DNA from: Lysobacterales bacterium
Lineage (GTDB): Bacteria; Pseudomonadota; Gammaproteobacteria; Xanthomonadales; SZUA-38
Assembly (NCBI GenBank): GCA_045106555.1
Contig: JBGCET010000035.1
Coordinates: 3,551 to 67,550, forward strand
Length of the DNA: 64,000 bases
Direction of reading: 5' to 3'
The notes beneath the pieces are model-generated. The model ran no database searches. It was not told the origin of the DNA and saw only the letters and a list, made by a program, of their open reading frames with translations. The position numbers and the translations under genes are program-made. This document shows, piece by piece, positions 1 through 64,000 of this stretch. How positions within the stretch are numbered: the stretch's first letter is position 1; every line of letters begins with the position of its first letter.

Positions 1-148
1 CTGATTGTACGGACTGGCGCAGCGCTCCGGGGTAATTCACGGAAAATGACGCTTGTGCACGCCTTTTTGCCCGTACTGATCTTATTCAGCGGTCGGTTGC
101 GCTTCTGATAGTAAGTTCTTGACCCTGTCTGACGCTCTTGAGGTATCC

Positions 149-2281
149 ATGAAAAATCTGTTTGTTTCCCTTTTATTCACGCTGAACTGCTTGCATCTTG
201 CAGCGGCTAACACACCGATACCAGGTGTTGCCGGTTCAGCATTCTCTGTTGCTGACAGCAGCGACAAAGGGGGCTTGGCCATCTCCCTGATACATGAGGT
301 TCAGGGGGCAATGAGCAGCAGTCCTTTGAACGGTGAAGGCGTGCTGGTAGAAGCCATTGTTGTGGGCGATTTCCAAACCGGCGATGCCGATACTGGGAGA
401 GAACTTGGCGGCTTCTACGTGCAAGAAGAAGACAGTGATGCTGATGCAGACACGACGACGTCAGAAGGGGTGTTTGTCTTTGAGGGTGGCGCCTTCATTA
501 CCGATGTGCAGGTTGGCGATTTAGTTAGGGTGGCCGGTACGATGACAGAGGTCGACGGAGAAACCCGCATTGGGTCGGTAACCAGTATTTCAATTGTGAG
601 CCAAGGCAACGGGTTGCCGACCGCGTCGGAGATTGTGCTTATTCCCGATGGGCCCACAACGCTCAGTCAGAGCGGACGGCTGCAGCCGGACCTGGAAGCG
701 TTTGAAGGCATGCGGGTGACATTTACCGATACGTTGACTATTTCTGAGATGTTTCAACTTGTGCGGTTTAACGAAATTAAGCTGAGCCAGGGTGGCCGTC
801 TCGAGCAATTTACTCAGAGCAATCTGCCCGATGTTTCGGGGTTTGCTGACCACCTGCAAACCGTTGGATCACGCTCCATCGTCTACGACGACGGCCTGAA
901 CGTGCAAAACGCGCTGATCGGCAACCTGGACGGCTTTGGCCCAACGTTCAGCACTGATACCGATCTGCGCATTGGCGACACGGTAGCGGGTCTTGCCGGG
1001 ATACTCAGTTACCAATGGGCCGGCAATGCCGCCAGCCCGGCTACCTGGCGAGTGCGTGCCTCACGGGACGGCGAAAACACCTTCGACAAGGCCAATGAAC
1101 GACTGACAACGCCCGAGCCTGTCGGCGGCACCCTGAAAGTGGCGGGTTTCAACGTGTTTAACTACTTCAGCACGCTGCGGGACGCGGGAACCACCGCGAT
1201 AGGGGCCAATCCGCGAGGGGCTAGCAACGCCGCCGAATTTGCCCGGCAAACGCAAAAGCTGGTGACCGCACTGACCGCTATCGATGCCGATGTTGTCGGG
1301 CTGGTCGAGCTTGAAAATGATTTCCTGGTTGGTGCTAACGGCAATGCCCTGGACAACCTGGTTGCTGAACTCAACGCTGTGCTTGGCGCCGGCACCTATG
1401 CCTGGGTTAATCCTGGAGAGCAGTTTATTGGCGTTGATGCCATTGCCAATGGTTTGATCTACAAACCCGCGCTGGTGAGTGTTGTTGCGGTGGATTCCCT
1501 GGTCTTTCAGACCGCGTCGGGCAACGCAACCTTAGCCACTGCCCAGGTATTGAACCCGTTTGTTGGCGCAGCCGACCAAGTGTTTGACAATCAGCGTAAC
1601 CGTCCAACGTTGGCCGCCACGTTTGAAGATAGGGCAGGCCAACAACTCACCGTTGCGGTCAGTCACTTCAAAGCGAAGAGCGACAGCAACCTGCAGGACC
1701 TGGCGATGGAGGCCCAAACGGTGCTGGACGCTGGAACAACAGGATTCAGTCAAACCGACATCGATAATCTTCTTGCTGATCCAAACTACGATCAGGGTGA
1801 CGGCCAAGGCTTTTGGAACGCTGCACGCGCGGACGCCTCCTCCGAGCTGGCTCAGTGGCTATCTGACACCACCGGCGGCGGCTACGCCGCAGGCGCCATT
1901 GCCGACGCAGACTTTTTGATCGTGGGTGATCTCAACGCCTACGCTCAGGAAGACCCTGTGGCGGCGTTAGGCAGCCAGGGCTTTGTAGATCTGGCGGCAA
2001 CACGCACAACGAACCCAAGAAGTTTCATGTTCAGTGGTCAAAGTGGAACCTTGGACTATGCGCTGGCCAGCCCTTCATTAAGCAGTCAGGTCACCGGCGT
2101 GACGCTTTGGAATATCAACGCAGATGAACCTAACGCGCTCGACTACAACACGGACTTTAGCCGCGATGTTTCGATTTTTGACGGTGCTTTGCCTTTCCGT
2201 GCCTCTGATCACGATCCTATTATTGTGGGGCTGCGCCTGACCGACTTGCCACCGGAGATTTTCGCTGACGGCTTTGAGTAA
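149..2281 (+). CDS. Exported ExeM/NucH/Xds-family extracellular nuclease (endonuclease/exonuclease/phosphatase fold)
   Basis: ORF 119..2281 opens on TTG. The in-frame ATG at 149 lies 6 nt after AGGT and gives a signal peptide (MKNLFVSLLFTLNCLHLAAA). EEP-fold motifs are LKVAGFNVFNYF, VVGLVELEN, LIVGDLNAY and a terminal SDHDP. The N-terminal OB-like region resembles ExeM/Xds. The protein ends ...EIFADGFE-stop. Confidence 0.8.
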   Translation: MKNLFVSLLFTLNCLHLAAANTPIPGVAGSAFSVADSSDKGGLAISLIHEVQGAMSSSPLNGEGVLVEAIVVGDFQTGDADTGRELGGFYVQEEDSDADADTTTSEGVFVFEGGAFITDVQVGDLVRVAGTMTEVDGETRIGSVTSISIVSQGNGLPTASEIVLIPDGPTTLSQSGRLQPDLEAFEGMRVTFTDTLTISEMFQLVRFNEIKLSQGGRLEQFTQSNLPDVSGFADHLQTVGSRSIVYDDGLNVQNALIGNLDGFGPTFSTDTDLRIGDTVAGLAGILSYQWAGNAASPATWRVRASRDGENTFDKANERLTTPEPVGGTLKVAGFNVFNYFSTLRDAGTTAIGANPRGASNAAEFARQTQKLVTALTAIDADVVGLVELENDFLVGANGNALDNLVAELNAVLGAGTYAWVNPGEQFIGVDAIANGLIYKPALVSVVAVDSLVFQTASGNATLATAQVLNPFVGAADQVFDNQRNRPTLAATFEDRAGQQLTVAVSHFKAKSDSNLQDLAMEAQTVLDAGTTGFSQTDIDNLLADPNYDQGDGQGFWNAARADASSELAQWLSDTTGGGYAAGAIADADFLIVGDLNAYAQEDPVAALGSQGFVDLAATRTTNPRSFMFSGQSGTLDYALASPSLSSQVTGVTLWNINADEPNALDYNTDFSRDVSIFDGALPFRASDHDPIIVGLRLTDLPPEIFADGFE

Positions 2282-2331
2282 CCGGCAAGCGGGTGTCAGT
2301 GGGGCAGGGGTAGCCTATAATCCTGCCGCCT

Positions 2332-4230
2332 ATGCTCGCTCTTACCGACATCGCCATTCGCCGTGGCCAGAACGTCCTATTTAATGGGGCAAGCTTTCAG
2401 GTTCACGCCGGTCAGCGGCTGGGGGTAATTGGTGCCAATGGTTGCGGCAAGTCGTCTTTGTTTGCCATGCTTCGGGGCGAGTTGGAGCCCGATGACGGTG
2501 AGCTGTCGTTAGATTCCAATGACGTGATTGCCCATGTTGCGCAGGAGAGCCCTCAGGGCAGCGGCAGCGCGGTTGAGTATGTAATGGACGGCGACCAGGA
2601 GCTGCGTCGGGTGCAGGCTGCCATTGCTCAGGGTGAGGCGGCGGATACCCCGACGGACCTACATCTGCACTATGAAAAGATGGAGGCTATCGACGGTTTC
2701 ACCGCCGACTCAAGAGCCTCGCGCCTGCTGCACGGGCTTGGCTTTTCTTCAGAAGAATTCAACCAGTCTGTCAGCGCCTTTTCCGGCGGATGGCGAATGC
2801 GTCTTAATCTCGCCCGAGCCTTGATGTGTCGCTCTGACATCCTGTTGCTGGATGAGCCCACCAACCACCTGGATTTGCCGGCTATCCTGTGGCTGGAGCG
2901 CTGGCTGAAACGCTACGAGGGGATTTTGCTGGTGGTGTCCCATGACCGGGATTTTCTTGACCAGATCTGCACCCGAATCGCCCATATCGAACACCAGGCG
3001 GTCAACCTGTTCAGCGGCAATTACAGCCAGTTTGAAACCCTTCGCGCTGAACAGCTGGCACAACAGCAGTCGCTGTACACTCGCCAGCAAAAACAGATCA
3101 AACACATGCAAAGCTATGTGGATCGATTTCGTTACAAGGCGTCCAAAGCCCGTCAGGCCCAAAGTCGAATCAAAATGCTGGAAAAAATGCAGCAGATTGC
3201 CCCGGCCCATGTGGATTCGCCATTTCAGTTTCATTTTCTTGAGCCTAAAAAACAGCCTCAACATCTGCTTGGGCTGATGGATGCCAGCGCGGGCTACGAC
3301 GACCAGGTGATTGTTGACGACATCAGTCTGAATCTGGCTGCCGGCGATCGTCTGGGGTTACTGGGCGTCAACGGCGCGGGAAAATCGACATTGGTCAAAG
3401 CCCTGTGTACCGGCAGCACCTTGTTGGCGGGAGACCGAGTGCTGAGTAAAGATACTCGCATAGGGTATTTCGCTCAGCATCAGCTGGAATTGTTGCAGCC
3501 AGAGCGCAGCCCCATCGACCACCTAAGGGACTATGCGCCAGATGACCGAGAGCAGGATCATCGATCCTACCTGGGCCGCTTTGGCTTCAGTGGCGATCGA
3601 ATCTTTGAGCCGGTGGCGCCATTTTCCGGCGGCGAAAAGGCGCGCCTAGTGCTGGCGCTGATGATTCGCCAGGCACCCAATCTGCTGTTGCTCGATGAGC
3701 CCACCAACCACCTGGATCTTGAGATGCGTCAGGCCCTAAGCATCGCGCTGGTGGAATACACCGGCGCGCTGGTGGTGATTTCCCACGACCGGCATCTGCT
3801 GCGCAGCGTGTGTGATGAGCTGCTGATTGTGCATGAAGGCCGGGTCAACGAATTTGATCGCTCCCTCGACGAGTATCCGGCCTGGCTTAAAGAACAGGAA
3901 GTGACCTCTGAAACGGAGGACGGACAGGATGCCCATTCACCGGCTAAAACCGTCAACCGCAAGCAACAGCGTCAAGAGCAGGCGCAGCAGCGACAGCGCC
4001 TCAAACCTCTCTACAACAAGGTCCGCTCCACAGAGAAAAAGCTCGCGGAGCAACAGACCCAGCTGGCAACGCTTGAAGCAAAGTTAGCCGATGAGTCGCT
4101 TTACGCTGACGAAAGCCGGAAGGCGGAACTCAGTGGGCTGATTCAAGATCAGGCCAAGGTAAAGTCGACGATTGAAGCGTTGGAGATGGCGTGGCTGGAA
4201 GCCAGCGAGGAAATTGAACAAGCAACCTAG
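2332..4230 (+). CDS. yheS: ABC-F family ATPase (two ABC domains, no membrane domain), YheS type
   Basis: 632 aa. Two Walker A motifs (GANGCGKSS, GVNGAGKST) and two signature/Walker B pairs (FSGGWRMRLNLARAL..LLLDEPTNHLD; FSGGEKARLVLAL..LLLDEPTNHLD). Linker KQAQSRIKMLEKM and a C-terminal coiled coil. Collinear over full length with E. coli YheS as I recall it. Confidence 0.85.
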   Translation: MLALTDIAIRRGQNVLFNGASFQVHAGQRLGVIGANGCGKSSLFAMLRGELEPDDGELSLDSNDVIAHVAQESPQGSGSAVEYVMDGDQELRRVQAAIAQGEAADTPTDLHLHYEKMEAIDGFTADSRASRLLHGLGFSSEEFNQSVSAFSGGWRMRLNLARALMCRSDILLLDEPTNHLDLPAILWLERWLKRYEGILLVVSHDRDFLDQICTRIAHIEHQAVNLFSGNYSQFETLRAEQLAQQQSLYTRQQKQIKHMQSYVDRFRYKASKARQAQSRIKMLEKMQQIAPAHVDSPFQFHFLEPKKQPQHLLGLMDASAGYDDQVIVDDISLNLAAGDRLGLLGVNGAGKSTLVKALCTGSTLLAGDRVLSKDTRIGYFAQHQLELLQPERSPIDHLRDYAPDDREQDHRSYLGRFGFSGDRIFEPVAPFSGGEKARLVLALMIRQAPNLLLLDEPTNHLDLEMRQALSIALVEYTGALVVISHDRHLLRSVCDELLIVHEGRVNEFDRSLDEYPAWLKEQEVTSETEDGQDAHSPAKTVNRKQQRQEQAQQRQRLKPLYNKVRSTEKKLAEQQTQLATLEAKLADESLYADESRKAELSGLIQDQAKVKSTIEALEMAWLEASEEIEQAT

Positions 4231-4374
4231 CAGCCTGTTGAAAAAGTCTCAGCCGAGTGCGAGACAAGGCGGGAAGGGCCGAAAAAGCGCAGTGTACTGA
4301 CAGGTACATGAGCATTTTGAGGCGCTTTCCAACGCCGGATCGTGCCGGCTGAGGGTTTTTCAACAGTCTGCTAG
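4227..4374. repeat. Nested imperfect inverted repeat (29-nt arms, 26/29 complementary, about 90-nt interior with further inner palindromes) filling the convergent yheS / M64 intergenic gap
   Basis: Left arm 4227..4255 is ctagcagcctgttgaaaaagtctcagccg. Right arm 4346..4374 is cggctgagggtttttcaacagtctgctag. Inner pairs are AAAGCGC 4284..4290 / GCGCTTT 4322..4328 and TGTAC 4293..4297 / GTACA 4304..4308. The left arm includes the yheS stop codon. Confidence 0.6.
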
Positions 4375-4386
4375 CCTAAGGCGCGG

Positions 4387-6378
4387 TCAGCATTCGTTGG
4401 GCAGGGTAGCGGCAAGCCGCACCACTGCGGAGACCTTCTCGCCATCCTCGCCGTTCAGCGTAAACGTTCCTGTATCGCAGCTATCCAGGGTTATTTGCAA
4501 TGTCCCCCAACGTTGCAGGGAGTCGGGTGACGCTGGGGTTTGAAATCGGCCTTCGCCGCCAATCATCATCTCCAGCGCCAGCGGTTCGTTCCCAGGCACC
4601 GGGCCGGACACCGAATTACTCACTAACCATAACCGCGAACCGTCAGCGCGATAGCCAAAGTAAAACACCGTGATGGTGCCGCCGGCTTCGATAACATTAA
4701 ACCCTTCACCTTCCTTCGCTGGATCGAACCACAGGCCGGATGCGGAAAATCCTTCAGCCTGGATTGTCCAGGTCTCACTGAACAGCCGTTGCTGGGCGTC
4801 CAGCGCACCGGACAGAAACGGTGACCGATCAATCGCCGTAAGCGTTATTTCGTATTGGCCAGGCAAGTCCGCTTGAAAGTTGAACGTTGCCGTTGTGGCC
4901 AGCGACGGGTTTTCGAGATTGGGGGTGGCCGTTGCTGAGGTCATCAGCTGTCCATCAACTGCCCACTGTGTTTCAACCCCATGGGCCGGCATCAAAAGTT
5001 TTGCCGAAAGCGCCAGGGATTGGCCGGCATTAAGCGTGATCGTTTCAGCGGGTGATGGAATCTGAGACGCGGGTTCAATGACCGAGATACCGTTGTCGGG
5101 CAATCCCCAGCCGCCGCCGTACAGAGTGCTGACATAAGTTTGGGCGCAGACAGGGCAGAACTCTCTTCCCAATGACCGCATGGCGCATTGCTGAATTGGC
5201 CGATACATTCCTTGGCTTTGATAGCGGGCGCCTTCGAACAGCCCAACAACCTCCCGAGTGCCAAGATTTGTTGGCGTAGGAATGGCAACAGACTCATCCA
5301 CCCAACCACGCCACTTCAAATGGGTGCGTCGCGTTTCGTCCGTGGCATTGGCCTCACAGGGCGGCAGCGACAGATCCCGATCACTGCACGTTGGAGCGTT
5401 AGCAAAATCCTCATACTCATCGGTCAGCAGGGTGAACGAATGTCCCCATTCGTGGATCAATAGTTCGGGCGATAACGGATGGGTGGAAAAGGTGGTGAAA
5501 AATCCACCGGCGCCGCCGTAGGTGTCGTCATTCACAATCACGGCAACCCGGTCCCAAGGAAACGGCGCTTCGGCCGCCACCCGCGCGACAGCGTTTCGAT
5601 CCACGGTTAGCAGTCGATCGAAACCTGCAGTGCAGAAGGTGCCGTTAAAGGCGGTATCCACCTCCAGCGGCGCTTTGGGATCGGTGTCCTCGCATCCGGG
5701 GTGATCAGCGCCGGATTGGTTAGATCGTACAAAGTAGGGGTGAACGTCAAGAAACTCCCGATAGGAGCGATAAGGCTCGATGGCGAAAAAACCCTCGAGG
5801 GCTCGATCCACATCCTGATGGAACTTGTCTTCCTCGGCAGCGGTATAACCCTCGCCCATTAACAGCAGATTGACCCGGTTGAGCGATCGCTCGTCCTCAA
5901 CGGATCCGCCTTTCACCGTGGCTCCGCGCTCCCTCGCGATGCCAATCAGGTCATCCACTGACCATTGATGAGTCAAGGTGGCCGATTCACCCCAGTGTTG
6001 AACCACCACCGAAGGTGCTGATGCGGGAACTCGGAGTACCACCGTTATGGTGGGTTCGGTGCGGTGATGGGTAGCTGTTGACACCCTGGCCACCACCAGC
6101 CCGTTTGCGTCCACCGCCAGCAGGGTGTTGTGCCATCGCTGACTTGATACTTTGGCAGGAGTCCGGTGAGACATATCAATTTGTTGATAATAGGTCACCG
6201 CTGGCGCCGAATCGGTAACCGAGCCGGGGTTCAACTCCAGCACCAAGTAATGGGTCGCAGCGCCATGGGCACTGCTAACGCAAAGCAGCGCTAACAATCC
6301 AGCGACGATTGCCACGCGCCATTGAAAATCGGTCTTAATTTGTTGGACGGCCGAAAAGTGTTGGGTAGCGATGTTCAC
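4387..6378 (-). CDS. Exported M64-family (IgA-peptidase-like) zinc metallopeptidase with extra C-terminal module
   Basis: 663 aa with a GTG start and a signal-like N-terminus (VAIVAGLLALLCVSSAHG). M64 hallmarks are VNLLLMGEGYT and TYGGAGGFF, with zinc site HEWGHSF followed by DEYE. The last 116 aa form a separate module (see 4390..4737). Confidence 0.8.
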   Translation of the reverse strand: MNIATQHFSAVQQIKTDFQWRVAIVAGLLALLCVSSAHGAATHYLVLELNPGSVTDSAPAVTYYQQIDMSHRTPAKVSSQRWHNTLLAVDANGLVVARVSTATHHRTEPTITVVLRVPASAPSVVVQHWGESATLTHQWSVDDLIGIARERGATVKGGSVEDERSLNRVNLLLMGEGYTAAEEDKFHQDVDRALEGFFAIEPYRSYREFLDVHPYFVRSNQSGADHPGCEDTDPKAPLEVDTAFNGTFCTAGFDRLLTVDRNAVARVAAEAPFPWDRVAVIVNDDTYGGAGGFFTTFSTHPLSPELLIHEWGHSFTLLTDEYEDFANAPTCSDRDLSLPPCEANATDETRRTHLKWRGWVDESVAIPTPTNLGTREVVGLFEGARYQSQGMYRPIQQCAMRSLGREFCPVCAQTYVSTLYGGGWGLPDNGISVIEPASQIPSPAETITLNAGQSLALSAKLLMPAHGVETQWAVDGQLMTSATATPNLENPSLATTATFNFQADLPGQYEITLTAIDRSPFLSGALDAQQRLFSETWTIQAEGFSASGLWFDPAKEGEGFNVIEAGGTITVFYFGYRADGSRLWLVSNSVSGPVPGNEPLALEMMIGGEGRFQTPASPDSLQRWGTLQITLDSCDTGTFTLNGEDGEKVSAVVRLAATLPNEC
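4390..4737 (-). other. C-terminal module copy 1 (GLWFDP...WGT..C..G..TF...C) shared by three hydrolases
   Basis: GLWFDPAKEGEGFNV...YFGY...GGEGRF...WGTLQITLDSCDTGTFTL...RLAATLPNEC-stop. It aligns by eye with 59755..60123 and 61347..61748. Confidence 0.6.
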
Positions 6379-6473
6379 GAAACTTAGCGTACTTAAGCTT
6401 TCGTAGGTTTGCCAGTGCAGTCCCGAAGACGTTTCTTTATGGCTGTTACGGTGTTGCCGCTACAATACCGGCC

Positions 6474-8810
6474 ATGGCTGACGTGTTTGTCTCATACTCC
6501 AGAAAAGACCGGGATCGAGTGCGGCCGCTGGTGGACGCGCTGGAGCACGCAGGTCTCAGTGTTTGGTGGGACCGGGATCTGATCTCTGGTGAAGATTTTG
6601 GGCGCGCTATTGAGCGAGAAATATCCGCTGCAACGGCGGTGGTGGTGGTCTGGTCGAAACATGGCGCTGAATCTCAATGGGTTCGCGATGAGGCGAGTCT
6701 TGCCCAGCGTCAGAACAAACTCTTTCCCGTCAGTATCGATACCACGGTTGCGCCGCTGGGGTTTCAGCAGCTTCAGTCGTTGGACCTTTCTGCATGGAAT
6801 GGCGATCCGGAATTCCCAGAGCTGCAGTTGTTGGCCCAGCGTGTGGGTGGCAAACAGGATGAAAAACCAGCAAAACCAGTTGTGCCCAACAAGGAAACCC
6901 GGGGGGCGCTTTTTAACGGTGTGCTGGCGGTTTTACTGTTGGGTTGTGTCGCCCTGGCATGGTTTGGCCTTGGCGAAAAGTCGGGCATTGAACGTTCCGA
7001 CCCAAAGCAACACGATGCCATTCGACTGGCTGTGTTGCCGTTCTCCAACCTGTCTAACGATGCCGAAGACGAGCTGTTCGTTGACGGATTGTCTGAGGAG
7101 CTCTTAAACCGGTTTTCCGCAGTGGTTGGGTTACAGGTGCCGGGCCGCACCTCAGCGTTTCGCTTCAAGGGCAAAACCGGAGATCCCCAATCCATCGGTC
7201 GATCGTTGAAGGTTGAGTATCTGCTGGAGGGTGCAGTACGGCGCTCTGGGGACGTGCTTCGGGTGACCTGCGCGCTGATTGAACCTGTCACCGGCTTTAC
7301 CCGCTGGTCGCAAACCTACGATCGAGAAGTGTCTGATATTTTTCAGGTTCAGGATGACATTGCGCGGGCCGTTGTCAATCAGTTGCTAGGCGCTATTGAA
7401 TACGAGGCGACGTATCTTAAGTCGGAACAGGTAGGGGTGTCAGCAGACGCCCATATCCAGTATCTGGAGGGACGGGCGCTGTGGAGTCGTCGCAGCTCAG
7501 CGGCTACTGAGAAGTTTCGCAAGGCAATAGCGATTGATCCTGAACATGCGCTCGCCCAAGCCTATCTGGCCATTGCAAGTGCCTATTTCATTCGCTCTCC
7601 TGACCCAGAAATCAGCCAGTCTCTGAATGCAGCTGTGGCGCTCCGGCCGCAATCTCCCGACGTATTGTTTGCCCAGGGTTGGGTGGCCGAAATGTTGGGA
7701 AAATCCAGCCAATCCAGCTGGGAACAGTTTTATCAAATGGCGTTGCGGGCCAATCCGCGAAGTGTGGAGGCGCTTTATGCGGTCTATCGGCTTAGTAAAG
7801 ACCAAACCTTGCTGGAAACTGCGCTAGGCATTGATCCGGCCCATGTGCCGTCCATTTCTTCTTTGGCTGCTGAACGTTATCAGCTCAACGATATGGCGAG
7901 CGGCGGTGCGGTATTGGATCAAACGTACGCAGCGTTCCGCGATTTCCCCATCGGGGACCTTGCAGCTATCGCCAAAGACTACGGTGATATCTCAAGAATG
8001 GCGCGCCTGGTCTTTGCCGATTGGTCTCGACGCGAGAATTCTGACCCGTTTTCCCTGGCCCTGGGGCCGACGTTGCTGGCCGATTTTGGCCGCTTTGACG
8101 ATGCGCTGTTTTTCGCCTCCCAGAGCCCTGGACCATTTGGTCAACTAAATGCCGCTGCGCTGCGGGAAGACTACGACCAGTATATTGCTCTGTCCCGCGA
8201 CCCGCAGGTGCCCGGGGCGTTCCGGTCTTTTGCTCATGCGTTGGGTCTGACAGCAAACGGCAATCCAGCCGACGCGCTGGAGGTCTTGCAAAGGCGATGG
8301 CCAGAAGTCTTTACAGGCCAAAACTCTGGCGTGGATTCTGGGCGCTTTGGCTCCAGCGGAGATTGGGTCGCGATGCTCGGCGCAGTGGCTATGAGCCGGA
8401 TAGGAAAGGAAAGGGAATCGGCACAGCTTTTCCGCAAGATCCTTGCGTCAATTGAGAACAATATGGGGTCGGAGTTAATGTTCGACAGCTGGAGCGCTGC
8501 AACGCACCGGTCTATTGCCCACGCCAATCTGGGAAACCGGGATCAGGCGATGGCGTTTTTGCAACACGCTTATGATCGCGGTTTTCGGTTTCCTCGGTCG
8601 TATGGGTGTTCGTCATGTATCTGGCCCGCCATTGATGACCCCATTGGGTTTCTGGCACCGCTGGTGGGTGACCCGGAGTTTCAGGCGTTTATGAAGCGCC
8701 TGAATCTGGAAAATGAACGGCTGATGGCAACCATTAACGAGCGCTACGCAACGTTTGATACGTTCCAGGCGGCGAGAGACGCGGCAAGTGAGCGTGCAAC
8801 CGGCGAATAG
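6474..8810 (+). CDS. TIR domain - single TM helix - periplasmic sensor-like module + TPR repeats
   Basis: 778 aa. Residues 1 to about 125 follow the bacterial TIR pattern (VFVSYSRKD..GLSVWWDRD..SQWVRDE, with Glu73 at 6690..6692). One TM helix (ALFNGVLAVLLLGCVALAWFGLG). Next comes the IRLAVLPFSNLS..DGLSEELL module typical of TM one-component sensors, then about 450 aa of TPR-like helical repeats. Confidence 0.75.
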   Translation: MADVFVSYSRKDRDRVRPLVDALEHAGLSVWWDRDLISGEDFGRAIEREISAATAVVVVWSKHGAESQWVRDEASLAQRQNKLFPVSIDTTVAPLGFQQLQSLDLSAWNGDPEFPELQLLAQRVGGKQDEKPAKPVVPNKETRGALFNGVLAVLLLGCVALAWFGLGEKSGIERSDPKQHDAIRLAVLPFSNLSNDAEDELFVDGLSEELLNRFSAVVGLQVPGRTSAFRFKGKTGDPQSIGRSLKVEYLLEGAVRRSGDVLRVTCALIEPVTGFTRWSQTYDREVSDIFQVQDDIARAVVNQLLGAIEYEATYLKSEQVGVSADAHIQYLEGRALWSRRSSAATEKFRKAIAIDPEHALAQAYLAIASAYFIRSPDPEISQSLNAAVALRPQSPDVLFAQGWVAEMLGKSSQSSWEQFYQMALRANPRSVEALYAVYRLSKDQTLLETALGIDPAHVPSISSLAAERYQLNDMASGGAVLDQTYAAFRDFPIGDLAAIAKDYGDISRMARLVFADWSRRENSDPFSLALGPTLLADFGRFDDALFFASQSPGPFGQLNAAALREDYDQYIALSRDPQVPGAFRSFAHALGLTANGNPADALEVLQRRWPEVFTGQNSGVDSGRFGSSGDWVAMLGAVAMSRIGKERESAQLFRKILASIENNMGSELMFDSWSAATHRSIAHANLGNRDQAMAFLQHAYDRGFRFPRSYGCSSCIWPAIDDPIGFLAPLVGDPEFQAFMKRLNLENERLMATINERYATFDTFQAARDAASERATGE

Positions 8811-8870
8811 GGCGCGGTATAGGGTTTTCCCTATCAGGTTTTGAGAATTCTCCATGGTAATTTCGATTCC

Positions 8871-9230
8871 ATGGAACTACACGAACAGGCACAGGCCATT
8901 GCCCGAAAACTCCACATGGTCAACGACGCTGATCAACTCGGTCGGCTACAGGATCAACTGCTTTCCATGGTGCTTAGCTGTGCCCATTGGCGTCGCTCCC
9001 TGAACCCGGGACGAACGTTAGGCGGGCTCACTGCAAGCCACCTGGCGTTAACCAGCAAAGAGCGCATCGCCGCGCGTAAAAAGCTTCTTGAGGACGCCCA
9101 GCTGGACGTCTATGAGTTTTCTTTGGTGGCCAAGACTGGGCCGTCGGGAGCCGTGGTAACTCAGGCGGTTTGTCTGTCAAACCCGTCGATGGATGCCAGC
9201 CAATTTGTCGGCGTGTCGCTGAGCGGTTAA
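8871..9230 (+). CDS. Hypothetical protein (119 aa), directly downstream of the TIR gene
   Basis: ORF 8841..9230 opens on TTG; the first ATG is at 8871. No recognisable motif. Same strand as the TIR gene and about 30-60 nt after its stop. Confidence 0.35.
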   Translation: MELHEQAQAIARKLHMVNDADQLGRLQDQLLSMVLSCAHWRRSLNPGRTLGGLTASHLALTSKERIAARKKLLEDAQLDVYEFSLVAKTGPSGAVVTQAVCLSNPSMDASQFVGVSLSG

Positions 9231-9266
9231 GCCCTGCCGATCAACCTACCGAAACCTCCCTTCGGA

Positions 9267-10145
9267 TTACTGGGAGCGCTTAATGGCCGGGTAGTACCAA
9301 ACGTTCAGGATTTTCTGGTCTGCAATTTCATAGACCGCCGTTGCGCTCTGAGACTGGGCCGAACCATCATCTGTTGTCCAATGAGCCGTTTCCTTGACCG
9401 TTACGAAACGCTCATTGACCGACCACTGAGACAGCTCGCTGCGCACAGAGCAACCATTGGCCATATAGCTCTCAAGTTCCGCCACCAGTTGGTCTTTGTC
9501 GTTGGCGGCGGAAGTAAGCTCAGCTCCGGAAATATTCAACCACTGAATATCCGGGTGCATGAGCTTTGCGGCCTCGGCCAGGTCACACTGGTTGTAGGCT
9601 TCAACGTAGCGCTTAACGAGCATTGCGTTGGCGTCGCTCGGGGGCCTGGATCCAGAGGCTTGAGCGCAACGATCAAACGCAATGGCCGATTCTCGGCGGT
9701 CGTGGCCCTCGCCCGCACCGATGGTTGCTGTGAGGCTGGCGCCTTCACGACGATACTCGATGTACTGAGGGTAATCATGCTGCAAATTTTCAAACCGGAC
9801 CCACTGAGAGCCCTCAGTAACGCGGGAAAATGCCGTCGCCGTTCTGCCGCCGGGCTGAGCCAGGTACACAGGCGGCTGGGACTGCAGGTCAATCTGCAGA
9901 AATTCGAAGGCCACTGCGCGTCCGTCTCTGAGCGTGCGGTTAACACCCAGAAGTCGTCCGCCAGCGTCGCTTAACCAATGCTCTTCGGTAGTAACGTCAT
10001 CGTTTATTGGCGTGCACCATCGGCCGTTCATCCAGTCAAGCGGTGCTGCGATGGCGCCAGTCATACCGGTCAATAGCAGCAGCAATGTGTTGCTGAAGGT
10101 TCGGCGCAAGTAAGAGGGGCTGGTCAGTCGGGAAGTGATTTTCAC
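9267..10145 (-). CDS. Exported DUF6265-like + SnoaL/NTF2-like two-domain protein
   Basis: The maximal ORF (to 10373) would run through the divergent gntR promoter. GTG at 10145 follows AGGA by 9 nt; an alternative ATG lies at 10193. Signal-like LLLLLTGMTGAIAAP. DUF6265-like pattern W-x-G-x-W..EEHW..FEFLQI..YLAQPGG..FENLQHDYPQYIEY. The C-terminal half is NTF2-like (YVEAYNQCDL..). Confidence 0.6.
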   Translation of the reverse strand: MKITSRLTSPSYLRRTFSNTLLLLLTGMTGAIAAPLDWMNGRWCTPINDDVTTEEHWLSDAGGRLLGVNRTLRDGRAVAFEFLQIDLQSQPPVYLAQPGGRTATAFSRVTEGSQWVRFENLQHDYPQYIEYRREGASLTATIGAGEGHDRRESAIAFDRCAQASGSRPPSDANAMLVKRYVEAYNQCDLAEAAKLMHPDIQWLNISGAELTSAANDKDQLVAELESYMANGCSVRSELSQWSVNERFVTVKETAHWTTDDGSAQSQSATAVYEIADQKILNVWYYPAIKRSQ

Positions 10146-10290
10146 GTTCGTTATTCCTGTCCGTTCCTGCAGTAAACGTCTGTCCGGTTGCATCCTAGCA
10201 GGTCGGTTTGGCCGCTCTTCAGCGTAACAGGGAGCTGATAAATAGATCGGTGACGTCGGCAATAACGTGAAGGCCGTCGGGGATGGTGAC

Positions 10291-10319
10291 TTTGACCACC
10301 TGTATATACTGTGTATACT
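10291..10319 (+). promoter_or_regulatory. Sigma70-like promoter overlapped by two tandem 9-mers TGT[A/G]TATAC (putative YtrA-type operator)
   Basis: TTGACC at 10291..10296, a 17-nt spacer, then TATACT at 10314..10319, which is 11 nt before the ATG at 10330. The 9-mers TGTATATAC (10301..10309) and TGTGTATAC (10310..10318) each contain a palindromic core (GTATATAC / GTATAC). Confidence 0.4.
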
Positions 10320-10329
10320 CAGTTGCCAC

Positions 10330-10704
10330 ATGAGCACTAAAATTGTCCTTTCCCAGGCAGACGCCCGCCCCATCTATGCGCAAATCATTGACGAGATCAG
10401 TCATCGGGTGGCGCTAGGCGACTGGGAGCCTGGGTTTGCCTTGCCCTCGATCCGGGAGCTGGCCGCTGAGCTGAGTGTGAGCGTCATTACCGTCAAGCGT
10501 GCGTATCTGGAGCTGGAGCGGGCAGGGGTCATCACAACGCGTCATGGCAAAGGCTCATTTGTCAGCCAACACAGCGCAGTCCAGGACGCCAGGCGAGCGG
10601 AGCTTGAGCGGCTGCTGGGTCAGACCGCGGCGCTGGCCGCCGCCATGCAAATGACCGACGACGAACTGATCACGTTGCTGCAGCAAATGCTCAAGCAACG
10701 CTGA
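10330..10704 (+). CDS. GntR-family transcriptional regulator, short YtrA-like subfamily
   Basis: ATG at 10330 within ORF 10267..10704. wHTH pattern IYAQIIDEISHRVALGDWEPGFALPSIRELAAELSVSVITVKRAYLELERAGVITTRHGKGSFV. The short C-terminal tail and the ABC genes that follow are the YtrA hallmark. Confidence 0.8.
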   Translation: MSTKIVLSQADARPIYAQIIDEISHRVALGDWEPGFALPSIRELAAELSVSVITVKRAYLELERAGVITTRHGKGSFVSQHSAVQDARRAELERLLGQTAALAAAMQMTDDELITLLQQMLKQR

Positions 10705-10730
10705 ATAAACCACTTTTTGAGGAACCGCCA

Positions 10731-11648
10731 ATGAACGCAATTGAATGTCGTGGCATCACCAAACGCTATCGAGATTTTTCTTTGGACCATGTAGATCTGA
10801 CCCTGTCTCAGGGGTCGGTGCTGGGGTTTGTAGGACCCAATGGCGCCGGGAAATCTACCACTATTCGCATCATTATGGGGTTGGTCCATCAGGATAGCGG
10901 TAGCGTCGAGGTGCTTGGCCACGCTATGCCCCAGCAGCAGGTGGCGGCAAAGTGGAATATTGGATTTGTGTCCGAAGACATGCGCCTTTATGGGCACCGC
11001 ACCATCGGCTTCCATCTAGATTTTTTAAAGTCCATCTTTCCCAGCTGGGACGACGGCTACGCCGAAACTCTAATGAAGCGGTTTGAGCTTAACCCCACAC
11101 AAAAGGTCAAGGGCCTTTCCCACGGTCAGCGCGTGAAAGCGGCCTTGTTAACCGTATTTGCCAGAAAACCTCAGCTGTTGGTTCTGGATGAGCCCACCAC
11201 CGGGCTAGACCCGGTGGCACGTAAAGTCATCATGGAAGAAATGATGAGAATTATGGAGGACGAGTCGCGCTCTGTTCTGTTTTCGTCCCACAACACGCTG
11301 GAAGTTGAGCAGATGTGTGATCACATTGTTTTTATCAACAAGGGAAAAGTGGTTGCCAGCGAGGATAAAGAAACGTTTCTGGATTCCTGGCGACGGCTGC
11401 GGTTGGTGGTAGGTGATGGCTATCAGCCTCCCTCGACGTTGCAGTGCATGGACTGCCAGCGGAGCGGAAGTCAGATGGTGATAACTGTGTCGAACTATCA
11501 TGGCGAACTCGAGCAGCAGGTGCGCGCCAGCGGCGCAGAAATTCGCCAGGTTGAACGGCTCACATTGGAAGAGATTTTTGTCACGAGTGTGGAGTCTCAA
11601 CGTGACAAGAAAGCCGATTTTCAGGCTGATACGGGAATAGCAGCATGA
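10731..11648 (+). CDS. ABC transporter ATP-binding protein (ABC-2/YtrB-like)
   Basis: Walker A GPNGAGKST, signature LSHGQRVK, Walker B LLVLDEPTTGLD. Confidence 0.85.
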   Translation: MNAIECRGITKRYRDFSLDHVDLTLSQGSVLGFVGPNGAGKSTTIRIIMGLVHQDSGSVEVLGHAMPQQQVAAKWNIGFVSEDMRLYGHRTIGFHLDFLKSIFPSWDDGYAETLMKRFELNPTQKVKGLSHGQRVKAALLTVFARKPQLLVLDEPTTGLDPVARKVIMEEMMRIMEDESRSVLFSSHNTLEVEQMCDHIVFINKGKVVASEDKETFLDSWRRLRLVVGDGYQPPSTLQCMDCQRSGSQMVITVSNYHGELEQQVRASGAEIRQVERLTLEEIFVTSVESQRDKKADFQADTGIAA

Positions 11649-12328
11649 ATACCCTATCGCGATCTGCGGTGATTTCCGCGTTAATCAAAAAAGACCTCGC
11701 CATTATGAAAGTACCGGCCATTTGCTACTGGCTGGCGGGACTGGCCGCCATTGGGCTGGCGATGGTTTTCGGCGATTCCAGCGGCACCGTGGCGTTCATT
11801 TTGTTTGTCTCGGCGCTGGTGGCAACGGGCCTTCATGCCGCTATGCAAACGGTTTCCGAGGAACGCCGTGCTCAGAACCTGCCGTTCATACTGAGTCTTC
11901 CCATTACCATTACCGACTACACCATCGCCAAGATGGGGGCCAACCTGCTGCTGGGCGGCGGTATCTGGTTATTGCTGTCGGCGGCCAGTTTTGTGATCTT
12001 CCTGGGTGATTCGGTGCCCCATGGCCGGGCGCCCTACATGATTATTCTGCTGGTGCAGATACTGCTGGCCTACATTGTGGTGTTGGTAACCAGCTTAGTG
12101 TTTGAGGGCTTGGCGGCCACCATGACCGCCATAGTGGGAGCGAACCTCGGCAGTCAGGTGCTGCTGTGGACCATCGCCGGTCTGTACGGTGTTCGCAGCA
12201 CGATCAATGGGTCAGAGGTGGTCTGGAATAGTACCTACCTCACCATCATCTCGGTGCAGATTGCCGTGTTAGTCGGGCTGATCGCGCTGACATTTTTTGC
12301 CCAATCTAGAAAAACCCGATTCATCTAG
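11645..12328 (+). CDS. Integral membrane protein, probable ABC-2-type permease partner
   Basis: 227 aa with about 6 hydrophobic segments. Its start overlaps the ATPase stop (ATGA at 11645..11648). Confidence 0.55.
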   Translation: MNTLSRSAVISALIKKDLAIMKVPAICYWLAGLAAIGLAMVFGDSSGTVAFILFVSALVATGLHAAMQTVSEERRAQNLPFILSLPITITDYTIAKMGANLLLGGGIWLLLSAASFVIFLGDSVPHGRAPYMIILLVQILLAYIVVLVTSLVFEGLAATMTAIVGANLGSQVLLWTIAGLYGVRSTINGSEVVWNSTYLTIISVQIAVLVGLIALTFFAQSRKTRFI

Positions 12329-14229
12329 TGTTTTTCACGAAACGCTGGTGGACGCCAATACTCATGGCGGGCGTTGTTCTGTTCGGGTGCAGCGAAACTG
12401 AAAGGGCGCAAAATCCCGCGGGGGATGGCGGTGCGACTTCGCAAAGCGACCCTGAGACGCTGTTTTCTGAGCGTTGCTCTTCCTGCCATAGCGATCCAGC
12501 CAACAAACGGGCCGTGAGTCGATCGGTGTTGGCCCAGCTCGGTGCAACCCAGATTGCCTTTGCGCTGAGCAATGGGGTGATGAAGTCGCAGGCTGATGGC
12601 TTAGATTTTGGCCAAATACTATCCCTGGCCGACCATATCACCGACGGCAGGGAGCGTTACTCGCCACCCCGTGAGCATTTTTGTCAGGCTCCAGGGGCAT
12701 CATCTATTAACGATGCTTCCGCAGTCATTAGCCGCTGGGCCGTTGATGATCAGAGCACTTTCAGTGTGCCGCCGGGCGTCAGCAACATTACAGCTAAGAA
12801 CGTGGCGTCGCTCAGTTTGGCCTGGGTATTCGGCTTGCCTGCGGTGGCCACCGCCCGTTCCCAGCCAGTGATCACCAAAGACACGCTGATTGTGGCCACC
12901 AATAGTGGCCATCTTTTTGCGCTGGACCGTTTCAGCGGCTGTATTCGTTGGCACCAGGCGCTGGAGTTAGGCGCGCGGACCGCGCTAACGCTGGGAACAA
13001 TATCCGGCCAGTCGGTGATCTTTTTCGGTGACACTGACGCCTACGTCAACGCGCGAGCGCTGCAGGGGGGCGAGCTACTGTGGCGGGCCAAAATTGCCAT
13101 TAGCAAACACAGTCTGCTGACGGGTGCTCCGGTTCAAAGCGAGCACCGCTTGATTGTGCCGGTTTCTATGTCTGAGGTGGGCCTGGCCGGCGCCGCCGAC
13201 TATCCCTGTTGCCGGTCCCATGGCGGCATCACCGCGCTGGACGTTGAAACGGGTGCACTATTGTGGACTTTCCACACAACCAACGTTGCCACCCTGCAAG
13301 GGGTCAATGAGTCAGGGGTGCAGCAATGGGGGCCCAGCGGCGCACCGGTGTGGAGTACCCCCACCATCGATGAAGAACGCGGCGTGATTTACTTCGGGAC
13401 CGGCCAAAATGCATCGGCTCCGGCCACTGGACTGTCGGACGCTGTGGTTGCGCTGGATATCGACAGTGGCGAAAAGGTTTGGCATTTCCAGACCCTGGCT
13501 GGCGATGTCTACAACGTTGCCTGCGATCAGAACCCGCCTGGGCCTAACTGTCCGAAATGGCGCGGGCCAGATCACGATATCGGTGCGGCCATCGTATTGG
13601 CTACCGATGCCGCTGGCAACGATCGATTACTGGTGGGGCAGAAATCCGGCGACATCTACGCTTTGGACCCGGATGCCGATGGTCGGGTGGTGTGGCGGCA
13701 ACGCGCTGGCGCAGGCTCCGCGTTAGGCGGTGTGCACTGGGGCTTGGCGGTTACCGGCGGGCGGGTGTTTGCGCCAGTAGCAGATCCGCCTTTTCCATTG
13801 CCCAACTACCGACCGGCTCCTGGTCTGTACGCGTTTAGTCTCGATCAAGGAGAGCCGCTGTGGTTTGCGCCGGTGGAGCGCGGCTGCACAACGCACCTTT
13901 ATGAATATTTTGCTCGCTCTACCCTGTATCCGGAATGTTCTTTCTATTTTGGTCTGTCGGCAGCCCCCTTGGCTGTGAACGATCTAGTGTTTGTTGGCGC
14001 ACTTGATGGATCGGTTCGGGCGTTTTCCCAAAGTGAGGGAGATGCGTTGTGGCAGGAAAATACGGCGAATGCCTACCCGTCACTGAATGGGGTTGTAACT
14101 CACGGTGGGGCTATTGATGTTGCCGGCGTTCAAGCCGCGGGGGACATGCTTTATGTTCAGTCGGGCTATGCGCTGTTTGGCCAGCTTCCGGGCAACGCGC
14201 TGCTGGCGTTCAAACTGACCAAACTCTGA
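12328..14229 (+). CDS. Lipoprotein with N-terminal c-type cytochrome domain and PQQ-type beta-propeller (polyvinyl-alcohol-dehydrogenase-like quinohaemoprotein)
   Basis: The GTG start shares 1 nt with the permease stop (TAGTG). Lipobox LFGC. Heme motif CSSCH. Repeated propeller motifs are LFALDRFSGCIRW, ITALDVETGALLW, VVALDIDSGEKVW, IYALDPDADGRVVW and VRAFSQSEGDALW. Vicinal Cys pair in DYPCCRSHGG. Confidence 0.7.
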   Translation: MFFTKRWWTPILMAGVVLFGCSETERAQNPAGDGGATSQSDPETLFSERCSSCHSDPANKRAVSRSVLAQLGATQIAFALSNGVMKSQADGLDFGQILSLADHITDGRERYSPPREHFCQAPGASSINDASAVISRWAVDDQSTFSVPPGVSNITAKNVASLSLAWVFGLPAVATARSQPVITKDTLIVATNSGHLFALDRFSGCIRWHQALELGARTALTLGTISGQSVIFFGDTDAYVNARALQGGELLWRAKIAISKHSLLTGAPVQSEHRLIVPVSMSEVGLAGAADYPCCRSHGGITALDVETGALLWTFHTTNVATLQGVNESGVQQWGPSGAPVWSTPTIDEERGVIYFGTGQNASAPATGLSDAVVALDIDSGEKVWHFQTLAGDVYNVACDQNPPGPNCPKWRGPDHDIGAAIVLATDAAGNDRLLVGQKSGDIYALDPDADGRVVWRQRAGAGSALGGVHWGLAVTGGRVFAPVADPPFPLPNYRPAPGLYAFSLDQGEPLWFAPVERGCTTHLYEYFARSTLYPECSFYFGLSAAPLAVNDLVFVGALDGSVRAFSQSEGDALWQENTANAYPSLNGVVTHGGAIDVAGVQAAGDMLYVQSGYALFGQLPGNALLAFKLTKL

Positions 14230-14422
14230 GGTCATTTGCCAGGTTTGTTGGGGCAATCAATGGGCCAAACCTGATCACTTTTGGTGCAATTTCCACGTTG
14301 CGATTTTTAATATAGCTGGTATTCCAAAACAAAGTTGCATCGTCGCCGTGTGATGGTGCCTTATATGTTCACAAAACGTTAACGCCATCGTTATACCAGG
14401 AGAGGGTGTTTTTATAACCACT

Positions 14423-16771
14423 ATGCTTAGACGTCCACTGGCAATTGCTGCATTATCATTCTGTTTTATTGCTGAGCCGGTGCTAGCGCAGCTTGAAGAG
14501 ATTACGGTGACCGCTCGTCGGGTTGAGGAAAACCTGCAGGATATTCCGATATCGGTCAGCGCGTTTTCCGCTGCCGACCTTGAAAGACGCGGCATTCAAA
14601 GCCTGGAAGACGTGGCGGCCTACACCCCGGGCCTGGCATTCGAAGATTTTTCCGGCGCCCTGGAAGCTCCAGTAATACGGGGACAGACCCAGGTTCGACT
14701 GAGCAACCCGGTGCAAAACGTGGCCACGTTCCTTGACGGGGTCTACCTGCAGCGCAGTTATATGATCGATACCGGCATGGTTGCCCTGGATCGGGTAGAG
14801 GTGGTGAAGGGGCCGCAGTCGGCGCTTTACGGGCAAAACTCGTTTGCCGGCGCCATTAACTACGTGACCAGCAAGCCGACCGAGGAATTTGAGGGCAATG
14901 TTCAGCTAGGTGCGGGGTCCGATGAGTTCTTTACGGCACGAGCAACATTTTCCGGTCCCATCATTGAAGATAAGCTGCTCGGGCGCCTCACTTACGGCCA
15001 GCAGGAATATGATGGCACCTGGTCTAACGCCCACCCCTTGGCTGACGCAGGGATCAGCCCCGGCACAGATGGCAACCTTGGGGGTTTCGATAATGAGACT
15101 TTAACGGCAAACCTGACGTTCATTGCCACCGAGGATCTCAAGTTTGACCTGGGTTACTACCGAACCGAAATTATGCAGGAAGCCAATCCGATCTTTACCA
15201 GGCTGGGTCGAAACGGCGTTTCGTTCTTTGGATTTGCCGGCGAAAACTCGGCAAACTGCTCGGTGACGCCACGGCCGGGTCTGGAGTTTCTGGGCGCCAG
15301 CAATACGCTGATTTGCGGCGAGCTCACCACGACCCCGCCTTCTACCGCTAGCCCCGACGGTGAGAATTTGATCCTGGATCCGCGCTCATTTGGTCAGGAA
15401 GGTACTAACGAAGTCACCACGTTCCGCATTGAGTGGTCGCTTAGTGATACCTGGGACATGAGCTACCTGTATGGCAGGGCGGATTCCCGGCTCCGATCAG
15501 GTGGCCAGGCGATACCCGATGCCATCAATGGATCAGGTAACCCCAACTCGTTGCTGAACTTCTTCCCGGGCACGGTGATTTTTGACTCTCAGCCCAACGG
15601 TGGTCTGGAATCTGACTCCCACGAACTGCGTTTTGACTACTCATCAGGCGGCTTGATTGATGCTTCAGTTGGCGTATTCCGCTACGAATCAGACGATTTG
15701 TACGAAGCGATCGGATACTTCCTGCAGCCCCTTGGTACAACGCCATTGCCTCAGTTACCAAACGTTGATCCCAACCCGGACTTCTTCGCTGACGAAACCA
15801 CAGCGATTTTTGGTCGCGTAGGATTCAACTTGATGGATGGCCGATTGAAAGTCAGTCTTGAAGGACGGTACTCGCAAGAAGACAAGTCGGTAGAAACGAT
15901 TGGTGTCGCAGATACCGCTGCGTCTGACACATTCAATATCTTTGTACCCAGGGTTACGGTTGACTATGCGCTGACCGATGAAAACCTCCTTTATCTGTCG
16001 TTAGCTGAGGGAACCAAAGCCGGCGGTTTCAACAGCCCAATCTTGGGCGGATCTGGAAACCCGGTTGATCCATCGCAGGCTAGCTACGACGAGGAGAGCA
16101 ACTGGACCTTTGAAATTGGATCAAAGAACCGCTTCTTGGACGGCAGCCTGCTGACTAACATTGCGCTGTACTACATCGACTGGACCGATTTGCAGATCAA
16201 TACGGCGGCCATTGGTGGCGCGGCTAATGATCCGGTGGTTATCGACAACGTGGGTGGGGCCTCCACCTGGGGTCTGGAGATTGACGGCATTTACCAGGCA
16301 ACGGACAACATTTCGTTAAACTACGGTTTCTCGTATAACGAACCCGAGCTGGATAACGGCACATTCTTCATTGAAGCGGAGCGCGGTGGCTGGTGTGATG
16401 ACATTGTTTGCCCGTCCAACGGCGACGTGAGCAACAACACCGTCAGCCGCACACCTCGTTTGCAGTACACCCTGGGCGCTCAATACACGGCAGAAATCAG
16501 CAACGGTTGGGAGTACTACGTCCGGGGCGACCTGAACTACCAGTCCCGCCAGTTTCTCAGCCTGTTGAACGTGGGTTGGGTGCCTTCGCGCCAGCTGCTT
16601 AATACACGCCTTGGTATCAGCAACGGTCAATGGGATGTTGCCTTGTGGGCGAGAAACCTGGCGAACGAAAAGTATGTATCAAACTCGCTGTTCCTGGGCT
16701 TTTCTAACGGCTATGTCGCGGCTCTGGGTGAGCAGCGAACCTATGGCTTAACCGCCAGCTTCAACTTCTAA
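14423..16771 (+). CDS. TonB-dependent outer-membrane receptor
   Basis: Signal peptide, then plug region LEEITVTARRVEENLQDIPISVSAF and VEVVKGPQSALYGQNSFAGAINYV. Long beta-barrel ending YGLTASFNF. Confidence 0.9.
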   Translation: MLRRPLAIAALSFCFIAEPVLAQLEEITVTARRVEENLQDIPISVSAFSAADLERRGIQSLEDVAAYTPGLAFEDFSGALEAPVIRGQTQVRLSNPVQNVATFLDGVYLQRSYMIDTGMVALDRVEVVKGPQSALYGQNSFAGAINYVTSKPTEEFEGNVQLGAGSDEFFTARATFSGPIIEDKLLGRLTYGQQEYDGTWSNAHPLADAGISPGTDGNLGGFDNETLTANLTFIATEDLKFDLGYYRTEIMQEANPIFTRLGRNGVSFFGFAGENSANCSVTPRPGLEFLGASNTLICGELTTTPPSTASPDGENLILDPRSFGQEGTNEVTTFRIEWSLSDTWDMSYLYGRADSRLRSGGQAIPDAINGSGNPNSLLNFFPGTVIFDSQPNGGLESDSHELRFDYSSGGLIDASVGVFRYESDDLYEAIGYFLQPLGTTPLPQLPNVDPNPDFFADETTAIFGRVGFNLMDGRLKVSLEGRYSQEDKSVETIGVADTAASDTFNIFVPRVTVDYALTDENLLYLSLAEGTKAGGFNSPILGGSGNPVDPSQASYDEESNWTFEIGSKNRFLDGSLLTNIALYYIDWTDLQINTAAIGGAANDPVVIDNVGGASTWGLEIDGIYQATDNISLNYGFSYNEPELDNGTFFIEAERGGWCDDIVCPSNGDVSNNTVSRTPRLQYTLGAQYTAEISNGWEYYVRGDLNYQSRQFLSLLNVGWVPSRQLLNTRLGISNGQWDVALWARNLANEKYVSNSLFLGFSNGYVAALGEQRTYGLTASFNF

Positions 16772-16804
16772 TTGACGCGATGAGTCAAGCCATCAGTTTA
16801 CGGG

Positions 16805-16825
16805 TGCCGGCGTGAATCGCCGGCA
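16805..16825 (+). promoter_or_regulatory. GC-rich stem-loop (8-bp stem TGCCGGCG/CGCCGGCA, loop tgaat) enclosing the GTG start of the MDR gene; a third complementary copy lies at 16832..16840
   Basis: Read directly from the sequence: 16805..16812 pairs with 16818..16825 and is followed by atttcgtt. The downstream segment TGCCGGCAC could pair alternatively with either arm. Confidence 0.3.
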
Positions 16826-17918
16826 TTTCGTTGCCGGCACTCTAACGGCGGCTGGGTTGAGTGCTGTGGGGCAGGCAGGGGCAAAGGATACCTATCGAGC
16901 GTGGGAAGTGGGGCCGAAAGGCCCCTTCAATACCATGCGACTGGTGGATCGCCCTGTTGCTCAACCCAAATCCGGTGAGGTGATGGTCCGAGTAGCGGCC
17001 AGCGGGCTTGCGGGTCGAGATCGCGCCATCGCCCGTGGATGGTTTCTGCAAGACAAATTGCCTGAGAGAATTCCCCTCAGTGAGGGGGTAGGTACCGTCA
17101 CGGCCATCGGCCCGGGCGTCACTCGGGTGGCGGTTGGGGATCGAGTCACCAGTATTCATTTTCCCCTGTGGGAGTCTGGCCCCTGGACCCCGGCCAACTA
17201 TGTTGCGGACGTAGGCAACACGATCGATGGCTGGCTTACTGAGATGGCCACCTTGCCCCAATCGGGCTTGGTTAAAGTTCCTGGGGCGATTAGCGATCAA
17301 ACCGCCGCTACCTTGTCGGGCTCTGCCTTAACAGCCTGGCAGGCGCTCTATCACGTGGCCAGCGTCAAACCTGGAGACACCGTATTGTCACTGGGCACCG
17401 GTGGCGTATCGAGTTGGGGTGTGATGCTGGCTAAAGCCGCCGGAGCCCGGGTAATACTTACGTCGTCCAGCGATGAAAAGTTGGCGCTGATGACTGAGCG
17501 ATACGGGGTAGACGCGACGGTAAACTATCGCAAGACACCTCAATGGGGTGAACGTGTTGCCGAGCTTACCGACGGCAAAGGCGCCGATATTGTGTTGGAA
17601 AACGTCGGTTGGCCAACCCTTGATCAATCTCTGCAGGCTGCTGCGGTCAACGCAACGGTGGTCATGATTGGTACCGGACCTCGGCCAAAAAAGCTGTTGG
17701 CGATGCCGGATTTTTATATCAAGAACATCACAATGAAAGCGATCAGCAACGGTAGCCGGGTGATGATGCAGGAGCTTGTCGAAGCGGTAGAAACCGCTGG
17801 GCTGGAAGCGTTGGTGGCGAAAGAGTTTGCGTTTGACGATGCGGTAGCGGCTTTTGAGTTTATGGATCAGTCTTCTCACGTTGGAAAGGTGCTGATCCTA
17901 AACGCCGGATCTGGCTAA
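16812..17918 (+). CDS. Tat-signal-bearing medium-chain dehydrogenase/reductase (quinone-oxidoreductase-like)
   Basis: GTG start. Twin-arginine signal MNRRHFVAGTLTAAGLSAVGQAGA. MDR fold with GEVMVRVAASGL, VGDRV and the Rossmann motif LGTGGVSSWGVMLAKAAGARV. Confidence 0.75.
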   Translation: MNRRHFVAGTLTAAGLSAVGQAGAKDTYRAWEVGPKGPFNTMRLVDRPVAQPKSGEVMVRVAASGLAGRDRAIARGWFLQDKLPERIPLSEGVGTVTAIGPGVTRVAVGDRVTSIHFPLWESGPWTPANYVADVGNTIDGWLTEMATLPQSGLVKVPGAISDQTAATLSGSALTAWQALYHVASVKPGDTVLSLGTGGVSSWGVMLAKAAGARVILTSSSDEKLALMTERYGVDATVNYRKTPQWGERVAELTDGKGADIVLENVGWPTLDQSLQAAAVNATVVMIGTGPRPKKLLAMPDFYIKNITMKAISNGSRVMMQELVEAVETAGLEALVAKEFAFDDAVAAFEFMDQSSHVGKVLILNAGSG

Positions 17919-17933
17919 CGCTATCACTGCCAG

Positions 17934-17950
17934 ACCCGGCGCGGGTTTTC
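17934..17950 (+). terminator. Weak rho-independent terminator candidate after the MDR gene
   Basis: ACCCG-gcg-CGGGT followed by TTTC. The stem is only 5 bp. Confidence 0.3.
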
Positions 17951-17965
17951 CCATTGCGGACTGCG

Positions 17966-18529
17966 TCAGCTGCCTAACATGGCGTTGATTTCCTGTTGTT
18001 CATCCAAGCACTGACGGCGAGTGTTTCGCAGCCTTGCCGCGCGTCGTCGCGACTGGCGAACTTCCGACCTTTCCAATACCCCGTCAGCATTGGTATCCAG
18101 GCGGTCAAAACGCTCTATCGCCGTGTTCTCCGCGCTAACCAGCGCTTCATCCAAAGTAATTACCCCGTCGCCATCTAAGTCGGCAGCGTCAAATCGAGAT
18201 CCGGCATCCGGCGGTTCGGGTAGCGTAATGTCCAGGGTCTGTTCGATACAGCTGCGTAGGGCCTGTCGGTCGACGTCTGGTCGTTCGGGCAGGTCAGCGA
18301 AATCGTCGGCGGTAACAATGCCGTCCTCGTTTCGATCCAAACGCCCAAATCGGCGTTCGGCCCTTTGCGCTGACGCGGCAATAAACTCGTCTTGAGAAAC
18401 CTGCCCGTCGCCATTGCTGTCCAGGGGATTTCTCTCGCCGACTCGCGGTGATTGAGCATTCACGTCGGTCACAACCAGCGCGGGCGCCGAGGCAACGCAA
18501 ACTAACAGCAGGGTAGAAAGTGTTTTCAT
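17966..18529 (-). CDS. Exported EF-hand calcium-binding protein
   Basis: Signal peptide MKTLSTLLLVCVASAPALV. Four EF-hand loops: DSNGDGQVSQDEF, DRNEDGIVTADDF, DLDGDGVITLDEA, DTNADGVLERSEV. Confidence 0.8.
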   Translation of the reverse strand: MKTLSTLLLVCVASAPALVVTDVNAQSPRVGERNPLDSNGDGQVSQDEFIAASAQRAERRFGRLDRNEDGIVTADDFADLPERPDVDRQALRSCIEQTLDITLPEPPDAGSRFDAADLDGDGVITLDEALVSAENTAIERFDRLDTNADGVLERSEVRQSRRRAARLRNTRRQCLDEQQEINAMLGS

Positions 18530-18645
18530 GTGAAGTCGTCCTTTTGGTTAAGCCTTCGGTTCAGTCAACGCGAGTCGCCGGAGTTGGTTGACATCAGATG
18601 AGCGTTTTGTCGCATCCAGGGCGAAAGCTTGATGCCTTTTATTAG

Positions 18646-18655
18646 TTAGCGCTAA
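18646..18655. promoter_or_regulatory. Perfect 10-bp palindrome TTAGCGCTAA flanked by a direct ATTAGT repeat, upstream of the SRPBCC-ArsR operon (possible ArsR-type operator)
   Basis: The sequence reads tATTAGTTAGCGCTAATATTAGTg and lies about 35 nt before the ATG at 18689. Confidence 0.3.
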
Positions 18656-18688
18656 TATTAGTGATTGCTAAAAAACTGGGGTAATTCG

Positions 18689-19324
18689 ATGTCAGAACAA
18701 TCTTTTTTCGGCGCCTCCTTCCGTGAGGTCACCGGTCGAACCCGGGACGGCAAAGACACTCGAGTGGTTTCGGCGACGCGAAACTATCGCACTGATCCGG
18801 AAGACCTTTGGGATGCGTTAACCACGCCAGAGCGGCTGGCCCGCTGGTTTCTACCGCTATCGGGAGAGTTAAAGCCTGGCGGGCGTTATCAGCTGGAAGG
18901 CAATGCCGGTGGTGTCATCCAGCAGTGCCAGCCTCCCGAAAAGCTGTTGGTAAGCTGGGAGTTTGGCGAAAATATCAGCTGGCTTAGCGTGACCCTGCAG
19001 GCGGTGGACGACGGTACCCAACTGGTTTTGGAGCATGAAATGGCGACGGATCCAAGCAGCGAAGCCCATTGGGACCAATATGGGCCCGGTGCTACCGGGG
19101 TAGGCTGGGATTTGGCACTTGTCGGGCTTCAGTGGCATACCGATAAGACAGATCCAGACTTCGGAAAGCTTGCGAACGAAGATTGGATGATCAGCGAATC
19201 GGGAGGCGCATTCATCAAGGCCAGTACGGAGGCGTGGGAACACGCGGATGAACGCTCAGGACAGCCGTCAGATATCGCGAGTCGACGATCCCTGGCAACG
19301 TACAAATTCTACACGGGTACCTGA
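18689..19324 (+). CDS. SRPBCC/AHSA1-family protein
   Basis: ATG at 18689 inside the TTG-initiated ORF 18665..19324. Pattern DLWDALTTPERLARWFLP...GGRYQLEGNAGG..., typical of Aha1-like START-fold proteins paired with ArsR regulators. Confidence 0.65.
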   Translation: MSEQSFFGASFREVTGRTRDGKDTRVVSATRNYRTDPEDLWDALTTPERLARWFLPLSGELKPGGRYQLEGNAGGVIQQCQPPEKLLVSWEFGENISWLSVTLQAVDDGTQLVLEHEMATDPSSEAHWDQYGPGATGVGWDLALVGLQWHTDKTDPDFGKLANEDWMISESGGAFIKASTEAWEHADERSGQPSDIASRRSLATYKFYTGT

Positions 19325-19326
19325 TC

Positions 19327-19668
19327 ATGCAGGCTTTCGACGTGCTGGCAGATCCGGTCCGGCGGCAAATACTGGAAACCCTGTCGCGGGACCAAAAGAC
19401 GTCAGGGGAAATCGTTTCGGTGATTCAATCCCGCTTTGGTATTTCCCAATCGGCGGTTTCTCAACATTTGAAGGTCCTGCGAGATCATGGTTTTGCTCAG
19501 GTGGCCGTCGAGGGGACGCGCCGGCGTTACGCTCTCGATGCCGCCGGATTTGAAGAAGTAAACGGCTGGATGCAGCAGTTTGCCCAGCTTTGGGCACCTC
19601 GCCTGGACGCTCTGGCCACCGAAGTGGCTCGGGGAAGCCGCCTCCGTCGCGGGTCAGTCAAAAAATAG
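19327..19668 (+). CDS. ArsR/SmtB-family transcriptional regulator
   Basis: FDVLADPVRRQILETL...ISQSAVSQHLKVLRDHGF is the wHTH. The gene starts 2 nt after the upstream stop. Confidence 0.85.
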   Translation: MQAFDVLADPVRRQILETLSRDQKTSGEIVSVIQSRFGISQSAVSQHLKVLRDHGFAQVAVEGTRRRYALDAAGFEEVNGWMQQFAQLWAPRLDALATEVARGSRLRRGSVKK

Positions 19669-19857
19669 CGACCCAATCTTCGAGTCCAATTGACTCTGTC
19701 TACGTGCGCCACCGAACAAAAGACCGTTGGTCCATACTCAAGACGGCAAAGAGCCGGCCCGTCGAACGTGGTGAGCTGCGCCTTTTTGCGCAGTTGGTTA
19801 ACCCTGAATAGAAACCATGGCCTTGGAAAACCCACGGCAGTGCGTGATGATGGTCAA

Positions 19858-20769
19858 ATGATTAACCTCCTTCACAACCGTTTGAACGCCCTGCGCCTGC
19901 TGCTGATCGTCGGCCTCGCGGGCCAGATTGGCGGCGCCTATGCTCAAGAAGCCCTGCTACAAACCACAGCAAATCCGGCTATCCATCAGGGGTATGTTGA
20001 TACGCCTGACGGTCAGTTGCACTACTGGGAGGCAGGCCAGGGAGAAGCGCTGTTGTTGGTTCACCAGTCGTCCTCGTCGGTGGAGGAGTATGCCGGGCTG
20101 GTGCCTTTTCTCGCGGATCGATATCGGTTGATTACCTGGGACTGGCCAGGCCACGGTAGCTCTGACGACCCCGACCACGAGTTGGGTGTCGATGAGTACA
20201 GTGCCGGCGCGTTAGCGGTGTTGGCGCATTTGAAGGTGAAAAAATTCCACGTGCTTGGGCATCATGGCGGCGCACTTATTGCGATGAATCTCGCCTGGAA
20301 ACATCCCGATCGCGTTGAGGGGATTATCTTGTCCGGTACCAGTGGCGTTAAGGATACGTCCGAGACTAAAGCGTTTACCGATAGCCTGGACCTTAAGAAT
20401 CGAAAACGACTGGACCGGGAGGGTCGTTCACTGGACGCTGCGTGGCAGCGGTATGTAGGGTATATGCCTAATGCGTCTGCTGAGCAGGTGCTGGTGGCCT
20501 ATCTCAACAATGTTGTCACCCGATTGCGGCCCTTTGATGCCCACTATGGCGTATTGCGCTGGGACCGTCGACCGGCGCTGGCCAGTCTGAAAGACCGTCA
20601 TGTGCTGCTCACCCAGGGGGAGCGAGACGAATATGTCAGCCACCAAGAAAATCTGTTGGAACTCTTGCCTAAGGCTCAGCGTACGGTAGTGAAGAACGCC
20701 GGCACGTTTTTGTTCTTCGAAAAACCCAAGGCCTGTGCTGCGATGATTAGAGATTACCTGGATGGTTAG
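19858..20769 (+). CDS. Exported alpha/beta-hydrolase-fold protein with atypical nucleophile elbow (G-H-H-G-G)
   Basis: ATG at 19858 gives the signal MINLLHNRLNALRLLLIVGLAGQIGGAYAQ. Fold motifs are LLLVHQSSSS and WDWPGHGSS. The elbow reads VLGHHGGALIA (20257..20271), where G-x-S/D-x-G is expected. Confidence 0.7.
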   Translation: MINLLHNRLNALRLLLIVGLAGQIGGAYAQEALLQTTANPAIHQGYVDTPDGQLHYWEAGQGEALLLVHQSSSSVEEYAGLVPFLADRYRLITWDWPGHGSSDDPDHELGVDEYSAGALAVLAHLKVKKFHVLGHHGGALIAMNLAWKHPDRVEGIILSGTSGVKDTSETKAFTDSLDLKNRKRLDREGRSLDAAWQRYVGYMPNASAEQVLVAYLNNVVTRLRPFDAHYGVLRWDRRPALASLKDRHVLLTQGERDEYVSHQENLLELLPKAQRTVVKNAGTFLFFEKPKACAAMIRDYLDG

Positions 20770-20866
20770 GCCTGGGTTTTACTTCATCCGTTCATAGCGG
20801 CCATCCCCTAGGGGGTTGCAGGATGTTCCGCTATCGAGGGACGCCTGCCACTGGTATTCTTTGGAT

Positions 20867-22777
20867 ATGACTAATCCACAATCTTTAAGCCGCTTAACTC
20901 GGCCTGATTTTTTCTTTCGTTCTTTGCTGATTCTGGGGATGCTCTGTCCCATCTGGGTGACCGCTCAACCCACAGTTAAACCGGTTCTGCACGGAAAACA
21001 CTGGGTGGCCATAACCGGCAAGCCATTGGCAGCCACTGCGGGAAGTTTGACCTTTGCCCGCGGCGGCAACGCGGTGGATGCCGCCTGCGCAATGCTGGCG
21101 GCTACCTCTACCATGTGGGATACGCTGGGGTGGGGCGGCGAAACCCAGGCATTGATCTATAACCCCAATACCAAAAAGGTTGTCGGTATCAATGCGCTGG
21201 GAGTAGCGCCGACAGGCGCGACCCCAGAATTTTTTAAAGAAAAGGGCATGGTGTACCCGCCGGAATATGGACCGCTGGCGGCGGTAACTCCCGGAACTCC
21301 CGGAGGCTTGATGGTGATGCTGGCCGAATACGGCAGCCTGAGCCTGGCTGAGGTTCTTGCGCCGGCGATGGAGATGGCCAAGGGATATCCCATTGAGGAA
21401 TCTCAGGCCGATAACATGGAGCAACGCAAAGACATCATCATGCAGTGGTCGTACTCCCGCGATGTGTTTTTGCCCCACCTGGCCGCAGACAATTCTCAAG
21501 AGCGGGCGGCCCCCAAAGCCGGAGAGATTTTTCGCCAGCCCAATTTGCTAAAAACTCTCAACAAACTGGTTGAAACCGAGCGACGGGCGCTGGACCGGGG
21601 TGAAAGTCGCAAAGACGCCATTATGGCTGCCTACCAACGGTTTTATCGGGGCGATATTGCGCGGGAGATTATCCGCGCTTCTACCGAATATGAGGGCATC
21701 ATGACCCTGGCAGATCTGGCCAATTGGGAGGTGAAAATCGAAGAGCCGGTGAGCACCAACTATAAGGGCGTGGAGGTGTACAAGCTGACCCACTGGGTGC
21801 AGGGCCCGGTGCTGCTTCAGGCGTTGAATATTCTTGAGGACATAGACCTTAAGAACATGGGTTACAACACCGGTCGCTACATTCACCTGTTGTATCAGGT
21901 AATGAATCTGGCGTTTGCTGATCGGGATTTTTACTACGGCGATCCTTACACACCACCGGAGGAACCGATCCGCGGACTATTGTCCAAGGAGTACGCCAAG
22001 CACCGTCGCGATCAGATCAGCTGGGAAAAAAATGATCCCGAAGTTAAGCCTGGCGACCCCTACCCGTTCCAGGGTGAGGTCAATCCGTTTATGCATTTGC
22101 TGAACGACTGGAACAATATTCCTCCCACGGCTCAGGCCGACGGCGTGGACGGATTCCAGCAGGCTAATCTGACGAAACGTGATGAAGAATTCCTGGCCGG
22201 TACGACGTCAATTCAAGCGGCCGACGCCCAGGGCTGGGTGGTTTCCATTACCCCCAGCGGCGGCTGGATTCCCGCGTTTATCGCCGGCGATACCGGTATC
22301 GGTCTTAGTCAGCGGATGCAGAGCTTTGTCTTGGACGAAGCCATCAACCCCTACAATGTGGTTCAACCCGGCCAGCGACCCCGCTCTACGTTAACCCCAA
22401 GTATTGCCCTTAAAGATGGTAAGCCGCTGATGGCGTTTTCCGTTCAGGGCGGCGACACCCAAGATCAAAACCTGCTGCAGTTTTTCCTGAACATGGTGGA
22501 GTTCGACATGAATGTTCAGCAGGCGGTGGAAGCACACATGATTACCAGCTACCAGATGCAAAGTTCTTTTGGCGCCCATGAAGCCCAACCTGGCCGCTTA
22601 CAGGTGACGCGCAAAGTGCCTGACTGGACCCGCGCCGAGCTAAAGCGTCGAGGGTATTTTGTTGAAGTGATTGACCGTACCTATAGCCCCGTCACGGCGA
22701 TCTATTTCGACCATGAAAACGGCAGCATGTGGGGCGGCGCCAGCGACTACGGTGAAGACTACGGTATTGCCTGGTAG
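20867..22777 (+). CDS. Gamma-glutamyltransferase-family (Ntn hydrolase) protein
   Basis: ATG at 20867. Signal/TM segment LLILGMLCPIWVTAQP. N-terminal GGT pattern GNAVDAACAMLAA. Autoprocessing site LAGTTSIQAADAQGWVVSITPSGG. Confidence 0.8.
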   Translation: MTNPQSLSRLTRPDFFFRSLLILGMLCPIWVTAQPTVKPVLHGKHWVAITGKPLAATAGSLTFARGGNAVDAACAMLAATSTMWDTLGWGGETQALIYNPNTKKVVGINALGVAPTGATPEFFKEKGMVYPPEYGPLAAVTPGTPGGLMVMLAEYGSLSLAEVLAPAMEMAKGYPIEESQADNMEQRKDIIMQWSYSRDVFLPHLAADNSQERAAPKAGEIFRQPNLLKTLNKLVETERRALDRGESRKDAIMAAYQRFYRGDIAREIIRASTEYEGIMTLADLANWEVKIEEPVSTNYKGVEVYKLTHWVQGPVLLQALNILEDIDLKNMGYNTGRYIHLLYQVMNLAFADRDFYYGDPYTPPEEPIRGLLSKEYAKHRRDQISWEKNDPEVKPGDPYPFQGEVNPFMHLLNDWNNIPPTAQADGVDGFQQANLTKRDEEFLAGTTSIQAADAQGWVVSITPSGGWIPAFIAGDTGIGLSQRMQSFVLDEAINPYNVVQPGQRPRSTLTPSIALKDGKPLMAFSVQGGDTQDQNLLQFFLNMVEFDMNVQQAVEAHMITSYQMQSSFGAHEAQPGRLQVTRKVPDWTRAELKRRGYFVEVIDRTYSPVTAIYFDHENGSMWGGASDYGEDYGIAW

Positions 22778-22778
22778 C

Positions 22779-24140
22779 TCATTCAAAACCGTTGCTAAAT
22801 ACCGTGTCGGGTCGAGTAAGAATCAGGTCTTGAGTAATGCTGGCGTTTGGCGCCACTTGAGCAATGGTGGCTTCGCCGCCTTGGAATTCATCGGTTAGAA
22901 CCCGCAGTGACAAATTCTCCGCCCCCGATTGTCCCGTCGCCGTCTGTAGCACCACAATGGAATAGCTGCCGTCCGCCGGGTCGCTCACGGTGGCAATGTT
23001 GTCACTGGACAGAATGAACAGGCCACCCACCGGCGCGTTGCTGCCGGCCTCGAGAACCTGCCCGGAAATAGTGGCCAACGGTGCACAAACAAACTGGGCA
23101 TCAATGGGTTGAAAGGTATAGCTGTAGGTCGCCGTTTGCGGGGCGGTTGGACAATGGCGAACGCGAAACAGAAACTCTGCCGGTAGCTGCAGCGTGGTTC
23201 CGGCCGGAGCCGTCGTGCCACAGGCGCCCAGCACATCCGTTGCGCTAACGCCCGGGTCAGCAAGTCTAGCGGATGGGAACGTCTCAAAGATTGGCTGAAA
23301 CCCCGGTGTATCGGAGGTGACAGTGATGAAGAACGGGAAATTGTCGGAACTGCAGCCGGTGTTTTCCGCCAGTTCCCAGTAAATCCAATCTTCGTCCCCC
23401 GGGGTTAGCGTGTGTGACTGGATTTGGCCCTCAAGGGCGTTGGGGAAGCGCGATGCGAGTTGGGGTTGGTCATCAATTTCGAACCCATCGTCAACGCCGT
23501 TGGTGGCGTTCTCATCCACCGCAAAGACAAAATTGGCAATGGCAATGTCGTCACCGCCGGTGTCTTCATCAAACCGCAGGCCGAAAAAATCCACCTCACT
23601 GACGATGCCCACAAACGTATTGGTGCTGGCGCCCAGGTCGGGCATGGGTAATATTTCGATCACGGCGCCACCGGAGTCCAGCAGGGCGATGGCCTCACCC
23701 GCGGTGCCATTGGTATCGCGCAGGGTGAATCCAAAAATTCGCAGCGGCTCACCACTGGTTACCGAGATCACCCAGTCGTCGTTTTCAAAATTATCCAGAT
23801 CACCGATAGATAATGCGTTATCGAAATTAGGCAAGTTTCCGCCGCCTTCATCGTCGTCGAAGGTTATGCCGCCGCCTTCAATGGCGGTGAGGGTAAAGCT
23901 GCGGGATAAGCCGGTATTGGCTTGATCAAAGGTCAATGTGCTGCCGCCAACACCGGAATTTGGGTTCAGGGCTATGGGTATTTCCGACGCCAGTGCCACG
24001 CCTGCGGCGTCCGTTATCAGCGTTTCCACCCGCGTACCCGCATTTTGGTCGAAACGAAGTCGATCCACGAGTAGTTGGGCGCCAGATGCCTGCAGTGCGC
24101 TGAGCATCAGAGTAATGGTGACGAAGAGTTTTGCTGGCAT
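22779..24140 (-). CDS. Exported multidomain protein of unknown function (PPC-like and CarboxypepD_reg-like segments) ending in VFSNGFE
   Basis: ATG at 24140 gives the signal MPAKLFVTITLMLSALQASGA; the maximal ORF starts on GTG at 24170. Acidic Gly/Asp-rich N-terminal half. PPC-like segment LTPGDEDWIYWEL. CarboxypepD_reg-like segment ISGQVLEAGSNAPVGGLFILS..DGSYSIVVL. Internal DGFE at 23478..23489. Confidence 0.65.
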   Translation of the reverse strand: MPAKLFVTITLMLSALQASGAQLLVDRLRFDQNAGTRVETLITDAAGVALASEIPIALNPNSGVGGSTLTFDQANTGLSRSFTLTAIEGGGITFDDDEGGGNLPNFDNALSIGDLDNFENDDWVISVTSGEPLRIFGFTLRDTNGTAGEAIALLDSGGAVIEILPMPDLGASTNTFVGIVSEVDFFGLRFDEDTGGDDIAIANFVFAVDENATNGVDDGFEIDDQPQLASRFPNALEGQIQSHTLTPGDEDWIYWELAENTGCSSDNFPFFITVTSDTPGFQPIFETFPSARLADPGVSATDVLGACGTTAPAGTTLQLPAEFLFRVRHCPTAPQTATYSYTFQPIDAQFVCAPLATISGQVLEAGSNAPVGGLFILSSDNIATVSDPADGSYSIVVLQTATGQSGAENLSLRVLTDEFQGGEATIAQVAPNASITQDLILTRPDTVFSNGFE

Positions 24141-24209
24141 ATTGTGGCGGAAAATTCCTTTAGAGCTCACGATAAGTGTAGCAGCCGATTGCGCTGGCTA
24201 AGCGATGGG

Positions 24210-24971
24210 TCAATGATGCCTGGCTTTCCCAGGTGGCCAGCCGAACAGGCGCGCAAATGCCTCGCTGAATGCCGACTGGCTGCGGTACCCCGCATCTACC
24301 CAGGTGTTCGCAACACTCTGACCCGCCGACAGATCGCCAAGGGCTCGGGTGAGCAGGTACAGTCGCCGCCAGCGTGCTGGCGTTAACCCGGTTTGTGCCA
24401 TGAACAGGCGCTCAGCTGTGCGTCGACTTAAGCCTGCTCTGGGCAATAGTTCATCCAGGCTTGTCTGCGCCTGGTCGCGCTGGGAAATCCAGTGAATCAA
24501 ATGCAGAGCCCGGTTGTCAGCCGGCATAGGCAGCTGGATGGCGTTATCCGGCGCGTTGCGAATTTCGGTTGCTACCAACGCCGCCACCTGTTGATGGTGG
24601 CTGATGCGTTGATCCAGAGCGCCGATCTGGCAGGCTCGGACAATGAGTTCATGCAGCAAGGCACAGACTTCAAATGCCCTCGGGATCGCCAGCGCCAGGT
24701 CAAATTTCGGTGCCAGGTACAGCGAGCGTAATTCCACCGGGCCGAGCATCGTTAACTCGTGTGGCAGTTGCGCTGGAATCAAGATCGCCCGACCGCGGGG
24801 GACCATCCACTGTGTATCACCAACCCTCAGACTCAGCGCGCCGGCACCTGCATAGAGCAATTGGCTCCAGGAGTGGCAGTGCTCAGGCTCAGTCGCTCCT
24901 GCGCGATAGTTGAGGCTGAGCGATCGCAGCAGGAGGTGAGGTTCGTCATGGGGTGTGAGCGATTGCCGCAT
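24210..24971 (-). CDS. AraC-family transcriptional regulator (cupin + HTH)
   Basis: N-terminal cupin EPEHCHSWSQLLYAGAGAL. C-terminal HTH pair LSRRTAERLFMAQTGLTPARWRR..GYRSQSAFSEAFARLFG. Confidence 0.85.
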   Translation of the reverse strand: MRQSLTPHDEPHLLLRSLSLNYRAGATEPEHCHSWSQLLYAGAGALSLRVGDTQWMVPRGRAILIPAQLPHELTMLGPVELRSLYLAPKFDLALAIPRAFEVCALLHELIVRACQIGALDQRISHHQQVAALVATEIRNAPDNAIQLPMPADNRALHLIHWISQRDQAQTSLDELLPRAGLSRRTAERLFMAQTGLTPARWRRLYLLTRALGDLSAGQSVANTWVDAGYRSQSAFSEAFARLFGWPPGKARHH

Positions 24972-25050
24972 AAACGAATAATAAGGTCGTTTTTCCGTAA
25001 TTGCGACAGCGGGGTGCCGTGGTAGCTTAACGGTTCTAGGAGGAACACCA

Positions 25051-25434
25051 ATGCCGAACCGATTAGCCCATTTTGCGATTGAAGCAGACGATGTTGAGCG
25101 CGCGCGGAATTTTTACAGTGCCGTATTTGAGTGGAAGTTTGAACCGTGGGGGCCGCCGGGTTTTTACCTGATTCACGAAGCCGGCGTTGCTGGCGCGTTG
25201 CAAAAGCGTCAGCAGCCACTTGCCGATGGGCGAAGAGGATTTGAGTGCACCTTCGCTGTGGACAACCTGGAGGCAACCCGCCAGCGGGTAATTGACGCCG
25301 GCGGTTCGCTGGATGCAGAACCGCTCACTATTCCAACCGTCGGCACTCTGGCTCGATTTGCGGATACGGAGGGAAACGAGGCGCTGTTGATGCAGTACGA
25401 GCCTGAGCGACTTAAGGCGATGGGCTGGGATTAG
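25051..25434 (+). CDS. VOC (glyoxalase/bleomycin-resistance/dioxygenase) family protein
   Basis: 127 aa. HFAIEADDVERARNFYSAVFEW...FADTEGNEALL is the pattern of single-domain VOC proteins. Confidence 0.7.
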   Translation: MPNRLAHFAIEADDVERARNFYSAVFEWKFEPWGPPGFYLIHEAGVAGALQKRQQPLADGRRGFECTFAVDNLEATRQRVIDAGGSLDAEPLTIPTVGTLARFADTEGNEALLMQYEPERLKAMGWD

Positions 25435-26477
25435 TCCCATAACCAGCCGGAGGCACGGGTGAGGGCTTCGGCCGTCGCATAGTGGTCAGCCAGTGCGGAC
25501 ATAGGCTGGCGTGATTCGGCAAAGTCACCGAACAGGGATTGCGCAGCCGACGACCGTGCGCCATCAACGATGGGGAACTCTCTGCCCCTTTCCACCAACA
25601 GCCGTTGACTGGCGGGGCGAACCAAATATTCCATAAACTGAAGCGCCTGAGCGGCATTTTCTGCCCCTTTCGCCATTCCAACGGCGCTGATATTCATATG
25701 GACACCTTGGCCATCGATTCCCGTAGCGAGAGGTTTGACCGTTTCCAGCAGATCTCGGGTCAGCTGGCCGGCCTCTGGAGACAGCGGGTGATAACGCAAG
25801 TCCATCAGGCGGTGATAGTAGTAGCTGTTGGCGATGGCGATATCGCAGACGCCCTGGGCAACGCCGCTGAGCTGAGCCATGTCCAGATCAACCGGCTGAC
25901 GGGCAAAGTTCTTGACCAGTGCCTGAGCGAAGGCCGCCGTAACGGATTCGCCTTTGCTGGCAATCATCGATGCCAATAGCGACTGCACATAAACCTTGTT
26001 CGCAGTTCTGACGCAAATGCGTCCACGCCAGCGCTCATCAGTCAGCGATTGAAGACTGATGATGGTGTTGGGATCTACCCGATCAGCGGCGTAAAAAACA
26101 CTGCGGCTCCATTTGCTAATGCCAAACCACAGATTTTTTGGATGGCGAAAATGAGCCGGTACCGCGTTCTCGAGGACGCCTGAGGTCACCGGTTCCAGTA
26201 CCCCAGCCTTTACCAGCGCGGCAAGACGCTTAGCCTCCAGGGAAAGCACAACATCAACGGGTTGCTTGCCACTGGTTAGCGTTTCCAGAACCTGTTTTGC
26301 CGATTGATAGGTTACCTCCACCGCAACCCCGGTTTCCTGCTCAAACACCTCAACGACCGGCGAGAGCGTAGAGGGGTTCTGGTAGGCCAGGATGTGTAAA
26401 GGTTGAGCCGCAATGAGGCCGCTAACGCCGCATAGTCCCAGTGCAATGGTCACTCGTTGGAAAAATCTGTGGGTCAT
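25431..26477 (-). CDS. Periplasmic solute-binding protein, Fe(3+)-type (family 1 SBP)
   Basis: Signal peptide VTIALGLCGVSGLIAAQP. The length and pattern resemble AfuA/FbpA-like SBPs. No cognate permease or ATPase gene is adjacent. Confidence 0.6.
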   Translation of the reverse strand: MTHRFFQRVTIALGLCGVSGLIAAQPLHILAYQNPSTLSPVVEVFEQETGVAVEVTYQSAKQVLETLTSGKQPVDVVLSLEAKRLAALVKAGVLEPVTSGVLENAVPAHFRHPKNLWFGISKWSRSVFYAADRVDPNTIISLQSLTDERWRGRICVRTANKVYVQSLLASMIASKGESVTAAFAQALVKNFARQPVDLDMAQLSGVAQGVCDIAIANSYYYHRLMDLRYHPLSPEAGQLTRDLLETVKPLATGIDGQGVHMNISAVGMAKGAENAAQALQFMEYLVRPASQRLLVERGREFPIVDGARSSAAQSLFGDFAESRQPMSALADHYATAEALTRASGWLWD

Positions 26478-26561
26478 CAGAGGGAGGTCCTGGCCGTTAA
26501 TTCTTTATGGATGGCTTTGGTAGCAAATGATGGTGTCGTTTGCCGGCAAATCTCAAAACGA

Positions 26562-27227
26562 CTACACGCCTGGCTTCATTACGCTCAGCACAACAATACC
26601 AATGATGAAAGCCCAGAGCAGCAACAGTACCGATGTTGCCTGCCGATAGGTCCGATGAATATGTTGATTGTTTTCATCGGTGTTTTGGCCCTGTTGCATC
26701 ACAGACCAAACGGCGAACTGGCGAATGAGAACCAGCCGGATACCCAAGCCACAGGCAATGACGCCAGCAAATAGACCCAGTTTCCAGCGTAGCCACTGCC
26801 CCATAGGCCAGGCGTCAAATAGCAGCCCCAGCGCTACCGCAGTGAGACTGATAACCAGGATATAACGCATCCAGCGGTCCAAAGTGGCGAGCCCTTTGCC
26901 CAAGGCGGAGGCGCGCCTGCGGTGCACAATCTCAACAAAGATCAGCCACAGTGCAGTGACCGCGCCGGCGGCCATCAGTGTTGCATTGCCGCCTGGAATG
27001 TCGCCACGAATGGCGGCCAAACCGGTGCCCAAACCCGCCTGCAGAATCAGCGCATAGCGCACGTGTTGATCCACCTGCATAACGTGGTCCATGAGGCGCA
27101 TTCGCTCTGCCATGGGCATGTGTCGGCCAAGGCAGACATAGCGATAGGTGGAGTTGATCACAAACTCGGCGCCCAGCCAGTAGCCCAGCACCGCGATGTG
27201 AAAAACCAAAAGCCATGTGTAGGTCAT
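26562..27227 (-). CDS. Integral membrane protein, unknown function
   Basis: 221 aa with about 6 hydrophobic helices. Same strand as the flanking genes. Confidence 0.5.
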   Translation of the reverse strand: MTYTWLLVFHIAVLGYWLGAEFVINSTYRYVCLGRHMPMAERMRLMDHVMQVDQHVRYALILQAGLGTGLAAIRGDIPGGNATLMAAGAVTALWLIFVEIVHRRRASALGKGLATLDRWMRYILVISLTAVALGLLFDAWPMGQWLRWKLGLFAGVIACGLGIRLVLIRQFAVWSVMQQGQNTDENNQHIHRTYRQATSVLLLLWAFIIGIVVLSVMKPGV

Positions 27228-27266
27228 GTTACGTGCGGTATTGCAAGCTGCGCGACTTCCTAAGAG

Positions 27267-27797
27267 TCACGAGCGGGATCGCGGTTCGGTTTTATAAAAG
27301 TGCGGTTGGTCGTAGGACTGCCAGTCCCGGGACGTCCGGCGTTCGTTGATCAGTGTGCGCTGAAACAGGCGATCTTTGCGGTACCAGTGCCAGGTTCGAT
27401 TGCGGCTTTCGCCATCTTCTGACACGGTAATAATTTCGTAGTACCGAAAGCCCGGTTCAGATGGGCGAGTCCAACCCACCATCAAGGTGCGTCCTGTAGG
27501 GTCCAGGCTGATGGCCCCGGTCCAGCCGGTGATCAGCTCATTGTCCAATCGAATATGACCATCATGATAGTCGCCTTCGAAGTAGCGAACCTCCTGTTCA
27601 CCGTCGGCCCAGGTGTAGATGTTGGTTTGTTTGATCACCCCAGGGGCGTCATCAGTGTCTTGGTCGTGCAGTCTCACCAGCAGCTGGGATTGGTGCCGGT
27701 CAAATTCCTGATGATTTAAATCGACGTGAACGTATTCGCCTTCCCAGACGCCGGCCATATCGGCGATCAGCGGTTGAGTTTGTGCAACGATGCCCAT
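27267..27797 (-). CDS. Hypothetical protein (beta-rich, calycin-like pattern)
   Basis: ATG at 27797; the alternative ATG at 27824 opens the maximal ORF. Contains the GVWEGEY motif. No confident family call. Confidence 0.45.
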   Translation of the reverse strand: MGIVAQTQPLIADMAGVWEGEYVHVDLNHQEFDRHQSQLLVRLHDQDTDDAPGVIKQTNIYTWADGEQEVRYFEGDYHDGHIRLDNELITGWTGAISLDPTGRTLMVGWTRPSEPGFRYYEIITVSEDGESRNRTWHWYRKDRLFQRTLINERRTSRDWQSYDQPHFYKTEPRSRS

Positions 27798-28007
27798 GAT
27801 TTCTCCGATGCCGACCGGCGGCATTTGTTGAGGTGACTAACAACAAGAGCATACAAGTTAACCACCCGCTTTGGCGACCGTCAGCCTTTATCCGCGGAAC
27901 GTTGATAGAATCCAGAACAAACACCACGTAAACAACGGCTGCTGGGGATTGGCGCAATGCCACTTTCCCGTTCAACGCCGGATCGACATATGGGGAAACA
28001 GGGGAAC

Positions 28008-29468
28008 ATGGCAAAGGTTATTGCGTTGGCACTGGTGCTGGCCGTCTGTTTGTTTGCCGGTGGCTATGAGTCCCAGCTGCAGGCGCTACTGGGAGTCAGC
28101 GACAATGCATCTGTGGCGACGGGGTTGAGTCAGTTCCTGCAGGTCTTGAGCTGGTTGGCTGGCGCGCTGCTGCTCAACGTGCTGATTCGCAAGCTGCTGT
28201 GGGAAGGCGCCGTGCGCCGCGCAATCGGCCACGATGTGCCGCTGCTGTTGATGCAGCTATCCAACGTTGCGGTGCTGTTTATCGTCATCTTGATCATCGT
28301 CCACAGCGTGTTCGATGCTAGCGTGCTGGGTTTTCTGACTGCCCTGGGCGCGGTTAGCGTGGTTATCGCCTTTGGTCTACGAGGCCTGGTGTCGGATCTG
28401 TTTACGGGCCTTGCGATCAACATTGAGCAACCGTTTCAGATTGGCGACTGGATCGCCTTTTACGATACCCAGGGCGGTCGCCACGTTGGCCAAGTCAAAC
28501 AAATCAACTGGCGAACCACCCACCTGGTGGCTGAGAACCAAAACTATCTGGTCATCCCTAATCGGGAAATTGGCGACTCCACCCTGATTAACTACTGGCG
28601 ACCGCGACACGCCAATCGCTTCGAGTTCACCCTGACCCTGGACTACGCCGTAGCGGTTGAGGAGGCTCGGCGAATTCTCCTGGCAGCTGTCACCTCAGTC
28701 ACTGACTCGCCAGGATTCGACAGCACCTTAAAGCCTCAAGTACTGATTGATGAGCTGGATGACGACGGCGTGCGTTATAAAGTTCGATATTGGATTAAGC
28801 CGTGGGACGGCACCTCACCCTCATTGTCCCGGGATCTGATTCAGACCCACATTCTCAAACACCTCAGGTTGGCAGGAATTACACCAGCCTATTCCAAGCT
28901 GGAGCACTTTCAGCAGCCCAAGCCCGAAGTGTTGACCGCAGGGACCCAGGCCCATTTGAGCATGCGTCAGATGTTGGGGCTAATGGAGTTCTTTGCTCCG
29001 CTGAACGACGATGAGCTTGATCAAGTCGTGGCTAAAAGCGCAACGGGTTCATGGCAGGAAGGTGACACTCTGTTAACTCAGGGGGAAGAAGGGGCCTCCA
29101 TGTTTGTTGTGCTGCAGGGATTGCTGGATGTGTGGCTGCAGTCTGAACAGGGAGAAGATATTCGAGTAGCGCGGATTGAGGCGGGAGAGTTTTTTGGCGA
29201 GATGTCTCTACTTACTGGCGCGCCGCGAGGCGCCACCATTCGCGCGGCAACACCGGTATTGACGCTGGAAATCACCAAGCCGGTAATGCAGGAGTTGCTG
29301 GCTGATCGTCCTTCTCTGGGAGAACGGATCTCCGAGGTGGTGGCCCGCCGCCAGCTTGCCACACAAAAAGCCACCGACCAGCACGCCAGTCGTAACGCGG
29401 ACGTGGACCCGCAAAACGCGGCAGCTCAGCTGTTTGGAAAAATTCGAACGTTTTTCAGTCAGTCCTGA
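28008..29468 (+). CDS. MscS-family mechanosensitive channel fused to a C-terminal cyclic-nucleotide-binding domain
   Basis: ATG at 28008 follows AGGGGAAC. MscS core is GLRGLVSDLFTGLAINIEQPFQIGDWIAF. cNMP domain is FFGEMSLLTGAPRGATIRA. Confidence 0.8.
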   Translation: MAKVIALALVLAVCLFAGGYESQLQALLGVSDNASVATGLSQFLQVLSWLAGALLLNVLIRKLLWEGAVRRAIGHDVPLLLMQLSNVAVLFIVILIIVHSVFDASVLGFLTALGAVSVVIAFGLRGLVSDLFTGLAINIEQPFQIGDWIAFYDTQGGRHVGQVKQINWRTTHLVAENQNYLVIPNREIGDSTLINYWRPRHANRFEFTLTLDYAVAVEEARRILLAAVTSVTDSPGFDSTLKPQVLIDELDDDGVRYKVRYWIKPWDGTSPSLSRDLIQTHILKHLRLAGITPAYSKLEHFQQPKPEVLTAGTQAHLSMRQMLGLMEFFAPLNDDELDQVVAKSATGSWQEGDTLLTQGEEGASMFVVLQGLLDVWLQSEQGEDIRVARIEAGEFFGEMSLLTGAPRGATIRAATPVLTLEITKPVMQELLADRPSLGERISEVVARRQLATQKATDQHASRNADVDPQNAAAQLFGKIRTFFSQS

Positions 29469-29519
29469 GAAAACAACATTGCCTGGATGAAGTGATCTGC
29501 CGCCGAGTGAGCGACGTTT

Positions 29520-31592
29520 TTATTGAAGACTGCGCAACAGCGCCTGAATATTCCGGTTAGTGGGAAACGCCGACGCCAACTGCTGGGCGGTGGTACGGGC
29601 GGACTCCAGCTGACCCGCGTCCCGTTGCAGGGTGGCTAGCGCCCAACCAATGTCAAAGTCATCGGGAAAACGTTCACGGGCCTTCGCCATCAGCGGCAAC
29701 GCAGCAACAGCGTGGCCCGTTGAATTGAGCGCAATGGCGTAGACGTAGATGAATCGAGAATTGTCGGGTGCCAGACTCGAGGCCGTTTTTAACGCGCCCA
29801 AAGCGTCTGGAATACGTTTTTGACGAACCAGGAACAAGCCATAAGCGTGATGGGCTAAAGCCATCCCAGGCAGCACTCTCAGCGCGAGTTGGTAAGCATC
29901 CTCGGCGGCGTCAACATTGCCGGAGCGAGATTCAAGGTCTGCCAGTGCCAGCGCATTGCCTGGCAAAAAACCGTTGGAACGAAGACTGACTCTTGCTTCA
30001 TTCAGGGCGCCACGTAACGCCAGCGAACGCTCCATCGACAGCCGATTCTCGTCAGCTGCCAGCGCATTTGCTGCCTGGATCCGTACCGCCAGGATCGGGT
30101 CGGTCAGCAGCGGGCTGGCGAGCGCGACGCGGCTGGCCGGAGCAAGGGAAGTCACAGAACGTAAGGCGCCAATGCGCAGCAGCGGATTGGGGTCGACTAG
30201 GTGCAGCTCCATGACCTGGGTGGACATGACGCGGGCATCCAACATCGTGAGTGCGGTTGCCCGCACAATGTCTGGTGTTTGCGTATCACTGGCAACAGCA
30301 GCCAATCGCGCGTTGGCCCCTGGGGCGCCTGACCGTGCAGCAGCAAAAGCGCTGCCGAAGTGATCAGGTCGAGTGCCTGCGCCTGGTATTGCAAAGCTGT
30401 GATCTCGCCGGTTGTCAACGCCCATATAGGTGCGGCTTTTCATATGGCACTCCACACAGTTTCCCGCGGTTTCTGCCTGCGAAGACCCATGGTCCAGTTG
30501 GCCAAATCGGGCCGGCAGGTGGCATTGGGCACAGACGCCATTGGGGTTTGCCGGCGTTTTCAGTAGGGTGCTGTGGGGGTTGTGGCAATCGCTGCAGGTC
30601 ACACCGGCCTGATACATGCGGCTTTGCAGGAATGACCCGTAGACGTAAACTTCATCCCGAATCTGGCCGTCATCAAAGTACAGGTTGGCCTCCAGTAATG
30701 CGGGCTGATGGGTGTTGGTGAGAGGCTCGCCAAAGCGGTAATCCACACTGAGGGTACTACGCCTGGCATGACATCGGCCGCAGGCTTCCACTTGTTTAGG
30801 TGAGGCTGCGGGGAGGGAGCGCTGGGCGATTGCGGTATCAGCGTTCATGAGCCATTGAGCCTGGCCCCGGTCGTTCAGCGACAGGGCAAGGCCCAGGTCA
30901 GGCCGGAATTTTTCGGTCCGTGCCTGAGTCACGTGATCTGAGCCGGGTCCATGGCACCCCTCGCAGCCCACAGACACCTCCGAAAACGTTGTGTCAAAGG
31001 TGTTTTCGACGGGGTCGTAGTTCACCTTAAGGTTTGTCGAGTGACACTCGGCACACATCCCGTTCCAGTTAAACATGGGGCCGGCCCAATGCAGCTCATC
31101 GCCCGCCGGCGTGGTCTCATCCAGCAGAAGATCAAACCAGCGTTGTCCGCCCTGATCGGCGGTCCGGCTGTCCCAAGCCACGGTTAGGGCCTGTTTGCGT
31201 CCACCCGCGGTATCCACCAGATACTGTTGCAGCGGATACACGCCAAAGGTGTGGGTGATGGTAAATGTCTTTGGTTCTCCGGCAGTGTCGAACGTTCTGA
31301 TCTGGTATTGCCCGCCGTTGGTTTTGAAGTGAATCTCACCGGCGGAACTTTCGAAGGAATGATTGGCAAAGTTACCTAAAACGGATTGAGGTGTGGCCAC
31401 CTGCATCGCTAACTGATGATGGGAGCCTTGCCATTGCTCGTACGCATCGCTATGACACTCCCCACAAACTTCGCTGGTAACAAATTCCGCCGCCCACCCG
31501 CTGATGGGGCCAGCCAGTGCAAGTAGCCAAACCGCTAGCCATCGAGCTTTTCCCGGGAGTATTGTCTTACGCAAACTTATCGATAGCCTCAA
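29520..31592 (-). CDS. Periplasmic multiheme c-type cytochrome (7 CXXCH) fused to C-terminal TPR repeats
   Basis: Heme motifs CGECH, CAECH, CEGCH, CGRCH, CSDCH, CAQCH and CVECH fall in the first ~400 aa. The C-terminal ~280 aa are TPR-like. TTG start at 31592 (a second TTG at 31574). Signal WLAVWLLALAGPISGWA. Confidence 0.8.
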   Translation of the reverse strand: MRLSISLRKTILPGKARWLAVWLLALAGPISGWAAEFVTSEVCGECHSDAYEQWQGSHHQLAMQVATPQSVLGNFANHSFESSAGEIHFKTNGGQYQIRTFDTAGEPKTFTITHTFGVYPLQQYLVDTAGGRKQALTVAWDSRTADQGGQRWFDLLLDETTPAGDELHWAGPMFNWNGMCAECHSTNLKVNYDPVENTFDTTFSEVSVGCEGCHGPGSDHVTQARTEKFRPDLGLALSLNDRGQAQWLMNADTAIAQRSLPAASPKQVEACGRCHARRSTLSVDYRFGEPLTNTHQPALLEANLYFDDGQIRDEVYVYGSFLQSRMYQAGVTCSDCHNPHSTLLKTPANPNGVCAQCHLPARFGQLDHGSSQAETAGNCVECHMKSRTYMGVDNRRDHSFAIPGAGTRPDHFGSAFAAARSGAPGANARLAAVASDTQTPDIVRATALTMLDARVMSTQVMELHLVDPNPLLRIGALRSVTSLAPASRVALASPLLTDPILAVRIQAANALAADENRLSMERSLALRGALNEARVSLRSNGFLPGNALALADLESRSGNVDAAEDAYQLALRVLPGMALAHHAYGLFLVRQKRIPDALGALKTASSLAPDNSRFIYVYAIALNSTGHAVAALPLMAKARERFPDDFDIGWALATLQRDAGQLESARTTAQQLASAFPTNRNIQALLRSLQ

Positions 31593-32196
31593 TCAGCGCC
31601 TCTGGCGGCTGGGCGCCAACCAGCGCCGCCTTGCCGTCAAAGATAATGGTCGGGACGCCGGTTACGCCCATTTGCCGGTATTGCTCATCGATCTTGCGTA
31701 CCTCGCTCAAATCGCCTTCAAGAATCGATCGACAAACCTCTTCGCTGATGCCGCAGCCTGCTGACAGTTTAACCAGCGTGTCGTCATCGCCGATATCGAC
31801 CGCCGATACAAAAAATCCCTCAAGGATGTTTTCCTTCAGTTGATTTTGTCGTTCCCATTGGCCATCCAGGTGGTGCAGCAGGGTGTGGGATTTGAGCGTA
31901 TTGGGTTGACGGGTGATGGCGTCAAAGGCAAATGCCAAGCCCAGACTGGCGCCGACCTCTCTTAGCTGTTCCACCATTCCTGCCAGGCGGTCGCTGTTAC
32001 CGAACTTCTGTTTCCAGTGAGTTTCCCGATCCACACCTTCCAGCGGCATGTCCGGGTTGAGCTGAAACGGTTGCCAGCGACAGTCCACTGCCACCTCCGG
32101 GCGCGCAGCCAATGCGGCCTCCAGATGACGTTTGCCAACAAAACACCAGGGACACACGGTGTCGGAGACGATGTCGATTCGTAGCGGCTTGGTCAT
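31567..32196 (-). CDS. DsbA-family (FrnE/HCCA-isomerase-like) thiol oxidoreductase
   Basis: ATG at 32196. IDIVSDTVCPWCFVGKRHLE carries the CPWC active site. The 3' end overlaps the cytochrome gene start. Confidence 0.8.
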   Translation of the reverse strand: MTKPLRIDIVSDTVCPWCFVGKRHLEAALAARPEVAVDCRWQPFQLNPDMPLEGVDRETHWKQKFGNSDRLAGMVEQLREVGASLGLAFAFDAITRQPNTLKSHTLLHHLDGQWERQNQLKENILEGFFVSAVDIGDDDTLVKLSAGCGISEEVCRSILEGDLSEVRKIDEQYRQMGVTGVPTIIFDGKAALVGAQPPEALIEAIDKFA

Positions 32197-32394
32197 ATTC
32201 TGCTCACGGTAGGTTCTTCGGCAGTTTGGTGGCAAATCGTTTCAAAGGCAAAAGTTGCATGCCTATTTGTGTATACCCAAATTCGCCTGGTGCACGTTTG
32301 GGCAAACCCTGGTTCTCCTCACGGCATGGCCGACAGGGCCGGCCGAACCCTACCATTTGACGCAAATGACCCAATCCCCTTTGAGGTGCGCTGA

Positions 32395-34680
32395 ATGTCA
32401 CACAAATTACTGAAAACCCCGTTACCTGCGTGCGTGGCGCTGGCGCTAAGTATGCCGGCAGCCGCTCAGCTGGAAGAGATTGTTGTGACCGCGCAAAAGC
32501 GCGAGGAAGGGTTGCAGGATACGGCCATTGCCGTCACCGCCTTTACCGCTGGAGCGATCGAGAACAAAAATATCGTTGATATCTCTGAGTTGGCAAACTT
32601 CACACCTAACCTGGTGTTTGATACGACCTCCCCGGTGAGCGGCCTGTCGTCTGGTGCGGTGATCTTTATCCGCGGCATTGGCAATACCGATTTCAGTCTG
32701 ACTACCGACCCGGGTGTGGGCACCTACGTAGACGGTGTCTATCTGTCCCGCTCTGCCGGCGGCGTTTTTGACGTGTTGGATATCGAGCGCATTGAGGTCC
32801 TTCGGGGTCCCCAGGGGACGTTGTTTGGCCGTAACACCATTGGTGGCGCGATGAGCATCACCTCGCGCAAGCCGGGCCGGGAACTCAGTGGCAGCCTCTC
32901 TGCAACCGCCGGCAATTTTTCGCGCTTTGACGTGCGGGGGTCGCTGGATGTGCCCGTTTCAGAAAAGCTGCTCACCAGTTTTGTGTTTTCCCGAAAATCC
33001 GCCGACGGCTATGTGGATCGGGTGCTCGCCGGTGGTGAGCTGGGTGACCAGGATCGGATCGCGTTTCGTGCCAAAGCCGTGTACGAAGCCACCGACAATC
33101 TCGACTTCCAGTTGACTTACGATTACACAAAAATTGATGAGAACAGTGCAGCGTCAGTCATCCTCGGGTTCACGCCGGGTGCCAGCACCATTGGTTACGA
33201 TCTGTTCCGCGCAGCGTTTGCTCCAGACCTTCCGCCGGTGACAGACTTCTTGCGTAACCCTGAAGATGACGTCAGCTTTACTGATGGACCTACCGGCACT
33301 GACCTTGATTTGAACGGTGTATCGTTCAGCGCAACCTATACAGCCGATAGCTGGGCGCTGAAGTACATAGGCGGATTTCGCGATACCGACGGATCGTTCA
33401 ACCGCGACCCTGATAACACCCCGATCGCCATCACCCACACCTTTAATCCTGAGTATGAGCATGAACAAACCAGCCACGAGCTGCAGTTGACAGGCAACAT
33501 CGGCGATCGACTGCAATACATCGCTGGTGCCTACTTTTTTGAGGAAGACGGCACCGACAACGTGTTTGTGCCCATATTTCTTCCCAACGTTGACGACCCG
33601 GCCAATCCCTTTGGGTTTCCCGCAGCGGTGAATAACTTTGCCACCGTAGACAACTCCAGCGACGCGTTTTTTCTGCAGGGCACCTATGACATAACCGATA
33701 CCGTTTCGGTGACAGCAGGCATTCGTAAAACCGATGACGACAAAGGTTTTCGCTACACCCAGTACATCGCAGCCGATATCGACGGCAATCCGTTGCCAGT
33801 GCCGCTGTCGGCGGTCGACGAAAACGGCAACCTGACCCCAGGGTTAATTCCTATCGTCGGAAACGGTAGCGGCAATGAAACCATTTCCTTTGACGAGACC
33901 ACCGTTCGCCTTGGCCTGGACTGGGCATTTCAAGACAATGCGTTGGTCTACTACAACTACTCAGAAGGTTTTAAGAGTGGCGGCTTTGTCCTGCGCTACG
34001 TTGAGGCCCGACCGGCGCCGCTGACCTTCGACCCTGAGTTTGTTGAGTCCCATGAGATTGGTTTGAAATGGCAGGGTTTTGATGACCGCGTAAGAGTCAA
34101 TACGGCGATTTTTTCCATGGACTATCAGGATGCCCAGGTGACGTTTTTCGACAACCTGGGCGGACCCATTACGGCGAACGCCGGCAGCGTAGACATAACC
34201 GGCTTGGAGTTAGAGGTTACCGCTCTGGTGACAGATAACCTGCTGCTGGAGCTGGCTTACGGATACACCGACGCAGAATATCAGTCGATTCGACCTATCG
34301 GGGGGCTGTCACTAACCATTGATGAAACCGCCAGCCTGGTGAATACGCCAGAAAACTCGCTGCAGCTGGGCGCTGAATACTCCTGGCTGCTGTCCGGTGG
34401 CGGCGATCTGACACTCCGAGGTGACTATATTTACACCGACGATATTTTCAACGATTCACAAAACTCACCGTTTCTGTTCCAAGATGCCTACGACATGGTC
34501 AACCTGGCGCTGTCCTACACGGCTAGCGATGAACGTTGGAGCCTCACCGGGTTCGTCAAGAACGCCACTGACGAGCGATTTATTACCAGTGGAGATTCCA
34601 ATTTCGGTTTGGGCTTTCACGAAGGTAACCTGAATCGACCGCGAGAATACGGCCTGCGTCTGAACTACAACTTTAACTGA
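32395..34680 (+). CDS. TonB-dependent outer-membrane receptor
   Basis: Signal peptide. Plug region LEEIVVTAQKREEGLQDTAIAVTAF and IEVLRGPQGTLFGRNTIGGAMSI. 761 aa barrel. Confidence 0.9.
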   Translation: MSHKLLKTPLPACVALALSMPAAAQLEEIVVTAQKREEGLQDTAIAVTAFTAGAIENKNIVDISELANFTPNLVFDTTSPVSGLSSGAVIFIRGIGNTDFSLTTDPGVGTYVDGVYLSRSAGGVFDVLDIERIEVLRGPQGTLFGRNTIGGAMSITSRKPGRELSGSLSATAGNFSRFDVRGSLDVPVSEKLLTSFVFSRKSADGYVDRVLAGGELGDQDRIAFRAKAVYEATDNLDFQLTYDYTKIDENSAASVILGFTPGASTIGYDLFRAAFAPDLPPVTDFLRNPEDDVSFTDGPTGTDLDLNGVSFSATYTADSWALKYIGGFRDTDGSFNRDPDNTPIAITHTFNPEYEHEQTSHELQLTGNIGDRLQYIAGAYFFEEDGTDNVFVPIFLPNVDDPANPFGFPAAVNNFATVDNSSDAFFLQGTYDITDTVSVTAGIRKTDDDKGFRYTQYIAADIDGNPLPVPLSAVDENGNLTPGLIPIVGNGSGNETISFDETTVRLGLDWAFQDNALVYYNYSEGFKSGGFVLRYVEARPAPLTFDPEFVESHEIGLKWQGFDDRVRVNTAIFSMDYQDAQVTFFDNLGGPITANAGSVDITGLELEVTALVTDNLLLELAYGYTDAEYQSIRPIGGLSLTIDETASLVNTPENSLQLGAEYSWLLSGGGDLTLRGDYIYTDDIFNDSQNSPFLFQDAYDMVNLALSYTASDERWSLTGFVKNATDERFITSGDSNFGLGFHEGNLNRPREYGLRLNYNFN

Positions 34681-34691
34681 GGAATTCGTGC

Positions 34692-35720
34692 ATGAGTGAC
34701 CAACCCCAACTGGTGAAAGCCGCCGCGGTACAGGCAGCGCCTGCGTTCATGGACCTCAAGGCGTCGGTGGAAAAAACGTGCGACTACATCGCAATGGCAG
34801 CGGGACAGGGCTGTGACCTTGTGGCCTTTCCCGAGACCTGGATTCCCGGTTATCCCTGGTACATTTGGCTCAATGCCACTGCCCTGAACATGAAATATTT
34901 TGGTCAGTACCACGCCAACTCCCTGGCCATTGGCAGCGATGAATACGAGACCATTGCTCAGTGTGCCAAGCAACACAACATTTACGTGTCGTTGGGCGCG
35001 AGCGAGCGCGACCATGGCTCTTTGTATATCGCCCAGTTTCTGTTCGGCCGCGACGGGCAAACGCTGGCCACCCGCCGCAAACTCAAACCCACCCACATGG
35101 AGCGCACGGTGTATGGCGATGGCGACGGTTCAGATCTCAAAGTAACCGAAACCGATATTGGCAATATTGGGCAACTGGCCTGCTGGGAGCATCTTCAGCC
35201 CTTAAATCGGTACGCCATGTTCAGCCTGCATGAACAAATTCACGTGGGTGCCTGGCCCTCGTTTAGCATGTATCCCGAGGCGCATGCGTTGGGGCCAGTA
35301 GTGAATACTGCGGCATCATTGACCTACGCGGTGGAGGGAAGTTGTTTTGTTGTTGCCCCTTGCGGCGTGATCTCCCAGGAAATGGTGGACGCCCTGGTAG
35401 AAAACGAAACCCACGCTGCGCTCATGAAAAAAGGCGGCGGTCACGCGCGGATATACGCTCCTGACGGCAGTGCTATGGGAGCCAATATTGACCCGGAAGA
35501 AGAGGGGCTGGTGGTGGCTGACCTGGACTTAAGCGCCATTACCATTGCCAAGTGCTTTGCTGACCCGGTGGGGCACTACTCCCGACCGGACGCCACCGCT
35601 TTACTGTGGAATCAGCAGCCGATGACGCCCACTCGCCCTATGGCCGGTGCCCTACGCGTTGCCAGTCAGACAGACAACGGCGAGGATTGTCCGGCGGACG
35701 GCGACAGCGGTGCCGAGTAG
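34692..35720 (+). CDS. Nitrilase (carbon-nitrogen hydrolase superfamily, branch 1)
   Basis: The E-K-C triad contexts are VAFPETWIPGYP, RRKLKPTH and GQLACWEHLQPL. 342 aa. Confidence 0.85.
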   Translation: MSDQPQLVKAAAVQAAPAFMDLKASVEKTCDYIAMAAGQGCDLVAFPETWIPGYPWYIWLNATALNMKYFGQYHANSLAIGSDEYETIAQCAKQHNIYVSLGASERDHGSLYIAQFLFGRDGQTLATRRKLKPTHMERTVYGDGDGSDLKVTETDIGNIGQLACWEHLQPLNRYAMFSLHEQIHVGAWPSFSMYPEAHALGPVVNTAASLTYAVEGSCFVVAPCGVISQEMVDALVENETHAALMKKGGGHARIYAPDGSAMGANIDPEEEGLVVADLDLSAITIAKCFADPVGHYSRPDATALLWNQQPMTPTRPMAGALRVASQTDNGEDCPADGDSGAE

Positions 35721-35733
35721 CTCCCCGCTGGCG

Positions 35734-36744
35734 ATGAACCGGGTTCAAGCATACGATGAGTCTATGAAATTTGTGATTCGCAACGGTTACCAGAAGGACG
35801 TTGACGACCTTAAGGGCATGTCCCGTTGGGAATACTGGTGCGATGTGGTTAATCACGAGTTTGTGAATCTGGACTGCTCGGCAATCCCCGGTCAGGACAA
35901 AAGTGATTTCAGCGGAACGCTGCGAGGGGGGCTGGGCGTTGGTCAGGTCAATTTTTCTGAGGTGGTGGCTATGCCTCAATTTGTTCAGCGATCGCGGCAA
36001 CGGATTGCCCGCGCGACCAAAGACGATTTTCTCATCAGCTTCCAGCTGGAACGCGAATGCGTGGTGCGCCAATCGGGCCGCGAAGCGCTGCTAAAACCCG
36101 GTAGTTTTGCGCTCTACGACAGCGCGTCGGAATACTCTCTGGCGTTTGCTCGCCCATTCCACCAGTTCGTTTTGCAGATGCCCCGAGATGTGTTGTCTCG
36201 GCATCTGATGGAGCCTGAGAAGTATACCGCCATTCCCATCAGCGCCAATGAAGGAATGGGGCTGATACTGAAGAACTTTCTTTACTCCCTGGTGGGCGAA
36301 CTCAGCGCTACCGACGAACCGATCAACGACCAGCTGTCCGACAATCTGGTCAACATGATTGCGCTAACCTTCAGTTCAACGGTCATCACCAGCAAATTGA
36401 TTGAGACCGACTGCGTCAAAGAAGCGCTGATGCGAAGGTTGCGTCAGTTCATCGACAACAATCTGTTCGACCCCCGATTGAATAACGCGCGCATTGCGGA
36501 ATCTCAGAACATCAGTGTGCGCTACCTCTACAAGCTGTTCTCCGGTGAAGCTGAATCCGTTCACGAGATGATCATGCGCAAGCGGCTGGAGGCTTCCAGG
36601 GCGATATTGATGGATGAGCACACGCGTAGGCCCTCCATCGAAAGCCTGGCACATCACGTAGGTTTTGCCAGTGCCGCCCATTTTTCCCGAGCCTTCAAAA
36701 AGCGCTTCGGCGCCAGTCCCAGCGACGTATCGCCTCAGGCATGA
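35734..36744 (+). CDS. AraC-family transcriptional regulator (effector-binding N-domain + HTH)
   Basis: The maximal ORF (35647) would overlap the nitrilase gene by 74 nt; ATG codons at 35734 or 35764 avoid this. C-terminal HTH is ARIAESQNISVRYLYKLF...GFASAAHFSRAFKKRFG. Confidence 0.8.
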   Translation: MNRVQAYDESMKFVIRNGYQKDVDDLKGMSRWEYWCDVVNHEFVNLDCSAIPGQDKSDFSGTLRGGLGVGQVNFSEVVAMPQFVQRSRQRIARATKDDFLISFQLERECVVRQSGREALLKPGSFALYDSASEYSLAFARPFHQFVLQMPRDVLSRHLMEPEKYTAIPISANEGMGLILKNFLYSLVGELSATDEPINDQLSDNLVNMIALTFSSTVITSKLIETDCVKEALMRRLRQFIDNNLFDPRLNNARIAESQNISVRYLYKLFSGEAESVHEMIMRKRLEASRAILMDEHTRRPSIESLAHHVGFASAAHFSRAFKKRFGASPSDVSPQA

Positions 36745-36781
36745 AAAGGCGTGTTCAATCCGCAATTCACAGGGTAAGACC

Positions 36782-37822
36782 ATGACGCAAAGTACTACCG
36801 GTAATCGCACCTACTCGCTGAAGATGCCCGACGGCTGGGAGCCGCCTTATCCGTCGTTCATGTCCGAATTTGACGACAATAGAACGACGGTGGTGATGTG
36901 CTTGATGGGGTGCCAATACGATGAGGGCCATCGTCCCGACGCGCTGGCTCTGGTTCAACAGCTGAGAGCGCTGATGCTGGAATTTGGCCAGGCGGCCTAT
37001 GTGGACTTATCCGAATGTGAGGCCGACAGTGCAGGGCGACGGCAACTCGTGGCCACGGGCTATTGGTTTGAACCCGAACCTTTGCGCCGTTTGTTTGAGT
37101 CTGAGGGGTTTACTCAAACTTGGGGTGCCCATACCCAGGCGGATCTTCCTTATGGCGTGTTTCGTGAGGTATTCAACTTTCCCATGAGTCGGTTCGAGAC
37201 CCTGCATTCCGGTCCGGATCATCTGGTGGGTATTGCCAATGTGCGCGACGGCATTACCGAGCCTATTCCCCGCCATGCCTATTGGGGCAGCATGCGCGAT
37301 CGAATACCGGACGCAGCCATTGACCGGTTTGAGGCCAACGAGCGCGTCCAGGTGCTGGATCAAGATGCTCACAGCGTGACCATTCGGCCTAACGTGAATC
37401 TGGCCATTATCCGCTCTGGCCAGGACATCACTGACGCGGTGGACGAGGAACGCGCTCAGTACTCCAACGATGTTGAGCCAACCCTGGTTAACGGCATGAA
37501 CTTTCTGCGCGACGAAGGCGAGGAGGTGAAGTGTTATGACTGCCGATTTTTCCGCTTTGTCGATGAGCACGGGGAACCGTCAGACCATACGTACGGCTAT
37601 GCGTATTTTCAGTCGCTTGAGGAGCTGGAAAAGTGGGCTGAGCATCATCCCTCTCACAACGCCATCTTTGGTTCTTTCTTAGAGTTTGCACCCAAGTATG
37701 GCGAGGACATGCGCTCACGGTTTTGGCACGAAGTCGCGGTGCTGCCGGCAGACGATCAGTTTGCTCAGTATGTGAACTGCGCCGAGGGCACCGGGCTGTT
37801 GGGTGGCCTGAACCCCCGATAG
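36782..37822 (+). CDS. oxd: Aldoxime dehydratase (heme enzyme, Oxd family)
   Basis: ATG at 36782. Blocks HAYWGSMRDR, LAIIRSGQD, EPTLVNGMNFLRDEG, LEKWAEHHPSH and FWHEVAVL..YVNC match the Oxd family as I recall OxdA/OxdB. Length 346 aa. Confidence 0.8.
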   Translation: MTQSTTGNRTYSLKMPDGWEPPYPSFMSEFDDNRTTVVMCLMGCQYDEGHRPDALALVQQLRALMLEFGQAAYVDLSECEADSAGRRQLVATGYWFEPEPLRRLFESEGFTQTWGAHTQADLPYGVFREVFNFPMSRFETLHSGPDHLVGIANVRDGITEPIPRHAYWGSMRDRIPDAAIDRFEANERVQVLDQDAHSVTIRPNVNLAIIRSGQDITDAVDEERAQYSNDVEPTLVNGMNFLRDEGEEVKCYDCRFFRFVDEHGEPSDHTYGYAYFQSLEELEKWAEHHPSHNAIFGSFLEFAPKYGEDMRSRFWHEVAVLPADDQFAQYVNCAEGTGLLGGLNPR

Positions 37823-37854
37823 CCAGCCGATAGCGCTCGCAGTATCATAAAAAA

Positions 37855-38364
37855 ATGATTGAGACTGAACGCCTGATTCTTCGCCCGGTAGATCCAGACA
37901 AAGATTTTGATGGCTGGGCCAAAGCCATGGCCGATGCCAACACCATGAAGTACCTTGGGTCCGCGCCGTTGGATCGGGCCAAGGCCTGGCGCAATATGGC
38001 GATGGTGATGGGTCACTGGCAAATTCGCGGTTTCGGGTTTTTCTCTGTAGAAGAAAAAACCACTGGCGATTGGGTTGGCCGAGTCGGGCCATGGTATCCA
38101 GTGGGCTGGCCGAAAGCCGAAGTAGGCTGGCTCACCTCACCAGAACATCTGCGGCGAGGTTTCGCGGCAGAAGCGGCCAAGGCCAGCATTCAGTATGCGT
38201 TTGGCGAGTTAGGCTGGCCCGAGGTGACGCATGTCATTTTGGATGGCAACGTCGCCAGCGTTTCGGTGGCGGAGAAAGTCGGGTCGCGGTACATTCAAAC
38301 GCTGCAAGGATTACCTGGCGTCACCGATACCCCGGTGCACGTGTACGGGCAGCAACGCCCGTAA
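37855..38364 (+). CDS. GNAT-family N-acetyltransferase (RimJ/RimL-like)
   Basis: The MIETERLILRPV start and the GFGFFSV / G-W segments are typical of Acetyltransf_3. Confidence 0.75.
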   Translation: MIETERLILRPVDPDKDFDGWAKAMADANTMKYLGSAPLDRAKAWRNMAMVMGHWQIRGFGFFSVEEKTTGDWVGRVGPWYPVGWPKAEVGWLTSPEHLRRGFAAEAAKASIQYAFGELGWPEVTHVILDGNVASVSVAEKVGSRYIQTLQGLPGVTDTPVHVYGQQRP

Positions 38365-38386
38365 TTCCTAGCAGCGCTTAGAATCT

Positions 38387-40363
38387 TTACAGTGCGCTTG
38401 CCACGCGATGGCCTTCGCCGGTAGCCGCTAGAACTGTTCGCGGAGCGGCGCAGTCGCCGATACGAATCACCTCAACACCTGCTTCAACGAGCGGATTTAG
38501 CAATGCCACGTTGGGCACTCTTGGGCCGGCGTAGGTAATGGCCACCACGTTGTCGACCATTTGCTGATTGCCCGTGTAAACGTTGCGCAGAGCCAGTTGG
38601 GCTTCACCCAGGTCGTCCAGGTTAATAGGTTCGACGCAGGTAATCAGTTCGATGTTCTTGTCATGCAATCGCTGGTAGATCCCTTGGCGGTTGATCAGCG
38701 AAACGTCTGATGCAAAGCGCTCTCGGGATGTGATCAGCACCACCTGTTCGAACAAGCCGGCGAACAATTCCGCGGCGGCGTAGGTCATTTCCGTGTGATC
38801 GCTGTCCACCACCACCAGGGCGCCGTCAGTGGGGGTAGGGCGTGCAAGCATCTGGGCCGAAAGCTCGCGGACGTCGGGAATCATCTCTGCCCAGTCCGGA
38901 TCGAGCCAGGCGGGCAGGGCGGTCGTAGAGCCCGTGGCCAAAAGCACCGTGTCAGGTTCCAGGTCGAGCACGCTGGCTGCCGTCGCAGGCCCCTCTAAGA
39001 TGTACTGAACCCCCGCGCGTTGTCCCGCCAGGTACTGATAGTCGTAAATACTGCTGAGATTTTCGCCGCCGGGAAGGTCAGCATGAATTCGGGTTTTGCC
39101 GCCAAACTCTGCTGAGCTGCCAAGGACGGTCACCTGATGGCCTCGGGCGGCGGCCACGTGGGCAGCCTCAAGACCGGCGATACCGGCGCCCACCACCACA
39201 ACCTTTCGCGGATTCGCTGAGGGCGCCGGCTGCCATATTTCCTCTGCCGGCTCACCCACCCTGGGGTTGTTGTCGCAGCGCAGCTGATTGCCCTCAATAA
39301 TGGCTCTCCAGCAGGTGTTGCAGGACACGCAGTAACGAATGGTGGCTTCCTGCCCGTGTTGCGCCTTGTTGCCAAACGCGGCGTCAGTGATGAGGGGGCG
39401 GCCAAGAAAGGCAATCTCGGCGGTACCGTCGGTGAGGGCTTTTTCACATTCGTTGGGGTCGGTCATATAACCGATGGCGCCGGTGGCAATGCTCGGGTCG
39501 GCCTGGCGCAGATCTTTGATGGTGTCTAAATACGGGTGACGCTCGCCGTGAGCATCCGGTAAATGTTTGTACAGTGAGTTGGCGTGAGCGCCCCAGCAAA
39601 ACGTCCAGTAACTGAAGTTACCGTTGGCCGCCACCTGTTTGGCGATGTCGGCTGCCAGGCTAAGGTTGATGCTGCCGGGTATGCCGTCGTCTCCCGGCAG
39701 CTTAATGCCAATGATGAAGTTTTCGCCGCAGGTTTGGCGTACGGCATTTATCAGTTCGCACAGCAGATTACAGCGTCGCTGGTGGTCACCGCCGTAGTGG
39801 TCATCACGTCGGTTGCTCCAAGGGGACAGAAACTGATGAAAAATATGGCCGTGTCCGGCAGAGATTTCTACCCCGGAAAACCCGGCGCGCTGAAGCCGCA
39901 GGCTGGACTCAGCCCACTGCTCAATGAGACTGCGTATTTCGTCTTCAGTCAGGGCCCGCGGTACGGTCCAGCTTAAATCATCGGGCAAGGCCGATGCGCT
40001 AACGGCTGAGTCGTTTCGGCCAATGGAGTGACGTCCCCGTCCAGGGTCCTGGATCTGGCCCAGCAGCCGCGTATCGGCAGACTCGACCACCTCGGCCACC
40101 TGTTTCAGACCGTCCATGGCCACATCGTCGTAAACCCGAAGTTTGCCCGCGTCCGGGTTATGCCGGGTCATGGCCAGTGGCTCGGTGACGATCAAGCCGG
40201 TTCCGCCGCGGGCACGGGCTCCCAGGTAGTTCAGCATGGCTTCGCTGGGCCGGCCGTCACTGACCAGTCGGGTCAAAATAGAGGCATGGGCCAGACGGTT
40301 GCGCAGATGATGTCCGGACAGGGTTAGGGAACTAAAGAGAGTGGGGTAAATTGTGTCGCTCAT
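38387..40363 (-). CDS. Old-yellow-enzyme-type FMN oxidoreductase fused to an FAD/NAD(P)-binding domain (2,4-dienoyl-CoA-reductase-like)
   Basis: 658 aa. N-terminal TIM barrel (LFSSLTLSGHHLRNRLAHAS, GFSGVEISAGHGHIFHQFLSP). Cys cluster CVSCNTCW..C. Dinucleotide fold VVVVGAGIAGLEAAHVAAARGHQV. Confidence 0.8.
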   Translation of the reverse strand: MSDTIYPTLFSSLTLSGHHLRNRLAHASILTRLVSDGRPSEAMLNYLGARARGGTGLIVTEPLAMTRHNPDAGKLRVYDDVAMDGLKQVAEVVESADTRLLGQIQDPGRGRHSIGRNDSAVSASALPDDLSWTVPRALTEDEIRSLIEQWAESSLRLQRAGFSGVEISAGHGHIFHQFLSPWSNRRDDHYGGDHQRRCNLLCELINAVRQTCGENFIIGIKLPGDDGIPGSINLSLAADIAKQVAANGNFSYWTFCWGAHANSLYKHLPDAHGERHPYLDTIKDLRQADPSIATGAIGYMTDPNECEKALTDGTAEIAFLGRPLITDAAFGNKAQHGQEATIRYCVSCNTCWRAIIEGNQLRCDNNPRVGEPAEEIWQPAPSANPRKVVVVGAGIAGLEAAHVAAARGHQVTVLGSSAEFGGKTRIHADLPGGENLSSIYDYQYLAGQRAGVQYILEGPATAASVLDLEPDTVLLATGSTTALPAWLDPDWAEMIPDVRELSAQMLARPTPTDGALVVVDSDHTEMTYAAAELFAGLFEQVVLITSRERFASDVSLINRQGIYQRLHDKNIELITCVEPINLDDLGEAQLALRNVYTGNQQMVDNVVAITYAGPRVPNVALLNPLVEAGVEVIRIGDCAAPRTVLAATGEGHRVASAL

Positions 40364-40430
40364 AGACGAATTCTGCCACGTTCAGAGGGTAATGCGTGGT
40401 AAATTTGTCATCTAAATTGAGGAGCCATCC

Positions 40431-40748
40431 ATGACCACTATTGTTGTTCTGTTTAATTTAAAAAGTGATGCTGATGCTCAGGCCTATGAGCAATGGGCCA
40501 GAACCACAGATCTTCCCACCGTTCGTGGTCTAAAGGGCGTGGATGGTTTTGATGCATTCCGCACGACTGGCCTGCTGGGTAAAGACGGTCAGGCAGCCCC
40601 GTATCAGTACGTTGAGATGATTGAAATCAGCGACATGGAGGCCTTTGGCGCGGAATGTGCCACTGACACCATGCGCAAGGTGGCCGGAGAATTCCAGGCG
40701 TTTGCCGACGGGCCTTGCTTCATGCTGAGCGAGCGGCTGGACGGATGA
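40431..40748 (+). CDS. Small dimeric alpha/beta-barrel protein (REDY/HapK- or EthD-like)
   Basis: 105 aa, with a GAGGAG RBS. The pattern is IVVLFNLKSDADAQAYEQWARTTDLPTVRGL...YQYVEMIEI. Confidence 0.5.
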   Translation: MTTIVVLFNLKSDADAQAYEQWARTTDLPTVRGLKGVDGFDAFRTTGLLGKDGQAAPYQYVEMIEISDMEAFGAECATDTMRKVAGEFQAFADGPCFMLSERLDG

Positions 40749-41575
40749 AGCCACTGAAAGGAAAGGTTGCAGTGTGCACAGGTTCGGGCCGACAGCTGGG
40801 GCTGGGGCAAGGAATTTTGAAACGCCTGGCGGAGCAGGGCGCCAGCGTTGTGGTGACCGATATTGGTCGAACGGACGGCGCCTTATCGGCAGATAACGTG
40901 GGCGCCAGCGATGAAATGGAACAGGTGGCCCAGGAACTGCGGGATGCCGGTGCCCAGGCCATCGCGGTGGCCTGTGATGTGCGCAGCGAAGAACAGATTG
41001 ATCGTTTGGTCGAGACCACGGTCGGTGAGTTCGGTCGGCTGGACATCATGGTGAACAACGCCGGTGTAGGTTATTTGATGCAGCCTCTGGAAGAGGTGAC
41101 GGCAGAAAACTGGCGTTTGGTGATCGACATAAATCTCACCGGGGCTTTTCTCTGCACCAAAGCCGCGGCGATCCAGATGCGCAAGCAGGGTGATGGCGGG
41201 CGAATCGTCAATATCGCCAGTCAGGCAGCGAAGTCGGGCTTTCCCCATTTGCCCGCCTATGTCGCTTCAAAGCATGGCATGGTGGGGCTGACTCGCGCGA
41301 CGGCTATCGAACTGGCGCCGGATCAAATCACTGTCAACGCGGTGTGTCCAAACCACGTCACCACCGGGCTTGGGGCGAAACAAAATGAGTACTTTGCTCG
41401 CTATCGAGGTGTGTCGGTGGAAGAGTATCGCGCCAACCTGAAGGCCCGCATTCCGCTAGGGCGAGTGGGTCTGGTGGAAGACACGGCAGCGGCCACGGCG
41501 TTTCTGTGTTCTGACGATGCGGCGTTTATTACCGGTGAGGCGATGAATGTCAGCGGCGGTGAAGAAATGCACTGA
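40745..41575 (+). CDS. Short-chain dehydrogenase/reductase (SDR)
   Basis: The start overlaps the upstream stop (ATGA at 40745..40748). Cofactor motif TGSGRQLGLG. NNAG. Catalytic YVASKHG. Confidence 0.85.
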   Translation: MKPLKGKVAVCTGSGRQLGLGQGILKRLAEQGASVVVTDIGRTDGALSADNVGASDEMEQVAQELRDAGAQAIAVACDVRSEEQIDRLVETTVGEFGRLDIMVNNAGVGYLMQPLEEVTAENWRLVIDINLTGAFLCTKAAAIQMRKQGDGGRIVNIASQAAKSGFPHLPAYVASKHGMVGLTRATAIELAPDQITVNAVCPNHVTTGLGAKQNEYFARYRGVSVEEYRANLKARIPLGRVGLVEDTAAATAFLCSDDAAFITGEAMNVSGGEEMH

Positions 41576-41733
41576 TTCGGGTTGCTTGATTTTCTGTGAA
41601 TGATCGATGGGGTGAAGCGTAAACGCCGTCTCCGAAGGGTTAGCCTTTGCTGTTTGACTCCTTGGCAGCATCCGTCGTGACGTTTGCATGACATCTGTTT
41701 TGCTACTTTTCTTATGCTATTACGGAGGTAACG

Positions 41734-42189
41734 ATGAGTAAGTCGCAACTTTTAATCACATGTCTATGTTTGGGTGGTGGCATTGGCTTGGCTTCTGCAT
41801 CGCCTTCTGCGTCGGTCCCTCGCGCAACGCCTGTTCACTGGCACTACTCGGTGCCGCCACCGGTGGTTGAGTCCACCGAGTCTATGGGGCAGCTTGCCGC
41901 GGGTCAGTCGGACTCCGTGCGGCTGAAAGTTCGAGAGGCACGGACCCGTTCCAACCGGGTTCTGGATGGATATGCCAGAGAAATTGAAAATTGCCGGTTT
42001 GAATCAACACTGCATTTTGACGATCGGGATCGCACCCGCTTGATTGGCAACGCTCAACCCTGTCAGGGTCGGTACCAAAAGCTAATGAACGAAGAACGCC
42101 GCTCACTGAAACAACGAATCAGTGAGCTTAGAGCGCCAAGCCAGAATGACGCTCTGTTTCCCGTTGTGCAGCAAAAGACCTCAGAATAG
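41734..42189 (+). CDS. Hypothetical exported protein
   Basis: 151 aa. Signal LLITCLCLGGGIGLASA. No family call. Confidence 0.45.
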   Translation: MSKSQLLITCLCLGGGIGLASASPSASVPRATPVHWHYSVPPPVVESTESMGQLAAGQSDSVRLKVREARTRSNRVLDGYAREIENCRFESTLHFDDRDRTRLIGNAQPCQGRYQKLMNEERRSLKQRISELRAPSQNDALFPVVQQKTSE

Positions 42190-42227
42190 TTGGCGCCGGC
42201 TAACGATTCGCTGAGGGCCGATGATGC

Positions 42228-43277
42228 TCAGGCGGCAACTCTGCGGCGAGACTCACCTCGCTCACTCATGATCCGCTGGAACAGATCCTTCGGGTCATCG
42301 AGCTCAGGGATCAGGGCAACATCTTCCCCTTCGTTCAGTTCCAATGCCATGCGGTGGATGTAACTGAGGGTGGAAAAATCTTCCAGTGCGAACCCAACTG
42401 AATCGAAAATGGTGATGTCCTGGTCGCGCTCTCTTCCGGTTCCTGGCTCGGCGATGGCCTGCCAGATCGGAAATACAGGATGGTCTGCCGGGAGTTGCTG
42501 AATATCACCTTCCACCCGGGTTTGGGGTTCGAATTCGACAAAAATCTTGCCGTTGCGCAGCACTTCCACATGCAGCTCGGTTTTGCCGGGGCAGTCTCCG
42601 CCTACGCCGTTAATATGCATGCCAGGCTCCACCATGTCCGGTGTGAGGATGGTGGCCCATTTCTTGTCCGCGGTGCAGGTTGTGACGATATCTGCGCCGT
42701 TGGTGGCTTCTGACGCGGATCTTGCAGGAATGACCTTCAACCCAGGAAACTGTTTCAGGTGGCCCTCCAGCTTGGTCATGGCCTGAGTATCCACATCAAA
42801 AATTCTTACTTCCTCAATACCCAAAAGCGTGTGAAATGCCATGGCCTGAAATTCGCTTTGGGCGCCGCTGCCTATCATGGCGAGCACTTTGGCGTTCTCG
42901 CGAGCCAACGCTTTGGCGGCAATGGCAGAGGCCGCGGCGGTGCGAAAGGCGGTGGCCAGCGTGAGTTCAGACAGCAAAACCGGATAGCCGGTGTCCACGT
43001 CCGCCAGCGCACCGAAGGCCATAACGGTCGACACGCCGCGGGCGGGATTGCCGGGATGGCCGTTGACGTACTTGAAGCCGTAGCGGGATTCATCAGAGAT
43101 GGGCATGATTTCAATCACCCCGACATCGCTATGGTTGGCAACCCGCGCGCACTTGTCGAAAGACTCCCAGCGTGTGAAATCTTCGGTCATGGTGTCTGCA
43201 ACACCTTTGACAAATTCCTCGGGGCCAATGTGGTTCACCATGCGGCAAAGCGCGGGTACGTCGACAAATCGGGTCAT
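42228..43277 (-). CDS. ocd: Ornithine cyclodeaminase (mu-crystallin family)
   Basis: 349 aa. Collinear with Pseudomonas OCD as I recall it (FKYVNGHPGNPARG, MIGSGAQSEFQA, INGVGGDCPGKTELH, FDSVGFALEDFS). Confidence 0.85.
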   Translation of the reverse strand: MTRFVDVPALCRMVNHIGPEEFVKGVADTMTEDFTRWESFDKCARVANHSDVGVIEIMPISDESRYGFKYVNGHPGNPARGVSTVMAFGALADVDTGYPVLLSELTLATAFRTAAASAIAAKALARENAKVLAMIGSGAQSEFQAMAFHTLLGIEEVRIFDVDTQAMTKLEGHLKQFPGLKVIPARSASEATNGADIVTTCTADKKWATILTPDMVEPGMHINGVGGDCPGKTELHVEVLRNGKIFVEFEPQTRVEGDIQQLPADHPVFPIWQAIAEPGTGRERDQDITIFDSVGFALEDFSTLSYIHRMALELNEGEDVALIPELDDPKDLFQRIMSERGESRRRVAA

Positions 43278-43419
43278 GACACTGTCTCGCTAATAATCTA
43301 GTGAGCGTAGGTTAGGTGCTTTTGTGGCTATAAAATAGACGTATTTGTGATCAAAAAGCGTAACTAAGTGTCATAATTAACACTAATGATTGGCAAAAAG
43401 TAAAACTCTCAGGTGATCA

Positions 43420-43842
43420 GTGCAGCTAGAACCTAAAGATCAGCGATTGTTGGCCCTCCTGCGCGACAACGCCAGGATGTCCGTTATCGACATGGCGCGG
43501 ACCCTTGGCGTGTCCCGCGCCACCGTGCAAAACCGTATGCGACGGTTGGAATCCCAGGGTGTTATTACCGGCTACACAGTGGTGGTGGGTACCGATATCG
43601 AAGATTCAGAGGTACGTGCCTTAATGAGTATTCAGTCGCAAAGCGCGCGCGAGGCGGCGGTGATTGCTGAGCTTCGGGGCAACCCTAATGTCACGGCTAT
43701 TCATCACACGACCGGGCGCTGGGATCTCATTGCGGAAATTCAGACGGACTCTTTGGCGGCGTTTAACCAGATTGTAGGGGCCATCCGGTTGATTGAGGGT
43801 GTGACGGCCACTGAGACCAATTTGTTGTTAGACAGCTACTGA
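43420..43842 (+). CDS. Lrp/AsnC-family transcriptional regulator
   Basis: GTG start after AGGTGA. DQRLLALLRDNARMSVIDMARTLGVSRATVQNRMRRLESQGVI. Divergent from ocd across an AT-rich gap. Confidence 0.85.
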   Translation: MQLEPKDQRLLALLRDNARMSVIDMARTLGVSRATVQNRMRRLESQGVITGYTVVVGTDIEDSEVRALMSIQSQSAREAAVIAELRGNPNVTAIHHTTGRWDLIAEIQTDSLAAFNQIVGAIRLIEGVTATETNLLLDSY

Positions 43843-43882
43843 TGGGTTGTTGATCTTTTTTCAGGATTCGCGGAATCGGGTC

Positions 43883-43967
43883 GGCAACAGCCAGTCATAG
43901 GTGTTTGAGGGAATGGCTCCCTTCGGTCCGCTTTATTTCCCTCAAACACCTATGACTGGCTGTTGCC
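43883..43967. repeat. Perfect 31-bp inverted repeat with 23-nt spacer in the convergent lrp / MFS intergenic region
   Basis: GGCAACAGCCAGTCATAGGTGTTTGAGGGAA (43883..43913) is the exact reverse complement of 43937..43967, checked base by base. Confidence 0.9.
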
Positions 43968-44068
43968 TAGATCTGTGATCTGGCCTAAAGAGATAGGAGC
44001 CAATCGGGACTCGATCTTCCAATAAGCCATGAGTCGTGACCGTCGCAGGTTGTTGGGTTGTGAGGGCG

Positions 44069-45322
44069 TCAGGCGGGATTGGGCGGTGGTTCGGGTCGGC
44101 GGGTTAGGACTATGGTCATGGCGACCAGGGCACAGGCCACCATTAGGGCGGTGACGCCGACGACGCCGAAGGGCAGGATTTGGCCGACGATTTGGGCCAT
44201 CAGGCCGCCGGTTAGCAGTTGCAACGCGCTGAAGCAGCCTGAGCCTGCGCCTTGGTTTGGGGCCGAGGCTGAGAGCAGGCGTATCTGCAAAGCAGGGTAG
44301 GCCAAGGCCTGGGCGGTGGTCATCAGCGCGATGGGGCCGAATACGCCCCAGGGACCAATGTCGGTTGTGGCCGATAGGACCAGCGCGGTGGTGCAGGCCA
44401 GCAGACTGCCCGTTGCACCCCAGAAAATCAGCGCCCGGGGAGTAACCCGACTGCCGAACTTTCCTGTGGTTAAGCTACCGATCAAATAGCCCAAAGGGAC
44501 GCCAAAAAAATACCAGCCGTAGGCTGACGCCGGCAGTCCGTAGTATTGGGTGATCAGATAGGGCGCGGCAGATAAGAAGGTCATGAACGCGCCCTGCAGC
44601 GCGGCGCCGTAGATGACCATCCGCGCGTAGGGCCTGCGCGATAGCAGACTGGCAAAACGCTTCCAGGGCACTAGCTGCGGGTCGCCCTTCACGTCCGCGG
44701 GGCGGGTCTCTGGCAGGAGGAAAAATACTCCGGCCAGTAGCCCTGTAGAAAGTGTCGCCACCGTCAGAAAAATATAACGCCAGCTGAAATATTCAATCAG
44801 GTAGCCGCCGATAAAAGGTCCCAAAACCGGGGCCAGCATCGTTGCCGCTGAGATATAGCCCAGCAGGCTCGTTGCGGACTTATCGCCATAGACGTCTTGC
44901 ACCACCACACGGGACAGCGTGAAACCCACTGTGGCCCCAGCGGCTTGAATGGCGCGCCCGGCAATGACCAGCCAGATGCTGTTGGCGCTGGCGCAAATGA
45001 TAGACCCCACTACCGCGAGGCTGACGCCCAGCAGGATCACCGGTCGCCGGCCGAGGCGATCTGACAACGCGCCGTAGATCAACGAACCCAACGCCATAAA
45101 CAATAAAGACACCGACAGGGTCAGTTGGGCAACCGATAGGCTGACACCAAATCCCTCCTGCAGGGCGGGAAGGGCAGGAATGAACGAGGACATGGCCAGC
45201 GGACCTAAGCCGGTAATGCACACCAGCAGCACCAGCAGGCCCCTCGAACCCCTGATGGGTGGGTTTGTTGGCGTGGGTTTGGCGGGTGGTTTGGGCGCTT
45301 CTGACGCGTGAAACGGGTCCAT
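44069..45322 (-). CDS. MFS transporter (Bcr/CflA-like drug:H+ antiporter type)
   Basis: 417 aa with about 12 TM segments. MFS motif GALSDRLGRRPV. Confidence 0.8.
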   Translation of the reverse strand: MDPFHASEAPKPPAKPTPTNPPIRGSRGLLVLLVCITGLGPLAMSSFIPALPALQEGFGVSLSVAQLTLSVSLLFMALGSLIYGALSDRLGRRPVILLGVSLAVVGSIICASANSIWLVIAGRAIQAAGATVGFTLSRVVVQDVYGDKSATSLLGYISAATMLAPVLGPFIGGYLIEYFSWRYIFLTVATLSTGLLAGVFFLLPETRPADVKGDPQLVPWKRFASLLSRRPYARMVIYGAALQGAFMTFLSAAPYLITQYYGLPASAYGWYFFGVPLGYLIGSLTTGKFGSRVTPRALIFWGATGSLLACTTALVLSATTDIGPWGVFGPIALMTTAQALAYPALQIRLLSASAPNQGAGSGCFSALQLLTGGLMAQIVGQILPFGVVGVTALMVACALVAMTIVLTRRPEPPPNPA

Positions 45323-45534
45323 CGGGTTTAGCTCCTGCAGGGTTACTCAGGGTAGACCCTTTCCTGTTGAGGTAATACCCCTATCGGCAGCGGCCGGCGT
45401 TACATTGCGTCGGGCAAAAAAAAGGACGATTATCTTTCGAGGGGATGTACCACGCAATCGCCCGATGGAGTTCATCTCGGCTTGCCAACACGTTTTTCAC
45501 TAACAACAAATTACCCACACCTACAGGAACTACT

Positions 45535-45975
45535 ATGAACCCACTTCTAGGACCCGCTGCTGTTTTGGTGCTGTGGTCATTGCTTGTTTTGGTTTGGCTG
45601 GTAGCAACCCGATTTCCGGCGTTTTCCAAAGCCGGCGTTGATGTAAAAAAATCCGCGCCTGGCGGGCGTTATGTTGATGTTGAGCAAAACATGCCGGCCA
45701 AGGTGAACTGGGTTTCCCATAACTACACCCATCTAATGGAGCAACCGACGCTGTTTTATGCGGTGATTGGGGTGTTGGCCATTTCTGGCGATATGGCGAC
45801 AGTGAACGTCGTGGCTGCTTGGGGGTACGTCGTTCTCCGCATCCTTCACAGCCTGTGGCAGGGGCTGGTGAACGTGGTCAAAGTTCGCATTGTGCTGTTT
45901 TCCTTGTCGACGTTGTGCCTGTTTGTACTGGCGTTTCATGCGGTGTTGAGAACGGTGGTGTTTGCTCACGGCTGA
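45535..45975 (+). CDS. MAPEG-like small membrane protein
   Basis: ATG at 45535 after GGAA. 146 aa with 4 hydrophobic helices. The HNYTHLMEQPTLFY segment resembles the MAPEG motif. Confidence 0.5.
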   Translation: MNPLLGPAAVLVLWSLLVLVWLVATRFPAFSKAGVDVKKSAPGGRYVDVEQNMPAKVNWVSHNYTHLMEQPTLFYAVIGVLAISGDMATVNVVAAWGYVVLRILHSLWQGLVNVVKVRIVLFSLSTLCLFVLAFHAVLRTVVFAHG

Positions 45976-46063
45976 TGCCGGCGACATGACACCTAAACCT
46001 CAGGTGTTGTCCATGCCGAATCGCAGGTGGGGTGCTGATTTTCAGCATCATCGCAGGGATAAA

Positions 46064-47761
46064 TTAGGGCTGAAATACGCAGCTCGGGTCCAGGGCTGCG
46101 GGACGATGCCAGTTGATGGTGGATTCATTGCGAAACGCCGCGGGCATTAGCGGCGACGGCTGGTCGGCCAGCCACTCAATGATAATGTCCCTGACCAGCG
46201 GCGCGCCAAAATCAATCGGAAAGCCGCCCTCGGGCATCACGGATTCCAGCACTTGGGCGCCGCCCAGCGCCAGGTAGTCGCTGGTGGCGACACTAATCTG
46301 GTCGCTGTCCTGTACAACCGATCCGTCGTTCCGCTGAAGCTTGACCGTCATCCCATCGCTTTCGCAGCTAATGAAAACCGAGACGCCTGAAATGCCCACA
46401 GTTCTCTGGCCGCGCCTGGCTTCGGACCCGGCGACCTGGCGCAGCTGAGCGCCCGACAGCGAAAGCTTTACTACCCGGTTGTCGAACGGAAACGTCTTGA
46501 ACAAGCTGCCGTAGGTTAACGGGCCCGCCGGTAGTGCGGTGCGCAGCCCGCCCACCACATTTTGCAGCACGATGTCGGCGTCCAGCGATTCATGCATCGC
46601 TTGAGTAAACAGATTGCCGAGGGACGAGTCAGGGCTTTGTTGCAGGGTGAAGGCGGCGCCCAAATCGACCCCAATCGGCTGGTTCCGTAGTGCTTGTGCC
46701 GCTGTCCTGGCACGGCTGGCGATAGCGCTGACTTTGGGCTGTGGCGCAATGGGCTGCCCCTCGTAAGTACTGCCTGCCCTAATTGGCTGGGGTGGATAAA
46801 TCACCTCAGATTCTACCGTTCCCCCGCGGGTGTTGATTTGATAATCCACTCGGCTGAACGCTCTTGTATTGGAATACGCCGAAGTGATGATAGTGCCGCC
46901 AACACGATGGGCCAGGCCCTGGTGTACATGGCCCGCAATAATTTGGTTGACCAGTCCCTCCGGCAAGGCTCGGGCCACCTGAAAAATTTCGCTGTCAGGC
47001 CGGCAGCTGGATAAATTGTGGGGATTGTCGAACCGTTCGCACGCCCCCCCTGCATGGGCGGTGACGATAACCAGTTGCGCGCCGCGTTGGCGCAGGCTTC
47101 GCGCCTCACGTTCAATGGTTGCCGCGAGCGGCGCCACTCGAAGGTCTGCCACGTTGGCCGCTATCGTGCCGGCCAATCCACGGCTGGCCAATACGCCGAT
47201 GACGCCAATAGACACACCGTTTTTTTCCAGCAGCACTGATGGCAGTATGTTGTCCCAGCCGATTGACTTACCGGTTTCGGCCACCGTCAGATTGGCGATA
47301 AGCAGCGGGAAATTCGCTTCCCGGGCGCGTCGCTTGAGTGCGCCCCGGGAATCTTCCGAAGCCGAGCGGGCGATGGCCTCTTTACCCTCCGGGCCAAAGT
47401 CGAACTCATGATTTCCAACGGCGGCGGCGTCATAGCCCATGGCGTTAAACGCCGCCACTACGTCTGCGCCTTCCGTCAGGTTTGACTCCAGCGTGCCCTG
47501 CCACATATCGCCGGCATCAATAAGAACGACGGCGCCACCATCGCCGGAGCGCACCTCACGCAGCCGCTGTACATAGCCGGAGAAGGTTTCCAGGCCTCCC
47601 ACACCGCCGCGTGCAGCCAGTTCCCCATGCACGTCGTTACTGCCAATGACCGTTAAAGTCATTAGCGACTGGTCGGGACTGCTGGCGCATCCGCTGGCTA
47701 GCAGGGCAAAGGCGATTACGTGGCTATAGAGCGTCGATTTCATGGGGCGACTATACCTCAT
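46064..47761 (-). CDS. Lipoprotein bifunctional metallophosphatase / 5'-nucleotidase (UshA-like)
   Basis: Lipobox LLASGC. Metallophosphatase motifs GSNDVHG, DAGDMWQG, GNHEFDFG. C-terminal 5'-nucleotidase domain. An alternative start lies at 47743. Confidence 0.8.
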   Translation of the reverse strand: MRYSRPMKSTLYSHVIAFALLASGCASSPDQSLMTLTVIGSNDVHGELAARGGVGGLETFSGYVQRLREVRSGDGGAVVLIDAGDMWQGTLESNLTEGADVVAAFNAMGYDAAAVGNHEFDFGPEGKEAIARSASEDSRGALKRRAREANFPLLIANLTVAETGKSIGWDNILPSVLLEKNGVSIGVIGVLASRGLAGTIAANVADLRVAPLAATIEREARSLRQRGAQLVIVTAHAGGACERFDNPHNLSSCRPDSEIFQVARALPEGLVNQIIAGHVHQGLAHRVGGTIITSAYSNTRAFSRVDYQINTRGGTVESEVIYPPQPIRAGSTYEGQPIAPQPKVSAIASRARTAAQALRNQPIGVDLGAAFTLQQSPDSSLGNLFTQAMHESLDADIVLQNVVGGLRTALPAGPLTYGSLFKTFPFDNRVVKLSLSGAQLRQVAGSEARRGQRTVGISGVSVFISCESDGMTVKLQRNDGSVVQDSDQISVATSDYLALGGAQVLESVMPEGGFPIDFGAPLVRDIIIEWLADQPSPLMPAAFRNESTINWHRPAALDPSCVFQP

Positions 47762-47857
47762 TGTTAGTCGGTTTTAGGGCCACCCGAATCTGCCCCGGCA
47801 GGCCCAAGATTCAGCGCTCAACTGATACTATGAGCGAGAAGAAATCGGGACCCTCCA

Positions 47858-49690
47858 ATGATGACTATTCGCCACCACCTCGTGCTTGCCGCAGTACTAG
47901 TCCTTGTCGCCTGCAGCCAATCCCCCACCACGCTGAAGCCGAGTGCTTCGCCCAGCGCCTTGTCTGAGGATCAGAGATTACTGGACTTTATCGAGGGGGT
48001 ATTCGACCGAGAACTGGCCAAGAGTCCGGACCGCCAGTCTGAACTGGGAATCGACGGTGGGGCGCAGTCGCAGTGGACCGACCGGTCCGATGCCAGAGCC
48101 CGACGTGATCGTTTGCAGGCCCAGTTAGACCTCACCGAAATCACCACAAAAATTGATCGATCCCAGCTGAGTGACGAGGGTCAGTTGAACTATGATCTGT
48201 TTCGCCGCGAACTGACCGAACAGATCGCGAATGCCAGATTCCGTCGTCAAAGTTATGTCGTCGATCAATTTCGGGGCCAGTACACCTCGCCGCTAACCCT
48301 GCTGCAGAACAACCACAAAATTACCGACGTGGCGGGCGCAGAAGCGTACGTGCAACGCCTTTATGGTCTGGAGGCGGTGTTGACCGATATGGCAACGCGG
48401 ATGGCCGATCGGGCGACCTTCAGCGCCAACCCGCCGGCTTTTGCCTTTGAGCCGATGATTTCGGACATCCGCAGCATCCTCAGCGGTCAACCGCTGGATA
48501 ACAGCGTCACCGATCATCCGCTGTGGTCAGACTTCAAGTCTAAGGTCGATGCCCTGGCGCTGGACTCAGCACGCAAACAGGCCCTGTTGGAATCGGCGAC
48601 AGTGGCATTAAAGGGGCCGTTCCGGCGAGGATATCAGCGTCTGCTGGCAGAAATTGAACGCCAGCAGCCCCACCAGAAAAATAGCCAGGGGGTTTGGGCG
48701 CTGCCCGATGGGAAGGCGTTTTATGCGCGCCGAGTGAAGGCATCAACGACCCTGGACCTATCGCCCGAGGAGATTCACCAGCTAGGGCTAAGGGAAGTTG
48801 CCCGCATTCACAATGAGATGCGAGAGATCATGAGAGCGGTGAAGTTCTCAGGAGACCTGCGGGGGTTTTTTGAATTTATCCGTACCGACCCTAACAACTT
48901 CTATCCCAACAGCGATGAAGGTCGCGAGCAGTTCTTAGCGGATGCGCGGACCCAGACCGCAGAGATTTTTGCCATTGCTGATCAGTATTTTCACACCCTG
49001 CCCAAAGCGTCGCTGGACGTTCGTCGCGTGGAGCCCTGGCGGGAAAACTCGACCTCGATCGCGTTTTATAACCGGCCAAGTCAGGACGGTACGCGCCCGG
49101 GTGTGTACTACGCAAATCTCGCCGATATGACCGGCGTGCAGAAATACGTTTTCCAGGCTATCACCTATCACGAAGGCGTTCCGGGCCATCACTTTCAGCT
49201 GGCCCAGGCACAGGAGATGGAGGGCATTCCTCAGTTTCGTAAATTTGGCGGTCAGGTGGCCTACATTGAAGGTTGGGCGCTGTATGCCGAGCAGCTGGCG
49301 AAGGAAATGGGCTTCTACAAAGAGCCGCTGTATGACTTTGGCCGCCTGCAAAACGAGCTGTGGCGGTCGGTGCGGCTGGTGGTGGATACCGGCATTCACC
49401 ACAAGCGCTGGAGTCGCCAGCAGGCCATTGACTATTTTGTCACCAACACGCCGTTGTCTGCGCAGGACATTGTGACCGAGGTCGAACGGTACTTTGTAAA
49501 CCCGGGGCAGGCGCTGTCGTACAAGATGGGCATGATTACCATTTTGGGCCTTCGAAGTGAGGCCCAGAAAGCGCTCAAAGATGCGTTCGATATTCGCGAT
49601 TTTCACCAGGCCGTTCTTGGCGCAGGTTCGCTCCCCCTGCCTGTTCTTGAGAGTCGCGTCAGACGTTATATAGCCAGCGCAGTTCGCTAG
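47858..49690 (+). CDS. DUF885-family lipoprotein (putative metallopeptidase-like)
   Basis: Lipobox LVACS. DUF885 signature ITYHEGVPGHHFQ and EGWALYAE. Confidence 0.75.
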   Translation: MMTIRHHLVLAAVLVLVACSQSPTTLKPSASPSALSEDQRLLDFIEGVFDRELAKSPDRQSELGIDGGAQSQWTDRSDARARRDRLQAQLDLTEITTKIDRSQLSDEGQLNYDLFRRELTEQIANARFRRQSYVVDQFRGQYTSPLTLLQNNHKITDVAGAEAYVQRLYGLEAVLTDMATRMADRATFSANPPAFAFEPMISDIRSILSGQPLDNSVTDHPLWSDFKSKVDALALDSARKQALLESATVALKGPFRRGYQRLLAEIERQQPHQKNSQGVWALPDGKAFYARRVKASTTLDLSPEEIHQLGLREVARIHNEMREIMRAVKFSGDLRGFFEFIRTDPNNFYPNSDEGREQFLADARTQTAEIFAIADQYFHTLPKASLDVRRVEPWRENSTSIAFYNRPSQDGTRPGVYYANLADMTGVQKYVFQAITYHEGVPGHHFQLAQAQEMEGIPQFRKFGGQVAYIEGWALYAEQLAKEMGFYKEPLYDFGRLQNELWRSVRLVVDTGIHHKRWSRQQAIDYFVTNTPLSAQDIVTEVERYFVNPGQALSYKMGMITILGLRSEAQKALKDAFDIRDFHQAVLGAGSLPLPVLESRVRRYIASAVR

Positions 49691-49725
49691 CGATGTTAGT
49701 ACTTTCCAATAATTTGAGTTGACGG

Positions 49726-50514
49726 ATGTTTAACTTTACCTACGACGCTTCGGTATTCATGGTGGTGTTTTTCTTATTGGTGCCGGTCACGTTAGCCTGG
49801 CTCTGCCGCCGGGTTGGCGGTTGGCGAAAATTCTTGTGGCTGTTGCTTACCGTGGTGTTTTCTTGGGGAGCATTGATTGCACTGCTTGTTTTGGTGCCGC
49901 GGAAACTTGCCAGCGCAGAGGAACGGACGCCCTGGCAGCAACGTGTTTGGGTCATCGGCGCCCTGGTTTTGGTTACCATCGTAAGTCCAGCGCTGGGGCT
50001 ATTGTCTGATGAGTTTTTGGATGCGCCAATGATCCAATCATCGGTATTGCCAATTGAAACAGCCTATCAAGCCATTGGGCGCAGAAGTTATCATCGAGAA
50101 GTTCTGAAAAAAATCCAGGCCAAACATCAATGGCGTTATCTGTGGCACGTGGTTTTTACCAACGTTGCGTTACTCCAGGACGAACCCTTTGGGCTGAACC
50201 CTGTGGTTCGTATGAAGTTTGGCGACGGCAGTATTCTGCAGTACCACGTACGAAAAATTGGACTCGACGAAATTAGACTAGAAGTACAAAAGGGCCGGGA
50301 TGCCGACAACAACGCAATCGTTCCGCCCGCTCAAGCTCATAAATATCGTGGTACTCGCGGTGAACTAGGCAGTGCAGAAAACATTGCTGCTTTTACTGCT
50401 TACTTGCAACGGATCGGTGTTGAGGTTGTGGACGAAGTGCCAGGTGCTGCCGCTGCCCGTTGGCATTGCCCGGGACCTGATTTCCGTTGCCGGGTTTTTG
50501 CTCAAGACCAGTGA
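49726..50514 (+). CDS. Hypothetical membrane-anchored protein, AT-rich relative to its surroundings
   Basis: 262 aa. Three N-terminal hydrophobic helices (a PLDc_N-like segment FLWLLLTVVFSWGALIALLVLVPRK), then about 150 aa with no motif. A hand count gives 43 G+C in the 100 nt at 50041..50140. Confidence 0.5.
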   Translation: MFNFTYDASVFMVVFFLLVPVTLAWLCRRVGGWRKFLWLLLTVVFSWGALIALLVLVPRKLASAEERTPWQQRVWVIGALVLVTIVSPALGLLSDEFLDAPMIQSSVLPIETAYQAIGRRSYHREVLKKIQAKHQWRYLWHVVFTNVALLQDEPFGLNPVVRMKFGDGSILQYHVRKIGLDEIRLEVQKGRDADNNAIVPPAQAHKYRGTRGELGSAENIAAFTAYLQRIGVEVVDEVPGAAAARWHCPGPDFRCRVFAQDQ

Positions 50515-50557
50515 GTACCTCCTTAAGGTTATGCTCTTTGATCAAGCCGCTCACGAG

Positions 50558-51097
50558 CTACGCTAAGCGCCTTGCATGACTCATTGCGATGTAAGCACCC
50601 AACGCGATTTCTATCACCCCCACGGGGAGTGCAACACCCAATGACATCACCGTAGGTGTCACGATGGCCGCAATGCCAATACCTGCTAACAGTGTTCCCA
50701 GTACCCAGAACGTCCGATCACCGTACAGCGTGTTGAAGGCAAAATAATGGGTGCCCACGGCAATGGCCAGAAGCGGAAACACCCATTGCGGGTGAGTGGG
50801 CAGGATTAGATAGGCGGCAAGAAACCCGCCAATCATGGCAATCGTGCTTTCAAGGGCAATATTGCTCAATCGATTGTCCCCATCTAGCGCCGGTCGTTTG
50901 AAGACCTGACGAGCGATTAGCGTGGCCAGGGGAAAAATCAGCATCCCGCCGAAGAACAAGACGACAAAAGCGGTTTCAGTCGTTCGCTGACGTTCCACCA
51001 GGCCGGCGATGACCCAAATTACCCCGGACACAATGACGCCCGGACCCCCGCCCACATAAGACCGTCGTACGTTCTCTTGAGCGGATGCAAGTTCCAT
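50558..51097 (-). CDS. Integral membrane protein, unknown function
   Basis: 179 aa with about 5 TM helices. Divergent from the second GntR gene. Confidence 0.5.
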   Translation of the reverse strand: MELASAQENVRRSYVGGGPGVIVSGVIWVIAGLVERQRTTETAFVVLFFGGMLIFPLATLIARQVFKRPALDGDNRLSNIALESTIAMIGGFLAAYLILPTHPQWVFPLLAIAVGTHYFAFNTLYGDRTFWVLGTLLAGIGIAAIVTPTVMSLGVALPVGVIEIALGAYIAMSHARRLA

Positions 51098-51193
51098 GAG
51101 CTTTGTCCCTGTTGATCATTGTTTATTGAGGTTAGTTGCTGGCGAGTCACTCAAAAACTCACATTTGTCATTGATCTTGATATTTCTTTGATC

Positions 51194-51225
51194 CATATGT
51201 ACCATTACAGCGAGTGGTACATATG
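51194..51225. promoter_or_regulatory. Perfect 11-bp inverted repeat CATATGTACCA-N10-TGGTACATATG, putative operator of the adjacent YtrA-like regulator
   Basis: 51194..51204 is the exact reverse complement of 51215..51225. The repeat ends 14 nt upstream of the ATG at 51240, in the divergent gap. Confidence 0.55.
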
Positions 51226-51239
51226 GTGCATAGATCAAT

Positions 51240-51620
51240 ATGGATATCGTGATTGACCTGGAAGCCTCCAGCCCGCCCTTTGCTCAATTGATGGAGCAGA
51301 TCAAGACAGCGGTGGCCAGCGGTATGCTCAAACCCGGTGCAGGGTTGCCATCAATACGCCAGCTGGCTGGTGATCTGGGCCTCAACAGCAAGACCGTCGC
51401 AAAGGCTTATCGGCTGCTGGAGCGTGATGCTGTCATCTTGTGCCGAGGCTACCGGGGTACCGTGGTGCATCCCGATGGCGCGGCCAATTGTTCGGTGGAT
51501 TTGAGCGCTCAGATCAACCAAACCCTGCGCGAGAGCGTCGCAAAGCTGCGCGATCTTGGCGCAACGGATTCAGAACTTCGAATAGCGTTCAGCAACGTGA
51601 TGAACGAACCCAAATCTTAG
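51240..51620 (+). CDS. GntR-family transcriptional regulator, short YtrA-like subfamily
   Basis: PFAQLMEQIKTAVASGMLKPGAGLPSIRQLAGDLGLNSKTVAKAYRLLERDAVI. 126 aa. Confidence 0.8.
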   Translation: MDIVIDLEASSPPFAQLMEQIKTAVASGMLKPGAGLPSIRQLAGDLGLNSKTVAKAYRLLERDAVILCRGYRGTVVHPDGAANCSVDLSAQINQTLRESVAKLRDLGATDSELRIAFSNVMNEPKS

Positions 51621-51629
51621 GAGCCTGCC

Positions 51630-52511
51630 ATGCATACTTGGGCACAGTGGTTGTTTTACATCGTATTTGCGGGTCAGATCTGGCTCGTTTCTCGGTACTT
51701 TCCGCGCAGGCAGGAGGCGCGCATGCGCCATGTGCTGGAAACTTATCCACCCGAAGAGTTCCCTCGCCTGTATCCCCGCTCGCGGGACTACTACGTGGGG
51801 TCACTGCTCGCTTATCGTTGGGCGAACAAGGCCATCTCGGCGTTGGGCGTTGTGGTGTTACTGGCCCTGGTATTTGTTGTGGACCACGCCAACTTTGCTG
51901 ACGATGGATATGTTTCTGAAATCTGGCCACTGCTGTTCGCAGCCGTTCAGTTTATTCCTCTTATCGCGCTTGAGATTTCCGCCTGCGGTCAGTATCGAAT
52001 GATGCGTCGGCTAAACACTGCCAGCGTGCGCCGAGCGCCACTGGTGCCCAGACGTCTCAGCGATTTTGTGTCGCCGTTAACATTGAGTGTCGCCGTGGTT
52101 TTGATTGTTGCCGCCGTGGGGTTTGATGCGGCGCTCAATGGCGCTGATCATGGTGGCATCGCGGGCGCTTTCACCCGCTCGTTAGGTCTAATCTTTGGCA
52201 ATGGCGTGATCGCTATCTCCGGCGCCATGATGTTGCGAGGGCGCAAACCCAACCCCCATCAAAGCGCTCACGATCGGGCGCGGCACATCTCCGCTGCGTT
52301 AACCTCGTCGGTTTGCGTCAGCATTGCGCTCAGCGTATTTCATATGGCCGGCACCCTGGATCGGGCGTTCGACCTGGATTACCTGGACGCCACCATCAGC
52401 AGTTTGTACGTGGTGATTATTGCCAGCCTGTCCATTGGGTATTTGATGCAGAAGCTGACCCTTCGTCCCTCGGACTTTGAGGGCTACCGAGACGACCCTA
52501 CAAGCGCCTGA
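51630..52511 (+). CDS. Integral membrane protein, unknown function (co-transcribed with the YtrA-like regulator)
   Basis: 293 aa, AGGAG RBS, about 7 hydrophobic helices. Starts 9 nt after the regulator stop. Confidence 0.55.
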   Translation: MHTWAQWLFYIVFAGQIWLVSRYFPRRQEARMRHVLETYPPEEFPRLYPRSRDYYVGSLLAYRWANKAISALGVVVLLALVFVVDHANFADDGYVSEIWPLLFAAVQFIPLIALEISACGQYRMMRRLNTASVRRAPLVPRRLSDFVSPLTLSVAVVLIVAAVGFDAALNGADHGGIAGAFTRSLGLIFGNGVIAISGAMMLRGRKPNPHQSAHDRARHISAALTSSVCVSIALSVFHMAGTLDRAFDLDYLDATISSLYVVIIASLSIGYLMQKLTLRPSDFEGYRDDPTSA

Positions 52512-52554
52512 AGGGTCGTGTGCTGTCGCGAGAATCTTTTAACCAGAGCGAAAA

Positions 52555-52896
52555 ATGACCACAAGCCAAGCAAGTGAAATGCCCACTGTTGTGATTGTTA
52601 CGTTTCCCAGCGTCTCGACGATGTCGCAAGGGGATCTGCGTCGTTTGCTGGAAGAGACGGGGCCGAAATACACCGCTATCGAAGGCCTGAAACGTAAGTA
52701 CTTTATCTCCGGTGAACAATGCGGAGGCGGCGTGTACGAATGGCGCTCCAGGCCTCTGGCTGAGCAGTTTTATACTGAAAGCTGGTACAGCCAGATGCAC
52801 GATCGCACCGGTACCAGGCCTACAGTTACCTTTTATGATGCCCCGGCCATCGCAGATGGGATAAGCCACCAGCTAGAAATTTTTGTGAGTGATTGA
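52555..52896 (+). CDS. YdhR-like small monooxygenase-fold (dimeric alpha/beta barrel) protein
   Basis: 113 aa. The YFISGEQCGGGVYEWRSRPLAEQFY pattern resembles the YdhR family. Confidence 0.45.
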   Translation: MTTSQASEMPTVVIVTFPSVSTMSQGDLRRLLEETGPKYTAIEGLKRKYFISGEQCGGGVYEWRSRPLAEQFYTESWYSQMHDRTGTRPTVTFYDAPAIADGISHQLEIFVSD

Positions 52897-52961
52897 CCAC
52901 CAATCGGCACATCCTTATGCCGGCTCAAATTCATTAGGCTTAGGCCGACTCGTGTCCTGAG

Positions 52962-55900
52962 CTACTCAAATCCATCGCTGAACACAAATTCTCCTTCCGG
53001 TACCAACTGCTGGTCTGCCACATTGGTATCCTGGCCTGCATCAACGTCAAGTCCGGGTACCGTCATGGGCGCGTAATCCATTCGGGTAAATTCCAGTGCG
53101 TAGTTGCCTGGCTCCAAACCTGACAACACATAGTTGCCGCTGTCATCGGTTAACGCAGGTTTTTGCAAGGGATCGTCCTTAACCGAAACCAGGATATTCG
53201 TCAGGCCTTCATTTCCGCTCAGGGTGATTCGCCCGGTGATGCGGCCCAGAGTGCCCGCAGGCCACTGGGTAATGTCATCCACATACCGAATCGATACGTT
53301 GCCACTGGGGTCACGGTACTGAACGGTCACGGTGCGGATGGTGGGTACCGATACCCCATCGAAATTCACCGTCCATTGAGACACGTAAGGCATCCAGGGG
53401 CCAAAGCGATCTTGATCCAGTCGAGCGCGGAATTCGGCGGTTGCTGGGTCTTCGTTATAGAGGGCGTTTTCCACCACCGCTGAATTTCCATCGGTACGCA
53501 GGTGATAGTCGGCGATCGAAACCGAGCCTAGTGGCGCGTTGGCGTCAGCGAGCGCAAAGCCTGAGAAAATTCGACCAGGAGCCGACAGCGAGCCGTCGGC
53601 CATTTCACCCTGAAACTGGTAGAAATACTCCTGGCCAATGTCTACCCGTCGATCCACATATTCCTGGGTTTGATGGGCGCCGGAATCAAAAGTGGTCAGA
53701 GGCAGTAACGAATCTTCGGTAAGGCCCCGCTTGAGTGTCAGATTGTCGAAGCGGCCGTAGGCAGGTAGTTTTACGGTCACTGCGTTATCGGTCAGTAGCG
53801 CTTGCTCCTCGTGCTCTGTACGTTGGGTGACCACATGGCCGCCCAACGGCATCGGCAGGGCGTCGTCGGTGGGGTCCAGCGGGTTACGTCCACCGCGCAC
53901 CTCCGAGCCGTCCATTTCGCCACCGCCATCGGTGTCGGTCAGGCAAGGACGGGTACCGCGGGTGAACTCAAAAAAGTTGCTTAACATGTCGTCGTCGCCG
54001 TCGACTGTGGCGTCATTTACATCGCCGTCCAGGCAGCTATAGCGGTCTTCATAAGAATCGGGCAGCTGATCGCCATCACGATCCGGCGGCGTGGTTTGTT
54101 GAACGACGTGGGTCACTTCATGCGCGATCAATTTTCGGCCGTCTGCCAGTTCGGCATCCAGCTGCACTTGGTAGGTGCCCCTCTGCCCGCTGCTTCCGTC
54201 GTCGGGTAAGCCGGTTGCGCTGCCGCTGTTGGATAGGAAGGAAAAGTTGATGGAGCGGGACCCAGAGCCTTCTTCCACGCGTAAAGACTCGGTTTGGCCC
54301 GTTTCTTCGCTGTCCACCGGCACGTTAATCACCTGCGTGTCGCCGTTGGGCATTTCGATGGTGGCGATTAATGAGCGTAGCGGTTGTAACCCCTGGCTGT
54401 CGGCGACAGAAAATCCGACACCAATCGGTTGGCCAACAACAAAACCCAGCACAACGTCATCGTCTACTTCCGGCAGAAAAAACCCGGTTTGCGCGTTCAG
54501 CCCGTTGGCATCAGGGATCGACACAGCGACCTCAGCCTGCTGGTTATTGGCGGCGGTGGCGGCTGTTACCTCCAAACGCCAAGTGCCTTTCACCAGGGCG
54601 CCGATAAAACTCACGGCATTACCCTCATCGCTGCGCGCCACATCGAGGTCACGGGCCAGCACTTCGCTGCCATCGGGTCGGAACAACCGCACTGACTGTA
54701 TGGAGGGCGGGGTAAACAGCGAACGAGCCGAACGCACGCCAATCACGGCGGGTGCGCTAGTATTCTCTCTGATAGGAATATCCAAACTGATGACATTGCC
54801 GACATCCAAGGCCAGTTGCTCACGCTGAATTTGCGTGCGCCCTTCAATTACGTCAGCAATCTGACCCAGGGCGGCGTGCAGATCCAGTACCTCGGTAAAC
54901 AGCGGCTGAACGTCGGCATAACGAAACTCGCCGCCGGTGGCGCGGGCAATTTCCGCCAGCAAGGCCTGGTCGGCCAACGGGCCCAGGGCGACGGTGTGGA
55001 CGATCATCCCTGAGGCCACGATGGTGTCGCGGATGTCCCGCCACAGGTCCTCTTCATTTTCCGGGCCGTCAACAACCAACACCGTGTGCTGAGCCCTTAG
55101 CGGCTCACCATCCGATAAAAACATTTGGTAGGCAGTGCGCAGTCCATCGCCGATAGCGGAGGTTCTGCCGGCGTCAGCGGACAGTCCGTTCAGCGCGACG
55201 CGAATGCGGTTGCGGTGGGTGGCGTCGGCAGCGGCTAACGGCGCCAGCGTGCGTCCATCATCATTCGGTTCAGTACCATCACCGCTAAAATCTACCAGGC
55301 CCGCGGCGAGGACGCTGTCCAGCTGTTGCAACAGGTGCAGGCCGGCGTCAGTAACGGCAGCGAGTTTTGAACCGTCTGGCGGGAATGCCATGGTGGAAGA
55401 GGTATCAATGGCCAAAATAACCTCGGTCGGCGGCGTATCGATGTAGGCCACCGCGTTGTCGATGGTTTGAACGGCTTCGCCGGCGCGGATTTCCAGCGGA
55501 TACGCACCGTCCGCCGCCTGAGGCGGCACCAACAGTTGAAGCAGATAACCATCGCCGTCAGGCACCGCCTGCAAAACCTGAGCGGGCTGATCGCCAATGC
55601 TGGCGTCGAACTGCAGCGCCGATAATCCGCTGACGGTTTTTCTGCCGTCAATCCCGGTGCTGGTGGGAACCACCGACACGGCGATGGTGCCTGGGTTGCT
55701 CGCGCTGCCGCCATAGTGTGGACGACTCTCGCCTGCCAGTGGGAAATCTACGTCGAACGTGGATTGGGGTGATTGACACGATAGGGTTACGTTGCCGATC
55801 CAGAACCCCGCCACCGGGGCGATCACCAGGTAGAGTTCGTCAAATCGATTGCTGCGTTGAAAGGTGGTGAGGGTCCAGTCCACGTCGTACTTTTTGTAAA

Positions 55901-57101
55901 ACTCGCGTGGGCGATCATTGCGATTGATCACCACGCCGTAGCTGGCCACCGCATCCGCGCCTGATGTTGTGGTGTCCGCGGCGTCGATTTCCAGTTGAAT
56001 GATCTTGTTGGCCGGACAGCTGGAAATATCGGCCTTCAGGTAGCGTGCACCAAAATATTGCACCCCTACCAGCTGAGTCACCTCCTGACCCTGGCCAATG
56101 GTCCCCAGGTCAAAATCTATCGTCACGTCGTTGTAGTTCATCATGTTAAAGCCACCGACGGGGTCTTCATCTCGGTAGGAGTATCGATTCACAAAACCGC
56201 TGCTGGCGTTACTGAGGTCAAAGTCCTTCACCAGGTTGGCGATGGTGAAATTCTGGAATGCGCTGTAGAGGCTGTGGGACTCGTCAAATAGCTTGATGGT
56301 GCTATCAGTGATCGACATGGCATCAGCTCCCTGCAGCCCTGCGGCAACTGCCTGTCCCCACCAAAGGGTTAGGAAATCAACCCCTAAGCCAGGCTCCTGC
56401 TCGTTAATGCCGTACTGCTCCGTGAGGTAGGTCCACCATAGCGCTGCGTCATAGCTGGCCAGCCAAAGGGATTGATTGGTGTCGCCAAGGTAATTGTTCA
56501 CTTGGCCCAGATAAGGCGCTGTGCAGCTGGCGCTGGGGAGCAGGTCTAAAAGGTTATAGACCTTGTCTTGCATCGCTCGAGCCTGGCCCTCGCAAACCGT
56601 GTTGCCCCAGAGGCTGCCGCATCCGCTACCACCGATCAGTTCGGCGTAGGCAAACTCCACATGGTGGAAGAGCTCATGACCGACGATCATGTTGATACAG
56701 CTGTCCGATTCGTCTGCGTAGACTGACGTGGGTAGCAGAATGCGAGAGAGGGTCGCGAAGCCGTTGTCACAGCCGCCGTTACCGTCGGGTTCTTTGCAGT
56801 CGTAAATGTCCAGCGATTTGGGCTGCTCGCTGAAATACGGGGACGCAAACAAGAAGTTGGCAAAGCCCTCGTGGTGTCCGCGCGGATTACCGGGACTGCT
56901 GGCCCCGGTTCGATCTAGCGCCAAAGCCGCCGCAAAGGCCTTGCTGGAGGGAAAAAAGTCGTCAGATGCCGGGTTAGGGTTCCACGATACCTCGTAGCCT
57001 TCGTTCAAAGTGGTTGCGGTGGACGGCAGTGGTGGTGGGGTGTTGGGCGCAAGACCCGTCATTGTCAGTCCAAACAGCAGTGCAACGGCTTGAGTATTCA
57101 T
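52962..57101 (-). CDS. 1379-aa exported multidomain protein: N-terminal HEXXH metalloprotease-like region, VWA domain, Ca-binding TSP3-like acidic repeats, CarboxypepD_reg-like domain, VFSDGFE terminus
   Basis: ATG at 57101 gives the signal MNTQAVALLFGLTMTG. HELFH at 56664..56678 with a Glu about 25 residues downstream. VWA MIDAS-like VILAIDTSSTM. Acidic repeats DRDGDQLPD, TDTDGGGEMDGSE, NPLDPTDD. ITGRITLSG..DDSGNYVLSGLEPGNYALEF. Ends FVFSDGFE-stop. Confidence 0.75.
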   Translation of the reverse strand: MNTQAVALLFGLTMTGLAPNTPPPLPSTATTLNEGYEVSWNPNPASDDFFPSSKAFAAALALDRTGASSPGNPRGHHEGFANFLFASPYFSEQPKSLDIYDCKEPDGNGGCDNGFATLSRILLPTSVYADESDSCINMIVGHELFHHVEFAYAELIGGSGCGSLWGNTVCEGQARAMQDKVYNLLDLLPSASCTAPYLGQVNNYLGDTNQSLWLASYDAALWWTYLTEQYGINEQEPGLGVDFLTLWWGQAVAAGLQGADAMSITDSTIKLFDESHSLYSAFQNFTIANLVKDFDLSNASSGFVNRYSYRDEDPVGGFNMMNYNDVTIDFDLGTIGQGQEVTQLVGVQYFGARYLKADISSCPANKIIQLEIDAADTTTSGADAVASYGVVINRNDRPREFYKKYDVDWTLTTFQRSNRFDELYLVIAPVAGFWIGNVTLSCQSPQSTFDVDFPLAGESRPHYGGSASNPGTIAVSVVPTSTGIDGRKTVSGLSALQFDASIGDQPAQVLQAVPDGDGYLLQLLVPPQAADGAYPLEIRAGEAVQTIDNAVAYIDTPPTEVILAIDTSSTMAFPPDGSKLAAVTDAGLHLLQQLDSVLAAGLVDFSGDGTEPNDDGRTLAPLAAADATHRNRIRVALNGLSADAGRTSAIGDGLRTAYQMFLSDGEPLRAQHTVLVVDGPENEEDLWRDIRDTIVASGMIVHTVALGPLADQALLAEIARATGGEFRYADVQPLFTEVLDLHAALGQIADVIEGRTQIQREQLALDVGNVISLDIPIRENTSAPAVIGVRSARSLFTPPSIQSVRLFRPDGSEVLARDLDVARSDEGNAVSFIGALVKGTWRLEVTAATAANNQQAEVAVSIPDANGLNAQTGFFLPEVDDDVVLGFVVGQPIGVGFSVADSQGLQPLRSLIATIEMPNGDTQVINVPVDSEETGQTESLRVEEGSGSRSINFSFLSNSGSATGLPDDGSSGQRGTYQVQLDAELADGRKLIAHEVTHVVQQTTPPDRDGDQLPDSYEDRYSCLDGDVNDATVDGDDDMLSNFFEFTRGTRPCLTDTDGGGEMDGSEVRGGRNPLDPTDDALPMPLGGHVVTQRTEHEEQALLTDNAVTVKLPAYGRFDNLTLKRGLTEDSLLPLTTFDSGAHQTQEYVDRRVDIGQEYFYQFQGEMADGSLSAPGRIFSGFALADANAPLGSVSIADYHLRTDGNSAVVENALYNEDPATAEFRARLDQDRFGPWMPYVSQWTVNFDGVSVPTIRTVTVQYRDPSGNVSIRYVDDITQWPAGTLGRITGRITLSGNEGLTNILVSVKDDPLQKPALTDDSGNYVLSGLEPGNYALEFTRMDYAPMTVPGLDVDAGQDTNVADQQLVPEGEFVFSDGFE

Positions 57102-57248
57102 GGATGCTGCCCTCAAATTCAGGCGGCAGTTTTTGGCGTGCCGCAATGTTCGCTAGCCCGACGATTGAGCGGGAGGGCGATTTCTGATTTGAGTGTGGAG
57201 CAGCGCGAGAGGGGTGTTTACCCAAATTATTGGGGGTCGGAGAAGTTT

Positions 57249-59105
57249 TTAGTTGGGTAGGCTAAGCAAGACCTGAGTGCCTCCCTCTGGACTAGGGCAG
57301 CGGCTGAACTGACCGCCAACGGCTGTCGCCCGGCGTTTCATCGTCCGAGTGCCATACCCCTGAGAGCTTGGATTGTTGTCGTTGTCGAGTTCAGGGGCGC
57401 CTTTTCCATCATCCCGAACGGTAATCTGGGTTTCTTCGGCGTGCTGCTCCAAGGTCAGCCACAGGTGCTGAGCGGCCGCGTGTTTCACAACGTTCTGAAC
57501 GGCTTCTTGAACAAATCGCAACACGTTAATTGTGTGCCCGGGTGCCATTGGCAATTGTTCAATCTTGCTGTCCACCGTCCAGTGCAACGTTATGCCAGCA
57601 GATCTCAATAGCGGCTCGTAACGTTCTTTTAATCTCGCCATGGCGAGCACCAGGTCTTCCCCCGCAGGCGTCAGCGCGTCCAACACCATTCTTAAATCGG
57701 CAAGAATGGCGTCCAGTTCCTCACCCACGGCGCGGGGGTCCAACTCTCCGCGCCGGTTGGCAGCAATGAGGCCAACTAGCTGACCGCCCACGCCGTCATG
57801 CATATCGGCCATGATGCGTTGGCGTTCCTGGTACAGCGCAATCTGTCGCTCAGAGGCTACCCGCTGGCGACTTTCCTGCTCCAGCGCTTCGGTCTTGGCA
57901 TCCAGTCGGCGGTTAAGTTCGTCGTTGAGATCCTGGGAATTGAGCAATGCCCGGGCGATGCGATGAACCAGCACGCCGCCGTAACCTGCGGACATAAACA
58001 CAATCGCGTAGTGAGAGAGATAAAAATCGCGAATCAGCCAGTGCTGTACATCAAACAGCACGGCCACATCGTGAAGGCCCAATAGAAGTCCCAGCAGGCT
58101 GCCAACGAGCAGCCAGTGCAGGTAGACGTGGTGGCGCCGTATGAGCGCGACGGCTAACAGCGAACTGACGTATATGATCCCCAGCAGTACCATGGGCATG
58201 CTGGTCATAAAGGTGAGGTTGGCGAACTCGCTGTTGCGCCCGCTTAGCACTAGCGCCAGACCGGCGCCAAACACGGCCAGATAGAACACCCCCAGAGCAA
58301 TTTCCAACCAGCGCCTCTTGATCTCCAGAAAGCGATGCGTGAAGCAAACAAAGGCCCACAAGAACATCGCCCTGGCGAGCAGATAGGACCAGTTGGCGAG
58401 GTAGGACAGAGCAATCTGGCGGTGGCCAACAAAGCTGTACAGGTAATAGCTGAAGGCCAGGAAGGCCAGCGCCAGCCAGCCGTATTCTGCCAGCTGGGGT
58501 CTAACTACCCAGATGGTTGCCATAAATAATCCCAGCAAGACAGAGGCCGCCAGTGCCGCCAGCAGGAGATCCTGGCGAAAGAAGTCGAAGATAACGTACA
58601 CCGGTTCCAGTCGCTCCGCGGGGCCGACGTAGAAGGTGCTGAGCATCATGGTAGTACTCTCGGCCTTGAGGTTGATGCGCAGTTCATTGAGGCCGCTGGG
58701 CTTAAGCGTTTTCGGCGGTACCGGAATCCATTGGGGCTGGTATTTGTAGCTCGTTCGGAATGTGGTGGGCGGGTTGTGGACCAGATGGTCGTTAACGAAA
58801 ATCTGCGCGGTGGAGTTCATTCGCGGAATAAATACTGCGATGTCTTGACCGTCGTCAGGCCCTTCAAACTGATGGATAAAGGGGGTGGTCTGTGGTGGGT
58901 CGTCGACCCGGCGAACCAGGCCTAATTTTTGTGCGGCACGGTCGGGATGTTCGACGTCGGTAATTTGGGTGACCTCGAACTCAGCCAACTGATGAAACGC
59001 GTTACCCAGATAGCCAATGGCGCCCAGGTACGCCAGTGCCAGTATCCAGGGGGTGGCAATCGCAAGCGTGTTGAGCGCCGTCGCAGGAAGAGTCTGCGGT
59101 TTCAA
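57249..59105 (-). CDS. Sensor histidine kinase (extracytoplasmic domain + 7 TM region, HisKA_3 / HATPase_c)
   Basis: The TTG start overlaps the response-regulator stop (TTGA). About 170-aa periplasmic domain, then about 7 TM helices. H-box MADMHDGVGGQLVGL. ATPase region VRDDGKG..GYGTRTMKRRA. Confidence 0.8.
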   Translation of the reverse strand: MKPQTLPATALNTLAIATPWILALAYLGAIGYLGNAFHQLAEFEVTQITDVEHPDRAAQKLGLVRRVDDPPQTTPFIHQFEGPDDGQDIAVFIPRMNSTAQIFVNDHLVHNPPTTFRTSYKYQPQWIPVPPKTLKPSGLNELRINLKAESTTMMLSTFYVGPAERLEPVYVIFDFFRQDLLLAALAASVLLGLFMATIWVVRPQLAEYGWLALAFLAFSYYLYSFVGHRQIALSYLANWSYLLARAMFLWAFVCFTHRFLEIKRRWLEIALGVFYLAVFGAGLALVLSGRNSEFANLTFMTSMPMVLLGIIYVSSLLAVALIRRHHVYLHWLLVGSLLGLLLGLHDVAVLFDVQHWLIRDFYLSHYAIVFMSAGYGGVLVHRIARALLNSQDLNDELNRRLDAKTEALEQESRQRVASERQIALYQERQRIMADMHDGVGGQLVGLIAANRRGELDPRAVGEELDAILADLRMVLDALTPAGEDLVLAMARLKERYEPLLRSAGITLHWTVDSKIEQLPMAPGHTINVLRFVQEAVQNVVKHAAAQHLWLTLEQHAEETQITVRDDGKGAPELDNDNNPSSQGYGTRTMKRRATAVGGQFSRCPSPEGGTQVLLSLPN

Positions 59106-59752
59106 AGAATGCCCAGTTCCCGCGCTTTGTGTACCGCCTCGCCCCGGGATCGAGCGGCCAGCTTGCTGTAAATTTCTTGAGCGTAGGTGGACACCGTGTT
59201 GAACGCGATGTCCATTTCTGAAGCGATTTGCTGGTAGGTCAGACCTCTAGCCAACAGGTTCAGCGTTTGTTGCTGACGTGGTGGCAAAAAGGTCGAAGGC
59301 TCTTCCCTTGGGGCAGGCTCAGCCAACCGAATATGACTCATGATGCATTGGGCCACCGAAGGGCTCAGCGGCGGCTTGCCGTCGACAATTTCAACCAGAG
59401 CGGTGCGCAGATTGGTTTGGGTGTCCTGCTTCAGAAGATATCCCTGGGCCCCTAATCCGATCGCGTTGACGATGGTTTCCTCATCGCTGAATCCCGACAA
59501 AATAACCACCCGGGCAGGGCGGACTTCACTGTGTTGGTCCACCAGGAGTTCCAGTCCGTTACCGTCGGGCAACCCCACGTCCAGCAAGATCAGCTCAGGT
59601 TGGTTAATCGCCTGCAGTCGGCGGGCGTCAGCCAGGCTTGCGCAGGCCCATAATGAGCCTTCGCTAACCAGGTCCGCCAGGGATTCCCGCAGGTGACTTT
59701 GCAGCGCGGGATCGTCTTCTACGATCAGCAGGCTGTTGATGGGTGAGCCCAT
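59102..59752 (-). CDS. Response regulator, NarL/LuxR family
   Basis: ATG at 59752 shares 1 nt with the upstream stop (TAATG). Receiver LLIVEDDP..LILLDVGLPDGNG. HTH LTYQQIASEMDIAFNTVSTYAQEIYSKL. Confidence 0.85.
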   Translation of the reverse strand: MGSPINSLLIVEDDPALQSHLRESLADLVSEGSLWACASLADARRLQAINQPELILLDVGLPDGNGLELLVDQHSEVRPARVVILSGFSDEETIVNAIGLGAQGYLLKQDTQTNLRTALVEIVDGKPPLSPSVAQCIMSHIRLAEPAPREEPSTFLPPRQQQTLNLLARGLTYQQIASEMDIAFNTVSTYAQEIYSKLAARSRGEAVHKARELGIL

Positions 59753-61272
59753 TAAGGCAGGGCGCTCTTGGCGGCGTTGCTTGCACAATTTTCAGCGCCG
59801 GTCAGCCGGCTTAAGGGAATCACGCCCTGGTTTGCGCCATCGGTGCTGATGAAGGTCATTTGGCCATGTAAACAGGAATCGAAGCTGAGCTCAGCGGTTC
59901 CCCAGCTTTCCACGGTGGCCGCGGTTGCTTGGGCGGGGCGACCGCCAGTGGTGACCAGCAGTTCAAGCGAGGCTGTGTCGTCGGCAATGGGGCCCTGGCC
60001 AATCAGCCAGCGTTGGTTGCCGCGGTCGTCGTAGGTGTACCAGTAAGCCAGAGCTTCACCCCGGCTTTCCAGGACCTCAAGATTCACGCCTTGGGCTGGT
60101 GACTCCGGGTCGTACCATGAGCCATTGAGCCGGGCGCTAAGTGGTTCGCGTTGTCCGCTCACAGTGATTGCTGGAAGTATATGTTCGCGCAGAGCGGTGC
60201 CGATGCCTGGGCCGTCGTATTGGTAGTCTTCAGCAAGCTGCACTACCACCAGGTCGGCCTCTGGGATCATCATGATGAATTGACGCCCGTATCCGTTGGC
60301 GTAATACATGTCGAAGGTGCGGCTCAGGTCATCGGTGATGGGTTGAATCCACCACTGATAACCGTAGCCCGAGCCGGGAACGGAAAACACTTCGGGGTCG
60401 CTGGCGGGTGTGCTGTAGGTTTGGACGGATGCATCAATCCAGTCCTGGGAGATCAGTTGTTGGCTATCAAAACGTCCTCCCTGGGCCATCATCAGACCGA
60501 TGCGGGCCATGTCCGGTAACGTGAGCCACAGACCAAACCCCAGTGGCGCATTACCCAGGGGAAAGCCTTCTTCGGCAATGCAGATTTGGCGTGAGTCCAG
60601 GCAGTTGATTCCCCAGCGAATGCGGCTGATGCCCAGGGGCTCGAACAATGCCTGCTGTGCATAGGCCTGGGTGTTCAGCCCAGTGGCATCAAGCACAATG
60701 CCGGACATTAGCCCGGAAGCGCCGGTGCTGTACTGGAAGGTTTGTCCCGGCGGTTCAGCCATGGGCCAGGTGAGCACCGTTCTTAACCAGTCCGTTGAAC
60801 CCAGCATGGTGCTGATGGGATGGTCTTCGCGACCATAGGGCCACTCTATCCAGTTGTAGCCGTGGCGCTGTTGCAGCACATGCTCGATGGTAATTTGCTG
60901 ACGTAGCGGGTCTTGCTGAATTTGCGGGTATTGAGTGAAGGCACTGTTGAGCGGCGCGCTGGTGCTGATGAGACTATCGCGCACCAGGGTGCCGATGAGA
61001 ATTGAGCCCACGCTCTTGGTCACAGAGTAAATCGGCAGCGGCTCGCCCTGGTAGCCGCGGAAATATTCGCGATAAACCTCCTGCCCGCCGCGCACCACCA
61101 TCAGACCATCGACGCGCCCCAGTTCTCCGGTTGCCAGCCTTGCAGTGAGGCTGGCCAAAAGCGCCTCATCCATACCTTGAGAGGCAGGCGGGACCGCTTG
61201 CCACTCAAATGCGTAACCCCCACTAGTGAGAGCAAGAAGCAACGCTAAGGTGGTGAAAACTTTGCCCGTCAT
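59752..61272 (-). CDS. Exported serine hydrolase (class C beta-lactamase / PBP-like fold) with extra C-terminal module
   Basis: Signal MTGKVFTTLALLLALTSGGYA. S-x-x-K motif YSVTKSV. YSTGASG. The last 123 aa form the shared module. Confidence 0.8.
   Translation of the reverse strand: MTGKVFTTLALLLALTSGGYAFEWQAVPPASQGMDEALLASLTARLATGELGRVDGLMVVRGGQEVYREYFRGYQGEPLPIYSVTKSVGSILIGTLVRDSLISTSAPLNSAFTQYPQIQQDPLRQQITIEHVLQQRHGYNWIEWPYGREDHPISTMLGSTDWLRTVLTWPMAEPPGQTFQYSTGASGLMSGIVLDATGLNTQAYAQQALFEPLGISRIRWGINCLDSRQICIAEEGFPLGNAPLGFGLWLTLPDMARIGLMMAQGGRFDSQQLISQDWIDASVQTYSTPASDPEVFSVPGSGYGYQWWIQPITDDLSRTFDMYYANGYGRQFIMMIPEADLVVVQLAEDYQYDGPGIGTALREHILPAITVSGQREPLSARLNGSWYDPESPAQGVNLEVLESRGEALAYWYTYDDRGNQRWLIGQGPIADDTASLELLVTTGGRPAQATAATVESWGTAELSFDSCLHGQMTFISTDGANQGVIPLSRLTGAENCASNAAKSALP
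59755..60123 (-). other. C-terminal module copy 2
   Basis: GSWYDPESPAQGVNLEV...YWYTYDDRGNQRW...TTGG...WGTAELSFDSCLHGQMTF...RLTGAENC.... Confidence 0.6.
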
Positions 61273-61343
61273 CTGCCCATTATAGCCCGCCTTCGACCAA
61301 TGGACGTGTGACAGAAATCTCGACGCTTTTGCAGGCTGGTGGG

Positions 61344-62918
61344 TTACCTAATTGAAATGCAGCCCTCGCCCAATAGGCGGGTGATCGAAAGGGTTTGTTC
61401 TACTGGCGAACCCGCGCTGCGCTCGGTCAGCTGAAAGGTGACGGTGCCGTTGGCGCAATCTTGAAACGTGAGGTTCAGCGTGCCGGCCGGGCTGAAATCC
61501 GTTTCGCTGTCGAAATCGACCGCGCGGAGTGTGGAAAATCCGCCGCCGGCAGATTGGAATAAGGGCACGCTCAGCGTTGAAGCCAGATCCCAAGACTCCA
61601 CGTTGACACTGCCCGCGTAAAAATTGGCCTGTCCTGCGTCATCGTAGGTATACAGCACTAACGCCACATCGGTGGACACAGTATCTTCACCATCGCGAAC
61701 CATCAGGCTTAATCCATGCCCGGGCAGGTCCGGCGGAAACCATAGGCCATCGAAGGTGAGGTCCACCTGGGTGTTGAAGGCGGCGGAATGGGTCAGCGCA
61801 CCCTCCAGCGCAAATAGCCGTTGATCTCCTCGGTCGATCCAGCTGAAGCGGGGGTCGTTGTCGTAACTGAAGCGACCAGACTTAATCCGATGTTCACCCA
61901 GCAACAGGCCGTCAATGCCAATGAAGCTGCCGTCTTTTATTAACGAAAAGTGCACATGGGGGGCCCGAGACAGGCCGCCCTGGCAAACCGCAGTGATCCG
62001 GTCATCGGCGTATTTGGCCAGATCCTGACCTTTTTTCACTGATTGGCCCGTTTCCACCACTATGTCTTCCAGGTGGTAGTACTGGGTGCTCCAGCCGCTG
62101 GGGTGGGAGACGCGCATGATGCAGCGGCCATACACCTGAGCGATGCCGTCATGGGCCGCCAAAATACGGCTGCCTGACGTGTCCGTATCCCACGGCTGAC
62201 GCCAGTCCTGGCTGAAATCGATCGAGGACATAGGGTTGCCGTCGTCAGCGCCGGTATAGGTATGGGTGCCGTAAAACTCCCAGTCCTGGTTGTAGGCGAA
62301 CGGTAAATCCATTAGCGGGCGTGGTCCCGCTTTGGGTAGTGGCTGCAAAGACAGTCCGGCCAACTTTGCCAGGTTTGAGGCGTGTTTCGTCAACTCAGGC
62401 AGGTCATTTTCCATTGAGCGCTTTTGGCTCTCGTGGTGTTTCGCGGGCTTTGAGAGCTGGCTGGCCAAATTGGCAGCAAGGTTTTCGATTTTTCTGTCGA
62501 CAGTCTCGCTGGACTTGTCGGTCATGGACCTTAGCGACTCTTCTACTAACGCCAATACTGCCAGTGGGCTGACACTGTGAAATCCGGCCTGAAATAACAT
62601 TTCGTCGGCCCATGGCGTGAGGTGTGGGCGATGGGCGTCAACAAAGGCGTGAAAATCCAGCGCGGCATAGCGGCGATCCAGTAACAGCGTTTGCTGATCT
62701 GACTGAGCCACAGTTGGGTTGTTGGACAAGGTCAGAAGACACAGGACCGTGAGAATTCCAGTTTTCCCGATGAGTGTGCGGCGAAACAGAGTGCTGGCTA
62801 TAGAATTAATATTGATTGCGTTTTTCAGAGCATAGCGGATGTCAGGGGTTTTTTTGCGGCTTTTGCGGCGGCAACAGCCGCAGCGGTTGACCGTTCCCAA
62901 TATAGTCCGGCACCTCAT
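61344..62918 (-). CDS. Exported M23-family metallopeptidase with extra C-terminal module (start codon uncertain)
   Basis: M23 motifs [26 protein letters not shown]. The signal-like segment [29 protein letters not shown] begins near 62789. The only ATG opening the ORF (62918) lies 77 nt inside the upstream gene, so the true start is probably a non-ATG codon below 62842. Confidence 0.75.
61347..61748 (-). other. C-terminal module copy 3
   Basis: [17 protein letters not shown]...[12 protein letters not shown]...SAGGGF...[18 protein letters not shown]...[11 protein letters not shown]-stop. Confidence 0.55.
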
Positions 62919-63321
62919 TCACGGGATGAATGGTCACGCTGATGTTCGCCTCACCGGCGCGCAGATGCCGAATTGCCTGATAGTCGTCGGAAAACCAAAA
63001 GCCCCGGGCCGCCTCCACACAGGGAAATCGCGCACCCACAATAAACTGATTGTCTGGCCATTCGCCCTCAAAGGTCTCGCTGGGCCGGGTCGCAAACTCG
63101 TAGTACCCCTGTTGTTCGGGGTAGGTGTTCAGTTTTCGCAGGGCCTGGCCATAAGCTTTCAGCGAGTCCTTGCTGTTTAGCTGGCCGATCACAAGCATCA
63201 GAACCGGCTCATTGCATTGATCGGTTTCTGGCGTGTGAACAGGGCTCTGGGCAGATACGCAGGCTGATATGGCCGCCATCAAAAAAACGAGCAACCACGT
63301 CCAACACTTTTGACCAGCCAT
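62842..63321 (-). CDS. Exported DUF1330-domain protein
   Basis: Signal [20 protein letters not shown]1330-like body ([15 protein letters not shown]...[28 protein letters not shown]). The start shares 1 nt with the upstream stop (TGATG). Confidence 0.6.
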
Positions 63322-64000
63322 CAGTGTGTATCGCCCTCGCTAGCATTGGGATTGTCTTCGATGTATTTCTTGAAAACGGTCCAGGACGTCTCGTTGGGTC
63401 GGCTGTCGTCCAACGGCGGTGGCGTCCAGTATTCCGGATAGCGTTCGTCCATAATTTTTACTAACTGCTCAGGCAGTTCGTCGCGCTCAAAGGTGCTGAA
63501 ACCTGTAGCGTTAAAAATCATCCAGCCTGGGCGGTCGCCCATTTTCAGCCAGGGCAGCCATTTGGCCACACGCACCCATCCCAGATGAGACTGCCCCAGG
63601 GACTTTGTGCGGTTATTGAGCAGCCGCTTACTGTTGTAGAAACTGTCGAAGATTTCCATGGCGTGGTAAGTGCCGCCCACGTACGGTTGATAATCGCCGC
63701 CCAAAGGATTGGTGTAAAACAGCGGTATCTCGGAGGAGCGGGCAGTCACCTCGCCGTAGCGGCGAAGCTTCATGGACAGGTTGGAGCTGCCGTCTTCTTC
63801 GAACTCAAAGCGCGGGCCGCGCATGTTCACCGGGTCGTTGGCAACGTGCAGCACCTTGATGGTTTCGCCGGTCCAGGGGTTGTCCCAGGTGTCGATGACC
63901 TCGCCGGTGGCCGGGTCCATGTACACCATAATTTCTCGAGATACGCTGCGGAATGAGCGGCCGCGCGTGGCGTCTTTGTCTACTCTGCACTGACGGACGT
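63321..64000 (-). CDS. DUF1838-like protein, 5'-truncated by the window edge
   Basis: The frame stays open from 63929 up to 64000 (..[34 protein letters not shown]..), so the gene starts beyond the window. The pattern [18 protein letters not shown] is DUF1838-like. Confidence 0.5.

What the first reader, a model, noticed from the sequence alone, without database searches (positions are those of the whole stretch)
52962..57101. 1379-aa exported protein combining a putative gluzincin protease head, a VWA domain, Ca-binding acidic repeats and the GFE tail
Seen in the sequence, from N- to C-terminus:
- A signal peptide.
- HELFH (56664..56678) with a downstream Glu at gluzincin-like spacing, set in a Cys-rich region.
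- About 500 aa of beta-rich sequence.
- A VWA-like segment with VILAIDTSSTM.
- TSP3-like DxDxDG repeats.
- A CarboxypepD_reg-like domain.
- The terminal tail VFSDGFE.

The gene sits 147 nt downstream of a two-component system on the same strand. The architecture suggests a surface-associated adhesin/protease, and I cannot map it to a characterised family. It is one of three proteins carrying the unexplained C-terminal tail.
Basis: partly seen in the sequence, partly recalled or inferred. Interest (0 to 1): 0.6.

Follow-up and report, generated by a model that had tools for sequence, protein, structure and literature searches.

The report
Secreted giant zinc protease-adhesin with new tail
This gene encodes a very large exported enzyme from an uncultured Lysobacterales bacterium that joins an uncharacterised zinc-protease head to a sticky VWA domain and calcium-binding repeats, and it ends in a seven-residue tag that these bacteria attach to many unrelated secreted enzymes exactly where other bacteria put their known surface-sorting signals.

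Summary
The ORF is real. It spans 52962..57101 on the minus strand, encodes 1379 aa, and is 100% identical to an NCBI MAG protein from a Lysobacterales bacterium.

- HELFH is at the stated coordinates. Together with E171 in an EGxAR motif it is invariant in 52 of 52 aligned homologs from several phyla, which is a gluzincin-type signature.
- The VWA domain has an intact MIDAS site.
- Three TSP3-type calcium loops are the best-conserved part of the C-terminal half.
- A CarboxypepD_reg domain precedes the tail.

Corrections:
- The segment after HExxH is about 170 aa of helical catalytic domain followed by two beta-sandwiches, not 500 aa of beta structure.
- A second HExxHxxQQ motif (DUF4157-like) at 994-1002 was missed, but it is not conserved and is modelled as a beta strand.

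The catalytic domain has no Pfam model and no PDB relative by sequence. Its only relative is a distant match to NCBIfam's 'MXAN_6640 putative metalloprotease'.

The tail, [LVI]-F-x-[DN]-G-F-E, is a portable tag specific to Lysobacterales. In orthologs from other lineages the same position holds PEP-CTERM, JDVT-CTERM, T9SS CTD, RTX or dockerin modules.

Most likely this is a secreted or surface-held metalloprotease-adhesin carrying a previously undescribed terminal targeting tag. Function, substrate and the tag's receptor are inferred, not shown.

The parts
52962..57101 (-). Whole gene, 1379 codons plus stop (TAG at 52962-52964)
   Evidence: identical to P0001
57048..57101 (-). Probable Sec signal peptide (residues 1-18, MNTQAVALLFGLTMTGLA); weak n-region
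   Evidence: Aligned with clear signal peptides of homologs; inferred
56115..57044 (-). Catalytic domain, residues 20-329. An alpha/beta N-subdomain followed by a helical bundle; an uncharacterised HExxH family.
   Evidence: AF2 pLDDT 91.9. NF045524 hits 16/16 members, best 7.7e-14, all below its cut-off. No Pfam or PDB hit.
56664..56678 (-). HELFH zinc-binding/catalytic motif (H142, E143, H146)
   Evidence: Present in 74/74 homologs; invariant
56565..56591 (-). EGQARAMQD (E171-D179). E171 is the candidate third zinc ligand, on the helix after the HExxH helix.
   Evidence: E171, G172, A174, R175 and D179 invariant; helix 148-160 of the model
55437..56114 (-). Two beta-sandwich domains (residues about 330-445 and 470-555) between the catalytic domain and the VWA
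   Evidence: AF2. Foldseek hits to ColG collagen-binding domains, C-CPE and GOLD domains.
54837..55436 (-). VWA domain (residues 556-755) with MIDAS D566, S568, T570, T647, D678
   Evidence: Pfam; CLCA1 VWA 6pyo; profile hits PTMP1 at 1.9e-27 and CLCA1 at 1.7e-17; conservation
54102..54836 (-). Beta-sandwich region after the VWA (residues 756-1000). The first part aligns to the region after the VWA in CLCA (TIGR00868 positions up to 576).
54096..54122 (-). HEVTHVVQQ (residues 994-1002), a DUF4157/eCIS_core-like signature; probably not a catalytic site
   Evidence: Pfam PF13699 24.3 bits, covering 23 of 79 profile positions. Found in only 5 homologs at this column. Modelled as a confident beta strand.
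53847..54089 (-). Three TSP3-type DxDxDGxxDxxE calcium-binding loops (residues 1005-1085)
   Evidence: Invariant Asp/Glu; PF18884 on homologs
53247..53804 (-). Fn3-like and further beta-sandwich domains (residues about 1100-1285)
   Evidence: Profile hits to titin Fn3 and to Fn3-like protein 3mpc; AF2; Foldseek Fn3 arrays
53010..53240 (-). CarboxypepD_reg-like domain (residues 1288-1364)
   Evidence: Pfam PF13620, 6.9e-14
52965..52985 (-). Terminal tag VFSDGFE (residues 1373-1379), preceded by a Pro-containing linker (LVPEGEF)
57249..59788 (-). Upstream two-component system on the same strand: LuxR-type response regulator (59102-59788) and 7TMR-DISM histidine kinase (57249-59105). Possibly the regulator of this gene.
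   Evidence: Pfam. Synteny kept in orthologs L001 and L003 and next to paralog L019.
80..2281 (+). Second carrier of the tag in the window: ExeM/NucH extracellular endonuclease ending EIFADGFE
22779..24197 (-). Third carrier of the tag in the window: 463-472-aa exported protein of unknown family ending TVFSNGFE

Best explanation
**What it is**
The gene encodes an exported, multi-domain zinc metalloprotease-adhesin.

**Route**
After Sec export, the signal peptide is removed.

**Catalytic head**
The N-terminal domain (residues 20-329) is a gluzincin-type zincin:
- H142 and H146 of HELFH and E171 of EGQAR bind zinc.
- E143 acts as the general base.

**Substrate capture**
Two beta-sandwiches link the head to a VWA domain. 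Its intact MIDAS site binds a ligand through a divalent cation. This tethers or presents a protein or surface substrate, or possibly gates the protease as proposed for CLCA1.

**Stalk**
Further Ig/Fn3-like sandwiches, three calcium-stiffened TSP3 loops and a CarboxypepD_reg domain form a stalk.

**Terminal tag**
The last seven residues ([LVI]-F-x-[DN]-G-F-E) are a portable terminal tag specific to Lysobacterales. The tag is read after the protein has crossed the inner membrane. This directs or retains the enzyme outside the cell.

**Regulation**
Expression is probably under the adjacent 7TMR-DISM kinase / LuxR regulator pair.

**Shown versus inferred**
- Shown: the domains, the invariant residues, the confident models, the distribution of the tag and its positional equivalence to known sorting signals.
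- Inferred: catalysis, the substrate, localisation, the reader of the tag and the regulation.
For: **Catalytic site**
- HExxH is present in 74/74 homologs.
- H142, E143, H146, E171, G172, A174, R175 and D179 are invariant in 52/52 sequences. These include members at 23-27% identity and one named by NCBI as from a Promethearchaeota archaeon.
- HExxH and E171 sit on consecutive helices of a model at pLDDT 91.9, preceded by a beta strand.
- The 25-residue spacing lies within the range of gluzincins such as M2 and M3 (established knowledge).
- There is remote HMM similarity to NF045524, a putative metalloprotease family, in 16/16 members, and to DUF5700, a putative Zn peptidase, in 3/16.

**VWA and stalk**
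- The VWA passes Pfam and its MIDAS site is intact.
- The best whole-model match of the C-terminal half is the pilus adhesin SpaC, followed by Fn3 arrays.
- The HExxH-plus-VWA core is kept even in distant members that add cohesin, dockerin or invasin modules.

**Export**
- Homologs carry signal peptides.
- Conserved cysteines are present.

**Tag**
- 85 distinct tails give the consensus.
- In Lysobacterales sequence, 41 of 48 motif occurrences lie within 5 aa of a C-terminus. In other taxa, none of the 4 occurrences (1917 ORFs) is terminal.
- Carriers belong to unrelated families: M12B, M28, FG-GAP, LamG, BNR, beta-helix, DUF1501 and the ExeM nuclease. They carry Sec signal peptides, and one carries a Tat signal.
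- The three window copies use different codons, different stop codons and unrelated downstream DNA.
- Orthologs of the protease carry PEP-CTERM, a transmembrane helix plus basic cluster, or dockerin-like modules at the same position.
- Orthologs of the nuclease carry JDVT-CTERM, T9SS CTD, RTX or GlyGly-like ends.

**Regulation**
- The regulator-kinase-protease order is kept in the 82% and 55% orthologs.
Against: - No solved metallopeptidase was recovered by sequence or among the Foldseek top 50. The gluzincin fold is therefore not confirmed structurally.
- No biochemical data exist for any family member.
- The query's own signal peptide is atypical.
- The tag has no transmembrane helix or basic cluster. 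It therefore cannot work like the tripartite signals it replaces.
- No recognition machinery was found in the window.
- Three proteins carry the motif just after the signal peptide instead of at the C-terminus. This fits a binding tag but not a cleavage or transpeptidation signal.
- The two-component system is adjacent in only 4 of about 37 Lysobacterales loci.
Confidence: 0.6

Rival explanations
1. CLCA-like self-processing regulator. The metalloprotease domain mainly cleaves its own polypeptide. This releases or activates the VWA-containing part, which then acts as a ligand or adhesin. It would not be a digestive protease acting on external substrates.
For: - The VWA and the region after it give the best named hits to CLCA: TIGR00868 at 2.3e-11 over residues 561-854, and the CLCA1 VWA 6pyo.
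- CLCA1 has the same order of parts, metallohydrolase-VWA-beta-sheet-rich-FnIII. It is autoinhibited and self-cleaving, and VWA-linked allostery has been proposed for it (bioRxiv 10.1101/2025.10.18.683246).
- The HExxH-plus-VWA pair is the conserved core of the family.
Against: - The catalytic domains are not detectably related. No CLCA_N hit appeared even at E <= 10 in 16 members.
- CLCA1 is described as a metzincin. Here the invariant third residue is a Glu on the next helix, and there is no HExxHxxGxxH/D motif.
- The TIGR00868 score is 42 bits against a cut-off of 900.
- No cleavage site is identifiable.
Confidence: 0.15
2. The GFE tail is not a targeting or retention tag. It could be a structural cap, a stability or degradation determinant read by a periplasmic protease, or a maturation site. 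The protein itself is still a secreted protease.
For: - The tag is only 7 residues long, with no transmembrane helix or charge cluster.
- It is modelled as a short helix followed by disorder.
- 41% of tails have 1-5 extra residues after the Glu, so a free Glu carboxylate is not required.
- Cyanobacterial nuclease orthologs end right at the catalytic domain with no tail at all. The tail is therefore not needed for folding.
Against: - The tag is appended by a Pro-containing linker to at least ten unrelated domain families, so it caps no particular fold.
- It is strictly lineage-specific.
- It occupies the slot of bona fide secretion or sorting modules in two independent protein families.
- It also occurs at the mature N-terminus.
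Confidence: 0.2
3. Non-catalytic adhesin. The HExxH domain is a binding module or a dead enzyme, and the protein works only through the VWA and Ig-like domains.
For: - No fold or sequence match to a characterised peptidase was found.
- The C-terminal half resembles pilus and ECM adhesins.
Against: Dead enzymes lose catalytic residues. Here H, E, H and E, plus the flanking G, A, R and D, are invariant across phyla at 23-30% overall identity.
Confidence: 0.05
4. The second motif, HEVTHVVQQ (994-1002), is a functional DUF4157/eCIS_core-type zinc site. This would give the protein two metallopeptidase centres.
For: - Pfam PF13699 scores 24.3 bits, above its cut-off of 22.
- The same extended signature recurs at another position in a second subclade.
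Against: - Only 23 of 79 profile positions match.
- The motif is absent from about 64 of 74 homologs.
- The aligned segment in the other homologs is an ordinary beta strand (ARGSFAVxRE).
- AF2 models it as a confident strand. In a strand, His i and i+4 cannot chelate one metal.
Confidence: 0.03

Closest known systems
NCBIfam NF045524, MXAN_6640 family putative metalloprotease (Myxococcus xanthus type; uncharacterised)
   Same: It is the only curated model that recognises the catalytic domain. It hit 16/16 family members, best E = 7.7e-14, aligned over the HExxH and Glu helices (residues 128-294).
   Different: Scores of 34-36 bits fall far below the 140-bit cut-off, so this is a distant relative and not a member. 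That family is itself only 'putative', and no paper on it was found.
CLCA proteins (CLCA1; TIGR00868; 'CLCAsins')
   Same: - Same order of parts: metallohydrolase, then VWA with MIDAS, then a beta-sheet-rich domain, then an Fn3-like domain.
- The VWA is the closest solved relative with a name (6pyo).
- Both are secreted.
   Different: - The CLCA1 catalytic domain is described as a metzincin. Here the signature is gluzincin-type (HExxH + 25 + EGxAR).
- No similarity to CLCA_N was found.
- Two extra sandwiches lie between the head and the VWA.
- This protein adds TSP3 loops, a CarboxypepD_reg domain and the terminal tag.
- CLCAs are presented as a eukaryotic family.
Gluzincin metallopeptidases (MEROPS clan MA(E), e.g. 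thermolysin M4, M2/M3, collagenase M9)
   Same: - HExxH on one helix and a Glu ligand on the following helix.
- The Glu sits in an E-G-x-A context, as in the 'NEGxA/EEGxAE' motifs of M1 and M9 (from knowledge).
- It is a multi-domain secreted enzyme with accessory binding domains. The sandwiches resemble the ColG collagen-binding domains.
   Different: - There is no detectable sequence relationship to any Pfam or PDB peptidase.
- A fold match was not obtained.
Tripartite C-terminal sorting signals (PEP-CTERM/exosortase, JDVT-CTERM, GlyGly-CTERM/rhombosortase, MYXO-CTERM)
   Same: - A short, lineage-restricted signature at the extreme C-terminus of many unrelated exported proteins.
- It is interchangeable with PEP-CTERM and JDVT-CTERM in orthologs.
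- The many-carriers-per-genome pattern is the one used to define those signals.
   Different: - The GFE tag has no transmembrane helix and no Arg cluster.
- It is only 7 residues long.
- It tolerates 0-5 trailing residues.
- It can sit at the mature N-terminus.
- No NCBIfam model matches it.
- It is not mentioned in the survey of such signals.
VWA adhesins (Lactobacillus pilus adhesin SpaC, mussel PTMP1, integrin alpha I domains)
   Same: - A MIDAS-bearing VWA followed by Ig-like domains.
- SpaC is the top Foldseek match of the C-terminal half.
- PTMP1 is the top profile hit, at 1.9e-27.
   Different: Those proteins have no protease head. The ligand of this VWA is unknown.

Membership tests
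Gluzincin (clan MA(E)) zinc metallopeptidase | HExxH motif conserved | tested here: met
   HELFH 142-146; present in 74/74 homologs and invariant
Gluzincin (clan MA(E)) zinc metallopeptidase | Third zinc ligand is a Glu on a helix 18-70 residues after HExxH | tested here: met
   E171, 25 residues after H146, is invariant within EGxAR. It lies on helix 148-160 of the model, directly after the HExxH helix 114-136. Metal binding itself is not shown.
Gluzincin (clan MA(E)) zinc metallopeptidase | Thermolysin-like fold matching a solved member | tested here: inconclusive
Gluzincin (clan MA(E)) zinc metallopeptidase | Zinc-dependent peptidase activity | not testable with these tools
   Needs biochemistry
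NCBIfam NF045524 MXAN_6640 family | Score at or above the curated cut-off (140 bits) | tested here: not met
   34.0 and 35.8 bits for the window protein. All 16 members hit the model; the best E-value is 7.7e-14, still below the 140-bit cut-off.
CLCA (TIGR00868 / CLCA_N metallohydrolase) | Full-length model score (cut-off 900.85) and a CLCA-type catalytic domain | tested here: not met
   42.2 bits, covering only the VWA and the following region. No CLCA_N hit at E <= 10 in 16 members. HELFHHVEFAY lacks the metzincin HExxHxxGxxH/D pattern.
VWA domain with MIDAS | Pfam VWA above threshold, plus the DxSxS...T...D metal site | tested here: met
   38.7 bits against a cut-off of 23.8. D566, S568, T570, T647 and D678 align to the CLCA1 MIDAS and are conserved. 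T570 replaces the third Ser.
Bacterial TSP3 calcium-binding repeats (PF18884) | DxDxDGxxDxxE loops | tested here: met
   Three loops at 1007-1018, 1034-1045 and 1056-1067 with invariant acidic residues. PF18884 is recorded on homologs but was not reported for the query.
CarboxypepD_reg-like domain (PF13620) | Pfam score above threshold | tested here: met
   52.4 bits against a cut-off of 32.3, residues 1288-1364
eCIS_core / DUF4157 (PF13699) | Domain-length match with a conserved HExxHxxQ helix | tested here: inconclusive
   24.3 bits passes the cut-off of 22, but only profile positions 55-77 of 79 match. The motif is not conserved in the family and is modelled as a beta strand.
Tripartite C-terminal sorting signals (PEP-CTERM, GlyGly-CTERM, JDVT-CTERM, MYXO-CTERM) | Signature motif, then a transmembrane helix, then a basic cluster at the C-terminus | tested here: not met
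   The sequence ends ...EGEFVFSDGFE with no hydrophobic span or Arg/Lys. No NCBIfam sorting model hit it, whereas the tails of orthologs do hit PEP-CTERM and JDVT-CTERM.
T9SS C-terminal domain | An 80-100-aa CTD (PF18962 or related) | tested here: not met
   No such Pfam hit. Some nuclease orthologs do carry PF18962.

The most novel reading that the evidence does not exclude
The heptapeptide [LVI]-F-x-[DN]-G-F-E is a new kind of terminal targeting signal used across Lysobacterales.

**Properties**
- It is non-tripartite and has no membrane span.
- It usually sits at the C-terminus but can also function at the mature N-terminus.
- It marks Sec- and Tat-exported proteins.

**Proposed role**
It directs carriers to passage across the outer membrane or to capture on the outer membrane by a reader that has not been identified. 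It would be the functional counterpart of PEP-CTERM, JDVT-CTERM, GlyGly-CTERM and T9SS-CTD in other lineages.

**The carrier protein**
The giant HExxH-VWA protein would then be one cargo. It is also the founding example of a cross-phylum metalloprotease family with no Pfam or MEROPS-type description.
Probability: 0.4. Interest if true: 0.8.

Novelty: new variant of a known kind. Interest (0 to 1): 0.6.

Why it matters
**If the tag is a targeting signal**
- It would give a simple sequence rule for predicting the extracellular proteome of Lysobacterales/Xanthomonadales. This order is rich in lytic enzymes, predators and plant pathogens.
- It would provide a handle (a 7-residue peptide) for finding the machinery that reads it. 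For type II secretion in particular, no linear signal has ever been defined. A portable terminal tag on both Sec and Tat substrates would make that long-standing question directly testable.

**Independently of the tag**
- The catalytic domain defines a family of giant HExxH-VWA proteins. In a 50%-identity library of 1.84 billion proteins it has about 400 clusters at E <= 1e-10.
- The family occurs in Pseudomonadota, Myxococcota, Chloroflexota, Actinomycetota and others.
- It has no structural, biochemical or Pfam description.
- Its parallel with CLCA1 (protease plus VWA, with possible allosteric coupling) suggests a recurring design for ligand-gated extracellular proteolysis.

Tried and rejected
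**Structural classification of the catalytic domain**
- Foldseek against PDB returned only beta-sandwich matches in its top 50 hits.

**Sequence and profile routes for the catalytic domain**
- A profile search against PDB sequences found nothing at E <= 10.
- Pfam at E <= 10 gave only weak hits to DUF5700 and DUF1570.
- A profile search of the word-indexed protein database returned 8 unnamed fragments.

**CLCA membership**
- Rejected. Only the VWA region matches, and the catalytic class differs.

**Second HExxH as an active site**
- Rejected as unlikely.

**The tail as a DNA repeat or mobile-element scar**
- Rejected. The three window copies use different codons and different stop codons, and their downstream DNA is unrelated.

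**The tail as a chance ending**
- Rejected. None of the 1917 control ORFs ends this way.

**The tail as a known sorting domain**
- No NCBIfam model matches it.
- Literature searches for DGFE, MXAN_6640 and Xanthomonadales sorting signals found nothing relevant.

**Sorting or secretion machinery in the window**
- None was found.

**Promoter and terminator scan around the gene**
- The number of sites found did not exceed the shuffle expectation.

**The 123-aa ORF downstream (52498-52869, minus strand)**
- It has no Pfam hit and no counterpart in the 82%-identical locus L001. It is probably not a gene.

Full report
**Observation**

The ORF at 52962..57101 on the minus strand is intact and encodes 1379 aa ending VFSDGFE. 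An identical protein is recorded from a 133-kb contig of a Lysobacterales MAG. NCBI names it only 'carboxypeptidase regulatory-like domain-containing protein'.

The database search found 74 homologs:
- Nearly all are full length (1370-1450 aa).
- Most share 30-79% identity with the query; a few distant members share 25-29%.
- None is characterised.

**Catalytic head**

Conservation:
- HELFH (residues 142-146, nt 56678..56664) is present in all 74 homologs.
- In a 52-sequence alignment, H142, E143, H146, E171, G172, A174, R175 and D179 are invariant. That alignment includes members at 23-27% identity.
- The same residues are invariant in a 16-sequence alignment of the catalytic domain alone.

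Structure model:
- An AlphaFold2 model of residues 20-555 has mean pLDDT 91.9.
- It shows a small mixed beta sheet, then a long helix carrying HExxH.
- The next helix carries E171, followed by a helical bundle up to about residue 310.
- Two beta-sandwiches follow.

This arrangement, HExxH plus a Glu 25 residues later on the following helix in an E-G-x-A context, is the gluzincin pattern (established knowledge of clan MA). I could not confirm the fold against solved structures:
- Foldseek against PDB listed only matches to the sandwich domains: ColG collagen-binding domains, C-CPE and GOLD.

By sequence the domain is orphan:
- No PDB hit even at E <= 10.
- No Pfam family. Three of 16 members weakly touch DUF5700, a 'putative zinc dependent peptidase'.
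- A consistent but sub-threshold match to NCBIfam NF045524, 'MXAN_6640 family putative metalloprotease': 16/16 members, best 7.7e-14, 34-36 bits for the query against a cut-off of 140.

Family size and spread:
- A full HMMER scan of 1.84 billion representative proteins found 1038 clusters at E <= 1e-3, 406 at <= 1e-10 and 214 at <= 1e-30. Most are 1250-1600 aa long.
- In GTDB genomes the family occurs in Lysobacterales, with at least four paralogs in one MAG.
- It also occurs in Myxococcota, Chloroflexota, Nocardioides, Halieaceae, Gemmatimonadota and others.

**Rest of the protein**

- VWA: Pfam places it at 561-726. Its MIDAS residues D566, S568, T570, T647 and D678 align with those of the human CLCA1 VWA (6pyo) and are conserved. 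The family profile hits mussel PTMP1 (1.9e-27), CLCA1 (1.7e-17), BatB and collagen VI and integrin I domains.
- CLCA overlap: TIGR00868 (CLCA) aligns over 561-854, that is, the VWA plus the following sandwich. The score is 42 bits against a cut-off of 900.
- TSP3 loops: three DxDxDGxxDxxE loops at 1007-1067 contain most of the invariant residues of the C-terminal half.
- C-terminal domains: Fn3-like sandwiches and a CarboxypepD_reg domain (1288-1364) follow.
- Model: the model of residues 556-1379 has pLDDT 89.5. Its best whole-model match is the pilus adhesin SpaC, followed by Fn3 arrays.
- Conserved core: distant family members keep the HExxH-plus-VWA core while adding cohesin, dockerin or invasin modules.

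- The segment between HExxH and the VWA is not 500 aa of beta structure. It is about 170 aa of helical catalytic domain plus two sandwiches.
- A second HExxH was missed. HEVTHVVQQ (994-1002) formally passes Pfam's eCIS_core/DUF4157 threshold, but it matches only 23 of 79 profile positions.
- That motif occurs at this column in only five homologs, and a similar signature sits at another column in five others. It is a confident beta strand in the model. I regard it as non-catalytic, but its recurrence is unexplained.
- The query's signal peptide lacks a basic n-region. Homologs have canonical ones at the aligned position.

**The tail**

Occurrence in the window:
- Three window ORFs end in GFE.
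- They use different codons, different stop codons and unrelated 3' DNA. Conservation is therefore at the protein level.

Consensus and position:
- Eighty-five distinct tails from the homologs and loci give [LVI]-F-x-[DN]-G-F-E.
- 59% stop at the Glu. The rest carry 1-5 more residues.

Census:

| Sequence set | ORFs scanned | Motif occurrences | Terminal occurrences |
|---|---|---|---|
| Lysobacterales (33 loci plus the window) | 1768 | 48 | 41 within 5 residues of a C-terminus; 3 a few residues after a signal peptide |
| 47 loci from other phyla | 1917 | 4 | none |

Carriers:
- They belong to unrelated families: reprolysin-like M12B, M28, FG-GAP, LamG/Big_7, BNR/Calx-beta, beta-helix, DUF1501 and an ExeM/NucH nuclease.
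- They have Sec signal peptides, and in one case a twin-arginine signal.

The same slot holds lineage-specific modules in orthologs.

- In the protease family:
  - PEP-CTERM in delta/Myxococcota/Gemmatimonadota members. TIGR02595 and several PEP-CTERM family models hit these tails.
  - A transmembrane helix plus basic cluster in a protein that NCBI names as from a Promethearchaeota archaeon.
  - Dockerin-like repeats plus PPGPSGLxP in Halieaceae and other gammaproteobacteria.
  - h-[YF]-L-P-h-h-h-[KR] in Chloroflexota.
- In the nuclease family, after the same SDHDPxxVGL end of the catalytic domain:
  - the GFE tag in the six closest relatives;
  - nothing in cyanobacteria;
  - RTX ends, T9SS CTD (PF18962) and JDVT-CTERM (40.7 bits);
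  - a weakly GlyGly-like end (E = 0.19);
  - the Chloroflexota tail.

The tag has no transmembrane helix or Arg cluster. It therefore does not belong to the tripartite class reviewed by Haft. No NCBIfam model and no paper found here describes it.

**Context**

- The gene lies 147 nt downstream of a LuxR-type response regulator and a 7TMR-DISM histidine kinase on the same strand.
- That arrangement is kept in the 82% and 55% orthologs. A similar pair sits just downstream of one paralog. It is absent from the other loci.
- No secretion or sorting genes are in the window.
- The promoter and terminator scans were uninformative.

**Interpretation**

The best-supported reading is an exported zinc metalloprotease of an undescribed gluzincin-type family. 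It is fused to a MIDAS-bearing VWA domain and a calcium-stabilised Ig/Fn3 stalk, and it ends in a Lysobacterales-specific terminal tag that targets or retains it outside the cell.

- The architecture parallels CLCA1 (metallohydrolase-VWA-BSR-FnIII). In CLCA1 the VWA is thought to gate protease activity.
- The catalytic domains differ in class, and membership fails every test.
- Because the tag sits on Sec and Tat substrates and at either terminus, a binding-type recognition is more plausible than a sortase-like cleavage. This is inference.

**Verdict**

- The protein is a new variant of known kinds of parts.
- The most novel element is the tag, which deserves a genome-wide phylogenetic-profile search and a simple deletion/fusion experiment.

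Noticed in passing
L040, L046, L048, L050-L052, L060, L067, L068, L078 (C-termini of the family ORFs); P0070; nuclease homologs P0313, P0226: Chloroflexota orthologs of both the protease and the ExeM nuclease end in a short tail, h-[YF]-[LV]-P-h-h-h-[KR]-COOH (for example TFLPIIIK, LYLPIFLK, SVYLPLVVK). No NCBIfam model matches it. It looks like a second undescribed lineage-specific C-terminal tag.
   Followed up: partly
L054, L055, L062, L069, L072, L075; P0065, P0066: Halieaceae, other gammaproteobacterial and Deferrisomatales orthologs end in dockerin-like EF-hand repeats followed by a conserved F-x-x-PPGPSG-[LTV]-x-P terminus. Several Desulfobacterota-type orthologs end in dockerin-like repeats plus FGRTDC(P).
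   Followed up: no
window 54096..54122 (-) and about residue 1096 of the same protein: An HExxHVxQQ signature (DUF4157/eCIS_core-like) occurs at two different alignment columns in two subclades of the family. Its recurrence is unexplained.
   Followed up: partly
L006 9187-11610, L011 14052-15113, L028 5971-8448: Three Lysobacterales proteins carry the same F-x-[DN]-[GS]-F-E motif 3-8 residues after the predicted signal-peptide cleavage site instead of at the C-terminus. Two of them lie immediately downstream of a family member.
   Followed up: partly
window 80..2281 (+): An ExeM/NucH-family extracellular endonuclease that carries the GFE tag directly after its catalytic domain. It is followed by an ABC-F ATPase gene.
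   Followed up: yes
window 22779..24197 (-): The third GFE-tagged protein, about 463 aa. It has a signal peptide and no Pfam family.
   Followed up: partly
window 6474..8810 (+): A 778-aa protein with an N-terminal TIR domain and TPR repeats, next to an M64 (IgA-peptidase-like) metallopeptidase gene at 4387..6378 (-).
   Followed up: no
window 34692..37822 (+): A nitrilase-family CN_hydrolase, an AraC-type regulator and a haem-containing (aldoxime-type) dehydratase lie in a row. This looks like an aldoxime-nitrile utilisation cluster.
   Followed up: no
window 29520..31592 (-): A 690-aa protein combining multihaem cytochrome c motifs with C-terminal TPR repeats, adjacent to a DsbA-like gene.
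   Followed up: no
window 59752..62918 (-): Upstream of the two-component system, on the same strand, lie a 506-aa beta-lactamase-family protein and a 524-aa M23 peptidase. With the M64 peptidase and the gamma-glutamyltranspeptidase, the window is rich in exported hydrolases.
   Followed up: no
window 52498..52869 (-): A 123-aa ORF directly downstream of the gene has no Pfam hit and no counterpart in the 82%-identical locus L001. The oppositely oriented 293-aa ORF (51630..52511) and the GntR gene are conserved there. The 123-aa ORF is probably spurious.
   Followed up: yes

Follow-up and report, generated by a model that had tools for sequence, protein, structure and literature searches.

The 64,000-nucleotide stretch of DNA analyzed here (the window) ends in a run of seven open reading frames on the minus strand, found exactly where the original prediction, made from the sequence alone, had placed them (Table 1). 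In order, they encode a DUF1838 protein, a DUF1330-family protein, a LasA-type metallopeptidase, a PF00144 serine hydrolase, a response regulator, a sensor histidine kinase and a giant secreted protein, whose claimed length of 1,379 aa was confirmed with an ATG at 57101. The junctions ascribed to the run are all present in the sequence: the DUF1838 stop and the DUF1330 start share 1 nt (TGATG at 63321), 71 nt (61273..61343) separate the peptidase and hydrolase genes, the hydrolase stop and the regulator start share 1 nt (TAATG at 59752), the regulator stop and the kinase start overlap by TTGA (59102..59105), and 147 nt (57102..57248) lie between the kinase and giant genes. The DUF1838 match begins at position 52 of the Pfam profile and its frame is open to base 64000, placing the 5' end of this gene outside the window; in the source contig it encodes 299 aa (L001 gene call), and the run there comprises eight same-strand genes, the eighth being an upstream GDSL-lipase autotransporter. 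Seven genes on one strand are not statistically remarkable for a bacterial chromosome. A horizontal-transfer island was rejected on the flat GC content over the region (0.56 to 0.60), and a promoter and terminator scan of 52000..64000 gave counts at chance level, with none in the 71-nt or 147-nt gap.

Table 1. Coordinates of the features described, numbered from the first base of the window
Feature	Position	Strand	Basis
DUF1838 gene, 3' part	63321..64000	-	Pfam PF08894, E=1.9e-49
DUF1330-family protein, N-terminal signal/lipobox-like sequence	62842..63321	-	Pfam PF07045, E=2.5e-8
LasA-type (M23A) metallopeptidase, probable preproenzyme, with C-terminal calycin-like barrel (predicted)	61344..62918	-	Pfam Peptidase_M23, E=3.1e-10; LasA 3it5, E=3.5e-38
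M23A catalytic domain, residues 198-358	61845..62327	-	Residue-by-residue phmmer alignment to LasA 3it5
Barrel copy on M23 protein, residues ~385-524	61347..61766	-	27% identity, E=1e-7 to hydrolase copy
Leader/promoter-like region and first ~19 hydrolase codons	61216..61326	-	Retained in L030 despite lost gene body
PF00144 (class-C beta-lactamase-fold) serine hydrolase, signal peptide and C-terminal barrel	59752..61272	-	Pfam, E=1.1e-27
Barrel copy on serine hydrolase, residues ~378-498	59779..60141	-	AlphaFold2 pLDDT 91.1, eight strands
NarL/LuxR-type response regulator	59102..59752	-	Pfam Response_reg and GerE
Sensor histidine kinase, TTG start	57249..59105	-	Pfam; orthologues at 43-81% identity
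Kinase periplasmic sensor domain, residues 34-182	58560..59006	-	AlphaFold2 pLDDT 88.2
Conserved non-coding block past kinase stop	57170..57248	-	Near-palindrome CCCAATAATTTGGG at 57216..57234
1,379-aa secreted protein	52962..57101	-	Pfam VWA and CarboxypepD_reg; NCBIfam; CLCA VWA 6pyo, E=1.6e-7
F-S-D-G-F-E tail of giant protein	52965..52982	-	F..DGFE invariant in homologues at 79% and 33% identity
M64-family peptidase with third barrel copy, C-terminal	ORF 4387..6378, module ~4441..4761	-	tblastn, E=5e-12; Pfam Peptidase_M64, E=4.9e-43

The M23 protein matches, besides LasA, the pseudoalterin-type structures 6ik4 and 8af1 (PDB). Its zinc ligands H219, D234 and H323 align with H23, D36 and H122 of LasA, and its catalytic H282 and H321 with H81 and H120, in agreement with the MEROPS definition of M23A, while the disulfide pair C266/C312 matches C65/C111. 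With every zinc and catalytic residue retained, the enzyme is plausibly bacteriolytic or elastinolytic, and the proposed lytic enzyme stands to that extent, as a LasA/beta-lytic-type enzyme, probably a preproenzyme, with intact active-site residues. The catalytic domain, which begins at residue 198, follows a hydrophobic signal-like segment and a stretch of about 130 aa, so that in catalytic domain, signal peptide and pro-region the protein appears to resemble LasA, pseudoalterin and the Lysobacter beta-lytic protease; the solved LasA-type chains that it matched (173 to 182 aa) are without a barrel, whereas the window protein has an extra C-terminal calycin-like one. The start codon is uncertain: from the DUF1330 stop (62842) to the core of the signal peptide there is no ATG, GTG or TTG, implying either an overlap with DUF1330 of 59 to 77 nt (77 nt for the candidate ATG at 62918) or a non-canonical start.

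The serine hydrolase scores 97.6 bits against a PF00144 cut-off of 27, and 33 orthologues without exception retain its S83-x-x-K86 and Y181; they form a family at 36 to 62% identity with the two-domain build in common and carry the JGI name "CubicO group peptidase." These orthologues were drawn from the protein database rather than from species-representative contigs, a scan of which with the hydrolase returned module matches only and no close catalytic-domain orthologue. Among solved structures, it comes closest to Lsa45, a class-C-related serine hydrolase, the nylon-oligomer hydrolase NylB and Pab87, with no score above 68 bits; close homology to a characterized DD-peptidase or PBP was found neither among them nor in NCBIfam, where the sole match, below threshold, was 3-succinylated cholic acid synthase. 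The earlier view of the hydrolase as a PBP-fold enzyme active on peptidoglycan therefore has no demonstrated tie behind it. Compared with solved members of the PF00144 "CubicO" group (Pab87 of Pyrococcus abyssi, DAP, Lsa45 and NylB), the window enzyme is alike in its SxxK/Tyr core (Pab87 2qmi, E=2.4e-6) and of low overall similarity, and it is secreted, in contrast to the cytoplasmic, self-compartmentalizing arrangement. Pab87 and the D-aminopeptidase DAP also carry C-terminal barrel domains; the barrel of the window hydrolase is a separate mobile domain, found on unrelated proteins too. Upstream, TATAAT at 61279..61284, 6 nt ahead of the hydrolase ATG, was not called by the consensus promoter scan, but the leader that bears it may act as a promoter.

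The regulator is of the NarL/FixJ type, its receiver scoring 59 bits (threshold, 30.2) and its GerE helix-turn-helix 49 bits (threshold, 23.5) in Pfam; the NarL-like NCBIfam score of 95.7 bits lies under the equivalog cut-off. The kinase consists of an N-terminal transmembrane helix, a periplasmic jelly-roll, a probable 7TMR-DISM-type 7-TM block, a probable HisKA_3 and HATPase_c, of which HATPase_c passes its Pfam threshold (46.3 against 26.4 bits), and 7TMR-DISM_7TM (PF07695; 25.9 against 29) and HisKA_3 (18.9 against 24) fall just under theirs. PF07695 is recorded for five orthologues; the H-box reads DMHDGVGG in 20 without variation. Foldseek matched the modeled periplasmic domain to GH2 sugar-binding domains, BcsB and CBM35 (E of 5e-4 to 2e-3, TM of 0.4 to 0.6), and in the model its fold is a jelly-roll of sugar-binding type. 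7TMR-DISM receptors with 7TMR-DISMED2-type extracellular domains were reportedly described by Anantharaman and Aravind; the window kinase resembles them in placing a PF07695-type block, albeit a subthreshold one, after a periplasmic jelly-roll, and differs from receptors such as RgsP in its output, which runs through a HisKA_3 kinase that has a NarL-type regulator as its partner.

The giant protein is composed of a zincin-like N-terminal domain (HELFH...E), a VWA domain with a DxSxS MIDAS, Asp-rich Ca-type repeats, CarboxypepD_reg and a C-terminal FSDGFE, and the HExxH and MIDAS motifs are conserved when it is aligned with its homologues from L030 and L031. An eCIS_core/DUF4157 match (HEVTH) was rejected because the 33%-identical homologue does not preserve this motif. 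An HExxH...E followed by a MIDAS-bearing VWA domain is also found in CLCA-type zincin-VWA proteins and in the MXAN_6640 family of putative HExxH metalloproteases, and the VWA domain, which clears its Pfam threshold, matches that of human CLCA1; NCBIfam scores are, however, far under the cut-offs (TIGR00868, 42 against 901; NF045524, 34 against 140), and judged from the sequence the CLCA-like features are resemblance, not membership. The giant protein, which is bacterial, differs from CLCA-type proteins in its Asp-rich repeats, CarboxypepD_reg and FxDGFE tail. Tails of the same type occur on two further ORFs in the window, 119..2281(+) and 22779..24170(-), and unrelated ORFs of L031, L038 and L093 carry them too; a literature search on the DGFE motif yielded nothing relevant. 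Of the first 70 bases aligned between the non-coding block ahead of the giant gene and its counterpart in L030, 62 agree (about 88% identity), whereas flanking coding DNA is about 76% identical. The block contains CCCAATAATTTGGG, which is unique within the window, and is a candidate regulatory site for the giant gene.

The existence of a common C-terminal module on the M23 protein and the hydrolase, part of the original prediction, was confirmed over 135 aa, and a third copy resides on an M64 peptidase whose gene lies 55 kb from the cluster. The module, of about 115 to 120 aa with a conserved Cys pair, is predicted to be an eight-stranded calycin-like beta-barrel with a disulfide, its best Foldseek matches being nitrophorin, avidin, lipocalin and designed barrels at only E≥4.6e-3 and TM of about 0.5. 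Neither Pfam nor NCBIfam holds a model for it, and the source annotations checked label its carriers "hypothetical." A word-indexed search with the three-module alignment gave two matches, one ending in an adapter-like artefact, and was replaced by an exhaustive profile search, which at E≤1e-3 retrieved 8,139 cluster representatives (50% identity clusters), mostly with tandem pairs. The partner domains include FG-GAP, Kelch, CBM56, M23, S8, M14, PKD, GH16 and M64. Among the 150 representatives listed and in L019 to L022, the module occurs N-terminally, internally, C-terminally and in tandem, and not in the fixed C-terminal position of a secretion or sorting tag. This spread over unrelated enzymes and propellers, at any position, fits a general accessory domain better than the address tag of a lytic toolkit that had been envisaged: the barrel is an accessory domain, as yet unnamed, that is widespread among secreted proteins; most likely it binds ligands or surfaces, and it is unlikely to direct export.

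Conservation of gene order had been named as a check on the cluster, and it failed. Nine contexts of kinase orthologues, most from metagenome assemblies, were compared (the window, L030, L031/L041, L032, L033, L034, L035, L036 and L042/L043). Only the regulator and kinase are constant, together in all nine; the giant gene adjoins them in three and DUF1330 occurs in two, while M23, an orthologous hydrolase and DUF1838 are confined to the window and found in none of the other eight. The closest relative, L030, is collinear with the window on both sides at about 76% nucleotide identity and keeps DUF1330 (73% amino acid identity), regulator, kinase and giant gene, without DUF1838 and M23. The 3.07 kb of the window between 62846 and 59775 correspond to 216 bp in L030, which are homologous to the leader and opening codons of the hydrolase (local alignment score of 62, against a mean of 27.4, a standard deviation of 3.8 and a maximum of 41 for shuffled sequences) and contain a remnant of 41 codons whose stop overlaps the regulator start as TGATG. 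Insertion of M23 and hydrolase into the window lineage, our first reading, was dropped for the hydrolase because L030 holds this remnant. The same overlap in the remnant means that the coupling of hydrolase to regulator, which the original prediction had singled out, is older than the split from the nearest relative.

These observations are probably best accommodated if the run is a lineage-specific mosaic of secreted enzymes beside a signaling pair and not a dedicated cell-wall-attack system, since only the regulator and kinase, sometimes with the giant gene, stay together. The stable unit is the NarL-type regulator with the 7TMR-DISM/HisKA_3 kinase, adjoined in the three closest lineages by a secreted zincin-VWA protein of about 1,380 to 1,400 aa with an FxDGFE tail; the LasA-type M23A proenzyme, the PF00144 hydrolase, DUF1330 and DUF1838 are cargo upstream of the pair that varies from lineage to lineage. 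Because the hydrolase sits between the conserved leader and the regulator and shares a stop/start overlap with the latter, hydrolase, regulator and kinase probably form one transcript, in which case the hydrolase would be expressed whenever the signaling pair is. The link appears shallow and dispensable, the nearest relative having apparently deleted the body of the hydrolase gene and kept the leader and an overlap-preserving remnant. Two points run counter to a mosaic: (i) the linkage of hydrolase and regulator goes back further than a single genome, as shown by TAATG, TTGA and the overlap that survives in the L030 remnant, and it may matter for translation of the regulator, and (ii) in L033 a PF00144 gene, although dissimilar, stands beside the orthologous kinase, for which we put the chance of coincidence at roughly 7%, an estimate made without a computed test. 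Of the original prediction, the gene run, the coupling, the presence of signal peptides on the proteins and a plausibly lytic M23 enzyme survive; the conserved cell-wall-attack system and the module as its address do not.

A lineage-restricted lytic operon (or operons), in which the two-component system senses prey or envelope glycan through the jelly-roll and induces M23, hydrolase and giant protein as a kit for bacteriolysis or foraging, the barrels holding the enzymes on their target, is the strongest competitor, though an unlikely one. It would fit the overlapping or short junctions throughout, the intact active site of the LasA-type enzyme, the sugar-binding-like sensor fold and the non-coding blocks conserved ahead of the hydrolase and giant genes, and it has published precedents: (i) pseudoalterin, which Pseudoalteromonas sp. 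CF6-2 secretes through the T2SS as a weapon against Gram-positive bacteria and which is induced by glycine freed from peptidoglycan (PMC6962226), (ii) phPLUS of Lysobacter enzymogenes, comprising the M23+SH3b hydrolase LssL, a glycine signal and the two-component system RltB/RltA (PMC12510463), (iii) Wenzhouxiangella AB-CW3, which feeds on Gram-positive cells by cell-bound proteases (PMC7691419), and (iv) the 7TMR-DISM protein RgsP of Rhizobiales, which works with an M23 protein (PMC6107284). The linkage, however, is not conserved: the closest relative has lost both enzymes and retains regulator, kinase and giant gene, and hydrolase orthologues sit elsewhere in other genomes. The barrel, moreover, is not specific to lytic enzymes, solved relatives give PF00144 no peptidoglycan substrate tie, and promoter and terminator signals do not rise above chance.

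Pure juxtaposition, with no common regulation, at a chromosomal spot that turns over secreted-protein genes is a less probable reading still. The many insertions and deletions that set the window apart from L030 speak for it (DUF1838 is replaced by a 689-aa opposite-strand gene in L030, an amine oxidase and DUF418 pair is in just one of the two, and DUF7010 is absent from L030), as do gene neighbors that differ in every context more distant than L030, but hydrolase, regulator and kinase, given their stop/start overlaps, are unlikely to be transcribed independently, and the sole conserved non-coding DNA upstream of the L030 regulator is the hydrolase leader. Least probable is that the hydrolase, as a periplasmic or secreted PBP-fold enzyme, is a signaling accessory and not a weapon, making or binding a ligand for the kinase to sense; its tight translational coupling to the regulator would then be explained. 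For this reading stand the TAATG overlap in the window, which has its equivalent in the L030 remnant, and the second, unrelated PF00144 gene just downstream of the L033 kinase. Against it, seven of the nine kinase contexts are without a PF00144 neighbor, L030 tolerates loss of the enzyme, the four hydrolase orthologues of L037 to L040 (44 to 63% identity) have no such regulator, kinase or M23 neighbor, and the L033 enzyme was rejected as a sign of a recurrent link because it has no significant similarity to that of the window.

The combination had also been thought undescribed, which overstated its novelty: inducible, secreted M23 enzymes serving predation are published (PMC6962226, PMC12510463). 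The phPLUS system comes from the same bacterial order and is alike in concept, with products of a secreted M23 enzyme feeding back through a two-component system, but LssL is a lysostaphin-like M23 with SH3b, whereas the window enzyme is of LasA type with a barrel and its linkage is not conserved. As a system, then, the mosaic in the window matters little, being no conserved machine in an order where regulated M23 killing is already known. Its parts may matter more: (i) the hydrolase-regulator junction is a natural experiment, in which an enzyme gene was deleted ahead of a two-component operon with the leader and stop/start overlap preserved; (ii) the FxDGFE tail, recurrent at the C terminus of unrelated secreted proteins, may be a sorting or processing signal; (iii) the unnamed barrel, present on thousands of secreted proteins, could explain how enzymes are targeted or retained in gammaproteobacteria of proteolytic and predatory habit. 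Tentatively, the barrel can be pictured as an undescribed, widespread family that tethers proteins to a surface or substrate in Lysobacterales, Wenzhouxiangellaceae, Marinicella and relatives; in the window lineage, the barrel-tagged hydrolase would also have been captured into a glycan-sensing two-component operon. If true, such a tethering barrel would explain cell-bound or prey-bound lytic and degradative enzymes in these bacteria.

All seven genes of the cluster lie on the minus strand at their predicted positions, as borne out by the ORF listing (see table), and the predicted junctions are all seen in the sequence: the shared stop and start at 63321 (TGATG) and 59752 (TAATG), the TTGA overlap at 59102..59105, the gap of 71 nt (61273..61343) and that of 147 nt preceding the ATG at 57101, from which the giant protein reads as 1379 aa. 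The sole junction left without detail in the original prediction, DUF1330 to M23, is ambiguous: no canonical start codon lies downstream of the DUF1330 stop and ahead of the hydrophobic stretch in the M23 signal sequence, so that M23 begins either 59-77 nt inside DUF1330 or on a rare start codon. The DUF1838 frame stays open to the end of the window (base 64000); the full gene, as seen in the source contig, encodes 299 aa, and a GDSL-lipase autotransporter gene lies upstream of it on the same strand. Base composition is flat over the whole window.

Coordinates of the features discussed (window positions unless a fetched comparison locus, L0xx, is named)
Feature	Position	Strand	Content
DUF1838 gene	3' end of window	minus	Pfam E=1.9e-49
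DUF1330 gene		minus	Pfam E=2.5e-8
M23 gene	61344..62918	minus	Peptidase_M23, Pfam E=3.1e-10; start ambiguous
Serine hydrolase gene	59752..61272	minus	Beta-lactamase PF00144, Pfam E=1.1e-27
Response regulator gene	59102..59752	minus	Pfam Response_reg, GerE
Sensor kinase gene	57249..59105	minus	Pfam HATPase_c; 7TMR-DISM_7TM and HisKA_3 near threshold
Giant gene	52962..57101	minus	Pfam VWA, CarboxypepD_reg; FxDGFE tail
TATAAT in spacer	61279..61284
Block behind kinase stop	57170..57248		non-coding
Near-palindrome in block	57216..57234
M64-family gene	4387..6378	minus	C-terminal barrel
TIR-TPR gene	6474..8810	plus	778 aa
Multihaem cytochrome gene	29520..31592	minus	690 aa
Tail bearer	119..2281	plus	FxDGFE-type tail
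Tail bearer	22779..24170	minus	FxDGFE-type tail
Tail bearer	L031 330..1769		FxDGFE-type tail
Tail bearer	L031 4904..9214		FxDGFE-type tail
Tail bearer	L038 1892..2719		FxDGFE-type tail
Tail bearer	L093 3385..5334		FxDGFE-type tail
Hydrolase remnant	L030 9229..9354		41-codon ORF
PF00144 gene beside kinase	L033 12137..14059		640 aa
Tandem-barrel protein	L019 5718..7778		two N-terminal barrels
Tandem-barrel protein	L021 9836..11917		two N-terminal barrels

Conservation of the gene order in relatives, the decisive check of the original prediction, fails. Nine distinct contexts of kinase orthologues (43-81% identity, window included) were read, and the tally was checked by tblastn of each cluster protein against 91 fetched loci. 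Regulator and kinase occur together in 9/9 contexts, the giant in three and DUF1330 in two, while the M23 gene, an orthologous hydrolase and DUF1838 are each found in one. In the closest relative, L030 (kinase 81%), the order runs GDSL autotransporter, a 689-aa gene on the opposite strand, DUF1330, regulator, kinase and a 1379-aa giant, followed by four downstream genes identical in set to those of the window; DUF1838, M23 and hydrolase are all absent from this neighbourhood. One further context (L031/L041, 55%) carries giant, regulator, kinase and an MFS transporter, and those at 46-51% (L032, L034, L035, L036 and L042/43) retain only regulator and kinase among otherwise different neighbours, one context adjoining the dcw cluster. 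At L033 (53%), from a Lysobacterales-type MAG, regulator and kinase are followed directly by a PF00144 gene whose product has no significant similarity to the window hydrolase; this second beta-lactamase-fold neighbour in the kinase family is probably a coincidence. Viewed from the hydrolase, whose orthologues (36-62% identity, cultured Marinicella species among them) share the same catalytic and barrel build, regulator, kinase and M23 gene are found in none of four contexts (L037-L040).

The comparison with L030 also bears on the coupling of hydrolase and regulator. The 3.07 kb of the window holding M23 and hydrolase (62846..59775) correspond by blastn to just 216 bp in L030, which align to window 61326..61216, i.e., the M23-hydrolase spacer and the first ~19 hydrolase codons (score 62 versus 27.4±3.8, maximum 41, for shuffles). 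Within L030, a 41-codon ORF joins the hydrolase signal-peptide codons to its last ~19 codons: the N-terminus is similar to the hydrolase signal peptide, the C-terminus (…CDNHAANRALP before the stop) is similar to that of the hydrolase (…CASNAAKSALP), and its stop and the start of the regulator overlap in TGATG. On this sequence evidence the ORF is a serine-hydrolase remnant, a natural deletion in which translational coupling was preserved, and the kept overlap implies that the coupling is older than the split of both genomes and that the hydrolase body was deleted afterwards in L030. The spacer contains TATAAT six bases ahead of the hydrolase ATG and, in L030, is the only non-coding sequence conserved ahead of the regulator; we infer that it serves the two-component operon as promoter or leader, and that in the window this operon would begin with the hydrolase.

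The identity of the M23 enzyme is clear from its sequence. Residues 198-358 match LasA (3it5, E=3.5e-38), with further matches to 6ik4, an elastinolytic protease of pseudoalterin type, and to 8af1, an M23 peptidase; LasA residues H23, D36, H81, H120 and H122 are kept as H219, D234, H282, H321 and H323, and C65/C111 as C266/C312. It is an M23A enzyme, probably made as a preproenzyme, and differs from the matched solved LasA-type chains by an added C-terminal barrel. In the serine hydrolase, S83-x-x-K86 and Y181 are invariant in 33 orthologues, but the proposed action on peptidoglycan found no tie among its closest solved relatives (Lsa45, a class-C-related serine hydrolase, nylon-oligomer hydrolase of the NylB type and Pab87, each <=68 bits). 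The periplasmic domain of the kinase (residues 34-182; predicted model, pLDDT 88) resembles jelly-rolls of the sugar-binding type, as present in GH2 enzymes, BcsB and CBM35 (E about 5e-4 to 2e-3). Receptors of the 7TMR-DISM class are associated with carbohydrate sensing, with which the modelled jelly-roll is compatible.

The module shared by the M23 protein and the hydrolase was confirmed (27% identity across 135 residues, E=1e-7), and a third copy ends an M64-family (IgA-peptidase-like) metallopeptidase 55 kb from the cluster. The gene adjoining the latter encodes a protein in which TPR repeats come after a TIR domain at the N-terminus (TIR_2 E=3e-25; ThsB_TIR weak) and which could act in defence or signalling; elsewhere in the window, one protein has TPR repeats at its C-terminus in addition to multihaem cytochrome c motifs (Cytochrome_C7, c3 and paired CXXCH). 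A profile built from four module sequences retrieved 8,139 cluster representatives from 1.84 billion proteins at E<=1e-3 (3,678 at E<=1e-10); protein P0002, ending in CLLYTSPSPRD, likely a translated sequencing adapter, was excluded from the profile because such an end could attract artefacts. No Pfam or NCBIfam model covering the module was found, and the ten small module proteins checked are unnamed or "hypothetical" in source annotations. An AlphaFold2 model (25 sequences, pLDDT 91) has eight strands and weakly resembles nitrophorins, avidins, lipocalins and designed barrels in the PDB (Foldseek E>=4.6e-3, TM~0.5); two invariant Cys would fit an extracytoplasmic disulfide. Nearly all of the best 150 of the 8,139 matches carry two copies, a tandem pair being the commonest arrangement among the top-scoring members listed, and in L019 and L021 such a pair precedes a ~400-aa repeat-rich region. 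Partners in 73 of the best 150 include FG-GAP, Kelch, CBM56, M23 (4/73), S8, M14, PKD and TSP3, and in Wenzhouxiangella MAGs the module lies behind a putative GH16-type glucanase. Since its position among these 150 may be N-terminal, internal or C-terminal, the notion of an export tag addressing the cluster enzymes is disfavoured; the barrel may instead bind or tether, compatible with the lytic proteases that Wenzhouxiangella AB-CW3 keeps cell-bound (PMC7691419). The hydrolase copy shares ~60% identity with the copies in hydrolase orthologues versus 27% with the M23 copy; each fusion is therefore old and independent and does not point to co-evolution among the cluster genes.

Shared by the giant protein and its homologues are an invariant HELFH…E zincin-like motif, a VWA domain with a DxSxS MIDAS, Asp-rich repeats and CarboxypepD_reg; the VWA matches that of CLCA1 (E=1.6e-7). 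An eCIS_core match was rejected, as the second HExxH underlying it is not conserved. Right behind the kinase stop, a block ~88% identical to L030, more conserved than the flanking coding DNA, contains the near-palindrome CCCAATAATTTGGG, with no second copy in the window, and may be an operator or promoter of the giant gene. The C-terminal FxDGFE is invariant among giant homologues down to 33% identity. A tail of the form hydrophobic-F-[SAQ]-[DN]-G-F-E, with 0-3 residues after it, also ends unrelated proteins, including an Exo_endo_phos protein, a 463-aa unknown and a DUF1501 protein. No FxDGFE-type C-terminus occurred among the first 243 proteins fetched, and a literature search on the DGFE tail returned no relevant report. 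The tail is a candidate signal for sorting or processing.

The combination had been thought undescribed; the concept, however, has precedent in published cases: (i) in Pseudoalteromonas, a secreted M23 weapon against Gram-positive prey is induced by peptidoglycan-derived glycine (PMC6962226); (ii) in Lysobacter enzymogenes, the same scheme is published, its loop including the two-component system RltB/RltA (PMC12510463); and (iii) in Rhizobiales, a 7TMR-DISM protein operates with an M23 protein (PMC6107284). The specific gene linkage in the window is not conserved. The reading as a regulated, exported cell-wall-attacking toolkit stands as far as the identity of the enzymes, their export signals and a shallow link at operon level are concerned, but is refuted as a conserved system. 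To conclude, three items are worth carrying forward: the barrel domain, the L030 remnant and the FxDGFE tail. The cluster is best described as a pair of regulator and kinase that is conserved, in some contexts together with the giant, and is accompanied by a lineage-specific cargo of secreted enzymes.
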